A program made the position numbers and the translations under genes. A stretch of DNA of 59,743 nucleotides, counting the filler, from Dirinaria sp. TL-2023a (lineage: Eukaryota): the NCBI GenBank assembly GCA_051941275.1. It is 3 parts of 3 records of this genome, joined end to end, with 100 filler letters (N's around TTAATTAATTAA, not from the genome) between each part and the next. Parts side by side here need not be neighbours in the genome. Positions count along the whole stretch, not along the records: positions 39,917 to 59,743 come from JAVEBF010000311.1; 2 more parts are not named here. The stretch is one strand, 5' to 3'. The notes beneath the pieces were generated by a model, which had not been told where the DNA came from, searched no databases, and saw only the letters and a list, made by a program, of their open reading frames with translations. Shown here one piece after another: positions 1 through 59,743 of this stretch; the first letter of the stretch is position 1; the number at the start of each line of letters is the position of its first letter.

Positions 1-400
1 GGTTTTGGGATAAGGTTGCTTATTTGTGCCTCCCTGGGTTCTGATTGGAATAGAATTGAATTGATAGATAGATATGAGCTGTATGAGCAGGTGAAATATT
101 GCAGACAGGCAGTCTGTGATGAGGAAAAGAGAGAGAGAGAGAGAGTATGAGGTTGGGTGCGAGAAAAGACAGAGAGCGAGAGAGAGAGAGACATGTTTTA
201 TGTTATTGTTTTTTGTTGTTGTTGTTGTTTTTGTTTTGAAAGGGGTGTGTTTTCAGAATCGGTGTTTCCCAGCGAACGCGAGATACATAGTGGAGAGAGA
301 GAGAGAGGGTGTGTGTTGAAGGATACATAATGGAGGAGGAGGAGGAAGGTACGCGATGTAAACAAAGGCTATGAATGCTGGACAGATGGGAATTTTTTTT
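1..400. repeat. Low-complexity (AG)n / (TTG)n / (GGA)n tract at the contig start
   Basis: AG runs at about 128-145, 170-190 and 293-307, TTG run at about 213-229. Confidence 0.8.
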
Positions 401-821
401 CAGAAGTATTGGGTGTTTGGAGTTCTCTTTGCTGAAAAGGAGAGTGGGAATAGTTTTAAGGGATGTCTAGAATCCGAATGACACAACACAGGGTGAGCTA
501 GCTGGCCAGACTTGAGAATTGCTTGGTTGACATCCATTTGCAGAGATAGATTCATAGAGCTAGAGCACCGACGATCCTGTTGGTTAACTGTACGAGTACT
601 CACTGCGAGTCTGTCCAACCCATCGCCTTGCTACACTTCGAAATGATGACAACCAACCCCGATCGCCAACCCGCTGTCTATGAGGTACCTCCCCGTTTTC
701 TTACGAAGCAAGAACCTGCTCAAACCTCTATGCGATTGGTAAATCGGAACGATAATATGGGTATCTTGGATAACAGTACGAAATTCCATCATTTTCTTCC
801 CTTCTTTGACCATTCAACGGT

Positions 822-3800
822 TCAACCTTCGCCGTCTCGGAAACCAGTCGGACTCGCGGCCCTCGGAGTGTCCAGCATCTTGATAGGGGCCAGTTTGGGC
901 ACCTTGGGTAAAGACTGGTATTTCAGGTCCTTCTCAGGCGTCGGCGGCGGTTTGTCGCCATCCTTGTTGCGAATGCTTCTTATCTCGTCTGCCGCCTCTG
1001 CCGCTTCTGCCGCTTCCGCCTTGGCTTGTGGGCCGTCCGGTGCTGGTTGATCGAGGACGGCAGCCGCTTTGCCATCGTGCAAGCTCTCTTCTCTTTGGCT
1101 TTCAGGTCTCTTCTTTGAGTCTCCAGGCACCTCCTGGGCTGTTGGGTCAGCCTTGTATGTTGCCGCCGGCAGTTTCTCATTGCTTAAGCTATCCTCTCGG
1201 CTGGTCGCCTCGCCATCTTCCTCGACGACTGGCAGCGTGGCACCAGCTACTCCATTCGTGCGTTCTGCGCTAGGACTCCGTATCGCGCTCAGAGTTCGAT
1301 CCCTTCTGTCGTCTTCCGTTGCACCGTGTTCTTCGCTCTTGCGGGCCTGTTTCTCGGCCTTCTCCATGACCTTGTCGATCGACTGGCGAGAAATGTCCAC
1401 GCTCGATTTGCGATTGCTGGTGGTTGGAGCCGTGAGAGACGCGGGCCCATCGAGTTGCTCGGAGCTACGAATGCGCCGATCCTGCTCTTCTTTAGTCAAC
1501 GCCAGACCGGAGATAAACCTTATGAAGCGTTCGCCATAGGATTCAGGAGGGATAGGTGAGATTTGCGTCTTGGGATTAGACATGCCCTTCCAGAAATGCT
1601 CGGCTCGCTTGACGAAACCATACTACATCAAACCTACATTAGCCTTGCCGATGCTTGGAAGGCGCTTGAAGCCGACTTACATGCGTTAGACAATCGATGA
1701 TGCCAAGGTAGTAGATCTCTTCTCCAGGCTGACCATCTTCATGTGTCGCTCGGAAGCCACCGTCATCGCTGTAAAAGATGAAATTCTTACGCTCCTCCAG
1801 CATCTCGTCCGGCATTTTGCTGGTGCTCTTGTCCATGGGTACAGGTTTTTCGCGCTTGATAATTTGACGCAGCTCCCTGGCCTTTCTCGCATGTTCGAGC
1901 TTTGACGGCGTCCGGCTCAGCATATTGGGCTGCGATTCTGCGTCGTGCTCTCCACCGGGTTGGAAGACTTGCAGGGTCTTGTCCCGCAGATTTTCTTCAT
2001 TGCCTTTGCTCAAATCGTGGATACCGACGAGAAGAGAATAGTCCATTATTTTCAACCTTTGCAAAAGCGCAACGTCTCGCTTCATCTGCTCGACGAACAA
2101 ACTCTTCTTTCGAGGTCCGAACTCGAAATGATAATTCCTGCGCAGCCAATTCAGATCTTTCAGCGTCGCCCGTGGATTTTTCTCCAGATCCGTTTCTCGG
2201 AAATCTCGACCGATTGTCGAACCTTTTAGGTCAAAGGTTTGATGTATATCCCGATGTGGTGGGAAGAGGTTGTTCATGACCACGAAATGTATCTTTCGAC
2301 CATACGGTATCTTGACTCGGTGGAGCCCGTAAAATTGGGAGATCAAGGTATTGGGATTCTTTTCGATGTGCGCGTAATAGTCCCGAAGTATCCTCCTTAG
2401 CAGCTTATGTTCGGCATGGTGTATAGTCTTGATTATGTATTTGTAGTCGCGGGAGAAGTAGAAGAAGCTGCCACTCTTCCCAGGAGAGCCAAGCTCGGAA
2501 AGAATGTACTTGCTTGTCAAAGACATCAAGTAATCCGCAGGATCGAGCATGAACTTGGCCCTGAGATGTCGAAATACCCATGGTGCGTAGTCTTTAAATT
2601 TGAAATCGTATTTAGCAGAGGGTGTCAATTCGTTGCCGGTGCTTCCAGAGTGTCAGTCACTAGAATAACTCCAGGATTTGCAAACGACTTACATGTCGAA
2701 AGAGAACTTATGCCGCGCATCAAAATCCGCGTCAGTCAATTCCCGATCTATCTTGGCGTTCGTTCTTGAAACCGTGAAGCGAATCCCAGTCAGCATGTTA
2801 TACGCGGTAACCCAATTAACATGATGCATGTCGACTTTGGTCCCAACGACTACTCGGTCCTCTTCTTCCTCCTCTTTTCTCTGCCTACGACTAGCTCTTT
2901 TCTGCCTGATTGTCTCTGTCCATCGTGCCATATCACCGTCTTGCGGAATCTCATCAAGGAACATATCCGAGTGTATCGATCGCGTTGGCCGTCTTCCTAA
3001 GCTTGCAGACCCCCGGCCGCCGCCGTGCGTTGGCGAGAAGCGTTCAATGTCCACATCCGTGTCTTCAGAAGAAGCCTTAACAGGAGATGAAAAATCTCTA
3101 GAGACACGCCCAGTCGCAAGCCTTGGGACCTGCAAGGTATGACGGTGCTGTAATCGAGGTGCAGTTGGCTGCAAAGGTAGTTTTGAAGACGCAGGAGCTA
3201 TCGCGGGGTTTGGAGCGGTATTGGGAGGGTTTGGTGGAATGTGCGTTCTGCTGTTATGGAGTTGCGGATTGTTCGGAGCAGCGGCGTGCGTGCCAAAGGA
3301 TTGCATGACTGCCTCCCCCGGATTCGAAGAGGCTAGGTTTGGCGAATGAGCTTGGGGTGCGGATAAAGAATGCGCTCTTGCATGGCCTCGATGCCCGCCC
3401 CCAATCTGTCCTTTCTCTGGCGATTTTGGCCGCGAAGGCTGGACAGCGGTGCCGTTCGCTTGAGCCATGGAATCAGGCTCGCTTGCTGTGACCTGTTTTG
3501 TTATTCCATTTATCGATGGTGGGGTTCGCTCCTCAATTTCCATACTAGCGTTCAATCCGCTCCCGACAGAGGGATCGCTCTCATGTCTTGAATGTGTCTT
3601 CCGCCGTATCTCCGTACTATCGCTTGGCCTGTCATTTGGTAAAGACGACAAACTTGTATTAGCACCTTTCGGACCTTGGAAGAATACACCATCTATCTTT
3701 TTGCTCGTACCGGAGCCATCGACAGCGAAACCGTTTAGTAGAGTACCTGTGGTGCCCGATGACCGCCGTGAAGCTTTCTCTTGTGAGGTCCTATGGGGAG

Positions 3801-3873
3801 GCTCATAAGGAGATGTGTCGCTTGTTGCTAAGGTCACAGGCTCGCTGAAATGGTTCGTAATTATTGAAGGCAT
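822..3873 (-). CDS. MSS4: Phosphatidylinositol-4-phosphate 5-kinase (Mss4/Its3 family), 3 exons: 3873-2693, 2641-1681, 1622-822
   Basis: PIP5K motifs FKFKDYAPWVF, SPGKSGSFFYFS, IIKT, FDLKGS, MDYSLLVG, YLGIIDCLT. Introns 2692-2642 and 1680-1623 (GTAAGT...AG) restore FSFDITGNELTPSAKY and THYGFVKRAEHFWKG. Confidence 0.96.
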
Positions 3874-5282
3874 GTCGAGCAAACAGGCTATCGCCCTTAA
3901 TGAACCGCCGATTGAGCGATACCTTGAGTTGGTAGCCGCAGTGGGCTGGAGTCAATCGAACCTCGTTTATTATTTGAGCTCGCAGAAGTGCCCATGAAAG
4001 CTGTCCTCCATGCTGGACTAGTCTATGGCTTCATTCCTCAGCCTCCATACAGCTGGGTGCATGAAGAGATGATAAAGATTTGGAATCCAGGAGACACCTT
4101 CAACAGCGGAGGAAATGCGCTGTCAGCAGATACGCCGCTATCCGAGATCGCGACCAGGATCTTAGACAATTGATTCACAGGATGAAAGGAGAAGCAAAGA
4201 ACTTGAGGCGGATAGTAGCTAGCAGCGGCTGGCGATGCGGTTAATGGACGGTGTGTAGGTGAGTTGATCACGGCTTCAAGAGGTTGAGGAGCTAACCTAT
4301 GGGACTGTGGTGTAGTGTAGGAGTCCAGTACGAGGACTGTACTTTGCTCCAGAGCTGCGCTTTGCGCGATTTGGCAGGCCGGCTTCCGGCATCTCCGTCC
4401 CGCTGGAGCCAAGCCCAAATCATCCAAATGGATCTTCCATTGACTAACGAACGTACAGTATTATTCCCACTGCGACCACACCATTCTACCTACTTACCTG
4501 AAGGCACTTTACTCTGCTGCCATAACACCCTCGTCATTATTCCCTACAGTTTATTTTCATCTATCAATCCCCTCCGACCTCTTGCCGTCTCAGGATTAAA
4601 TACATTCAAATTTCTGTTCTAACAGGATGACGAGATTTATGCAAACTACGTTTGCACGAAGTGACGAGGGGCTGATTTGATCATGAAAGTGTCACTGTCA
4701 AATTGGCGAATCATTAAATGTTGAAAGGCGCTAAAAAAAGAAAATGGCTTTGTAACTCTGATCCTGAAGCACCGAGGTGTCGAGGAAGACATGAATAGAA
4801 GACATTAAGCAGTGATGAGGGTGGTGTGTCAGACTGTCAGTAGAGTACGGTGATGTGGCGGCAGTGGGACCCATCCACAAACACCACCGAAGCTTTCGAT
4901 TCAGATGCCGCAGTGCCGCTGCTCCAGAGAAGCACGCACCCCTGGGCACAAGCGACGCTCGAATAGATGAATTGGCAAAGAATTGACCTTCTCACAATCA
5001 TCAATAAGAGGAACACACGAGCGACGGAACCATTGATATCGAATTTTGTATTCGCACGCTGTGATATAAATACAACGACCAAAGCTCATCATAAACGTGA
5101 CCTACGAACGCCTCCAAGCCGCCATTATTCTAAGCAAAAACTGCTGAGCTGCCGCGTCCGTGATCTCTTCCCTATGTGCAAGAAGAAAGACGCGACCGAG
5201 TTTCGCAGCAACGCCTGGCTACGTCTCATCCCGACCTTCGCCACCTCGAAAATTGATGAAAAAGACAGGCAATTCGGAAAGC

Positions 5283-6593
5283 CTAGCTGGCTGGCGTGGG
5301 CTCGGCCTTCTTCTTAGGCGTTGCTGTCTTCTTGGGTGTGGCTGAGGCGGCCTTCTTCGGCGCGGCCTTCTTGGGTTTGGAAGCAGCTTTCGCCGGGGTC
5401 TTGGTCACGCGCCCTGATTTGGTCTTTCCAAGTACTTTCTCCTCAGTGACGATAGCGTCAGCCTAAAGCTTTGTTAGCATTAGAACCTTGATTGGAATGC
5501 CCAATCTCGAACCTTCGCTGGTGTCTTGCGCTTGCTAGCAGTGTTTGCTTTAGCTTTTGGCGCAGCAGTTTTCTTTGGGGCGCCGGCCTTCTTTGGCCCT
5601 GCAACTTTCGTTGCTTTCTTTGGAGCAGCGGTCTTCTTCTTCGTAGCGGTAGTCTTGCCAGTAGCAGACTTCTCCTTCTAGTGTAGCAATGAAGGTCAGG
5701 AGCTAATTTTCAAGTCATGAAGCGGCGTATCTACCTTTGCGGCCGGGGCCTTCTTCTCAGTGGCTGGCTTAGCAGCAGCTTCCTTCTTCGCAAGCTTTGT
5801 AGTACCGGAAGGACCTTTTGGATTTTAGCGATGAACATAAGTAGATCAAGCGTAGTACAAGGCAATTGTTTATCACAGTAGAGGTCATGACAGGTTACGG
5901 CATTATTCTTCTAGCCCCGGCGGGCCCAAAGAACAGTAAGAGCAAAGGATACATTAAAGTGATGAGCAACGACAAGATCATATGAAACAGTAGACGTACC
6001 CTTGGGCTGTGCAAATTCTCCTTTCTCTACGCCGGTTCGCAGCGCTCTATTGAACTGCGTATCGAAGGCAGCAGACGAGGCAGCAGGCTTATGGTTGGCG
6101 AGGATGTATTTCTTGATAGCAGAGCGGCTAGATGGTCGGGATGTCTCAGTACTTGAGTTGAAGAACGACGCGACCAGAAAAGTAAACAAAATCCAAACGC
6201 CGTAGTGGATTGAGAAGAGAACACCATACCTGCTTCCATTGCGCTCTTTGAGCTAGAAAGATGGAAATTACGTCAGTGTATTCTCTTACTAGACGCTGAC
6301 ATGAGGTTGAAGTGAAAGCTGCTTGAGTCCATATGAGGTGGTGCTAGGCGACCCTAAACCAACAACATGGGATCACGCGCATTGGTATACACTCACAGTG
6401 AGGATAGCCTCCTTGATCATATCTGTAGAAATGTGTCAGCAGATACTCGCGACCACAGCGCACTTATTCCGAAGCTAACGCGACAACTCTGGGTGGATTT
6501 CTACAGCATTGACTGACCTCTATACGAAGCATGAGCGGGGGCGGCGGTGGCCTTCTTCTGCGAGGCAGCAGCGACGGCTTTCTTGGGAGGCAT
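5283..6593 (-). CDS. HHO1: Histone H1 (linker histone), 7 exons: 6593-6518, 6422-6397, 6252-6230, 6127-6000, 5814-5735, 5677-5513, 5462-5283
   Basis: Spliced product MPPKKAVAAA...[34 protein letters not shown]...GEFAQPKGPSGTTKL (H15 globular domain), then a Lys/Ala/Pro-rich tail. All six introns are GT-AG and in frame; the ORF track shows only a fragment. Confidence 0.95.
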
Positions 6594-6755
6594 AGTTAAT
6601 GATGAGGATAGATGGATAGTACGATTGATGAACTCTTGAACGAGGTATAATACGTCCTAATTGACAGATGTGGATGGGGAACGATTGGCGTCGAAAGCTG
6701 GTGGGTGGAAATGGGGAGGGAGATAACATGCGCGGGGGAGCGAGGGGATGCTCTC

Positions 6756-6761
6756 TTTATA
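6756..6761 (-). promoter_or_regulatory. Putative TATA box of histone H1
   Basis: TATAAA on the minus strand about 165 nt upstream of the H1 ATG. Confidence 0.4.
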
Positions 6762-6966
6762 CCCTCGGTTAGGCTTTAGTGATTTGCATGCGAGCCACGC
6801 CCGCTCACTGCTGCCCTGAGCTGCCAAAACAAATAGAACCCCCAAACCACTAGCGCTCGGCCTTCCGGCGCAAGGAGGGGGGGGATTTTAAATTCAATTA
6901 ATTCACCTAAAAGTATTTCTCGCTTACTACTACTGTCGTTTCATAGCAATAATAATAATTTATGCT

Positions 6967-6967
<1 letters not shown>

Positions 6968-6999
<32 letters not shown>
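6968..6999. repeat. (CT)n microsatellite
   Basis: About 16 uninterrupted CT units. Confidence 0.95.
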
Positions 7000-7003
<4 letters not shown>

Positions 7004-7989
7004 TGCGCCCCTACCAAATCTTCAGATTCAATTCCGAAGATGGAGCTGGTTCTTACGGTAGAATCTGTCGACCCAGGCGGAAGGCAACCGTGGTAATGAC
7101 AGAAAGAGGCTGTCTCGTGACCCAAGGATCACGTTGATCGGATCTACCAAGGGATCTGTGTCTGCTGCCTACCAAACATGCTGTTTCCGAAATCTCTCAT
7201 CACATGGTCTCCTGTGAACGATGCGTATTTCTCAATCATCCATGGCAGTAGTAACATGACATATCGTAACAAACTCCCTTTCGTCCGATCTCAACAAGGT
7301 AGGCATCGGCTTTCGAACAAGTGAATATCGCGCGTCGGTGTCGTTCTGCACCGAGACTGTCTACTAATAGCTTTGTTGCAATCTGCGCATGGTCAAACGT
7401 TTGTGAATGTCTAGTCATTGCGGCCTCATTTTGGGGTCGGGTCAGCTTCATTGGAATGCGCACATCTAGTTCTCTTAGAAAACCAGCCTGTTGAGATAAG
7501 TATCGCACGAATATCATTTATGTATAATACTCGCCACAATCACGAAGCGGGATGTCAAAGTGCTTGGGTGAGGGTCAGGAGAAACATGGTTCGCGGTAGG
7601 TTCTTACGACATCATGATCAGGTAAAAGTAGATACTAAGGTAAGGTGAAATTGATGATGCCATCGAAGGCTGGCCAAAGTGCGTAAACCCAGAGAATTGA
7701 TTCAACCCTCTCGTCAGCCTGAATGTATCGACCAGTCGCTTGAACAGCGTTTCACGTCTGAATCTTTGCAGACTACTCAGGCCTCTCAAATTTTGATGCG
7801 CAGTCCAAATACCAAATTCGTCACTCCACGCTCATTCCCTTAAATGACAACGGCGTTATTCGACGATCTTGCCTCAGTCGAGTAAGAATAGTGTCCCAAG
7901 CCATGAGGACTTCATCGATCCTCATGTTATACATGTTTCAAAAGCGCTGAACGCTACATACGTCCCAAAACCCATCTAAGCCAGTCTCA

Positions 7990-10430
7990 TTACCTGCTGT
8001 ATGCGTATCCCGCTAAATCAAACTTCGCTTTCTGAATAGCATGTGTCTCAGGGCTCGATAAGACATCGCTGGCCTCTTCATCCGAGTCTGGTATGACTAA
8101 GCCCTCCTTCCGTTTTGCCGTTTCATCGTTGGAGGCTCTGGTCCGACTTGTAAGGAGACCATCCGAATGATGGTGGGATTTAAGCTCACAAGGGGATGCA
8201 GACGGCGTAACGCAAACTCCATTTTCGGGAGTGGCATCATGAGAGCAGTTAAGGGCATTCTTTGTCAAGGTACTCGAAGGTCTACTACCAGACCGATTCC
8301 TACCCAAAGCACTTGCACTAATCCGTTGAAGTGGGGTTAAGTTGCCATGTCTTGTCGATTGCAACTCGACCGAAGACTGCAAAGCTTTGTGGTACTCTCC
8401 CGGCTTGATTCTATAGTCGTCCGGATTCTGCCGGAGGCGTTTAGTCTCAGGCTGAGCATGATAACCGAATTTCTGACCCATTTCGAACGGAGCTCTCCTG
8501 ACATTTCGGTCCATCTTGCTACGAGCTATCTCAACCGAGTCTGCAACGCTCGTTGTAGAGGTAGTGAGGGGCATTTCTGACGAGGTCGTGCTCTTAGATG
8601 GATTAGAGCTCTGAGAGTCATAATTCTTGACAATGTCGCCTTGCTGAACACCTGGTGAAGGTGGAGGAATATTTTGCAGGGCAATTGGAGCGGTCACCTC
8701 GTCGACCGCTTGCTGCGTATCTTTGGAGTCAGACAGCTCTGGGGCCTTGTCAGTGCTGGTAGCATAGTCAGTGATCTCCGGGAGGTCGGCCATTACATCC
8801 TCAATAGAATCATCAGACCATATGTAGATCTCCGAATTCCGGGATCTCGACTTTTTAGCCTTTCCCTTCTCAGAGATAGGCTCTACAGGAGCGAAGAAGC
8901 GGCTTCTATCACCTGTATTTGACGTAACGGTACCCAGCGAGTCATGCTCGTCTAAGCGGTCAGAGCACAGCCGCCTTCTCTTCACCGGACAATGCGGTGC
9001 AGACAGTGAGCCCTGATGAGTGTCGGAGAATGATGGAGAGACAGTTGCTCCTGGCCCTGAGACTGGTAATGACGTACTCGAGAGCGGTAGTTGAGGCCTC
9101 CGAGGTGCAGGGCTCGACATCCATGTGGCGGTCACTCCCTGCTGAAGTCGCTGCTGACTTGTAGACGGGGTGAAGCTATTAGGATCTAGTTCGGCTAATG
9201 GTCTCCGCTTGGGTTTGAAGAAAGACTCTATTGACTTATTCTCTTTCATATCGCTAAAAGCGATACCACCGCGGGTCGCTGCATGTCCAAGTGGTGTCCG
9301 AGGAGAGCTGGTAGTCGGACCAGATAGCTTCATTTCCTTCTTGGTCATTGGATGAAGATTACCACGAGCAACGCCAATCGCCGTCTCCTGACTAATTCGA
9401 ATACCAATAAAGCCTAGGTCGTCGGGCTTTGTGTCAAGATTTGCGTCGCTCACCATAGCCAGGTCATTCACGATCGGGCAAAAAACACGTTGGTAAAGGA
9501 ATGTTAATTCCGCTTGCCGAAAGCGTTCGAGATACCCCTTTGGTACGTGATACTTTCCGTCGAATTGTAGCATACGAAGAATTTTCTCGATGGTCTTGTA
9601 CTTGCGGACCAATCGATAGGCTGTCATCAAGCCCATGTTTGTGATACTTGGCAAATAGTCGCATCCGCTGAGAATTGCCATCAACCGGAATTCGGCGTCG
9701 GACCAGGCCGTTAGACTGATATCTCGGCACGCTGAAAAGTCTTTCCGGTTGATTTCCACACAATCACCATACTGGTCGAGTTTTGTGAGAAGACATTTCG
9801 CACCGAACACCAAAAGATCTGAATCTTCAGAAAGGATGCCTTGCACTATACCGTTGCGCTCAAGGTATGCCAACTGGGCGTCAGCTTCGTACGGAGCGAC
9901 AACATAGTGCACCCCAAGTTTCTTCAGCTCCCGGATGAGCTGACCGGCCATCTCGGGGGTGACGTCAACAGCTTTTTGCAGCTCCTTTTGGGCTTGCGAA
10001 GGTTTACCAAGCCTGTACATCTCCAGCCCAATCCTCTTACTCTCCTCTCGCCTCTTCGCCCGACCAACCTCTGTCGCTGCTTTGCTTGGAAGGTAATCGC
10101 CATCAAAAACAAGGTACGGAGTCACACCGAAATGTATGAGCATGCGGACACGATGCAACGAAAAATCAACGTACCTAAATCATCAGTAAAGGTACAACCT
10201 GTCCAGTTAGGGATGTCATACTTCGTTGTCGGCTTCCCCGATGCCAGATCAATTGCACAAGCAACGGTACCCCTATGGAGCCATCCATATGCGTCAACTC
10301 CAATCGTCTGTCCAGCGAATTTTTTAAGGTTACATGGCTTGTGAATTGACTTGAGCAATGGGAGCAGTCCTACAGGCTGTCAACCGGACGCCTGCAAGGC
10401 TAGGAGCCACGGCCTACCATTTATACCCAT
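7990..10430 (-). CDS. EXO1: Exonuclease 1 (XPG/Rad2 family), 3 exons: 10430-10418, 10369-10222, 10174-7990
   Basis: Spliced N-terminus MGINGLLPLLKS...VDAYGWLHRG; motifs VFDG, APYEADAQ, EDSDLL, SGCDY; long disordered C-terminus. Confidence 0.96.
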
Positions 10431-10774
10431 CGCCGAGCCACCAAGCGAGATACTTGTGTAAAGCGGCGGTCTGCCCTATTTTGACACCAACATACCACGA
10501 AGCAAGGAACCTAAGACCATGCTTCTACCAAAGCAATGAAGGCCAATGTATATGACAAGTAGCAGGGTATTAAGGCAATTCCGAGCAAGGACAGAGCAAT
10601 CGCTTTATGCAGCGTTCAGTAGCACTATGGTAAAATTCCATAGTATTTACAAACGCTCAGCCAATGCTGAAGGATGATTTGCTGAAAGGTAAGGTTAGGT
10701 AAATACTGAAAGGCACGAGTAGTCGAGTACTGACATTGGAGGCTTGGCAGGTGCCGATGGAAGCTTAGTCAGAA

Positions 10775-10786
10775 ACGCGTCGCGTC
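10775..10786. promoter_or_regulatory. Tandem MCB-like (MluI cell-cycle box) elements in the EXO1/ECO1 divergent promoter
   Basis: ACGCGT immediately followed by an overlapping TCGCGT, between two S-phase genes. Confidence 0.65.
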
Positions 10787-10856
10787 AGCTCAGCAGGATA
10801 CACAATGCGCAGCAAGAGTATGCTTGTGACGAAAATCTTCAGGAAACAGCGTTACT

Positions 10857-12174
10857 ATGCCTTACGGAGTCTCGAACTCTTTTAAAAGGTATCAAGAGCC
10901 CTCGCAAAGAAAGCTATGTAATCTGACCAAACCATAGAGGTACCATTCGTACATATGCACGGCAGTCCCAACGCGTCTTGGACGTTGACGGTATCGGCTA
11001 CCCACCAAAGCGAATATGTATAAGCAATGCCGGCAAAGCCGTTGGAATAAAAGATTCGTCTGGTTCTGAGGCAGCTGAAAACTGTTCTCGTCTTAGTCAG
11101 ATTATCGACGGTGATGTCGATGCATCATCCTCCACGGTCCCCTCGAGTCCACCACAGAGAGATGCGCAAATTTACTCCGATAAAACGCTACTCAACACCG
11201 ATTCAGACCTTTCTTCGCCGCCTTCTTCTCCTCCACTGCCCATGCCGTCCCCAGTCCGCACTGCCCTCAAGCCAGCATTCTCCATTCTCAAGCGCAAACG
11301 GTCCGCTGTCATCGAGCCCGAGCCTCTCGCCGAATCCGATCACAATGCTCGCAAAGTGCCAAGGTTAAAGCGAGCTTCAAGTTTGAAACAGATGCAGATC
11401 GATCTCGGAGGAGATGTCCGGAAGACATGCGAGGAATGTGGGATGGAATACATACCCTCAAATAGCGAAGACCTAGCACTTCACAGAGAATTCCACAACA
11501 TGAACAAGGATGGAGTTGAGATAGGACGAATATTTCTGAAAGACAAGGGAGCAAAGTCAGTTGCGCTGAATGGACGCCAACTTCGAAGGGACGAAGACGT
11601 TGTCATGATTGACCGGCGTTGCTCCTTGGCATCTCGAAACAAAGTGAAGAAGGTCCTGGAGGTGGTCAATGCTGAACTTTCTGCAGCAGACATTGAGGAT
11701 TCGCATTTGTGGGGGGGCATTGACCGCGCATGTGGAGCTGTATCGACAAGGAAGACGACTAAAAATGAAGGATCCACAGATGGAGGCACCCGTTTCAAGG
11801 CTTTCCTCTACCTGGCAGGCGACAAATGCATTGGGCTGTGCTTGGTTGAACGGATCGCCTCAGCTTACCGAGCCGCTGATGCGTCGACTCCAGGGATGAT
11901 GCAGATGCGTCCACCTGCAAATACCTTGAGCTCTGCCATCTCCATCTCGGACAAAAAGGATGTCGCTCTGCTGGGAGTTACCAGGATCTGGACTTCGCGA
12001 ACGCACCGGCGCCAAGGTGTAGCTGTGGTTCTGCTAGAATGCGCCAGACGACATTTCTTCTACGGCATGGAGGTAACCAAGGACCTCATTGCTTTCAGCC
12101 AACCAACGGAGAGCGGAGGCAACCTGGCAAAACATTGGTTTGGGGCAAACACAGGATGGCATGTCTTCCGATAA
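10857..12174 (+). CDS. ECO1: Cohesin acetyltransferase Eco1/Ctf7, 2 exons: 10857-10888, 10938-12174
   Basis: PIP-like QMQIDLG, zinc finger CEECGMEY...HREFH, acetyltransferase core LGVTRIWT...RRQGVA and AFSQPTESG. An ATG-containing first exon joins in frame through intron 10889-10937 (GTATCA...CTGAC...TAG). Confidence 0.93.
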
Positions 12175-12901
12175 GAGAATGGGGAAGAGCCTGTTGAACT
12201 TTTGTGATCGGAGATTCTGCCTGACTTCGCGAGACTTCCAATCGATGGATATTTAGGACGAAGCGTGCAGTAGTGGAGTGCTGGAAACCAGCCCTACTTT
12301 TGTCAGGGATGGCGTGTCGTGTTCATTCTCTAGCTCGGTAGCTCAGTCTTGTTGCAAAAGATCGAAATGCATCGCTCTATGCATACAAGAGCCAGACACA
12401 AATAATATAAAGGCATATGCTACTTCTGTGGAAGGTAACAATGTGCAAGCAGCTTGAGGTAGTGAGGGTAGTTGGCGCGCGTAAGGGTGGCCGCTAAATT
12501 GCTGTTGCATGACCGAGTCGACCACATCGCTCGCTATGATGTCCTTTCTACATGCTACCTAGTGCAGTAGATGTCCGTATGGTAATCAGACGGAATAGGA
12601 GACGGAATAGGAAGCGGTAGGGACGGGGAAATGGGGAAAAGCTGGGCAGGGATTTAATTAATGGGGAAGGAAAGGGTTGGACGAGGGAAAGCGATCTTTG
12701 TAAGGCCGCCGAGTCTGGCGAGTCTGGCGAGTCTCGGAATCTGGCTCACCGCCAGCACTAAATGCCGACCTTAAAAGCAAAGCAACTTCCAGTCCAAGTA
12801 AGTAGCATGTGTTCCTTGAGGCATGAACCATCTATCCGGATGCTTCGGACCTTCGTCTCCATCCTTTGCCCTTATGCAGGCATCTCTGATCTGGAATCGT
12901 G

Positions 12902-14622
12902 ATGTCTGGCACCAACCCTTTCCGCCGTAAGAACATCGTCCAAGATAACTCCGGCGCTTTACGCCAGGTGGAGGATGACCGCTTTACCCAGAGTTCTGGA
13001 GCCCAGACTCCATCGATAGATACTGGTTAGACCCTTTCCCTTGGACATTGAGAATGCTCCGAGAACCATTCAGACTGAAGCGATTAGATGTACGCAAATC
13101 GTCCAAGAAAACGGTCCGGATCATCTCACCACACTCTACCAGCTCAGATAACGGATCTCGCATGCCAGAGGTGCTTTTCAGCCCGCCGCCACGTTGGAAT
13201 AGCCCTCGCGAAACCGACGCAGATTCGGTAAATGGAGCTTTGGCCACGCTACCTGACGATCCATTCAACGCCGAATCTGATGATGAAGGTGTCACTACTG
13301 AAGACGAGAACCTGAGGAGGAATACTATAAGCAATGCGCGTCCTGAGTATGCAGACGAGGCAGCGGGATCAACTAGACCTTCGCGTGTTGGTGGAAAACC
13401 TATTGCGCAGGTTGCCGTCGGAATGGCTTTGCCAGAAGAAGGAGAGAGCTCTATATCTGGACTTGCAGATGCAGGAGCCAAATCCAAGCCCCATTATAGT
13501 GTGGACGAGTTCACGAACCTCCTGATGACTGGCAAGAGACAAACCTTGGATGGCACTACGGCAACCACTCCGCCGGTCACATCAATCACTTCTCCTACCC
13601 TCGGCGATAGCAGTAGCAACACCGACTCTTCCTCTATATCACGGCAATCGATGTTTGAACCTTCATCTGACGCTCGTCAAGAAACACCAAGAACATCTCA
13701 CGAGCTGTCTCTTTCGGATGAAGAAAGGCAGAATTTAGTAAAAGCCTCGCCCATTAAACGCTCCAAGCCGACGGCGCCTAAATCGCATCATGGAAAGCTT
13801 GTGTCTGGAAACGCTTCACAGGCGGGCTTGCCCAGAGAACCATCTTCACCCGCTACCAGTATCAGAAGCAAAAACGCAGTAGCTGGGCCGTTTTCACCTA
13901 GCCCTCCAAGAACGCCGACTGATTTGAACAAACCTCTACCTCCCCCACCAACACGAGAAGCCATAGAGAACGTTCCGCTAGCCTCTCAAATCTCGCCGGA
14001 TACTGAAGTTAACTTTTCCACACCAAACCAGAAAAAAGAGCCTCCAGTGCCACCTTCCGCTCGGAGACAAGGCCAGCCAAGACCAAAATCAATAGAGGGG
14101 AAAGCCGATCGATCTGTCCTCGTCCCAGAGGTTGACTCTTCAGCTCCTGAAAAACCCTCGTTAGTTTCATCAGAACTAGGGGGGAAAGCACCGCCTCCTC
14201 CTCCACCGCGGAGGCCAGGCCCTATACGAGGTCTATCAACTTCCAGCAGTACCTCCTCGATGTCAATGATCCCAACACCTAGTTCGAGCGTTTTCTCGGA
14301 TGAAATCAAACTTAGTGCATCGAAGAACAAACCGCCGGTGCCTCCAGCCCGCAACCGCGCCGGGTCTTCTGCCAAAAGACAGTCGACCTTACCAGCTCCA
14401 ATGGGCTTTTCAGGAATGCCACCAGCCCCACCACCTAGAAGGCGTGGATCAAGTCAAAGCAGCTTTAGCCCTTCGCAATTGAGTGCAGAGTATCAACCCT
14501 CGATCACTGAGCGTCAACGGGCTGATTCTGGAGCGTCAAGTATTCAAAGCAAGGACGTCATGGCCGATCTGTCAGCATTGCAGAGGGAGGTTGATGAGCT
14601 ACGTGCCACATTTGGGACCTAA
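12902..14622 (+). CDS. Uncharacterised Pro/Ser-rich protein, 2 exons: 12902-13025, 13088-14622
   Basis: Starts MSGTNPFRRK; in-frame intron 13026-13087; several PxxPxR motifs; C-terminal amphipathic helix DVMADLSALQREVDELR. Confidence 0.8.
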
Positions 14623-14884
14623 TCTAAATGGGTCGGACCAATTTCTGTTTTGAGAGAGGGAGGACTTTGGTTTCTTTAGTAGCCCACGGGACCTCAAGGA
14701 GTCCTTGGCGTTGTCAGGGCGCAGTACGACAACGGTCGGTGCAGCCAGGATGCACAATATGTCATACGAAGCACTGAGCGCATGAAATGATAACCTGTAT
14801 AGAGTCAAAATCCACTAAATCTTCTACATCTTTCCCGGACGCCGAGTGCTGCCCGCCACACTGTGTACACAGACGAAATCCCTG

Positions 14885-16030
14885 TTAATCCGCCAACCTC
14901 CATGCTGTTAGCTGAATTGCTCGTAGGCCAACCAGTCAACATACCTATAGCTAACCAGGGTATCCACTCTGTGGTTACTGGTACTAAAGCTCCGTAACTG
15001 CACCTTTTCCCCATTTCTGATTTCTTTAGCATCACTATCACCCCACTCGATCGGTACATCTGAGTCTGCATCTGCGTATACAAGGACATTGAATGTACAA
15101 TTGCCATCCAGTTGAGGGAGAAAAGTCACAGACGCCGTTATCTGGCGGAAAATGGCTTGGATCTCGGCTTGGATTTCTTTCTCCGTCTTGTCTGGTGGAG
15201 GGGCTTCCTCCCTAGCCGCACAGGTAAGCAATCTGTACAACACCGCCAGCAATGACAGCTACGACAGACAAAAGTACGAGCGCTGATGTATTCGGGGCTT
15301 TTAGGATCGAAAGCAATCTTACTCTGGTGCAGCATTCTCTTTGTCTGGGGTTCTCTGTGTACTCCCCTTTTTGGCGGGCTTGTTGAACATTTGAACCTAT
15401 TACATTGAGTGGAAGTTCATGCAACCATATATTAGAAAGCTTACGTCAAATTGCCAGCGTTCAACATGTTCGCCTGTCTCCTTACTGGTAATGACTACGA
15501 CAAGCTTGGAGATCTTCCCCCCAGTCATCCATCTGTTGAGCTGAGACATGATCTTATTGATGTACGCTTTGACTTGATCATCCGAGGTGACTGACTCCCT
15601 TTAGCTAGGTTTTTCACCCAATGAAAAAAAACATAGCGTACCAAGCATGTTGAGGCCATATTTCTTGACGCTTTACAGAGAAAGTTAGAGTGCATCACCA
15701 ATGTTCTGGCTTTGTCGTGCGTACGCTGTGAAGTCCTCTGCAGGATATACTCCACGTTGGAATCTTTCGAAAAGTTAGTGTGGGATCCAAACAATCCGAC
15801 TTTGCGGGACTCACAGAATGGTATTAATTGAGTACTCGAACTGATCCGATTTAATGTCAGTTTCTGCATCGATGTTTGGCATTGAAATTGTCCTACAAAT
15901 TCGGCGATAAGCTTAGAGGACCCTATCATTGTCAATCGACGTTTTTCTCACAATAGTCCTGACACTCACCTTTCAAGGATAGCTTATGTACTCTAGATTT
16001 GTCCTTTGATTTCTCCTTTTCAGAAGACAT
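14885..16030 (-). CDS. MAD2: Spindle assembly checkpoint HORMA protein Mad2, 9 exons: 16030-15970, 15922-15897, 15840-15815, 15763-15725, 15670-15642, 15590-15445, 15396-15323, 15211-14945, 14897-14885
   Basis: Spliced product [33 protein letters not shown]...KKYGL...VERWQFD...IFRQITASVTFLP...VQLRSFST...VSYRLAD; eight GT-AG introns. Confidence 0.96.
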
Positions 16031-16108
16031 GGTGCTCTCAATAACTCATCTCGAGATCTTTGGAAGCTGCTGTCCTATATGTTGTAGCTGGCACTGGCAA
16101 ACAGTACC

Positions 16109-16140
16109 TTAGGGTTGTTGGTGGAGAAACAGAACCCTAA
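16109..16140. promoter_or_regulatory. Inverted TTAGGGTT / AACCCTAA pair (telobox, Tbf1-like sites) in the MAD2/GUF1 bidirectional promoter
   Basis: TTAGGGTT at 16109-16116 and its reverse complement at 16133-16140. Confidence 0.4.
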
Positions 16141-16238
16141 AGCTCAGGGTTCCCCATATCTGACCCGAGGCGACCCTACCTTAGGTGGACATTCACTGGT
16201 CATTCGCCGAGTTGAACAGAGGAGGCTGCAGTGGACTG

Positions 16239-18315
16239 ATGCGCTCGTGGACTGGGTTACTTCGCAACGCTCAGTATGTAGCAAGATCTTCTCAGTATCT
16301 GCCTCAATTGCATTTCAGGCGAAATCTCCATCCCTCGCCGCCTAGAAAAGGACTATCAAAAAAGGCCACCGACTTAGAGGAAAGGATATCCCAGATCCCA
16401 CTCGACCGCTTCCGAAACTTCTGCATTGTCGCCCACGTCGACCATGGCAAAAGCACGCTCAGCGACCGTTTACTTGAGCTTACAGGTACCATCGCACCAG
16501 GGGGCCAGAAGCAGATCTTGGACAAGCTTGATGTCGAGAGGGAGCGCGGCATCACAGTCAAGGCGCAGACATGTAGTATGATATACAACTACAGGGGCGA
16601 GGACTATCTATTACACCTCGTGGATACACCTGGCCATGTCGATTTTCGAGCCGAAGTCTCACGTAGCTATGCCAGCTGCGGAGGAGCGCTACTGCTGGTG
16701 GATGCTAGTCAAGGCGTTCAGGCGCAAACAGTAGCAAACTTCTATCTCGCATTCTCACAGGGACTTCGATTGGTCCCAGTTGTCAACAAAGTCGATTTAC
16801 CCTCGGCAGATCCTGCTAGGGCTCTAGAACAAATGCAAAGTACATTTGAGCTCGATCCCCAAAAAGCTATTCTCGTCTCTGCAAAAACAGGCTTGAACGT
16901 TGAAGCTATACTGCCTGCGGCAATTGGACAAATACCAGCGTGAGCATTCCGACTGAAAGCACTACCATTAGTATCGGGCGCTGACCAATACAGACCTACT
17001 GGAGACTCGATAAAACCTCTGCGTATGCTTTTAGTAGACTCCTGGTATTCAACCTTCAGGGGTGTCATTTTACTCGTGCGGATATTTGATGGCCGCATAA
17101 AAGCTGGAGATCAACTTATATCTTTTGCAACAGGGTTGAAGTACACTGTAGGTGAAGTGGGCATCATGTACCCTGATCAGACACCCCAAGCATCGCTGAG
17201 AGCCGGCCAATTGGGTTATGTCTTTTTCAATCCCGGCATGAAACGAAGCCAGGAAGCGAAAGTAGGAGACACTTACACAACTGTCGGTTCAGAAAAGGGT
17301 GTCGAACCATTACCTGGGTTTGAAGAGCCGAAACCTATGGTCTTCGTTGCGGCTTTTCCGGTCGATCAAGGCGACTACGGGCACTTGGAAGACAGCATCA
17401 ATCAACTGACTCTGAATGACCGCAGTGTCACTGTCCAGAAGGAGTCCTCCGAAGCATTAGGAGGAGGATGGAGGCTTGGATTTCTGGGTACCCTCCACTG
17501 CTCTGTCTTTGAGGATCGCTTGCGACATGAACATGCTGCTTCCATCATTATAACCCCACCTACTGTGCCATTCAAGATTCTCTGGAAGGACGGAAAGGAA
17601 ATGATAATCAGAAATCCCAACGAGTTTCCCGAACAAGATGAAACGCGGGAGCGAGTGTCGGAGCTGCAAGAGCCGTACGTGACAGCAACAATAACCCTTC
17701 CGGACGAGTACCTTGGTAAAGTCATCGAGCTTTGTGAGGGTAATCGAGGTGAACAGAAGGAGCTCTCATTCTTCACAGCGTCGCAGGTTATTCTGCAGTA
17801 CGAGCTGCCGATGGCACAATTGGTAGACGACTTCTTTGGGAAATTGAAAGCAGCTACGAAAGGTTACGCTAGCCTCGACTATGAACAGGTCGTCTACCGG
17901 AAAAGCAACATCACAAAGCTCCAGTTACTGGTGAACAAAGTCCCTGTGGATGCTGTGGCTCGTGTCATTCATACGTCTGAGGCGGAAAGGCTAGGGCGGC
18001 TGTGGGTGACTAAATTCAAACAGTACGTTAGTCGCCAGATGTTTGAATACGCCATACAAGCTGCTGCTGGAAAGAAGGTTGTGGCTAGGGAGACCGTAAA
18101 GCCGTTTCGAAAGGATGTGGCGTCCAAAGTGCATGCCAGTGATGTGTCCCGTCGGAGAAAGCTGCTAGAGGCACAGAAGGAAAGAAATAAGAAGCTGAAA
18201 GGTTAGTTCAATGCAGCATTATCTTGAGCGATATATTAATTGAGCGCCTGCTCGTACAGCTGTTGGCAACGTCACGATCGATCCCAAAGCTTTCCAATCC
18301 TTCCTGGCTAAATGA
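16239..18315 (+). CDS. GUF1: Mitochondrial translation factor Guf1 (LepA/EF4), 3 exons: 16239-16939, 16994-18201, 18260-18315
   Basis: [46 protein letters not shown] and a LepA-type C-terminus; Arg/Ser-rich presequence-like N-terminus. Confidence 0.97.
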
Positions 18316-19394
18316 TTCATCTTACCCAGAATGGAGGAACTTGAATTGCGCAACAGAAAGCTCGCCGCATATTACATATTTAGCATGAGTGGCACAGTTG
18401 TATACCATCCCTATGTCCGGGGTGGCCTAATTTAATTGGAACCGACTAGCCCTGCAAAATGAGCCAGGAAATTCTCATTCGGGTCACATGCTTCCCAGGC
18501 TGTCGCAAAGAGTAAGACGAGGAAGCTTGCATGACGCCGGCCGCGGTCAATGTGAAGCCTTCTGTTCGGCACTTTGCCATCCTATTTTCGAAGCTATCAA
18601 ATTTGCGGTCACTGCTTGCTACTATACACTATCTGCGAGTCGTTATTTGCCGCTCCGTGCACTCTTCCACGGGATGTATGCAATACGACCACGGTTCCTG
18701 GTGCAGCATTCAAGAAATGTTCCGAGAACACCAGATGTCAAATTCGCAGCCAAGCGGTCGGATGGCAACTTTGAAACCATGCAATCGCCGCTAATTCTTC
18801 CCCAAATCGATAGCCATAGGAGGAGACTAGGGTTCTGCTACTTTCGGCCGTCTAGCTCGGCTTGTTTTGATCGCTTGCTACGTAGCAAGATAGGCCAGGC
18901 GTCCATTGTCCGCAGGGCCTTTTGAAGGTATTAGGAAGAGAGAAGGACACTGAGTGAGAGAAGACTTGATAAATCAAGGTATTAGTCACTTCATCCTGAC
19001 TGGAACGGTGGAAGAGCGTTTCCCAAAGGAAAGTGGTCGTTGAGTAGTGGGATCCGGGAATCTTTCTGGCTTGACGCTACCATTCATCGAGTATACCCAG
19101 TGTCGGTTTAATGCCGCTAGGATTAGTCGTCCGACTGTGCTCAAGCATGCTACAGGTCTTCAGAGATAAGAATGGGGTAATTCACAAGCCGACCTATCAT
19201 GTGTTGACTACATTCTGCTGAAGCCGTAAAATCTCTTATTGGTAGGCATCGCTAAAGCTTCCAGCCGGCGATGAGGAATATGAAGTAATGCTAATGAAGG
19301 CACCTTTGAGATGTATAGCTTAGATTGATTCATGATTGCCAGATGATTGATTTAAATATAAAGTATGGCTCTGTACCCGTAGGCGTCTAAGGTA

Positions 19395-19847
19395 CAGTAC
19401 CTCCGCATAAGTCTACGTCCAACCCCTATTTTACACCAAAACCGACCTTCTGCGCAGTTACCAAACCACCGTTAGATATTTCTGTAATTTTTCAAACTTT
19501 CAAAAGTTTCAGATATTTACTCTATCTAAAACTCCACTTACTCAGAATTTCAAAAACAATACTCTGTTTCGAACAGCATGCTCATGTATGCGACCGTAAG
19601 TAAAAATCACGATTTTCCCATACAAATTCGAGCATTTTCAACCATGCATTTACTCTCGCGCACACTACAAACATCAAAGAATAGCAATCAAAAATCTGAA
19701 TGGACAGAATAACGTAATCTGCTAAATTCTACAACTTTGTCTGCAGATAAAAAATTTTGTTAACTGTAAAGTTTTTGGTGTCGCCTACGAAGTTGATGGG
19801 TTTTGGTGTAAAAAGGGGGTTAGACGTAGACTTTTGCGTTAGTACTG
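19395..19847. mobile_element. Non-autonomous Tc1/mariner-type DNA transposon (MITE), 453 bp
   Basis: 49-bp terminal inverted repeats (19395-19443 and 19799-19847; 42/49 identical by manual alignment) starting CAGTAC, TA on both flanks, AT-rich non-coding interior. Confidence 0.85.
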
Positions 19848-19865
19848 TATGTGAATGGTGGGCCC

Positions 19866-19965
19866 NNNNNNNNNNNNNNNNNNNNNNNNNNNNNNNNNNN
19901 NNNNNNNNNTTAATTAATTAANNNNNNNNNNNNNNNNNNNNNNNNNNNNNNNNNNNNNNNNNNNN
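19866..19965. other. Artificial contig linker (N44-TTAATTAATTAA-N44)
   Basis: Palindromic 12-mer with stop codons in all six frames, inside an N run totalling exactly 100 bp. Confidence 0.97.
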
Positions 19966-20262
19966 ATATTAGGTAGGTGGGTAGATTAGTTTGGTGGATT
20001 TCTCATTATTCGTAGAAGGAGGAAGATTCTGGTTGTGGTGCTGGTTGATGGTTGGTATTGCATCTAGTATGTAAGTCACTCTTTGAGCACGAATGGATTT
20101 TAAAAAAATTTCTTTTTTTTCTCCCCTCAATCTGGTATCCTCTATCTACTTGTTGTGATGATGATGGTGGTGGAGAGGCGTGTCAAGTGTTCCAAAGAAC
20201 ACAACAACAAAAAAAGCAAAAGAAAAAAAAAAAAACAAGGCGGTTTCAATCTGTGCAGCACT

Positions 20263-23200
20263 TCATTTCGGGGGCGTCTTGCCCGGCGCGCCCATCCGCA
20301 TCTGCTTCATCTTGGCCACGAACTCGTTCTCCCTCAGGTACTGGGAGTAATCCGTCTTGTCCTCCTCCGCCTGCGGCTTCCGCTTGGGCTCCACCTCGCG
20401 CCCGCACTCCGGGCAGTCCTTGAAGACGTGCCCGGAGTACGGGTGCCCGTACTTGCAGTGGCGGAGGCAGCCGACCTCGTGCCCGGCCCACAGCTTCCAG
20501 AACTCGTTTGCCTCTTTGTTGTAGAGGTCGATGCCGTGGCGGCGTTGGCTGGCTGCTTGTTTGACCGCCAAGCAGCTTTGTTGGAAGATACCCGCCGTGT
20601 CCGGGTATTGTTGGCACAGCTCCAGCATTCTGGATGCTGTGGCTTGGACATCGACTCCGCTGGCGGCGCGGAGGGTGGACAGGATCGAGTGGATGCTTAT
20701 TTGGATAAGCCGGAGTTCTACCTCAAGACGTTTGAGGTTTTGGGTGGCGCATCGCTCGATCGACGTGTTCAGCTCTGCGACCTTCTTCTGCGACTGGTTG
20801 ATGATTAGAGCACGCAACTCCTCAAGAAAGATCTCGGTGTGTTTTGAGCGCGGCTGTAATTTCTCCAGCTCCTGCACCATGTACAGCCCCTCCTCTAGAA
20901 TTATCAATCTGCAACGGTCGTACAGGGACTCCGCTCGTGCTTTGAACGGGAGGGTTGCGGTTTCAAAATCACCTTCTTCAGACGTCAAAAGCGGAGCGGG
21001 CTTTGCTGATTGCAGGAATGGGCGAGGCTTCCTCGGAACTACCCAAGAAGAATTTTGGCGTTCTGCCAACTTTTGCTCCTTGATTTGCCGTTGGATCTCT
21101 CGCGTCATAGCTGTGTCCGCATAGTTGCCTTCCTCGTACTCGTCTGAATCAGATCTTGGAGTTCCAGGAGACTTTGCTCCGGGAGAGAGAGTTTGGGGGA
21201 GCGCGGCGGGCGGGACTAGCTGCGTAGTCGAGATATCATATCCGGATAGAAGATGCTGCGACCAATCCGGACGGAGCAGAGTTACCAATCCGTCGTGACC
21301 GACGAATTTTTCCAAGTCGGACATGCTCTGTTCGAATGGAAGAATGACATTGTCTCTAAATTCCAAAATACGAGACTCGGTGTCCTCTGTCATAATGCCT
21401 CGAAGTCGGACGAGGTTCTTGTTCGTCATGCCTCCGAGTGGACCAGGTACTAAACGTCGCACAAAGTCTTTCCGATTCCCCTTGATGTCTTTATTTAAGT
21501 AGTATATCCTCGACATAAACGGGTTCAGTTTCTGGCCGAACATAACATATAGCTCGTCTAACTGTTTCGAGAGATTCTTCAGTTGCTGTGCGCTTGAGTA
21601 CCGTTTAATGTCTTTGAAGGGCTCGCCACAGCTGGGGCATGTCATTATTCCTTCCCATTGCTTTATAGCTGCCGCATTAGGATATTCGATGATACCTGAA
21701 TCCGTGACTTGAAATAGTGTCTGGACACCCACCCAAGCATCTAACGTGTCGACATTCACTGCATGGTTGCAGGGGAGATAAATCTGTTGGTGGTCACAAG
21801 GCTTACCAGTAATGCATTGAGAGCATGTTGCTGGGCATTTCTCATCTTCAAAGGAGGGGCATAGATGGCCACAACCCAGAACCTGTGTGCACGGATTGTT
21901 TGAAGCCATTTTAGTGCAAGGTAGACTGCAAATTGCAGAGCAACCCTTTAGAGACTGACAAGGCTTGGTACATGGGTTCGCGACATAGCTGCAATCTTCC
22001 CAACGGTCGTCATCGTTGTTGTCATTGTCATGATCGCAGGAGATTTTGCAGCTAACTTGACATGGAGGGCAGGCTCCTTTATGGCACGGACTTACGCATT
22101 CGTGCCCGCAGTCACCAAGTCGAGAACATTGACCTGTGCATCTAGAATGCTCCTTGTTGGCCTCGCAGTCACTGCAACGACCGGAGCACGAGTGACCACA
22201 TTGAAGAATTGTTGCACAAGGTTCTTGACAAACCACTGAGGGTCTCTCGGCGCTGCATATTTGGTCGATCGAATGTCCACAGCGCAGTTGGAAAGTTGCG
22301 ACAACGGCTTGGCATTTGGGAGTGATACCTGCCTGTTTCTCCTTGCACTTTAGGATCTGGCTATGGCCGCAAGGTAATTCCACAGAGCCTAGATCTTGAT
22401 CGCAATCTCCACAAGGCTCGCCACACGATTTCTGACATTTATGGCCGCAAGCAGCATGATGCTTGGCGCACTTCTGATCACACGACTTTCTGTCATGGAT
22501 GCTATGAGTGTGACATCTGTCTTTGCAGATATGCCCGCAAGGCAGTATGGCACCACATTTGATTTCGCATGCTGGGACCTGGCTGAAACCTTCCGGGTGG
22601 CGGATTTGGTATCTTGGGTTGGGATGCCTCGAGCAACATGCTTGGAAGCTTCCTCCAATCTTGTGTTGTTTCGTCAGGAGATCTATTATCGACCTCCACA
22701 TGCTAACATTCTGCATCAGCGAAGCATTGCCGACAATATAGAGGCCATGTTTGGCACGACTGCATGCGACGTTGATCCGATTGAAAGATTTTAGAAAGCC
22801 GACTCGATCATCGATGTTGCTCCTCACAAGGCTGAGTATAACGATCTTGGCCTCTTCCCCTTGAAAGTTATCGATAGTTGCAAGACGGAGCATTTTTGAC
22901 ATGTCAAACTTCGTCCTTCCCTCCTTATCGGTCTTGATCGCGTCCCCGACATCGAGATCTAAATCACGAAGATCCATGAGAGCCTCTTTATCTTTTTCAA
23001 TTAAAAAGGTCTTGCACTCGCCTCGAAGCTTTTGTTTCAACGCTTCAAGCTGCCCATTATATGGCGTAAGAATAGCGATATCCCCGAAGTTGTACTCATT
23101 GGTATGCACAAGATATCTAACCATGGCGCTGATCATATCAGCCTCAAATGTATTGGCGTATGACGTCGCGAACTGTGAACGAGGGTCAGGGCGATTTTCG

Positions 23201-25909
23201 GGATGCCTATGATCGAGCCAATATAGGCGTTCAGCCATACCAGCAACGCGAGGATGTGCTTTCGTAGACGGAGCATCTTCAAGGGTGGGATAAAGGGTTG
23301 CTCTCATGATATCCGCGATTACCGGATGCGCTCGTCGTTGGATATCTAAACGGCTTGTAGGAAATGGTCGGATGCTCGAGAGTGAAGGATACATCATTCG
23401 CTCGAACAGTGACTGGTCAAGTCGGTATTTCTCGCTGTTCTCGGTGGCCATTTCTTGCTCATTGACCTGTGCCCTCAGCTGCAAAGGGTCACCGATGAAA
23501 ATGGCATGCTTGATAGATGGAAAAAGCGTGCAAAGGCTGTGTGCTTCAATAACTTCTCCAGCCTCTTCGCATATGACAGTCTTCATATCAAGCTTGCTGA
23601 GCAAGGGCCAATATTTGGCACAGGCTGTTGTAGTCAATCCAATGACGTCCTGCTGACCGAAGCGGTGAACGTCGTCGTCAGTGCGAGTTTGGTGTCTCTG
23701 TCGAAGCGCTTGCTGGTGCCGTCGGTGGAGCTCCACAGCTTGATCCACAAGCGTTGCTATTCCAATCTCGTCCTGCCACTTCGCGACCAAAGCCAAGCGT
23801 TCCGATTGCGGCATCGTCCAAATGCTGGGCGATGGATCAGATGCGACGTGCTCGGTGTTCTGTACGATTTCTTGGACGATTTTGTCTTTTAGTTGATCGA
23901 CATCTCCGGAATCCATACCCGCTCCCTTCTTCCCTTGCATCTTGGCTTTGTACATCCCTTGTATGATAGCTTCGTTTTTCCCCAGAATGTTATGAAAGGA
24001 TACAAGAAGGCTTTCAATATCCTTAAGGTCGCCACCGTTGCACCAATACTCGAATGCAAAGCCACCTCCCTGCTGGGACACTTTGGCCTGGTCTATGGTT
24101 CGTCCGGGACTCAGACACTCAACCTCGGCCAAAGAACGACATATCTCGGGGTAATTCAGCTCCAGGTGCGACCGGACTGCTGTCCAATGGATGGTCGTGC
24201 TGTTAAAGGAGTTACATATCCCTGCTCCCTGAACGCATAGCCCTGTGACCTGTAAGCGAATCGAATTGCGGAATTAAGCACTGCCAGACCTTCTAAGCGG
24301 TCCTTCCACAAGGCCCAAGCAGAACTATTTCTCGACAGCCCTTTGAGCCGGTGACTGAGTGCTCGAGGCTGATATCGTTCCGTCCATTGCTCCTTGCTTC
24401 CACCTCCAAGTCGGACCAACTTGTCAATGCCGTCTTTAAGCAGGTCTGCTAAGAAGCTGTCCAGTGCATGGTTGGTCATGCAAACGACCATTATAGGTCT
24501 CGAATCTTCTATGTCCCTGGAGGCAAGCAGCACTTTTGCAAGGGAGACTCCAAGAAAGGTCTTTCCAGTGCCTGGTGGTCCTTGTGTGAACGCCAATCCT
24601 CGCGAGAGGTTCTCACAGAGCGCAGTAGCTTGCCCTTGGTCTAGAGTAGTTTGAAGGCGCAACGAATCGTGCATGGATTGCCGTACCTGTTGATCTCGGA
24701 AGTACTCTTGAGGATTCAGTTTCAATGGTTCTTGCGTTTCGGGTTGACGACCTTTGCGAAGGACGCTAAGATCATATCCAGTACTATCTCGAGAGAAGTA
24801 TTGAGGCGGCTGATTGAAATTCGTTGCGTTAGGGTTTGCAGATGTTATGGACGCCGCGAATGCCATTTGCTCATCCGAGTGCGACATTATCTTCAAACGT
24901 TCGAGACACCATGAGAACCCAGCAAGTAGGACCCTTGGGAAGTCTATTAGGACGAAGTGCTCCGAGAGGATGCTCTGCTTATTAAATAACAGCCTCCTCG
25001 CAGCAGGCAAGTCATGAGGGTCGGCCAAAGCAACTAAGCAAGATGCTTCCAGATGTTAGAATCACTCAAGCTGATAAGGCAAGCCAACTTACCACGAAGG
25101 TCATTGTCAGTCTTAGACCTCATTGCCAATGTACTCTCACGTCTGACGACCTCGACAAATGTCACTGAAATAAGAGATGTTTCAGGTTCGAGCCCGATCA
25201 ATGCAGCTAGCATGCCTTCTTCGAGGCATTGCGCAGTGCGCATGGCTTTTCCACGTAACAATCCAGGACAAGCGAAGCTAAGGCGGAAAGCCAAACCATG
25301 TTTGGGATGGAACTCTATCTCCTCAAAGCCAACATCGCGGAACATGGAGTACGAAATGTCTCGAGGTGTTCGCATACGATCATCATAGTCCAGAGCTTTG
25401 AGATTCTGGGCCATGGTTGTAAGATTTTGGCATGCATGATAACAGATATCGATGATCGATTCGGTATTGTCGTATCGTAGATGACGGAAATGTAAATCTA
25501 GTATTTTTGCAATATCGTCTGTCGTGTGACTGGCACCGTTCTTGATAGGCATATAAGGTCGCCGCAAAGAGAGTATTTCGTCTGCTGTTGGTAGAACTTT
25601 GATTTTGAAGATGTTTTCTTGGTCATTATTGTGGCGTGGGCCATGATGAGAAAGATGGCCTGGGCCGTCGATGTCGAGTTGTGTTTCATCATCCGGAGCA
25701 CGCCTCGGCTCTACAGACAGGATATTTGGTTCCGTTTGAAGCTCAGTATTCTCGTAAACATGCTCGACCGGCTCGCAGATCATATGAGACTGAGAACACC
25801 GCTCTCCTTTCCGACAAAATCCATGGAGAAAGTCGTTGCATAAGGAAGCCGAAGCTGTTTGTGGTAAAGACGAGGTATATAAGGATGGCGCAGCTTTTAT
25901 TCCTGCCAT
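20263..25909 (-). CDS. ZNFX1-like (NFX1-type zinc finger) SF1/UPF1-like RNA helicase, 3 coding exons: 25909-25093, 25045-24290, 24242-20263
   Basis: N-terminal CCCH finger (CNDFLHGFCRKGERCSQSH); Walker A QGPPGTGKT; MTNHALD; ICEEAGE; IGDPLQL; SLFER; LTPYNGQ; TIDNFQGEE; NVACSRA; tandem NF-X1 fingers; C-terminal CxxGHxY...CPECG. Introns 25092-25046 and 24289-24243 restore the frame. Probable 5'-UTR intron at 26037-25968. Confidence 0.9.
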
Positions 25910-27238
25910 GGGTGCAGTTGGTCCAAACAAGTTGATGATGAGGCAGAGGCAGCAAATCGAAGCGATACTGCAAGTTAGACTTGATCAGCTTGAGGGCGAT
26001 CAATATATATTAGAGAAAATGCGTTGAAGAGTCATACCTAATATCTTCAGCTCGTGCAGTACCAAAGTAGCTGAGGATTATCCAGAGTGGACTAAAGAAT
26101 GTGAGAAGGTGTCGGAGAAAGTGAAGTTTTCGCACGATCAACCGGGTGGCGAATATATTAGCATTGGGCTCCACTTTTCGCTCGCTTCACATCTCGCTTC
26201 AATGCCCTAATTTGATATCAAATAGCAACATCCTTGTTCCGGAGCTCACATGGATTCCCTGCATTATATTTCAGGCCCTGAGCTTCAACACTTGATATAA
26301 ACCTGGTTGCAAGGTCTTTTTGTACAGATCGAAGATACCATGGCATGGCTGTACTGGATCTTGGCATTGTCTTGGATTCGTTCAGTGTCACCATTCATGC
26401 ACTATTACCAGAATCCTTTTTATATCATCCAAAGGCAGCCTGGAACCTGGACAACGCACCGTATTAGGCCTCTGGCACTAAAGCACATATTATTCTTCCA
26501 TCCTCTTCTTTTCTAAGGTCGGGGAGAGTGCTACTATGCTTTGCCTTCAGCTGCACGAACATAGAGCGAGGAACTTCTGAGCTCTGAGCTTCCCTACCTT
26601 ATATAGTAATGCTTTAGATTACCGGGCATGCGTAAAGACATCTTAGCGTAGAGTCTGTGCGACTATCAACAGATCCCAACAAGAACTTTTTGTCAAGAGC
26701 ACGGATCCACGGATTGTTGATGGGGCTTTTTGGCTTATTAAGCACTTTCTAGATGAAGATCTTATGTGCTTGCCATGCTGATGTGGGTGGTGTGATAGAT
26801 GTCGTTAGATTCCATTTTTATCTGTTTTGTTCTCTACTTTCTAGGATCAAGTCTGGTTTGGATGTTTCGGGGTCGATAGATTCAAATGAGCTGAGGCAAT
26901 TTTTGTCCAGAAATGTCCAAGATACGAGCAAAAAGCTACCAAGACTTGACAGTCAGATAAATAGGTGGTGAATGCTTCAATTAAGCTCAGCTTCGAGCTT
27001 AGCATTATGATCTAGCTTGAGCTATTCTTCAAGGAGCAATAAATACGTTGGGTATCAAGCATTCGAATCGCCGATTTTTAGACAAGAAGCTTTAAGCAAG
27101 GCAAAATAATGAGACAGCTGGTGAATGCCTAGGACGAGACACATTCTGCAAACCATTTGAAGTTTGAGTTTCCACCTTACTGACGACCACTCTTCGAATT
27201 GAGACTCGACTAGAAGGGTGAGCAAGCTCGTAGAGTAG

Positions 27239-28672
27239 CTAATCGGGGTCCCTCTTGCTTTTACCGGCCCGTTTCGCCTTTCTAGTGCTGTTGAGTTTTG
27301 TCAGCGCGTCCCCAGAGAAATAAGAAGGGGCCATCAGCTCACGGTCTGAGCTCGTTGGCGATCTTTGCCTATGTCAAGTTTAGAATGCGATTCGTATCAA
27401 AGAGGGACTTTCTCACATTGGCACCATCATCTGCACCCGCGTTATCATTCTCGACGCTCTTCTTAGGGCCCCTCTTTGCTTTGGGGGCCTTTCCAGCCGG
27501 TCCGACAGTATCCTCTTCAGTGACCTTGGGCTTTCTTCCACGAGGTTTCTTCGGCGGTGGCGCCTCATCAGAGCCTGAGGCATCGGCGACGGCGTCTTCC
27601 ACTACTTTTTTGTCTCTCTTAGCGGACGCCTTGGCCTTTTTCGCTGGAGCCGCTTCGATGTCCTGGTCCTTTGCCTTTTCAGCCTTCTTTGCAGGGGCCT
27701 TGGTCTTCTTCTTTGGCGGCTCTTGTACATCGTCAGCTTCGTTGTCCTCATCGTTCCCTGCCTTGGCTCGTCCGCGTTTTTGGGGCGCTGCTTTGCGGCG
27801 CTTGGGGATTGGGCTGGGGCTAGGAGTTTGGCCAGGGGGGGGACTTGGCTCGGGGCTAGTGCTGCGGTTCAGGCTGGGGCTAGTGCTCAGTGCGGCGTCT
27901 TCTATTTCCTGTATGATGCAAGCGTCCTCACAGTCAGCTTAAAAGAGGTTTGGAGCAGGGTTCAGGAGCGCTCCGCGAGAATTTCCACCCTGAAGAATAA
28001 TTTTTTTCAACATACCAGCCGGTCTCTGAGCTTCCTGTCATGATTATCACGGTAACCTCGCTGGCCCGGGCGATTCTTTTCCACATCCTGCGCGTAATCA
28101 ATAAGAGAGATCTTCGTGATTTGGTATGCTTGAGTCTTACACCTGACCACTCCTCGTCATCAACATGTCCTTGGTCGAAAGCCCTGCGAACTTTCTCCTG
28201 AAGATCATCTGGAAGCTCATCGTAACCATCGAGATTGTCAAAGCTGCCGTTGATCACGCCATTCATGTTCGCAATTTGTGCCGGTGTCACACAACCCCTT
28301 CAGCCTTCTCAGAGAGGCGTTTTCAACGGGTCAGAAGATAGGGGACTCACCAATGCCTCCACTTCCACGACTGGCGCTCCCGAATAGTAACCATTGTACC
28401 TTGACGCAAGTCTCCTTTAGGGATTTTCTCTCCTTTCTCCTTACAACGCAAATTGGCGCAGCCCGAACGCTGGGATTTAGCTAGTTCTAAGTATCGATAA
28501 GTAGGTGGCCCGGGCAAGTCTAGAAAATAATGAAATAATATCTCAACATTGATGAATAGGTACACACGATATGCACGGCCTTATGAGGATGGACTGGAAA
28601 AAAATTACGAAACATTTGAGATGATGAACTGATTGGAAACCTAAGCGTTCACTCACCGAGTCGGTACGACAT
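27239..28672 (-). CDS. PARP-type zinc finger protein (Hpz1-like) with Lys/Ala/Glu-rich tail; multi-exon (28672-28657, 28486-28351, 28297-28141, 28087-28016; 3' exons less certain)
   Basis: Spliced MSYRLELAKSQRSGCANLRC...KIPKGDLRQG...WKWRHWGCVTPAQIAN...LDGYDELPDDLQEKV, the zf-PARP pattern; no PARP catalytic domain. Confidence 0.85.
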
Positions 28673-28877
28673 TTTGTGCTCTTCTGGACAACGGAGTGGA
28701 TGTTACGGATTCAGTAAGTCAACATGTCTTACGAGGTTGCGGCAATGAAGGATTTGATTCCAACAAGTCAAAAGCTTTCAGAATCAATGCCACGCAGGTG
28801 ACTACGGTTGGTTTTGTTGTCAGATGCCAGTGACCTGTAGTAGAAGTTTCTGGAGATAGATCGTGGTCAAAAAAGTG

Positions 28878-28883
28878 ACGCGT
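28878..28883. promoter_or_regulatory. MCB element upstream of the zf-PARP gene
   Basis: ACGCGT about 205 nt upstream of the ATG at 28672. Confidence 0.45.
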
Positions 28884-29279
28884 TTGGTGTTAAACGACCA
28901 TGTAAAGTGTACGACTACCAAGGCTCTAACCACTTTTGGCATTTAATCAACACGAAACTAACCTACATAAGTAAGCCTATGCCAAGACATATCGAAGCCG
29001 AGGCAGTACAACCGAGAACCGTTTCTTCAAAGTCTGAAGGTATGTCCTGCCGCCATAACTGCTCTTGTATAAATATTCGACAAGGCAATCGAGAAGGAGG
29101 GCTTTCTTCTTTTGGTGAGAGAGGTATGACTGAGGTAGGCCCTGTATCATTGTTTCGCCCTGCAATATAATCTCACCATTTGGTTTTATTAGGAATCATG
29201 ATTTCATCACACCGGCTCTTCCAATCTGCTATGTATTGGGTGATTGCCCGATTCTTCTGGATGACAAGAGCCGGCTAGC

Positions 29280-32198
29280 ATGCACAAGTATGCCTCAAGA
29301 CTAATCTACAATGTAAATCACGTCTTCAAACGTTCGCCTTCAAGCTCGACATACCTCCCTCCGAACGCCTTTCGTCTTAATGGCTGGTGGCGAAGAGTTT
29401 ACGCAACTGAAGCCCCTGCTTTGGGCAACACCGACCAGCCTTTCTACGATGAAGGGGATTCATCGATTTCAGAACTACCGTCGAATCCACCAAATCTCGT
29501 CGAGGAGACGGCTAGATTGCCTGAATCAAAGCAGCGAGGTGACCCGGAAGCCTGGCTAGCGCTGCTCAAAACATATCTGCCAGTAGAGCTACGCTCAGGC
29601 CGAGAAAATTCATCGCCAGAGCCACTAGCATTGCATGGAGTGCAGCCTATTCACACATTGCCAGCGCTACTCGCGGCATCGCGATCAACAGCACCGCTTA
29701 AAGTAGATCCTTTGACTTACCTCGGATCGCATGACGGCAGATGGGACAGCGTCATATGGCTTGTGAAAGCTTTGATAGTAGAGTCTTCCGTGCGCCTAAA
29801 TCTCAATGATCTGGTAAAGCAAACGCAGTACCCACCGTGGGAATCCGGTCTAGAACAACACTCAACATTGGATGAGCTGACTGGAGGCTCGATACGTTTG
29901 AACGAGGTAGACCTTTCGAAAACCAATGGAGAAAGCCTCGACCATTTGACAAACAAAAGCCTTTCCGTACCATCTCCTCCAGGTCATAGAGGACTTGGTC
30001 AGGTCTGGGCTAGCGTTGCTTCCATGATCTTGGAGGCGACTGATCTTCCTGCGGACGATAACGAACATAAAGCTACGATGTCTCATGCTCTCGAGATCAT
30101 CGCCCATCTCCACCATGTCGATGCTCTCCCTCGTACCATCTACACTTATTCTCCTAGCGAGGATCCGTCCGTCATTTGCAAGCCTCCCACGTTATACCTT
30201 CTAGCGTACCGGATCATGACCGTCCTTTCCGACTCAGCATGGAAGGCATATGACGAAGATGTGCGTAAAGAAGGTCATTCTATAGGAGCAAACACATCAT
30301 ACAAAGGCCATGAATTACCAGGTCCACCATTACAGCCGCGAATCAACGGGCTCGGTAGTGAGATATGGATTGAATTGGTACTGTGGTGCTGCATCGAAGC
30401 CGGTTATATTTCAGAAGCAGCGTGGGTGGTCACAGAAATGGCCAAGCGGAGAGGCAGTCAAAGGTGGAAAGTTATCGACTGGCACTCTATCAGCGAAAAG
30501 GCCGAGTCAAAACTCAACTGGAGTGCGACGATTGAACTCGAAATAACCAGATCCCGCATGAATCAGATCGGCAGCGGTATCGGTATCGCAGGCCATAGCG
30601 GAGCTCCACCACTGGTGCAGATGGGCCCTCGCACCATTAGCCGAGAAGTCATCCTGGCGCTTATGGATGCTCTTGGTAATGCTTTTGATCCATGTATGGA
30701 TGGACAGTCTGCCAGCAATGTCCCAGCCATGACTACGCGGTATATGAATGCATGCAAGACTCTGCTGGGCCGTAGCGCGCACGGTCTTGAGGACAGCTTA
30801 ATGAACAAGAGTATTCTGAACACAGTTGAGTCTGGCATGGTCGACCAGAAAAACACTCCAAGAGAATTAGAACAGATTTTGGCAATGTCGCCGGCTTATC
30901 GAGCGAAGACCGAAAGTCAGGGATTCTTAGAAGATGCCAATTCTCCTTTACAGATTTATGAGGCAGATTATTCCACTGCCTGCATAGGCCTATTACATAA
31001 AGCTCTATATGCATTCTCTCGCCAAAGCAATCTACAAGGGGCTCTCAGAATGTTCCAAAAACTACAAAGCCTCGTTGATACGAATCATCGGAGGCATATA
31101 GCTGAGTTTACCGAGGAGGTGCAGCGAAAACACTCGAGCGATGAGCATGACGGTGGGAATATGATTACTGATTCCATATATGACATGATCCCCAGCGTGC
31201 ATTCGGAGCTTCCGGTCTATGTTCTAGCTTCCTTGCTCGATTTGGTCACCCAGGCAGGCTCTTATGAGTTCGGGGACTGGTTGCTGTTCAGCAACGATGT
31301 CGACGGACCTTTGATACCCCCGTCACTTTACTCGGAAGGAGCTCTCGAGCCGGCCTTACTCCGCTTTGCTGAAGCTACAGCGAATGGAGAACTCTTTGCA
31401 AGAATTAGCGACAACTTGCAACCGCCCTTACCCAGGAACATCCTAAGGACACTACTCCACTGCCAAATCGCCTTGGGTAAGTGGGACGCCGCTGAGGACG
31501 TCTTCAGACATTTCCAAAGCGAGGGACATGAAGCAATAAAAGCAAAAGATATCATGGCTGTAGCAAGGGCTCTTTTGCGCGAGGAAAGGCACTCGCCTGG
31601 CTTGGACCCGTCGCAGCATCGAGGCTATGCCCTGCTGCAGGACCTATTGCGAGGGAAATTAAATCCCCCTCGCAGCCTCTTCACCGTTCGAGATTACTCC
31701 GACTACCGCCTCCTGACCCAAATAGGTCGAATACTCAATTCACTTCCTGGCAGTCTGGGCCAAATGCCTGCGCACACCTTCTCTGGTTCCGGACGCGCAA
31801 ATGCGCCAATCGTAGTACCCACCAAAGCGTTCAACACCCTCCTTGAAGGCGTCGTTGAAGCTTATGGAAGCCTTGCCGCCCGTAAGGTTTGGACTCAATG
31901 GTGTCTTCCCCTGGAAGAACTTCGAAGAGTAGAACCTGGTCAAGCTCCGCGACATCTAGGCGAGGAACATGTTGTAACACCCTCGCTGCAAACGCTCCGG
32001 GTGCTCATGCGCCCCATGGTCAAGGCTGGCAAGATCTGCAACAGGGAAGAGGCCGAGCTCGTCGCTTGGGCGATTGAAGCGGCACGCTCGCTCGGACTCA
32101 ATGCAAAGGAAATCTATCACGAATTGTCCGGATTGGTCCACCGACCTAAATCGCCTGACGAGCAGCTGGTGGTCAAGGTAGCCAGTGCTGAGGAATGA
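29280..32198 (+). CDS. Uncharacterised alpha-helical protein, probably a mitochondrial PPR-like protein
   Basis: 972-aa single ORF; basic N-terminus ending RRVYAT (presequence-like); PPR-like helices (ILRTLLHCQIALGKWDAAEDVF, AFNTLLEGVVEAYG). Function is inferred. Confidence 0.7.
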   Translation: MHKYASRLIYNVNHVFKRSPSSSTYLPPNAFRLNGWWRRVYATEAPALGNTDQPFYDEGDSSISELPSNPPNLVEETARLPESKQRGDPEAWLALLKTYLPVELRSGRENSSPEPLALHGVQPIHTLPALLAASRSTAPLKVDPLTYLGSHDGRWDSVIWLVKALIVESSVRLNLNDLVKQTQYPPWESGLEQHSTLDELTGGSIRLNEVDLSKTNGESLDHLTNKSLSVPSPPGHRGLGQVWASVASMILEATDLPADDNEHKATMSHALEIIAHLHHVDALPRTIYTYSPSEDPSVICKPPTLYLLAYRIMTVLSDSAWKAYDEDVRKEGHSIGANTSYKGHELPGPPLQPRINGLGSEIWIELVLWCCIEAGYISEAAWVVTEMAKRRGSQRWKVIDWHSISEKAESKLNWSATIELEITRSRMNQIGSGIGIAGHSGAPPLVQMGPRTISREVILALMDALGNAFDPCMDGQSASNVPAMTTRYMNACKTLLGRSAHGLEDSLMNKSILNTVESGMVDQKNTPRELEQILAMSPAYRAKTESQGFLEDANSPLQIYEADYSTACIGLLHKALYAFSRQSNLQGALRMFQKLQSLVDTNHRRHIAEFTEEVQRKHSSDEHDGGNMITDSIYDMIPSVHSELPVYVLASLLDLVTQAGSYEFGDWLLFSNDVDGPLIPPSLYSEGALEPALLRFAEATANGELFARISDNLQPPLPRNILRTLLHCQIALGKWDAAEDVFRHFQSEGHEAIKAKDIMAVARALLREERHSPGLDPSQHRGYALLQDLLRGKLNPPRSLFTVRDYSDYRLLTQIGRILNSLPGSLGQMPAHTFSGSGRANAPIVVPTKAFNTLLEGVVEAYGSLAARKVWTQWCLPLEELRRVEPGQAPRHLGEEHVVTPSLQTLRVLMRPMVKAGKICNREEAELVAWAIEAARSLGLNAKEIYHELSGLVHRPKSPDEQLVVKVASAEE

Positions 32199-33920
32199 GC
32201 ATTGCTTTTGATGTAGGTACCGAGGAGATATGGTTTTGTACAAAAGGGAATGAAGTTTGAAATGTACATAACAGGCTCTGAGCGAGGTGTGGTAAGATAT
32301 ATTCAGCGGCTGCGGTACATATGTAGTCTATCCTCGTTCTAGTATATATGCATCGTTGGAAAAAGACAACAACCAAATCATCGGCTCTCGCCCAAAGTAC
32401 CAAACCCTACTACTTCGCCTTCATCATCTCCTCTACATTCCGCCTCAAATCCTCACAAGAACTCACAAACCCCCAGTTCCGCGCACAACTGAACTCGACT
32501 CATCTCCGCACACATCAATGAAATGCACGCAATCCCACCCCGTCGTAAACGACACCTTGCAAAGTTGCGTCTCACATACTGATCTGTATTCGCACCTGCG
32601 CAAAGCATTGTTCCAAGACTACCTCTCTCCAGAAATTCCTAACATGGCGCTTTTTTTTGTGACCCCAGAGCCCGGACATCTGGCTTTTATGCTTTCAGAT
32701 ATCCGCCTTTTCTTTCATTTCCCGGGTTTTCTTGATATGCAGCATCCAACTCTGGGCTGGGCTTGCGTTCCATGTATATCCCTCATCAGTAGTCGCCCTC
32801 CCTCGGGAGCGGGATAGGGATGGCGAGAGGAGGAAGTTGTGCAAGTCGAATGTTACGATGGGTTGTGCTGAGTCGATGAGGATGGCGGGGGCTGTTGTTG
32901 AGGGAGTTTGATAGTTGAGGTTGCTGCGGAGAAAGGATATATGACAGGATTGAGGGGCGTGTTCAAAATCGCATGTTGGGGATGAAGAGGACCATAGCCA
33001 GTGGTTTGCCGAATGGCCACTGAGGGCGCGGGCGTTGTTAGGCTGGGTTTGGCCACAGCCGGAGGCATTTTGGGGAACAGTTCTGCTACCGCATCATCCT
33101 ATCTACGAACTTCATTGTGAGATAAGTAGGAGGTAAGAAGGATAAAACATATAAGCTGCACGGGAATATGAACTCGTTTCGAGTAGCAGAAGCCTGCTAC
33201 CCTGCAGACTGATAGGTTATCGTAGATGGAAACTCGACAGGAAGGCAAAGAGTCGCTGGGAGGGAGAGATAGGTCTGTTTCCAGTGAGTGTCTCAGTTAT
33301 AGAGATCAATCGATGGTGGAATCTTGGCTGCTTTGCCCTGTTCACTGGGGCTTCTCCCGATGCTCCGGGGTTCTTCGTTGCATTGAACCTGATCGTAGTG
33401 ATGTTTTCGGTACTTTGCTATCCATAATTTGACAGCCAGCCGTATAGAAATAACATACACACCAAAAAGATTCAAGCTCAAAGGCCGAATAAGTCGTGTG
33501 ATATGGAGATGAGAAGCGGAAATGGACTGGTGGAGTAGAAGAGACTCTGGAGATAGACGGAGTCACGGAGATCTCTCTCCAAGACAGATTGAGGCTGAAG
33601 GCCATGCGAGTGCCAAGCCTTCCAGTTACCCCACGCGAGCTTCGGCTCTCAACGATCTCTATTTGCAGATGTCAGGACAAAAATTTCGAGGAACAGCAAA
33701 CGCCTCATTCAACAATTCATACTTAAAAGTCTATCTCTTTTCGCGCAGCCCAGAAACTCCCCCATCATCAGCTCACGGCCAAAAATACTTTCATACAGCC
33801 ACAAACTTTCCCAAGTGCCTGAACGTACCTAAAGATAAATAGACCTAAACACGAAAACCCCCCATAACCGGATCCCGACTCTATTCTTTGACCAATCCCA
33901 TTTTTTACGCCCTCGCTATC

Positions 33921-36799
33921 ATGCCTATTTCCCAAGCAAAAGTCAAGAGCGTCGTCTCGGGCGATACACTCATACTTACGAGCGTCAACAATCCCAGCCA
34001 AGAAAGGACGTTGAGTCTCGCCTTTGTGAGCGCTCCTCGAATGCGGCGCGAGGGTGACGAGGTGAGCAGGCCTTATTTTATTCTTGCGCAAATCACATCC
34101 CAAGGAAGGCCAGTGTGAGCGTTTTGGGTTTTGGTGCCTGGCTGGGGGAATTGATTGCCCAAAAAAACACCTGCGCTTTTCCGTGCCCTGTTCAGACGTA
34201 TGAGATGAATAAGAAACTTTAGAAAAGCTGACATCTTTTGATCATAGCCTTATGCTTTCCAATCGAGAGATTTCGTCCGCCGTATGACCGTTGGAAAAGT
34301 GGTACAATTCAAAGTCCTCTATAGCATCCCCACCGGCGTAAAGCGAGATTATGGGACTGTCATATTACAGGGCGGGCAGTCATTGCCCGAAGCGGCCGTC
34401 TCGGAAGGATGGGCCAAATTAAGAGACGACGCTGGCCGTAAAGACGAGTCTGAGGAATCGAAAATGCTGATCGAGAAACTTGAACTTCAAGAAGCGAAGG
34501 CCAAACATGATTCCAAGGGCCTCTGGGCAACAGGAGACGGCAGAATCGAAAATAAGTATGAAATAACAGATCCTAAAAGCTTTGCAGAAAAGTGGCAGAG
34601 TAGACCCTTAGATGCCATAGTTGAGCGGGTGCTTACTGGAGACCGCATGATCATCCGTTTGTTCTTGTCCGAGAAAGAGCATGTACAGACACTAGTCTTA
34701 GTTGCAGGAATACGGGCACCTGCGACTAAGAGAGTGAATCCTTCAGATGGTAAAGAGCAGCCTGCAGAGCCGTTTGGCACTGAATCGTTCCATTTTGTCG
34801 AATCGCGGCTCTTACAGAGGAATGTGGTGGTGGATGTGCTCGGTGTGAGTCCCCAGAACATACTTGTGTGCGAGGTTAAGCATCCCAATGGGAGCATTGC
34901 AGAATTCGTGCTCAAAGCTGGATTGGCACGATGCACCGACTTCCACTCAACCATGCTTGGCAATCGAATGGCCACACTTCGACAGGCCGAAAAGCAAGCG
35001 AAGGATAGCCGCCAAGGGGTCTTTCAAGGGCTTGCCAGCACAAAATCATCAGCAGCTTCAGACCAAGATGCCACTGTCACTCGAATCCAAACAGCAGATA
35101 CTATATATTTGCGTATGAAGACTGGTGAAGAGAAAAAAGCAAGTCTAAGCAGCATACGACAACCTAAGCCTACCGATCCCAAACAGTCTCCATTTCAAGC
35201 CGATGCGAAAGAGTTTCTACGAAAGAAGTTGATTGGCAAACACGTCAAAGTCACTTCAGACGGCAAGAAAGCATCATCTGAGGGATACGAAGAGCGAGAA
35301 GTCGTCACTGTGTTTGTCAACAACAAGAACGTTGCTCTCTTGCTAGTCGAGGCTGGCTATGCTTCTGTGATACGGCACCGCAGAGATGATGGTAGGATTT
35401 ACCCTTAAGATTTCTTCAGAGAGCTAATCTGGGTATAGACGACCGAAGCCCGTACTATGACGAGCTCTTAGCGGAAGAGGAAGCGGCCCAGAAAGAGCAG
35501 AAAGGAATGTGGGCGACCAAACCTCCTGCGGCAAAGACGTATCAGGATTATTCTGAAAATCTGCAAAAAGCCAAAATCCAATCCTCCGTCCTTCAGCGCC
35601 AGAAAAAAGTCCCCGCTATGGTCGACTTCGTCAAGTCTGGCTCTCGCTTCACATTACTCATCCCACGCGAGAATGCTAAGCTGACCTTTGTACTATCTGG
35701 AATCCGCGCTCCTCGCTCAGCCCGAAACGCGAACGAAAAGTCTGAGCCGTTCGGTCAAGAAGCTCATGATTTTGCCAACCGCCGCTGCATGCAGAGAGAT
35801 GTTGAGATTGACGTTGAGAGCACCGACAAAGTTGGCGGCTTTATTGGGGCGCTCTACATTAATCGTGAAAACTTTGCCAAACTCCTACTCGAGGAAGGTT
35901 ATGCCAGTGTTCATGCGTACTCAGCAGAACAGTCTGGCAACGCAAATGAGCTCTTCGCCGCAGAGAAAAAGGCTAAGGATGCTCGTAAAGGCATATGGCA
36001 CGACTATGATCCGAACGCCGAGAACGAAGATATTGCTAGTGACGAGCCAACTACTAATGGCACAGCGACAAATGGCGATGCCCCTCAGAAGAAGGATTAC
36101 CGCGACGCGTTAATCAGTCACGTCGAGCCCACAGGCCGCCTGAAGCTTCAGATGATTGGCCCCGGCACAGCCAATCTGACGACGCTCATGTCTTCATTTA
36201 AGAAATTCCACATCTCAGCTACCAATTCTGGCCCTCTCCCAGGCCCGCCCAAGGCAGGTGATATCGTTGCAGCTAAATTTTCTGCTGATGGAGAATGGTA
36301 TCGCGCAAGAGTACGGCGCAACGACCGCGATGCGAAGCGCGCAGACGTCATATTCATCGATTACGGGAACAGCGAGTCTGTGCCCTGGTCGTCCCTCCGT
36401 CCCCTGAACCAGTCCCAGTTCTCAACGCAAACCCTCAAACCCCAGGCAGTGGACGCTGCGTTATCATTTTTACAATTCCCTACAAGCTCGGAATATCTTG
36501 AAGACGCCGTCGACTTTATAGGCCGAGCAATGGGAGATAAGGAGCTTGTTGCATCCGTGGACTCTACCGACAAGGACGGCACGCTATGGGTCACACTCTT
36601 CGACCCGAAGAGCGAGGCCGGAGAGGCTGAAAGCCTGAACAAGGAGATTGTAGCCGAAGGATGCGCGATGGTGGCTCGAAAATTGAGAAGCTGGGAGCTG
36701 AACAGGCCGAAAGTGCTGGAGAGTATACGAGTAAAGGAGGCCGAAGCGAAAGCAGAGAGACGGGGTATGTGGGAATATGGGGACCTCACGGAGGACTGA
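33921..36799 (+). CDS. SND1: Tudor staphylococcal nuclease (Snd1), 3 exons: 33921-34061, 34248-35391, 35439-36799
   Basis: Four SNase repeats (VKSVVSGDT, VERVLTGDR, VTRIQTADT, VDFVKSGSR), Tudor domain AKFSADGEWYRA...FIDYGNSE, terminal GMWEYGD. Confidence 0.96.
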
Positions 36800-36870
36800 A
36801 TAAAATCGATGCGATCTGCGATCCCATCGTAGATGGTTTCTGCAGCGCTTTTTGCATAGCGAAGGAAATA

Positions 36871-36880
36871 GTCACGTGAT
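36871..36880. promoter_or_regulatory. E-box / Cbf1-like site GTCACGTGAT
   Basis: Matches RTCACGTG, about 110 nt upstream of the 5-phosphatase ATG in a 187-bp intergenic gap. Confidence 0.35.
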
Positions 36881-36986
36881 AAATAAAAGTCGGCGACAAG
36901 TGCGATCATGACTTTGACTTTCCATTAGAAACCACCGCGAACATGATATAACCTCGCGACCCGAGCTCTAGCGAGCTCTATCGGCA

Positions 36987-38309
36987 ATGGCTTCTATCGA
37001 GACTTACGTAGTCACATTCAATTGCGGCCGTGAGCTCGTCAAGCCCAAAGTGTTTGGCCAGCATCTTTTCGACGCCTGGACTTCCACCGAAGCTCCCAAC
37101 ATCCTGATTATCTCTCTCCAAGAGGTCGCCCCCATTGGCTATGCATTCCTCGGCGGCTCATACCTAGCTCCTTACATGGACAGAATTCGAGATACCGTCA
37201 ACATAGCAGCCGCTTCCTTCGGCGATGCCAGCTATGTCAATATCCTTACGAGGAATTTGGGGATGACAGCCATTATGGCTTTTGTGCCACAAGATCAGGT
37301 CCGGCAAATCAATCGGATTGAGACTGCGGGAGTAGGAGTTGGAATGCATGAAATGGGCAATAAAGGAGCTGTAGCCCTGAGATTTGGTTACGCCTCGAGG
37401 GATGAGGAGGAGGTAGAGCTGTCCTTCGTGGCTGCGCACCTCGCGCCCATGGAAGATGCTCTTGAGAGGAGGAACGACGATTGGAAGAATATAGTTCGTG
37501 GGATGGTATTCACGCCTTCGCAAGAGACTGCGTTACCCAAGTCAAGCAAATCGTTGGGTTCAGCAGCCGACGAAAGTCACACCCCGCTTCTCCCTGAGCA
37601 ACCAATGTCGGGACTCTTTACGCCTACATCCCATCTCATATTCGCTGGAGACCTGAACTACCGTACTTCACGGATCAAGCCTTCTCCTGCCGATTACCAA
37701 GTATTTCCTCAGCCAACGGAGGAATCTTCGGACGCGCGGCACTATTCCAAGTTGTTGAAGGAAGATCAGCTATCACGGGAATTAAGGGCACAGAAGGCTT
37801 GTCACGGCCTTCAGGAAGCAGCTGTCGATTTTCCTCCCACCTATAAGTACTCAGATAAGGCGCGAGCCGTGGCAGAGGCCGATAGCGGAGCGAGATGGGA
37901 TTGGGCAAGTCACCGTTGGCCGAGCTGGTGTGATCGGATCCTATACCTACCTTTGCCTTCCTGGATGACTGAACGCAACCCGTCGATCGCGATTAAGATC
38001 AACAAATACACGGCTCTTCCGCTGATGGCCACATCAGATCACCGTCCCGTCGCACTGTCTCTCTCCATCCCTCTTCGTCCAATCGCTCCACCCGACCGCG
38101 ACGCCAGCGGTGACGATGTGCGACTGTCCCCCCCTTTCGGCATTGATCCTGACTGGAGACAAAAGAGAGCAAGAGCCAGAAGGCGAGAGCTTGCAGTTGG
38201 AATCGCTGCGTTTCTTGGCCTAACATGGGAAGGACGGCTTGCACTTCTTACCACAATTGTCGGCGCAGTGGGCGGGTGGTGGGTGATTTCAGCTATTTTT
38301 CAGACATGA
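36987..38309 (+). CDS. Inositol polyphosphate 5-phosphatase with C-terminal membrane anchor (Inp54-like)
   Basis: VTFNC, SLQE, GNKGAV, AAHL, GDLNYR, FPPTYK, PSWCDRIL and SDHRPV motifs; hydrophobic C-terminus. Confidence 0.92.
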   Translation: MASIETYVVTFNCGRELVKPKVFGQHLFDAWTSTEAPNILIISLQEVAPIGYAFLGGSYLAPYMDRIRDTVNIAAASFGDASYVNILTRNLGMTAIMAFVPQDQVRQINRIETAGVGVGMHEMGNKGAVALRFGYASRDEEEVELSFVAAHLAPMEDALERRNDDWKNIVRGMVFTPSQETALPKSSKSLGSAADESHTPLLPEQPMSGLFTPTSHLIFAGDLNYRTSRIKPSPADYQVFPQPTEESSDARHYSKLLKEDQLSRELRAQKACHGLQEAAVDFPPTYKYSDKARAVAEADSGARWDWASHRWPSWCDRILYLPLPSWMTERNPSIAIKINKYTALPLMATSDHRPVALSLSIPLRPIAPPDRDASGDDVRLSPPFGIDPDWRQKRARARRRELAVGIAAFLGLTWEGRLALLTTIVGAVGGWWVISAIFQT

Positions 38310-39622
38310 TTGTTCGATGTTTATTATCACATTGACCATCAATGTGATGAACTCGGCTGTGCACCTACGAAAATAGCTGAGATACCCACGAACCTTTGAG
38401 ACAGTATCTCGAGCGCACGGTACGATTCCCCGATCTACCCCCGCAAGTTGTTCTTTACTTTACGGGCCGCTGCCATGGATCTCCCGCTGAAGGCGCATTC
38501 TTTTCCATGATTCTTGAACATCCGCTCTGCCGTTGAGAGTTTGAGATGGACCTCATGACGATACTCCTAATCGCAAGATTGAATTCACAGTTCACTGTCA
38601 CATGAGCTTTGTATGTCAAGCGCGACAATGGGAATGTAGATTCTAGGTGAACATGCAGCCTCAGAAGAAGAATTGGAACGGTTACAAGTTGATGCGATTC
38701 CCTTTCAAGGAGAAACTGGGGTTTGCAACAGACTTGTAGCAAGATTCACGACGGGACAGACAGGATTCTATTCGTGGCAACTTCCTTCGCAATCAGTGGC
38801 TGTGCTCCATCTTATGGCGTCACATCGCCAAACATCCTTCCCAGAAGGCCAACATGTCACGGGCATGCGACTGACCATTCGAAACCCAGTACCACCATCC
38901 ATGTCACAGTTTCTTTAACATGATCGGGGATGCTCCCATCAATTGCCGTCTTCCACAGGCTTGATGCCTATTTTACACACCCAATCTCCATAATTCATAC
39001 CTGACGTACATGTTGGCGGATAAAAGCGCAAGTCACATCAAACGTACACATAAAACATCGTTCCAGTTTCCAACGTTTGAAACCGCTTCAATGATAGGGC
39101 GGAACAAGCTTCGTAACCTTTCTCGAACGCCGTCGGGCCGTTACATGATCATCGCGTTCTACTTCACCTCGAGGTCTTCTGGAACATCTACTCGGAACCT
39201 CAGTTCCGGTCCCGAATCCTCTTGTCCTTGATGGTATCAGGTAGGAATATTTATATGTACCATTAGACTCATTCTTTCCTATCCTTCTACGATACAAAAC
39301 AGAACTCCAGCCCCAAGTCACAGATACTCCCATGATTCTCCTTCAAGCAAATCCAAACTCAAACTCTCTCTTCTCGACCCTTTTCCTAGCTTCAGACAAG
39401 TAATGGAATCAACATACACCTCCTTCCCAGCCTTCCAACCAACCCGCCGCCCATCTCTAGTCCAGTCCGTCAAACGCAGCTTCCACGGCTCCCTCCCCAC
39501 CTATCTTGTGCAGGCACAACAACCCTCTTCAAAACCCCAACAAAAAACCCCCATCCAACCCCAGCACCATCCAAGTCGCTGAAAAAAAAAAAAAAAAAAA
39601 AAAAACCCCCCCAAAAGCAAAA

Positions 39623-39816
39623 ATGTTCCACTCCTGCATCAACTCCCCCCGCGGCTGTTGCGGCCGCACCAAGGACCCTGGAGGCCGCTGCCGCGACTGC
39701 AGGATCCTCCACCTCCACCCGCCTCGACCGCGCCGCTCGCACTGTGAGCTTAGACCTTATGCCCAGGCCAGCACGTGTCTGGTGCTTGATGATCCCACCC
39801 CGCCCGCTTCATCACC
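39623..39816 (+). CDS. Small Cys-rich putative zinc-binding protein, 3' end truncated by the contig end
   Basis: ATG in a strong fungal context (GCAAAAATG); MFHSCINSPRGCCGRTKDPGGRCRDCRIL; mostly C/G-ending codons. Confidence 0.55.
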
Positions 39817-39916
39817 NNNNNNNNNNNNNNNNNNNNNNNNNNNNNNNNNNNNNNNNNNNNTTAATTAATTAANNNNNNNNNNNNNNNNNNNNNNNNNNNN
39901 NNNNNNNNNNNNNNNN
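39817..39916. other. Artificial contig linker (N44-TTAATTAATTAA-N44)
   Basis: Identical to the linker at 19866-19965. Confidence 0.97.
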
Positions 39917-40390
39917 GGTGGTTAGTCGGCAGGGGACACGGCCGTGGTAAGAGTGGAGGCAATTTTACGAGGCCGTGCACAGGATGGATTTTTTGCTGTG
40001 AGTTGGGAGGTTTTCGAAGAATATGATTTGAAGAGGTATTTGGACATAAAATCCTGCCAAACTTTCCAAAGTGTTGGCTCTTGCCCTGTGCCTTTGTTTT
40101 TCTTTTCGCTTTCTTTTTCTTTTTTTTTTTTTTGTGTAATTTTGAAGATACTTTATACGTCCCATGTGCAGCAGAACCACAGTTGGGATACGATAGCGAA
40201 AACGAAGGAGAAAATTAAACGTCATGGGATACTATGTAGCAAACCCCATGTCTTAGTCCCCGGTTTTGTAAGATGAGACAAAAACCAGCGCTTCATCAAT
40301 CTCTGACTAATTGATCAGAGACAGTGTGCGAACGAGTGCAGCCTTACACTTTAGATTTACTCTTTTCTTGAGGACACACTCAAGAGGTTC

Positions 40391-40393
<3 letters not shown>

Positions 40394-40423
<30 letters not shown>
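40394..40423. repeat. Poly(T) tract
   Basis: 30 consecutive T. Confidence 0.95.
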
Positions 40424-41542
40424 CGTGCTTCGAATTGGACTCTAAGGAAACGCCATCTTCAGACAATGGGGGAAAAAAAAAACCAGTGAAAAAAAGAGGC
40501 TCCAATAAATGAATGAGCCAGAGTCTTCAGCATTAGGCTTTCGGAGAACATAAGAGGATTCAGGGTGTTGAGATACAACAGTAATCCTCAGGCCAAATTT
40601 CAAAGAAGGATAAAGAGGAACGTTACTGCACAAGAACCTTAGCTACCTGAAGGATACAGTTTTCGATCCAAAAGATAGGACTTCGTCCCCTTTTTCAACA
40701 CTCTGCAGCTGTCTAAGTTGCCATTGAACCAAAAGCATTCGTGCAGTCAACAATTACCAACCTCCAGTGTGCATGGCCAGCTTCACATTCTGTTAGTCTC
40801 GGAAATTTATTTGCAGCGAGACGAATTCTTTTTGTCATGAATGCTTGAACACTATCCAGTCTTTCAGCATCAACTATTCATCACCGCTGCATGCTGTGAA
40901 ACTCCCTGCTTTGTTAATATTGTCCGATGCTATCAGGGTCATGAATGCAAGATTCCCATGTATGTGATTTTTTTCTTAGTGCCACAATGACCATATATAA
41001 GACCTGCTTCTCTCTCGATTCTAATTTTTTCACGGTAAGGTATACTATCTATTGTCTTGTGAATCTCGGTGGCGCTAGTCTCTTTGTTAAATCCGGAAGT
41101 CTCTTCATCTATGTTAGTACTATTGTTCGAACAGTACGAAAGTTCTTCATTGTGGGTTGCTGAGCTCTTCTGTGAAGCTTATCCATATCAATTCCGCTGC
41201 TACCCGGCTCTTGCTGAGGGATATATATACATATCTCTTCTCCCATCTTTCCTCTCTTATTTTTACATTACTTTGAGAGTTCCCAGACTCAGAAGAATCC
41301 GAATCTTAGAACCAAAGCTGTTGCTCTTTTGCTACTTCGACATACTTGACAATCGCTCCCCGGCCATCAAGTCACAAATCTAGTTTACTTCTCTTCCTAC
41401 AAAGTTTCCATTCGATATCTGCGATAACGTGTCCCATACTTGAAACGCAGTGTTATTTGATATCATTCCAGGTTGAGATCGTATCGTCACAGCTTTCTCA
41501 AGATATTGCGAACGTTTTCGTCCTCCCTGCAAAGAATACATA

Positions 41543-42430
41543 ATGTCAGACATGTGCACATCCAATGCAGCTCCCGACACAAAACCCAGCGAAGTAGAGC
41601 AGCAGACCCTTTTGAAGGCTTCCGACTTTGCAGTACAGGAATATAAGGCGGGAGCGGCACCGAAGCCGGAAGGAAATCTCGTGGATCATGGCATCAACCT
41701 TGTGGCCAATGATTGGGTTTCCAATGTCCTTCTGCATGAATCTAAGGGAAACATAGCGAACAATCTCCTCGGTATCCCCAGAGAGATCAGGGACCTTATC
41801 TACGGATGTTTCTTTCCACGCGCCAAAACCATTCACCTGACGGATGGGAGCCCAATTGCAAGCGCCGGAAGCATCGAACCAGCTACCTACACCTGGTCAA
41901 ATGATGCGACCAAGCTCATGCTTAGCTGCCGGAGAATCCACGATGAGGTCACTAGTCTCATCTACAGGACGAACACCTTCATTCTCACACCGTGGGCCAT
42001 GAATTATAGATACACCAGGATGGCGCCTCATTCGAACACTGACTTCTGGCTTTCGGCGATGCGACCAATGATGAAGAGCATGGTCAAAAAACTCCACATC
42101 TACCTTGCCAAGCCATATCTCCCGCAGAGTATCAGCAAAATCGCGGACGGACTCGCCTACTTCCCGGAAGTCGAGATTTTAATTATACCACTGAGCACTA
42201 TCCTCGAACCAAAGCGCTCAAACCACCGCTCAAGCTTCGAGGCCCTTTGCAGAGCCATCGAAAAATCTCGGGCTGATAGTCGGCCAATCATATGGAACGA
42301 TGGTGGCGATCTTGAAGTTGCCACTATGCTAGCCAACATGCCGAATGGCTTGATGCTCCGCCGGCCAACGGCGCTTGAGAAAAATAGTCAGAAAGCGACT
42401 GATAGGAGAGTTTATTGGGATGGCTGGTGA
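41543..42430 (+). CDS. Fungal F-box-like (DUF7730/2EXR-like) hypothetical protein
   Basis: 295 aa with LLGIPREIRDLIY...LMLSCRRIHDEVTSLIYRTNTF, the pattern of this expanded Pezizomycotina family. Confidence 0.75.
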   Translation: MSDMCTSNAAPDTKPSEVEQQTLLKASDFAVQEYKAGAAPKPEGNLVDHGINLVANDWVSNVLLHESKGNIANNLLGIPREIRDLIYGCFFPRAKTIHLTDGSPIASAGSIEPATYTWSNDATKLMLSCRRIHDEVTSLIYRTNTFILTPWAMNYRYTRMAPHSNTDFWLSAMRPMMKSMVKKLHIYLAKPYLPQSISKIADGLAYFPEVEILIIPLSTILEPKRSNHRSSFEALCRAIEKSRADSRPIIWNDGGDLEVATMLANMPNGLMLRRPTALEKNSQKATDRRVYWDGW

Positions 42431-43493
42431 GGATTGACGGCAAGAGATGCAGGATTGCCGCTGGGCGCACTTCTGGAAGCAATTAGAATTCGGGGAAGGA
42501 AAGATGTATCGAAAGGATTTTGAATAAAGTTGCAGAAAACTGATTTCATAAAGCTCGTTTCTGGATTTCAAATACGCTAGGACCTTGACGATGGCGAGCA
42601 GAATCGCCTACATTAAACCAGCTTACAATCGAATCTTTGTTGCATGTCACTTAGTTGGGAGTCATCGAGGTAGATGCAGATTAGCGTTGCCAGTCTCATT
42701 TTGATTAGCTTGAACTCCCATCATTGTCCATGGTCAACGTAGTTCGCCTCATCAGCTGTGGATAGATAGCAGGTCTGGTGCAAGCCCGAGGATAAGCTCA
42801 GGCTAACCCTTTTAGGATTTTTCAGCGTATTTATCGGCTTTTCGTGGCGAGGAAGGCGCACTGCCAGAATAACAAAAATGAGACATGAAGTCATGCTAGC
42901 CTGACAGAGGTTTGCTTTATCTTCCATCCACCTTAACCAATTCTGAGTGGAACAACTGCATCTCTAACGTATTAAGGGTAGGTATCCAGGGGGCTATACG
43001 GATTGGCTGTTTGCGAAGGTCGAGAAGAGAACCTTGACAGGATCCTTGCTGACGGTGTCTGAGATACAACACGCCACAGGGGCGATTCTTGCTGTGCCTT
43101 GCCTGCTCAAGTCTTTGTCTAGATTTCGAGTTCCTTATCAACGAGGAAAGTTCATCAGTGAGAAGATTTTTGCAAATCTTCCAGTCTATCATCGTAGAAA
43201 TAACAGATATCAGGATAGAATGGAGCACATGCCTGTGCATCGGTGGCAGATAATCCTACCAAAACCGGTTCAGCGGTAAAATAGAAGGTAAGAGAGGCAT
43301 TTGATATCGACCAGGTCAATGGAGCACACTGACAGAGTGACCCAGGTAAGTCCGAAAAAAGTATCAATTTGTAGCCATCTGTCCTGATTCTTCATTCGTC
43401 TCACTATTATGCATGAGGACTCAAAGAGACCTGCTTGTCTGCATGGCAAGGACACCAGTTCCTGCAATTCGGTTTGAAGTGGCTGTGGTCCAT

Positions 43494-46400
43494 TTAATTC
43501 CTTCTCGATTCTAAGCTCTCCTTTTGTGCCAGTAGGAGGTCAAGCTCCTCATGAACTTGTACCCACTCCGGGGGATGGTAAGCATCTATCTTTCGCCCGA
43601 TGACTACTAGAGCGTCCAAATGTCTGATGGCATCATCGAAGGCTTCATTGCGCTGAAGTGCGTCAGCAAGGCCTGCTTGATGGTACCATATCATCGCCCG
43701 CTCTCCTAGAGCCGCACATGCCTGTATGAGCTTGACTCTCGGCTTGCTCAGTGACGGCATTTCTTCTTCCGAGGTCTGCTCGAGTAATGCAACGCACTGT
43801 TGGGCGGAATGGGCGGCATCCAGATGCCGCTTTTCTTTGACAGCAAATCGCATCATTATCTGATGTTTTGCAAGCAGTAGGTCATTTTCAAAACGGGATG
43901 CGAGCAAGTGATTTCTTTCATCTCGGGCACCTTGGGCTTTCTCTTTCTCGATATCAGCAATGGTGCTGAGCGCTTCTGCGAAATGGTCGCTTTCTCCCAG
44001 CTGCTTTGCTTGGCTCAGATACCCATCCCATTGCAGACGCTGCAAGGCTCTTTTTCTTTCTTCGAGAAACTCGCCATGCCGGTTTCCGAGCTTCTTGTCC
44101 AATTCGGTGCACTCTCGGATCACACTAGATGCAGTGTTGAAATCACCCTTCGAAACAGCGTCTTTGGCAAGTCTGCTGAGATTCAAGAACTCGTCTTCCT
44201 CTTTAAGCCACCGCTTCGTAGCTGTCATTGGGCTGGCGTTATGCCAAGTGACCATATCACCACTTTGGAGCTCCTCCATAATCTCAACATGACCAAGAGC
44301 TTTTTGGTATTCGCCTTTTTCGATGGCCTCTACCGTATCCGTGCAGGAACGTAACCACGCAGTATCAATACTAACCTGGTCATCTGTCGATATGTCACGC
44401 GCGCCGGAAGACTCATACCTCTGGCTCCTTCTGTCTCTCATCTCCCAACGCGGCTGAGGAGGGTCCAATCGGGCCAGGATCATGGTTGCGCTTTGGCAGT
44501 TCCGTTGCATCTTCATCATCTCTCGAAAGGCCTCTTGTAGTTCTGCAATGGACGAACTTGGAGTTACACCTAAAAGCGTATAAGCCTCACGCCAGTTTTC
44601 TTCCATTGATTGGAAGTCGGAAGACTTTGCGGTGCTTTCAATAGAGTCCGCAAGCTCCTGAACTCTAGTAGCCACGCCAACCAATTGCGTCTGCTGCTCT
44701 AGCGAGGAAAATTTGGCTTCTAAATCTTTGTCACCTCTGATAAGTTCGTTCAGTCTAGCTAAATGTCTTGCAGCATCTTGAATCTCTCCGTTGTTCAATA
44801 ACCGCGCCGATAATTTATAGTGATTTGCAGCGGCAGACACGATATCAGTCTCGTCATAGGCTAAGGCTAAATCTGCTGTTTGGTCTAGCTGAGCGCTGGT
44901 ACTTTTTGGTTTCACAGCGCTCGCTGATGTCTTCGAGGACTTTGATGGGTCGTTCGTTGAGGTGGCGGTCGGCTTGGATCGCTTCGGAAGATCTGCAAGC
45001 AATGTCGAAAACTGCTGGCCGAGCTCTTGAAGCTTTTCATTCACATCAGTCTCACCACTGGTTTTTTGCTGCACGATCTGCCACTCTAGCTCTCTGACTT
45101 CGAGCAATAGGCTTATCTCGGCAGTGTCCAATTGAAGTTGTCTAGTGTCATTCGCATGTATTGTAGCTGAGTCTCCGTCCTCATTTTCGAGACCCAGTGA
45201 ATCGGTAGATCGCTCTTTGCCAGAGCTCACAGACGATGCTCGTCCTTTGTGCGACGCCTCGATGGCTCGCTGCAGAGCTCGGAGATAAAAGTCGGTAGCT
45301 TGTTCCTTGACTATCTCTGAATCGTCCGCGTTATTGTCCACCAAATAAAGTGCAGCCTTGTGACAAAGGTCCCCCAGTGCGAGCAATCTCGCTTGGAGAA
45401 AGTGGTCAAAGATTGTCTGATCGAGCCCGCCTATGAAGGTTGATACGGTCACTAACCTAGTGATGACCTTCTCTGGGAATGTTCGGATTTTTGAGGTGTA
45501 CATGTCCAGGAAGTGAGACATGCACATGACCCAGAAAAATACGACTTCGGGATCATCCATAATCTCATCATACTGATCCTCCAAGCTGCATAGCAATCGC
45601 TCGACGGCTTCAATTGACTTTTTCCTGTAGTGAACGCTTTCCTCCGCCTTAAGAACGTATTGGAAAAATATGGCAAAGCCATCGCGAGGCCACTTCGAAG
45701 GCGCAATTCGCAATTTATCACTAGTGCAGAGACCGCAGACGAAAAGAAAATTGTAGAGTTCGGTGTGCAGCCACGGAGATACCGAGTCTGTAGACGTAAC
45801 GTAGTGACTAGCATGTTTCAAATGAGCAGAGATCAGACGAGTGCCCATGTTAGTCAAAAACTCATGTAGTACAGCCCACTGGAAGTACTCATCGGGCTCT
45901 TGATCCATTAACATGCAGCGAAAGGTTTGAAGGACCGCGAACGCTCGCTGCCCAATATCCTCTTTATTCCAGACTGGCTCTTGGTCACAAAGCCTGTCTC
46001 GCAGAAACATGGTAAGGAGAGGGTGAATGTAGGTAATCCGATTTTGATCTTCGCTCTCGAGCCATAAGCGATTTCCGACAATCTGAATGACCTTGTGAAA
46101 GCCTTCAATTTGCTCACAAACACCCCATTCTACCATCATTTGGAGCCACTCCCCAGCGATAGGGCCAGAGTGCCAGTAAAGGCCCAAAAAGCACAAAGCG
46201 AGCTGCAGGGGAGGATGCATGCTTTGCCAAACTTTATACATCTCGAAGAGGAAGCTATTACCTTTCGACTGCCAAAAATGTCCGTTTCCAAACGGGGCAC
46301 TCTCCAAATCCTCGAAAGTCAAGTAGTGTGTTGAGTATCCTTTGCTGTCGGATGCCATATAGACCAAAAAGGGCAAGGATATGGAATTCATTAACAGGTT

Positions 46401-48473
46401 GTTAAACCCTATCTTTAGATCGCCGGCCAAAGCAGTCACCACGTGGCGGATGGCAAGAGGGTTTAAGTCACAGAGTAACAAGATTTGCTCCAATGCGTCG
46501 GCATCCTTCTGATACCATGTGGGAACAGCTACATCGCACTGAACAAAGACTTTAGTAGCGAGGTCGAACGCGTCTGCTAGCGATAGATTAGGAACCGAGA
46601 ACGTCGCCACCTGGTCTGCGTTTTCAAGCCGATTTCGCCAAAGAGAGTCGAGATCATGCCTAGTTACCAATATCACCCGAGTCTGTCTGTGGCCGCTGGC
46701 AGCTGGGCTGACAGCTTCATTGACAAAACCGCACAGCTCCGAAACCGCCGTCGGCGGCAAGTATGGCGGCCAACCCTGTAATGGGAGATTATGGTGTCCG
46801 TCGCGGATGCCGTCTAAAATTAAGACAGTCGACTTGCTACGTATTTCAGACAAGATTGCGGCGTCTTTCTCTTTCGGCACACCACCACGCAACGCGAGCT
46901 GGATTGTACTAGCCACATCTTGGGTAGGTTGTAGTGCGAGAATACTGGATGCGATGCGCTCAACCAGGTCTGCTCGGCTCCTGATATTGTGTTCTCTTAC
47001 ATTTATATATATAACAAAATTGAAAGACGCAGTTTGCTTCCAAAGGGAGCATAACTCATCCACAAGAGCAGATTTGCCGACGCCAGGTGAGCCCAGGATC
47101 ATGACAGGGCTATGCTCCACGACGAAACGGTCAATCTGTAAAATATCACCGCCACGACCGAGCACCTCCTCAGCTTGTTTCTCGAAGTTGTCCAAAGCTG
47201 GCATAGAAGAATTCGCGCCTAACCGAGGTTTAACGTCGCCGGGGAAAATCACATCTTGCCCACTTGTATACACAACTGGTATGATCCAATCCATCAATGG
47301 CTCACTGCTTCGGAATCGAGTCATTCGCATTGGATCGGCACGAAGTGTTGCCCTTGCACTCGCTGCGGCAACCGAAAATGGCTTAGCCTCAATTAAAAAT
47401 GTATGATAGAATGCTTTGATGAAGGAATTCGCCGCCGATTCCAAGAGCCTGTGAGACATTGCAAGAACATTGTTAATCCCAGCGGAGACGAAGACACTTG
47501 CCAGATTCGCATCTGTCTCAAGACCTGACCTAGCAGAGTCGCACGCGTTGAGCACGGCGATTGGACATCCATAACTCGCTAGTACTTCCGCGACAGCTTT
47601 GGATGAAACGGGCGTGAGCTTCTTAGAGTCTGTTGTAGCAGAGGCGAAGTACAAGAAGGACTCTTTGACCCCTTTGCGCTTGGCCACTCTTCCATGAAGG
47701 TCAAAATGTACGATATTGTAGAACCCACGACCGTGCTGGATCGAGGCATTCATCAGATGCTCTTTCAGTGCTGGAAAAGACCCTGGCCGGACAATATGTA
47801 AGTTGAGATGACGGGCATTGCTGGTCTTCTCCATTTGCGATTTGGCATTCAGCAGATGCTGATACGCAAGATCTGTCTGAGCGTCTTCCGCATCTCCAGA
47901 GCAGTCCCTAGCTAACACAAGCAGAACATTGACATCTGACTGTGCAGCGTGACCAATGCTTTGAGGAGGTTGATTGAGAGATACTTTAATTGATCCATCG
48001 ACTGGACCTGTGAGATATCTCCTGACCAACGCATTGACATTTGCGAGTAGCCAAAACTCTGGATCCTCGAGGAGTTCCCAGTATATGTTCTGTATTTGCT
48101 GTCCCTGTGGCTCACCGGTCTGCCGGATATTGATCTCAATATTGAACGTACTTTCAACATCTTTTGTGTTTCGCAAGAGTCTGACCAGTAGGGGAAGCCC
48201 TACATGAAGATACAGTTGAGTGCCAATGTCTTTCAGGTACGAGGCCATGAAATTCGCTTTTTGGAGGTCAAATGAGTCTTTGGGAATGAAAGACTCGAGA
48301 TACCATCTTACTTCTTCGACGTAATCATCTCTGAAAGGCTGTGGAAGTCGGATTTCCTCCTCAAAAGTAGTGCCGTCGAGCGACAGCGAAAGAAGCAAAT
48401 TACTGCTTTTGAAGACATCTTCATTGCTTGTGTGGTCGATACGAGAGCAAACCTCCACGGTGTGCCACATCAT
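43494..48473 (-). CDS. NLR-like protein: CHAT caspase-like protease + STAND (NB-ARC-like) NTPase + TPR-like helical repeats
   Basis: 1659-aa uninterrupted ORF. CHAT motifs VRWYLE, YWELLE, catalytic HFDLHG (His at 47694-47696) and VLNACDSA (Cys at 47541-47543), VLAMS, DWIIPVVY. Walker A GSPGVGKS, Walker B VLILDG, ILVTR, NPLAI, YIHPLL. Helical Ala/Leu-rich C-terminus. Confidence 0.9.
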   Translation of the reverse strand: MMWHTVEVCSRIDHTSNEDVFKSSNLLLSLSLDGTTFEEEIRLPQPFRDDYVEEVRWYLESFIPKDSFDLQKANFMASYLKDIGTQLYLHVGLPLLVRLLRNTKDVESTFNIEINIRQTGEPQGQQIQNIYWELLEDPEFWLLANVNALVRRYLTGPVDGSIKVSLNQPPQSIGHAAQSDVNVLLVLARDCSGDAEDAQTDLAYQHLLNAKSQMEKTSNARHLNLHIVRPGSFPALKEHLMNASIQHGRGFYNIVHFDLHGRVAKRKGVKESFLYFASATTDSKKLTPVSSKAVAEVLASYGCPIAVLNACDSARSGLETDANLASVFVSAGINNVLAMSHRLLESAANSFIKAFYHTFLIEAKPFSVAAASARATLRADPMRMTRFRSSEPLMDWIIPVVYTSGQDVIFPGDVKPRLGANSSMPALDNFEKQAEEVLGRGGDILQIDRFVVEHSPVMILGSPGVGKSALVDELCSLWKQTASFNFVIYINVREHNIRSRADLVERIASSILALQPTQDVASTIQLALRGGVPKEKDAAILSEIRSKSTVLILDGIRDGHHNLPLQGWPPYLPPTAVSELCGFVNEAVSPAASGHRQTRVILVTRHDLDSLWRNRLENADQVATFSVPNLSLADAFDLATKVFVQCDVAVPTWYQKDADALEQILLLCDLNPLAIRHVVTALAGDLKIGFNNLLMNSISLPFLVYMASDSKGYSTHYLTFEDLESAPFGNGHFWQSKGNSFLFEMYKVWQSMHPPLQLALCFLGLYWHSGPIAGEWLQMMVEWGVCEQIEGFHKVIQIVGNRLWLESEDQNRITYIHPLLTMFLRDRLCDQEPVWNKEDIGQRAFAVLQTFRCMLMDQEPDEYFQWAVLHEFLTNMGTRLISAHLKHASHYVTSTDSVSPWLHTELYNFLFVCGLCTSDKLRIAPSKWPRDGFAIFFQYVLKAEESVHYRKKSIEAVERLLCSLEDQYDEIMDDPEVVFFWVMCMSHFLDMYTSKIRTFPEKVITRLVTVSTFIGGLDQTIFDHFLQARLLALGDLCHKAALYLVDNNADDSEIVKEQATDFYLRALQRAIEASHKGRASSVSSGKERSTDSLGLENEDGDSATIHANDTRQLQLDTAEISLLLEVRELEWQIVQQKTSGETDVNEKLQELGQQFSTLLADLPKRSKPTATSTNDPSKSSKTSASAVKPKSTSAQLDQTADLALAYDETDIVSAAANHYKLSARLLNNGEIQDAARHLARLNELIRGDKDLEAKFSSLEQQTQLVGVATRVQELADSIESTAKSSDFQSMEENWREAYTLLGVTPSSSIAELQEAFREMMKMQRNCQSATMILARLDPPQPRWEMRDRRSQRYESSGARDISTDDQVSIDTAWLRSCTDTVEAIEKGEYQKALGHVEIMEELQSGDMVTWHNASPMTATKRWLKEEDEFLNLSRLAKDAVSKGDFNTASSVIRECTELDKKLGNRHGEFLEERKRALQRLQWDGYLSQAKQLGESDHFAEALSTIADIEKEKAQGARDERNHLLASRFENDLLLAKHQIMMRFAVKEKRHLDAAHSAQQCVALLEQTSEEEMPSLSKPRVKLIQACAALGERAMIWYHQAGLADALQRNEAFDDAIRHLDALVVIGRKIDAYHPPEWVQVHEELDLLLAQKESLESRRN

Positions 48474-49160
48474 CAGCCAGAAGATTCTGAGATCAAAGCG
48501 AATCTATCCAAATTCAGAGATCATGACAGGTCTATCATATTCCACGCTTATTCGCCCGTAGATCCAAGATCATGTAGGACGTATGTGGTTTAGAATTACC
48601 ATTCCTCGACTCACAACTATTGAGTATATTTTCATGACTGTACCACGGCTGATAAATGACCCAGAGAGTAGACGTGGCCATCCAAGCATCTGTAAGACAA
48701 CTGATTGGTGGATGGTCAGGCGTTTCTTTAATCCGAATTGAGGCATTCGAGCCCCTGTCAGCAAATCTTAACTAAGCGTGACTATCCATTTTCGACATAG
48801 TGTCATTTCCCCCCCGTACGCAGTACAAGTTAAATGATGGTGGCGAGCTGATTGATTGAAACTTGAAGGATGAAGCCCAAATGTCCCGATCGTTTTGCGC
48901 CGCATAGACATGTTGAACATAGTTGTGTAGGAGTCTTGATTTTGTACGAGTCTTAATTTCCCGAATGTTCGCGCGGAATAGGGTTGTTTTGGCCAGTCAG
49001 TGACGCGAAGTTAATGGAGTTGAGGACACTGAACCGATCTAGGAAGTATCTATGGAAGATTGGCGGCCGCGGTTCTGCCAGCATCTGACACGAATAGGAT
49101 AGCAAAGGACTCTTGTACCTCCAGTCCTGGGGCCTAAGCCGTAGTAGACAAAGACCCGCG

Positions 49161-50075
49161 ATGGCAGCGTCACGACGGCGGTATTTTCTTCTGGACGAAT
49201 TAATTACTGCTGACAGAGCAGCCGACATGATGGGTCGCATTGTGCAAGACATCTTCCTGCCACTGTACCGCTACGCGCCAGCTACTCCGGTGGATGGCTC
49301 ACTGCCGGCCCATAGCCCACGGGACATTCTACCCAGTATTTTGCCCAAGCCGATTGTGGCAGCGTCGCGCAAGGCCGTCCTGGAGAGTCTGCCAACCAAG
49401 GAGCTGCATATTGCTCTGACTGATCTTTTTGGACTCGATCTCGAGCGTGGGCAAACTGATTCCGTCGAAATAGAAGGTAAAGCCGTCAAGCAGTACTCAC
49501 TCAGCCAATCGAGAGAGGTTTTCGAACACCTCATGCATAATTCAACATACGCAGCAGAGGCCCTAAAATTGCTTCAAGACAGTCCCCGTCGTCGCGCTTT
49601 CTTTGTCACAGGCTTCATGACGACGTCTTCGACCACGTTGAGACGAACTAGTGGTCGAAAGATGCAGTACGGATTCAACATAGCCATTCCTATTTCCTCA
49701 GCTTTCGGGGGCCCTGCTTTGCTCGATCCAAAGCTTGCACCATCTGTATCATCAGAAACATCCGTCAGCCAGGAGACAATTCTGCCAGATGAGTGCATAT
49801 TTGCCATGTCGTACGATATTATAGCTCTGACGCGGAGATTTGACATCCAAGCGCCAAAGTTCGTGCATCATTCAATCAAGCATCAAGGGCTCAAAAGGGC
49901 AAAGCCGCAGCATTTAGCATTGGGCAGAGACGACGGGAGTGATGAGGAGATCGAGGAGGACGAAGAAGAGTCCGAGAAGGAACCAGCCTCTACCGCCAAC
50001 CACAACCCAACAGACGGCAATCCTGACGTTGCTATAGAATATCTAGAGGAGCTTGAGAACCTTTCGCAATTGTGA
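49161..50075 (+). CDS. Fungal gasdermin-like protein (HET-Q1/RCD-1 family), 304 aa
   Basis: Family-like pattern YFLL...GRIV...P...YAP, Ser/Thr-rich alternating beta segments, VKQYSL...F, AFFVTGFMT, IFAMSY, then an acidic C-terminal tail. Divergent from a CHAT protease gene. Called by pattern recognition, not HMM. Confidence 0.8.
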   Translation: MAASRRRYFLLDELITADRAADMMGRIVQDIFLPLYRYAPATPVDGSLPAHSPRDILPSILPKPIVAASRKAVLESLPTKELHIALTDLFGLDLERGQTDSVEIEGKAVKQYSLSQSREVFEHLMHNSTYAAEALKLLQDSPRRRAFFVTGFMTTSSTTLRRTSGRKMQYGFNIAIPISSAFGGPALLDPKLAPSVSSETSVSQETILPDECIFAMSYDIIALTRRFDIQAPKFVHHSIKHQGLKRAKPQHLALGRDDGSDEEIEEDEEESEKEPASTANHNPTDGNPDVAIEYLEELENLSQL

Positions 50076-51017
50076 GACGAACAACCAATGGACTGTGTAT
50101 TCGCTCCATTCGTTCCCTGGTCAGTAGATCAGAGTTTACCTAAGGCTTTACCACGAATACTTCTCTTCTAGCCTCGATGCTTCTGTGCGTAGACACCATA
50201 GCATTGTTGCGTTGCTGTAAAGATTTCGGTTTGAGAACGTATTGTATATATGTGTCGTGGGCGCCGATAGTTTTGCACTGAAAACAAGCAGAGAGAGGTG
50301 ATCTGCCGATCAGATGACATGCAAGTTGTAAAACACCCCTTAATTGCATTGAGATAATGGGTAACCTGACCGGTAAATAGCTTCATGACTACGAAGCAAC
50401 TTTAGCGCAGTCGCCAGTCTCCGAACCTCAAAAATGAATTTGAATGATTATCGATCCTCTTGGAAAGCCTGCCCGGCGTTCTTGGTCCCCAAGACACTTA
50501 GCGCTTACAGACCTCTTGCTTGGAATAGCCTGCTTGAACAGTATTAATTGTTCATATTCGAAGCAAAATTATAATTTCAATTCTTCTAAAACTTGCTGTA
50601 GAAAATTTGAATCTACTATGCGTGATAGTGTTGGCAATCAATCGAGCAATCAGGAGACGGAAAAGGGGAAAATGCTGAGAAGCGAATAGAGCCGTATATG
50701 AATCCTCTGACACTAACTCTATGCATGCATGTATGCTTTGCAAGTGAAGAGCGAGATGACTGCTCTCGGGTAGTTCTATGTGTTTTGTAGGCAGGTGCGG
50801 CCTCACTGCGCTTCTGCCCCTGTGACGTTGCGCATACACGGCTCTACCTCCAGTGCTCTGATAGATTGCAAATATCGCGGCGAAAGATGGACTATGACCG
50901 ACGATGTTTCTAAGCCTTAAGCGAAGCCGTGTGAGCCTTGCACCATCGAATTTGGATGACTATTACATCGACAATGACCATTTGGATCAAGTCCGCCACT
51001 TCGTTGTCTCTCAATGC

Positions 51018-51137
51018 GAATGCGGCCCGATCGTTGGAGATGTCCTTCGTTCTGAAACGCTTTTCGACACATCGTCTATCATCTGGTTTACGCCGATCCA
51101 CATAGACGCCAGCATTGAATGCGCCTTTACTGCCCAT
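51018..51137 (-). pseudogene. Possible protein kinase N-lobe relic
   Basis: GSKGAFNAGVYVDRRKPDDRRCVEKRF resembles a Gly-loop plus VxK strand; no HRD or DFG motif found downstream. Confidence 0.35.
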
Positions 51138-52402
51138 CGACGGCGAGTCCTCAGCATTTTCAGGATGGAACTCATCTTCAAGTGAGCGTAGGCTGATTTT
51201 CGGTCTTCCGAAGAGCGCTCCAAACAATATTTTCCACAACGGCACACCACCAGCTATTTGTAGACCGTGGATGACGGTGTAGATAATAATGGTGGCAATC
51301 TGGGCCTCGTACTTCATATACTTCGAGACAGAGTGGTGATGGTGGACGCCTTTGGCTACCACGCTCAATAGTCGATTAATCGAACAAAATTGTGCGGACG
51401 ATTGGCAATGAAGGGTCAAATAGAGAGCTGATATAGTCGTAGAAGAAGATGCATCGTATTATGCTTGCAGTGTGTCATTACATGCCACTGGTACACAGCG
51501 ACAGTGGAGGCCCAAGCGATGCAAGTGTTGAATGTGTATGTCAGATTTCTCTGCATGGTGTTGAGGAGCTGCGTTCATGATTGAGCTAGACGAAGCTGAT
51601 AAGTCGAACAAAACACATCAATTTCTTCGAGAAGAAATCGAAGCGTAAATAGTCTTTTCAAAGAGCATAACACCAGGAGACTCTCAAAACACAGACTGAT
51701 AAGGAAAGTGATATTGGGAAATTCTAGAAGCTTTCCAAGTCTAAGGACCTCGTGGGGAGAAAAAAAAAAAAAAAAGACTGCTGAGATCTCCCTTGGGAAG
51801 CAATCGAGATGCTAGGGCATAGAGAATTCACCGTTGACACAGCTGTGCAATTTCTATAAGTAATCTATGGCTTTTTCACCTATTGTTAGAGCCATGTTCC
51901 AGCTTCAGTTGATAGGCCAATCCGCCCATGTATGATTCTAGATGCACTACATGAGACGTAGTAGAACAAGATTCATCACAATCTCCTTAACACGTCATCA
52001 AGCTTCATTCATCAGCCAAGATCTGTCATCTCTTACGCTCTTCATTGGTCAATCGCAGTCGAAGTGATGTGAATTGGAGGGTTCGCTAGGGTTATCTTGA
52101 TTCATTCTGCCGCCTCGTGCCTGTAGAGCCAAGATCGCGCCACCAGGCTAACCCCATTCAGGTAGCGTGTAGAAAGTCCGAAAACCCGCTGGCAGAGCCC
52201 GTCAAGAAATAATCTTCAGTAGAACCACATCTTCTTCCACCCTCTACACATAATAGATACCCCCATTGATCTCCGTGTTGGCGTGCCTTTAATTCGTGCC
52301 CCCCTTCATTATTGCAACGTGCAGATCCTATCATCAACCACACTCATCTCCACTACCTCAACCCAATCCTAACCCATACTTTTGACGATAAAGCAAGCAT
52401 CC

Positions 52403-54843
52403 ATGGCTCAGCAGCCGAGGACATACAACTCTTATAGCCAAGCTCACATGCCGAATGGTGCCACTACTGGCCCAGCTTCCAATACAGCAGCTAACACCGG
52501 CACAAATTTCTTACCGAACAATGGTCGCGTGGTCCAGGCCAACGGCGTCCGAATCTTGTGTGTGGCTGATGTCAGAGGTCAGTCCTGCATATTGTCCATT
52601 CATATATTCGCCCTTGGCACTGACTCATTTGGTTCTGAACAGGGCATCTGAAGTCTTTGAATGACCTTGCAAAGCAAGCTCGAGCCGACTACATCATTCA
52701 CACGGGAGATTTCGGCTTTTACGATGATAGCTCTCTCGACCGTATTGCCGATAAGTAAGTCGAGCGTTGCTATCACCAATCTCTATGACTCCCACCCATA
52801 CTGATTGAGATGAGCAGAACCCTCAAACATGTTGCACAATACTCGCCCCTTCTTTCCGAACAGACCAAACGTGCCATACATACGAGCGGCCCACAACAAG
52901 GTAACATTCGGCAGCGCTTTCCAGCAAATGAGATTGCGCTTTCAGAGCTGCCAATGTTCATCGACAAGAAGTACACTCTCGATGTACCTGTCTACACAGT
53001 TTGGGGCGCATGCGAGGATGTGCGCGTCTTGGAGAAGTTTAGGTCTGGCGAGTATAAGATAGAAAAACTACACATAATCGATGAAGCTAGCTCGAGGCTA
53101 CTGGAGGTCGGAGGAGTCAAGCTGCGTCTGCTTGGATTGGGAGGCGCTGTGGTCATGCACAAGCTTTTCGATAATGGAGAAGGCCGCACTACGATCGCAG
53201 GAGGTCAAGGTACGATGTGGACAACTCTTTTACAAATGGGCGAACTTGTCGATACGGCGAACCGCGTCTACGATCCTACCGAAACCCGAGTATTCGTCAC
53301 CCACGCGTCGCCAGCTCGAGAGGGGTTGTTGAATCAGCTTTCCGTAACACTCAAGGCAGACTTCTCCATCTCCGCTGGCTTACACTTCCGATACGGCAGC
53401 TCCTACAACGAGTTCAGCGTCAATCCAACTCTAGATCACTATCGTGGAAAGCTTGCTGCTTCGAAAGCTTCTTTCAACGATGTCTGGGAGACGGTAAAGG
53501 GCGAGGTGGAGCCAGTAGTCTCTCAGAATGAAGCACAGCAAACATTGCTCACTAACGCTCTGGACATTGTCTCGAAGATGCCAGCCGTCGCCAACGGTGG
53601 TAATCCATTCGGAGGCCCTGTTCCTGGACAAGGCGCAGGAGGAGGTGCCGTTGACGAGAGTGCTTTCAAAAACATGTGGAACTTTAACCTTGCAGATGCA
53701 GCATTCGGTTATTTGGTGCTTGAAATCGATGCGGGGCGAATTGGTACAGAGATGCGTGCTCAAGGTTTCAATTTCGCACATCGCGGCGTTGGAGGCGGCA
53801 AGCCAGGAACAACGCAATCTGTTCAGTCCCCTGCCCAGCCGCCAATGATCAGTGCAGCTATGCCACCTACTGGACAATCGCGACCCCCAGTTGGCCCCTC
53901 ACAGCCTAGCATAAACCAGCAACCGCATCAGCAAACCGCCCCGCAAATCAACCAGCAGACGAGCCAGCAAACGAATCAGCAAGCACGCAACCAGAATGCC
54001 TCCGTCCAAGCGAAAGCAGCAGCTCAGCCACCGTCGCAGGCTCAACAAGATAAGGCGCCGAATGCTCCCCGGGTTGTACCTTCGCCTGCTGCTTCCGCCG
54101 CGTCAGGCCAGGTAAAGCCAGCCACTCCACAACCTCAAGCCACTGGATCAACAGCTCCGACTCCATCAGCGGCTTTGGCAGCAAAACCCTCCACTCCAAG
54201 CCAAACGACAAATGGAACTGCTTCGAGCGACAAGCAGACCCAACAACCTCCGACCAAACCAGCTTCCCCTGCAGTTGAAAACAAGCCTAGCACAGGCTTA
54301 TTTGTTCACAACATGGATTCCGAGGATGCCGTCCGAGATATCTTTGTTGACGAAGACAAAGCGAAAATTGTCAAGATAGAGAAGTGGGGGAAAGGAAACC
54401 ACGTCGTTCACTTCAACACCCATGAAGAAGCTAAGGCTGCTTTAGATCGCCAGCCAGCCGATCACAAGAAACCTTCGCAGGCTGTCGCAGGTCAGCCTCG
54501 TAAGCCGAACATCAAATGGTTCGATACTCGTGGTCCAAGGAATAACTTTGGCCGCGACAACCGCGAGTCCCAAGGGGCTGGAACATGGCAAGGCAGCAAT
54601 CGTGGCGGCACCAGCAGCGGGCCTCGTCCCGGCTACCAGAGCGGCGCCAGTGATAGCGAAAGCGGCCGAGGCCGCGGTGGCTTTAACCGTGGAGATCGCG
54701 GAGACCGTGGCGGGCGAGGTAGCCGCGGCCGTGGGCGAGGACGTGGAGGGTTCAACAAGAGTGGCGGAGACGAAGGGTCTGCAGCACCAGCCTCAAGCAC
54801 GCCATCAAGCACACCAGCTGCAGCATCGACTGAGAAATCTTGA
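52403..54843 (+). CDS. Calcineurin-like metallophosphoesterase-fold protein (DUF2433-type) with Q/P-rich linker, RRM-like domain and RGG tail, 3 exons: 52403-52577, 52643-52754, 52818-54843
   Basis: RILCVADVRG, IIHTGDFGFYD, VYTVWGACED, THASP, SAGLH; RNP-like GLFVHNM and GNHVVHF; RGG/RG repeats; two in-frame GT-AG introns. Confidence 0.85.
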
Positions 54844-55830
54844 CTCTCATCGTAGCCGCTAGGCGGAGCACCGATCTGGACAATCTCTGACAGCGGATCG
54901 TGCTCGCGTTGCATTTTCTACCTTTTATTGAGTTAGCAGCACGTCTGAACACAGCTTGGCCGGTCAAACCTTGCTGACGGTTCGACAAATGCGAGGGTGT
55001 CTTACGTTGCTGGAGCTTTGCATATGATGCTTTACAGATAGAGCTCAGGCGAATATGGAGACGATGAAGGGCTATCCTATCATCGGTGGGTATTTGCAAG
55101 ATGCGACTGTATTCTAGCCAGTGCATAGTAACGGTTTATAGCCGTAATAGAGCTTTTTCGCGGATGATAATCTGCGTAATCACTACATGAACAGTTCAAT
55201 TGAGCTTCACTTGATTGATCTGACAGATTCTTCGGGGAATTCCAAGACTGGCTGTGGCCTTTGAGCCTCTCTGATCATATATACATCATGTAATCTTACC
55301 TCTAGAACGGATGAGGCTCCGAGGGCTCCGACTTCCCCAGATTTCCCTAGCCTGATCTGTCTTAGCCCCGCCGGGCTGCCGAAACCTCCGAAACCTCCAG
55401 AATCTTGGCATCACTTGGCAGTCAGTACGGAGTACTGCACGTGTGGCTCGCAAGCTACATTACTTTACCTGACCCTGCCTTCTAACCAGTCGACTCCAAC
55501 CACGTCATCCCTTCAGCACGACACCCTTTTCATAGCATCTGAACTGGACGAAGAACCAAGCAGCGGGGGTTTGGAGAAAGTAGCACTGTCTACATATTCC
55601 CCTCATCCACCGACAGAGCACTTTCAGCGTCATTACAACTTACCAGTCAGCCACTATCCATTCAGAGAGCGATAGCAGCATCGTACATATACCTTCCTCG
55701 TCTCCGGTAGACCTATCGTCTCTAAAGCTCCATTCAGCTATACAAAAGATCCGAACTCTACTGTACTGGAAGCACGCCAATAAAATTCCGTGGGCGGGTG
55801 GCGGAGGCCCGCGCCGTTTTCACAGGAACC

Positions 55831-58800
55831 ATGGCGCGGTCACCCCGCCTAGCGTGGCCCCGGCTACTTTTCTGCTATATCTTCTTCTTGCTGCTGGCTA
55901 TCTCGGCCGCTGAGAATGATGGGAACTGGACCGTCAAGCATGAGAGGGGCAGGTGTGCGATGAAAGGCCACTGTGGAAAACAATCCTTCTTCGGCGGAGA
56001 GCTACCATGTCCGGACAATAGTCTCGCGGAGGAGCCCTCGAAAGAAGTTCGGGAGAAGCTTGTTGGGATATGTGGAGACGCATGGAGCGAGAGCGACGTC
56101 TGCTGCGATAGCGATCAGTTGGACGCCCTCAGCTCCAACCTTAAAAGGGCCGAATCCATCATCTCGGCGTGCCCGGCATGCAAAGCCAACTTCTTCAATC
56201 TTTTCTGCACCTTCAGTTGCTCGCCCGACCAGTCCTTGTTCGTTAATATTACGGAGACCGCCATATCTTCATCAAACAAGCTTATAGTGACAGAGCTAGA
56301 TAATTTTTGGTCAGACCGCTACGGAAAAGGCTTCTATGATAGCTGTAAAGATGTCAAGTTTGGTGCGACTGGAGGAAAAGCCATGGACTTTATTGGCGGT
56401 GGGGCTAAGAACTATACGGCTTTTCTGAAGTTCTTGGGTGATAAAAAGTTTCTTGGAAGTCCATTCCAGATCAATTTTCCGCGCCCTAATGCGTCCGCGT
56501 ACGATGGGATCAGAGCGTCAGATCCAAAGCCGAAAGCTTGCAACGACACAAACGAGGCTTACCGATGCGCGTGTGTAGACTGCTCGGCAGTTTGCCCCGA
56601 GCTACCAAAAGTGACCATGCAAGAATCATGCCACGTCGGAGCATTACCGTGCTTATCGTTCTCTGTAATATTGGTGTACAGCGTGTTCCTACTCCTGGTG
56701 GTGGCAGCTGTTTCCGGACATGTCGCCTATCAGAAACACAATCAGCGGAAGAGCGAACAGCTCCGGCTATTGCAGGATGCGGCATTGAGTGACGACGATG
56801 ACGAAGGTGATACAGTACACAATGCTGGTATGCTGGATCGGCCACAACGTCACTATCGCTTGAACGGTTTCTTCGATAAGGCTTTTAGCGAGCTGGGAAG
56901 ATATTGTGCCAGGTACCCTTTAATCACTATCAGCTTAAATGTCCTGATTGTCTTGGTCATGAGCATCGGATGGATTAATTTCGATGTCGAGACCAACCCT
57001 GTCAGGCTATGGGTGAGCCCTTCGTCCGCTGCCGCTAAAGAGAAGGAGTATTTCGATACGAACTTTGGACCGTTCTACCGAGCGGAGCAGGCCTTCCTCG
57101 TGAATGACACGTATGCTTCTGGCCCAGGGCCTGTATTGAGCTATGATACTCTTGCATGGTGGTTTGATGTCGAAGGTCGGGTTCAGCGGATGAAGTCATT
57201 GCGGCAGGGTGCTACCTTGGACGAGATATGCTTCAACCCTACTGGTAAGGCTTGCGTAGTTCAGTCCTTGACAGGCTATTTCGGTGGTTCTTTCTCAAGC
57301 GTTAACCCCGAATCTTGGCGCGAACATCTAACGCATTGCACTCAACAGCCTGGCAGTCAGGAATGCTTGCCGGACTTTCAGCAACCCCTTCGGCCAGAAA
57401 TGATCCTCGGAGGCATTCAAAAGGACGAACCGCTTACTGCGGAAGCTTTGATCGTCACGTGGGTCGTCAACAATCATGCAGAGGGTTCAAAAGAAGAAGC
57501 TCGTGCTATCGACTGGGAAGAGAGCTTCATCGACCTTCTACGGACTGCTTCGCAGGAGGCAAAGGAGAGGGGTCTTCGTTTGTCATACAATACCGAAATG
57601 AGTCTCGAGCGGGAGCTGAATCAGACGACCAACACAGATGCAAAGATCGTGGTGATAAGCTACATCATCATGTTTCTCTACGCTTCTCTGGCCTTAGGAT
57701 CCACCACTTTGACGGCAAGGTCAATACTTCGCAACCCGGCCAATGCGCTAGTACAATCGAAATTCACTCTTGGTATAATCGGCATCATCATCGTCCTCAT
57801 GTCTGTTTCAGCTTCAATCGGTCTATTCTCGGCCGCTGGGATCAAAGTAACCCTCATCATCGCAGAAGTCATACCGTTCTTGGTACTTGCTGTTGGCGTT
57901 GACAACATCTTTCTCATTGTGCACGAATTCGAACGAGTCAACATCAGTCACTCCGATGACCTGGTCGAGACACGTATAGCAAAAGCGCTTGGGAGGATGG
58001 GTCCGAGTATTCTACTATCGGCTTCAACCGAGACTATTGCCTTCGTACTCGGTGCAGCAGTTGGAATGCCTGCTGTTCGGAATTTCGCGGTATATGCTGC
58101 TGGTGCGGTATTCTTTAATGCCTTGTTGCAAGTTACAATGTTCGTCTCGGTACTCGCCTTGAATCAGAGAAGGGTTGAAAGCAGGCGAGCGGATTGCTTT
58201 CCGTTTGTGAAGATCAGGTCAGCAAAGCCGACTCAAGCCCACGGTGGAGGCTCGTACGGTTTCGAGGATGAAGGCCCATTGCAGAGATTTATCCGCAAAG
58301 TCTACGCTCCCACCCTGCTCGACCGTCGGGTCAAAGTCAGCCTGATTGTCATTTTTCTCGGTCTATTTACCGCTGGCCTTGCACTCATTCCCGAGATCGC
58401 TCTAGGTTTAGACCAGCGCATCGCCTTTCCTCGCGGCTCTTATCTAATACCCTACTTCAACGACCTAGATGCCTATTTTAACACAGGACCCCCTGTGTAT
58501 TTTGTCACGCGCGATCTCAACGCTACACAGCGGCAGCACCAGCAAGAACTCTGCGGGCGCTTTTCGACTTGCCATTCCTACTCCATGGCCAACGTCCTTG
58601 AACAAGAATCCAAACGGCCCAACGTTTCCTACATTTCTGGCTCGACAGCGAGCTGGATCGACGACTTCTTTACATGGCTGAACCCGAGCAATGAAGAATG
58701 CTGCATTGAGAATGGGTCGACTTGCTTCAAGAACCGAGATCCACCTTGGAACGTCACCCTATACGGCATGCCCGAGGGCCCAGAATTCGTCCACTACCTT

Positions 58801-59534
58801 ACGAAGTGGCTCGCATCCCCCACAAACGCAGAATGTCCCTTTGGCGGCGCAGCGCCCTACAGCACCGCTCTTGTCATCTCCAATACCACCACATCCATCC
58901 CAGCATCTCACTTCCGTACCTCGCATACCCCTCTTCGCTCGCAAAAGGCATTCATCGAATCCTACGCCTCAGCCCGGCGCATCGCGGACAGCATCTCCTC
59001 GTCGCAAAACATCGACGTCTTCCCCTACTCCAAATTCTACATCTTCTTCGACCAATACGCCAGCATCGTGCGGCTGGCGGGGGCACTCATTGGCTCCGCG
59101 CTCGCTATCATCCTCATTCTCTCCTCCATCCTTCTCGGCTCCCTCGCAACAGGTATCGTCGTGACGCTCACCGTCCTCATGATCGTGACCGACGTCCTCG
59201 GCGCAATGGCCCTCTTCTCCGTCTCCCTCAACGCCATCTCCCTCGTCAACCTCGTCATCTGCGTCGGCATCGGCGTCGAGTTCTGCGCCCACGTCGCCCG
59301 CGCCTTCATGTTCCCCTCCAAACCCATCATGGAGAAGGCGAAAGCCAAGTTCCGCGGCCGCGATGCAAGGGCCTGGACCGCACTGGCGAATGTCGGTGCC
59401 AGCGTCTTCAGCGGGATCACGGTCACGAAATTCCTCGGTGTATTCGTGCTTGCCTTTACGAGGAGCAAGATCTTTGAGGTTCGTGCTTCTCTCTTTTTTC
59501 TTTCTTTCCTTCCCTTTTCTTTTCTCCCAAATAC

Positions 59535-59580
<46 letters not shown>

Positions 59581-59743
59581 CCAAAAAAATTCAAATTAAC
59601 CAAAAAACCAAACAGATCTACTACTTCCGCATCTGGCTCAGCCTCGTCGTTCTCGCCGCCGCCCACGCCCTGATCTTCCTCCCCGTCGCCCTGAGCCTGT
59701 TCGGCGGGGAGGGGTACACGAACCCGGAATCCGAGGGGGGCGG
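55831..59743 (+). CDS. NCR1: Niemann-Pick C1-like sterol transporter (Ncr1); intron 59479-59615; 3' end beyond the window
   Basis: Signal peptide, Cys-rich NPC1 N-terminal domain, PVRLW, sterol-sensing domain (EVIPFLVLAVGVDNIF), GIGVEFCAH. Splicing gives SKIFE|IYYFRIWL. Confidence 0.96.
59537..59579. repeat. (AC)n microsatellite inside the NCR1 intron
   Basis: About 21 AC units. Confidence 0.95.

Follow-up and report, generated by a model that had tools for sequence, protein, structure and literature searches.

Two adjacent genes of Dirinaria sp. TL-2023a raise the question of whether a lichen-forming member of the Lecanoromycetes encodes a cell-death system in which a receptor carries the very protease that activates its pore-forming neighbour. 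Within the window (i.e., the whole stretch of DNA analysed, 59,743 nucleotides with filler), the first-pass annotation had proposed a CHAT-protease NLR facing a gasdermin-like gene, and both open reading frames (ORFs), their divergent orientation and their spacing were found just as it had described. The larger frame, of NLR type, encodes 1659 aa on the minus strand (43494..48473, standard code, stop codon at 43494-43496), and the smaller one, seemingly intron-free, encodes 304 aa on the plus strand (49161..50075) and corresponds to a fungal gasdermin gene of the het-Q1-like type. The two ORFs are head-to-head, with start codons 687 bp apart, and the divergent intergenic region (48474..49160, 687 bp) is presumed to hold both promoters. 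A chance ORF is ruled out for the larger gene, because its 1659 codons run uninterrupted at about 49% GC. In the smaller frame, 17 of the 21 listed nucleotide differences from the contigs of a close relative fall at third codon positions (binomial p 1e-5), an excess that reveals purifying selection on this frame.

A Predicted Gasdermin Fold for the Small Protein

The 304-aa protein matches no Pfam family at E ≤ 1, and none of 114 relatives matches a Pfam gasdermin family at E ≤ 0.01, Pfam possibly holding no model trained on fungal gasdermins. Judging from these 114 relatives, the whole clade, which amounts to 462 representative clusters, is invisible to Pfam, so that routine annotation labels such proteins hypothetical. 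Homologs are nonetheless full-length and colinear, and several core residues (V28, P34, P40, L124, G151, P177, A215 and Y218) are near-invariant across the family. When a profile of the 114 relatives was searched against PDB sequences, the best of the nine matches listed were RCD-1-1 (E 1.9e-4), MBP-RCD-1-1 (7.7e-3) and RCD-1-2 (9.7e-3), the RCD-1 alignments being colinear and the match marginal in strength.

Structure prediction points in the same direction. The AlphaFold2 model (pLDDT 77.9, pTM 0.75; core mostly 83–98) retrieves gasdermins at all of the ranks 1–12 in Foldseek (E 4e-7 to 3e-3) and at all of the ranks 1–21 in VIA-align, where the top non-gasdermin has a Z of 5.6, compared with 10.6 for the RCD-1 pore, 10.1 for the RCD-1-2 crystal, 9.9 for RCD-1-1 and 9.3 for a bacterial gasdermin. 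The alignment to the RCD-1 pore includes 207 of 234 residues over model residues 5–255. Identity to solved gasdermins is low (9–14%), as are the Foldseek TM-scores to gasdermins (0.26–0.54), and rmsd values are high; the likeness of the model to the extended pore form explains this in part. A language-model search, taken as a lead only, places Bact_GSDM clusters among the neighbours (9 of 30, at 0.95). Altogether, profile and predicted fold confirm a gasdermin fold for the protein first annotated as gasdermin-like, in spite of the blindness of Pfam, and this identification leans on the predicted structure, as the sequence link is marginal (E 1.9e-4). The predicted pore-forming core corresponds to aa 1-244 (49161..49892, plus strand), with long beta-hairpins modelled at aa 92-113, 145-172 and 195-227.

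The Large Protein Is an NLR with Its Own Caspase-Like Protease

The product of the 1659-aa ORF is a het-Q2-like NLR in which an N-terminal region, a CHAT protease and a NACHT NTPase precede a long C-terminus, helical and presumably TPR-like. Thirteen homologs were found, of which three share 73–76% identity and the identical start MWHTVE..., and the close orthologs are colinear, with 68–80% identity. The N-terminal region (aa 1-120; 48114..48473, minus strand), whose family is not named, holds an RWYLE motif (nt 48294-48308) in which W57 and Y58 are invariant in an alignment of nine homologs. The same motif is present in the head-to-head neighbour of a metagenomic gasdermin gene (locus L002, see below), and was spotted by eye in partner proteins of Clavé Dataset S2.

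The CHAT caspase-like domain (PF12770) extends over aa 123-383 (47325..48107, minus strand), scoring E 5.3e-13 and 49.5 bits against a Pfam cutoff of 24, and is matched in all nine homologs examined. It contains the motifs HFDLHG (aa 256-261, nt 47691-47708, minus strand) and LNAC (aa 308-311, nt 47541-47552, minus strand), in which H256, D258, H260, G261, N309 and C311 are invariant among the nine homologs. We take His260 and Cys311 to be the catalytic dyad, following the H-G / x-C pattern of the caspase family. Downstream lies the P-loop part of a NACHT-type NOD (PF05729, aa 456-556; 46806..47108, minus strand), recognised at E 2.1e-7 and 31.4 bits (cutoff 26.7), with NACHT matched in 9/9 homologs and NB-ARC in 6/9. 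Its Walker A motif GSPGVGKS (aa 461-468, nt 47070-47093, minus strand) keeps the GxxGxGK residues G461, G464, G466 and K467 invariant in the nine homologs, all of which also retain the acidic residue of the Walker B motif (VLILDG, aa 550-555, nt 46809-46826, minus strand). The best PDB sequence matches of this P-loop region are NLRP5, NLRP14 and NLRP1. The four motifs that the first-pass annotation had read in the protein are thus all present, with intact catalytic and P-loop residues, and the Pfam scan that it had suggested returned both domains above their cutoffs.

Its third element, the helical repeats, is weakly supported. The C-terminal 960 aa, presumably the sensor (aa 700-1659; 43497..46376, minus strand), would comprise a winged-helix/helical extension of the NOD, a Ser/Thr-rich linker of low complexity, and helical repeats resembling TPRs. 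TPR_14 matches weakly (E 0.18), TPR_2/TPR_12 matches occur in two of nine homologs, designed TPR proteins (CTPR) of the PDB match with E 0.12-0.9, and the language-model neighbours of the region are TPR families (0.85-0.90), again as a lead only. This C-terminal part is also the least conserved one, identity among close orthologs dropping to 56–64% over aa 951-1200 vs. 78% in the CHAT domain.

The Gene Pair Recurs in Three Ascomycete Classes

A pair was recognised when an NLR gene lies within 10 kb of the gasdermin gene and the arrangement recurs; here, the two genes are 687 bp apart and relatives have both. In Heterodermia speciosa, the orthologs bear adjacent locus tags (HETSPECPRED_002216 and HETSPECPRED_002217), and in the assemblies of six relatives, the small and the large proteins are encoded on equally sized contigs, which is the basis for calling the pair there. 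Two metagenome loci were available. In one of them (L002), a gasdermin 38% identical to that of the window stands head-to-head with an ORF at a spacing of about 570-660 bp, and this ORF matches two N-termini, that of the window protein at E 4e-8 and that of P0165, a member of the family, at E 2e-18; in the other (L001), no head-to-head partner was seen within 1.1 kb upstream.

Further cases come from the catalogue of Clavé et al. 2022, in which two family members, KAB5578600.1 from Coniochaeta (P0008) and KAF2259607.1 from Didymosphaeria enalia (P0016), are rows of Dataset S1, i.e., het-Q1 homologs. In that catalogue both have a CHAT gene as partner, described in Dataset S2 as CHAT + P-loop_NTPase. 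The relatives CAF9940244, KAH7234484 (= XP_046125155) and KAI9770676 are absent from Dataset S1, which dates from 2022 and could not include the window protein itself. The co-occurrence of the two genes outside the window is thereby established, and the pairing holds across three ascomycete classes (Lecanoromycetes, Sordariomycetes and Dothideomycetes).

Parts of both genes are covered, at 90–99% identity, by contigs of a single lichen RNA library (one sample, two runs). These are a weak hint of transcription; they belong to a relative and not to this strain, and may derive from contaminating DNA.

A Candidate Cleavage Site Precedes an Acidic Tail

Just behind the core, the small protein carries a conserved motif (aa 242-258; 49884..49934, plus strand) that reads Q-G-L-KRAKPQHLAL-G-R-DD, the family consensus being G-x-P-K-R-A-K-x-x-H-L-A-[FML]-G-x-D-D. 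Among 114 sequences, the consensus residue is found 69 times at G242, 61 at R246, 68 at L252, 59 at A253, 81 at G255 and 61 at D257, and position 254 is occupied by F (41), M (31) or L (26). The motif is followed by a 50-aa C-terminal tail (aa 255-304; 49923..50072, plus strand) with 19 D/E and 2 K/R, the acidic run of which is kept across the family (114 sequences). In the AlphaFold2 model, this tail has a low confidence (39-58) and is not docked on the core.

By analogy with HET-Q1, cut between F238 and A239, and with the Runella gasdermin, cut after L247, the post-core motif is a candidate protease site, with a cut after residue 254. Likewise, the tail of about 50 aa is presumed to be an inhibitory fragment set free on cleavage, since HET-Q1 and bacterial gasdermins behave in this way. 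The combination of KRAKxxHLA[FML]G-DD and an acidic tail is a new point, and makes for a concrete cleavage-site prediction for CHAT-NACHT proteases.

Proposed Mechanism and Alternatives

We consider it probable that the two genes form a module for regulated cell death, belonging to the het-Q2-like/het-Q1-like class of fungi. The gasdermin would be kept inactive by its acidic C-terminal tail, which we assume to be autoinhibitory, and the 1659-aa protein would combine an NLR-type sensor and the executioner protease in one chain. Once the variable TPR-like C-terminus perceives a cue, the NACHT NTPase would drive nucleotide-dependent oligomerisation, thereby gathering the N-terminal CHAT domains (His260/Cys311) and activating them. 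These would then cut the adjoining gasdermin in or beside KRAKxxHLA[FML]G-x-DD, our best guess being after Leu254, and the released N-terminal domain would oligomerise into membrane pores and kill the cell. A literature search found no cleavage, toxicity or pore work on this pair or on any CHAT-NACHT member. With both genes on a single haplotype, an idiomorphic clash of HET-Q type is a less likely trigger than an immunity-like cue, i.e., non-self or danger.

RCD-1 is activated by the interaction of two allelic forms and is not known to require cleavage, and the gasdermin of the window might work in the same manner, the CHAT-NLR having other substrates and the adjacency of the genes reflecting only co-regulation or shared ancestry. 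RCD-1 is indeed the best match in both sequence and fold, and no cleavage is reported for the gasdermin family of the window protein. However, the conserved post-core motif and the acidic tail resemble those of cleaved gasdermins, whereas the aligned RCD-1 chains end near residue 257, and the pairing with CHAT-P-loop proteins is maintained in all three classes. Moreover, gasdermin clades remain tied to one protease type, according to Clavé et al. 2022, and we hold activation without proteolysis to be quite unlikely. It is even harder to believe, and indeed highly improbable, that the small protein has kept the fold and lost its pore-forming activity or taken another role, so that the locus would not be a cell-death system. 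Such a reading could invoke the silence of Pfam and the 9–14% identity to solved gasdermins, but it has to face the strong third-position bias (17/21 listed), the near-invariant core residues of a large conserved family and the conservation of the protease neighbour.

Instead of sensing heterospecific non-self as an immune receptor, the same module may serve another end and determine heterokaryon incompatibility (allorecognition) among lichen mycobionts of one species, compatibility being set by polymorphism in the C-terminus of the NLR or in the gasdermin. HET-Q1 and RCD-1, which are characterised fungal gasdermins, both have their role in allorecognition, and an Aspergillus fumigatus hetB allele is a CHAT protease gene. 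The C-terminal part of the NLR is its most variable one (56–64% identity over aa 951-1200 among close orthologs), and of the 10 differences listed within aa 1429-1479 only 3 occur at third positions, though this sample is tiny, with 57 further differences beyond those listed. Against this role, a haplotype of an idiomorphic HET-Q-type locus carries just one of the two genes, whereas both genes occur together here, in H. speciosa and, by their equally sized contigs, in six assemblies. In addition, the close orthologs are colinear at 68–80% identity, and nothing in them points to allele classes of deep divergence. Altogether, we regard an allorecognition role as unlikely.

Novelty and Significance

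The novelty implied by the first-pass annotation has to be given up. Gasdermin genes beside CHAT-type NLR genes are a class already described, not a new category, with orthologous pairs in Clavé Datasets S1 and S2, and the idea of a shortened pathway whose receptor itself contains the caspase is in print (legend of Figure 6 in Clavé et al. 2022; Daskalov 2023; a 2025 review). Dataset S3 includes only two Lecanoromycetes genomes, both without gasdermin, and our literature search on gasdermin with Lecanoromycetes or lichen-forming fungi returned no report beyond a reference-list mention. The present module thus appears to be the first such record from Lecanoromycetes, a class living in obligate symbiosis, in which the control of cell death is barely studied. 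It is a well-supported example of pyroptosis-like death of the "caspase inside receptor" kind, with orthologs in several Heterodermia-like assemblies.

A bolder reading would join these points, namely a first gasdermin cell-death module from lichen-forming Lecanoromycetes that may be a thallus-transcribed surveillance switch of the mycobiont, with HLA[FML]-G-x-DD, cut before the G, as the substrate rule of CHAT-NACHT proteases; taken as a whole, it is speculative and rather unlikely. If true, the switch would kill hyphal compartments when the NLR, through its variable TPR-like end, perceives a lichenicolous fungus, a virus, a bacterium or a photobiont that misbehaves, and N-terminal CHAT-NACHT proteases would want a hydrophobic P1 and a small P1', unlike Asp-specific caspases.

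Comparison with Known Systems

Two characterised fungal gasdermin systems each share some features with the window pair. HET-Q1 resembles the small protein in having a short C-terminal inhibitory fragment and a genetically linked protease, which cuts it after a hydrophobic residue about 40 aa from its end (F238-A239). As the first-pass annotation had correctly stated, its partner HET-Q2 is an S8 subtilisin and not a CHAT protease, HET-Q1 and HET-Q2 being idiomorphs of one allorecognition locus. A HET-Q1/HET-Q2 system proper was rejected, the window partner bearing CHAT and its Pfam scan showing no Peptidase_S8 match, as was an idiomorphic HET-Q-type allorecognition locus, both genes being on one DNA molecule here and also in relatives. 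Neurospora crassa RCD-1-1/RCD-1-2 (PDB 8jyz, 8jyx, 8jyy) provide the closest solved structure (Z 9.9-10.6) and the sole significant PDB sequence match among those listed (E 1.9e-4). The aligned RCD-1 chains stop around residue 257, without a long acidic tail, and have no known protease partner, the PDB title speaking only of a pore.

The sole experimental precedent for the proposed cleavage of a gasdermin by a CHAT protease is found in Podospora anserina, where Q2L-6 (TPR-CHAT) processes the adjoining gasdermin Q1-6, with a barrage-like reaction (Clavé et al. 2022). There, as in the window, two clustered genes encode a gasdermin and a CHAT protease with repeats, the latter presumed for the window protein. 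In Q2L-6, however, the TPRs are N-terminal and the CHAT domain is C-terminal, with no NTPase reported, whereas the window protein has an N-terminal CHAT domain followed by a NACHT NOD. Closer in architecture are the pairs KAF2259607.1/KAF2259608.1 (Didymosphaeria enalia) and KAB5578600.1/KAB5578599.1 (Coniochaeta sp. 2T2.1), whose gasdermins belong to the family of the window protein by profile matches. Their partners (1348 aa in D. enalia) have the same make-up as the window NLR: a short N-terminus with (R/A)WYL comes first, then CHAT and a P-loop NTPase, and lastly an extended C-terminal part, with HxDxHG, LNxC, GxGVGKS and IHPLLT visible by eye. These catalogue rows, which come without experiments, differ in originating from Dothideomycetes and Sordariomycetes instead of a Heterodermia-like Lecanoromycete, and in a gasdermin identity of about 33–35% (33% for Coniochaeta P0008).

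Outside fungi, the bacterial gasdermin of Runella ends in a short inhibitory peptide, which is cut off behind the hydrophobic L247. The protease of this system unites a CHAT-like domain, repeats and an NTPase domain. A bacterial gasdermin also matches the predicted fold of the window gasdermin (Z 9.3). The Runella system differs in being a prokaryotic anti-phage operon with LRR instead of TPR-like repeats, and its sequences show no detectable similarity to the window proteins, for which PADLOC gave no gasdermin match and only a P-loop trace. Finally, the mammalian inflammasome (NLRC4 or NLRP, caspase-1 and GSDMD) follows the logic proposed here, from a NACHT sensor to a caspase-family protease, gasdermin cleavage and a pore. 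In mammals, however, CARD/PYD adaptors link a sensor to a protease that is a distinct protein, and the C-terminal domain of the gasdermin is much larger, whereas in the window a single polypeptide would unite sensor and protease.

Organization of the Locus and Its Surroundings

The first-pass annotation had described the genes for a large CHAT-NACHT protein (hereafter the NLR) and for a small gasdermin-like protein as arranged head to head, and both ORFs were recovered as described with the standard code, the large one at 43494..48473 on the minus strand (1659 aa) and the small one at 49161..50075 on the plus strand (304 aa), with 687 bp between the two divergent start codons. The rest of the window is occupied by ordinary fungal housekeeping genes (PIP5K, an XPG-type nuclease, an ESCO acetyltransferase, LepA/GUF1, an AAA_11/AAA_12 helicase, Tudor-SN, an inositol-phosphatase-type enzyme and NPC1) and its GC content is mostly flat, at about 0.48–0.51; therefore, the pair lies among core genes, in no obvious island. 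No second copy of either gene was found within the window using tblastn.

Several features of this neighborhood deserve a description of their own. GC content drops to 0.42–0.43 in two 2-kb bins (18001-20000 and 40001-42000), the second of which lies just past the 3' end of the NLR gene. About 1 kb past that same end, a 295-aa ORF (41543-42430, plus strand) matches DUF7730 barely over the cutoff (E 4.7e-7) and, weakly, 2EXR, both being fungal-specific families whose function is not known. On the other side of the pair, a 677-aa ORF (52810-54843, plus strand) carries DUF2433 (E 2.7e-48) and the fungal RNA-binding domain RRM_fung (E 6e-35), along with long low-complexity stretches rich in Gln/Pro/Ser and in RGG. 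Three housekeeping genes are each split into two adjacent ORFs: LepA/GUF1 (16239-18206, plus strand; GTP_EFTU, then EFG_C and LepA_C), the AAA_11/AAA_12 helicase (20263-24887, minus strand) and Tudor-SN (34284-36799, plus strand; SNase, then SNase and Tudor). This splitting is likely due to introns, which would confirm a eukaryotic gene structure. Each gene of the pair, in contrast, forms one ORF.

The Large Protein as a CHAT-NACHT NLR

All four motifs initially read in the large protein are present, i.e., HFDLHG (aa 256-261), LNAC (aa 308-311), GSPGVGKS (aa 461-468) and VLILDG (aa 550-555), and a Pfam scan bears out the corresponding domains, both over cutoff: CHAT at aa 123-383 (E 5.3e-13, 49.5 bits vs. 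a cutoff of 24) and NACHT at aa 456-556 (E 2.1e-7, 31.4 bits vs. 26.7), with weaker P-loop families on the same stretch as the latter. Searching with aa 1-700 recovered 13 homologs among 7999 scored candidates, three of which are 73–76% identical to the query, have similar lengths (1631–1658 aa) and begin with identical residues, while further homologs, one of them from Xylographa trunciseda, are found at 24–33% identity. In an alignment of nine homologs, H256, D258, H260, G261, N309, C311, G461, G464, G466 and K467 are invariant, and the acidic Walker B residue is retained in all nine; likewise, Pfam assigns CHAT and NACHT to each of these homologs, NB-ARC to six and TPR_2/TPR_12 to two. Among close orthologs, CHAT (78% identical) and NACHT (78–82%) are the best-kept parts, and aa 951-1200 the least conserved (56–64%). 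On the grounds of its domains, homologs and conservation, the large protein is therefore an NLR of the NACHT type with an N-terminal CHAT domain.

The C-terminal part, presumably the sensor, is probably TPR-like. Among PDB sequences, the NLR is best matched by NLRP5, NLRP14 and NLRP1 in their P-loop regions (E 6e-4 to 0.05) and faintly matched by designed TPR proteins near profile positions 1207-1293 (E 0.12–0.9). For aa 700-1659, the language model gives TPR clusters as neighbors (0.85–0.90), to be read as a lead only.

Ahead of the CHAT domain, aa 1-120 (48114-48473) feature an invariant W-Y within an RWYLE motif, which recurs in distant homologs, at the metagenome locus L002 (see below) and in rows of Dataset S2 of Clavé et al. 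(2022), where no domain is annotated at the N-terminus. This segment may correspond to an unrecognized N-terminal extension of this CHAT subfamily.

The Small Protein as a Gasdermin

Taken alone, the small protein matches no Pfam family at E ≤ 1, no PDB sequence (phmmer) and nothing in PADLOC. A word-indexed search returned eight relatives, the nearest being from Heterodermia speciosa and H. aff. obscurata (69–80% identity) and one from Coniochaeta (33%). When used as a profile against 1.84 billion representatives, these eight proteins identified 462 clusters at E ≤ 1e-3, a number that falls to 187 at ≤ 1e-10 and to 75 at ≤ 1e-30. Of the 157 proteins gathered in this way, the 114 with a length of 255–345 aa were retained and 43 shorter or longer ones left out. 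None of the 114 matches a gasdermin Pfam family, their sole Pfam matches (two GerD and one Cwf15) being taken as noise. The three best PDB sequence matches of the 114-sequence profile are nevertheless Neurospora gasdermins, namely RCD-1-1 (E 1.9e-4), MBP-RCD-1-1 (7.7e-3) and RCD-1-2 (9.7e-3), with a colinear alignment to RCD-1 (profile 123-265 to chain 124-256); the other six matches listed are RCD-1-2 again (E 1.3) and five unrelated proteins (E 0.06–4.3).

Structure prediction, together with Foldseek, agrees with the gasdermin-like nature first suggested for 49161-50075. An AlphaFold2 model based on only eight close homologs was discarded (pLDDT 34.9), and the one computed from the 114-sequence alignment (pLDDT 77.9, pTM 0.75) was used instead; it has a confident core, three long beta-hairpins and a low-confidence tail past about aa 245. 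Foldseek ranks 1–12 against the PDB are all gasdermins (RCD-1, GSDMD, bacterial gasdermin, Trichoplax GSDM, GSDMA3, GSDME and GSDMB) at E 4e-7 to 3e-3, with TM-scores that are low (0.23–0.54). Re-scoring of 993 chains with VIA-align placed the RCD-1 pore on top (Z 10.6, 207 residues aligned), then the RCD-1-2 crystal (10.1), RCD-1-1 (9.9) and the bacterial gasdermin (9.2–9.3). A language-model search, again a lead only, agreed with this, nine of its 30 neighbors being Bact_GSDM clusters at 0.95. Hence, we identify the small protein as a gasdermin, mainly on the basis of its predicted structure and of a marginal profile match.

A motif common to the 114 sequences, G-x-P-K-R-A-K-x-x-H-L-A-[FML]-G-x-D-D, comes directly past the final strand of the core and leads into an Asp/Glu run. 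Across these aligned sequences, the most frequent residues are G at position 242 (69 of 114), R at 246 (61), L at 252 (68), A at 253 (59), F, M or L at 254 (41, 31 and 26, respectively), G at 255 (81) and D at 257 (61). The version found in the window is KRAKPQHLALGRDD (aa 245-258), and the 50 residues from G255 on include 19 D/E and 2 K/R. HET-Q1 is reported to be cut between F238 and A239, about 40 residues before its end, and V246 and L247 to be involved in the site of the Runella bacterial gasdermin. By analogy with these two sites, we propose a candidate cleavage after residue 254, which would combine a hydrophobic P1 with a small P1'; the basic cluster KRAK is an alternative candidate site, and both are put forward by inference only.

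Recurrence of the Pair

The two genes also co-occur elsewhere, as expected from a functional pair in the first-pass annotation. In H. speciosa, their orthologs bear consecutive locus tags, HETSPECPRED_002216 (hypothetical protein) and HETSPECPRED_002217 (CHAT domain-containing protein), and in six assemblies the small and large proteins are located on contigs of equal size (56161, 43817, 50288, 33884, 12272 and 23402 bases); since these are close relatives, such pairings say little alone about function. A word-indexed homolog search with the profile of the small protein yielded 14 proteins, few of them with names. Clavé et al. (2022) list more distant pairs in their Dataset S1, where two relatives of the small protein, KAB5578600.1 (Coniochaeta) and KAF2259607.1 (Didymosphaeria enalia), are paired with KAB5578599.1 and KAF2259608.1, respectively, both of protease type CHAT. 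According to Dataset S2, these two partners have CHAT then P-loop_NTPase, with C-terminal parts of 351 and 1348 aa, and the same motifs can be seen by eye in their printed sequences. Three other relatives of the small protein (four accessions) are absent from Dataset S1. Considering the Heterodermia, Coniochaeta and Didymosphaeria pairs, the association has therefore been kept across Lecanoromycetes, Sordariomycetes and Dothideomycetes.

From 125 pattern matches, a metagenome scan with the eight-sequence alignment yielded two short loci. At L002, the gasdermin is 38% identical and an opposite-strand ORF, cut by the contig end, lies about 570–660 bp upstream; it matches the N-terminus of the family member P0165 (51% over 57 aa, E 2e-18), as well as that of the NLR in the window (E 4e-8), RWYLE motif included. 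At L001, neither the 1.1 kb upstream nor the 0.6 kb downstream shows a recognizable partner. Instead of a CHAT-type gene, the upstream stretch has a Lys/Glu-rich ORF (250-621, minus strand). The reading frame of the L001 gasdermin homolog (1041-2023) changes somewhere from about 1694 to 1790, suggestive of an intron or a frameshift.

Expression and Selection

Two runs of an RNA library, both made from a single lichen sample, contain 6–8% of the words of the region. Their contigs (10 and 8, respectively) cover parts of both genes at 90–99% identity, for which reason they are ascribed to a relative. This provides a weak hint that both genes are transcribed, as DNA can occur in such libraries. 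Region 47940-49074, including the intergenic region, and parts of the large gene have no RNA contig, a gap that proves nothing, and no splice joint was seen in the covered parts, to which this observation applies.

Among the differences listed (57 more exist in the region), 17 of the 21 within the gasdermin frame affect the third position of a codon (p 1e-5), a bias that clearly points to purifying selection on that frame. For the NLR, the corresponding numbers among the differences listed are 5 of 8 at aa 385-419 and, unlike in the gasdermin, 3 of 10 at aa 1429-1479 (44039-44187). The latter might be a sign of relaxed or diversifying evolution at the C-terminal sensor end, from a sample too small to carry weight.

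Proposed Mechanism and Comparison with Published Systems

Other explanations can be set aside. Chance ORFs are ruled out by length and codon-position bias. VIA-align ranks 1–21 are gasdermins only, with cholesterol-dependent cytolysins and MACPF proteins next (Z ≤ 5.6), which rules out a pore former of the MACPF/CDC type for the small protein. Nor can this be an idiomorph locus of the HET-Q type, since a single haplotype carries both genes. As a point of reference, the hetB locus of Aspergillus fumigatus is reported to be idiomorphic, one allele having a large CHAT protease and the other a short protein that is unannotated (PMC11138114).

The reading with the best support for the pair follows the model published for its class. 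The C-terminal repeats of the NLR would sense a cue, after which the NACHT domain would oligomerize; the CHAT domains would then turn active and remove the acidic tail of the gasdermin, and its freed N-terminal domain would make pores. Our analysis shows the parts list, active-site and P-loop residues that are intact, a gasdermin fold, the conserved adjacency and the selection on the frame; we infer every dynamic step of the module. Complex prediction with CHAT (aa 1-430) and the gasdermin gave no answer (score 0.00 in both runs) and is neutral on binding. The observation itself is confirmed, and computation, as far as it reaches, supports its interpretation.

In the literature, no account of gasdermins in Lecanoromycetes or lichen-forming fungi was found in full text, bar one mention in a reference list, and Dataset S3 counts no gasdermin in its only two Lecanoromycetes genomes, both from Lasallia. 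Nor did we find any CHAT-NACHT/gasdermin pair that had been tested experimentally, subscription-only papers being outside this coverage. Our additions are modest: a record from lichen-forming fungi, a gasdermin clade escaping Pfam and a concrete prediction of a cleavage motif.

Clavé et al. (2022) report that 80% of 1,884 fungal gasdermin genes are within 10 kb of a protease gene, that the CHAT type makes up 19% of those neighbors, some partners being NLRs, and that a truncated TPR-CHAT protein of Podospora processes the neighboring gasdermin; the legend of their Figure 6 has a CHAT-containing NLR-like protein as the hypothesized activator of a HET-Q1 protein. Their Dataset S2 holds 83 occurrences of P-loop_NTPase, the first 11 such rows comprising five CHAT + P-loop_NTPase and six S8 + P-loop + beta-propeller architectures. 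Daskalov (2023) mentions dozens of CHAT-carrying NLR or NLR-like proteins, and Wojciechowski et al. (2022) and a 2025 review repeat the CHAT-NLR/gasdermin account. The Runella protease, too, unites a CHAT-like domain, repeats and an NTPase (2026 paper). Consequently, the “one-protein inflammasome” of the first-pass annotation, in which a CHAT-NLR cleaves the neighboring gasdermin, is accurate for a known class but not new as an idea, because the model had already been published (Clavé et al. 2022; Daskalov 2023; and others).
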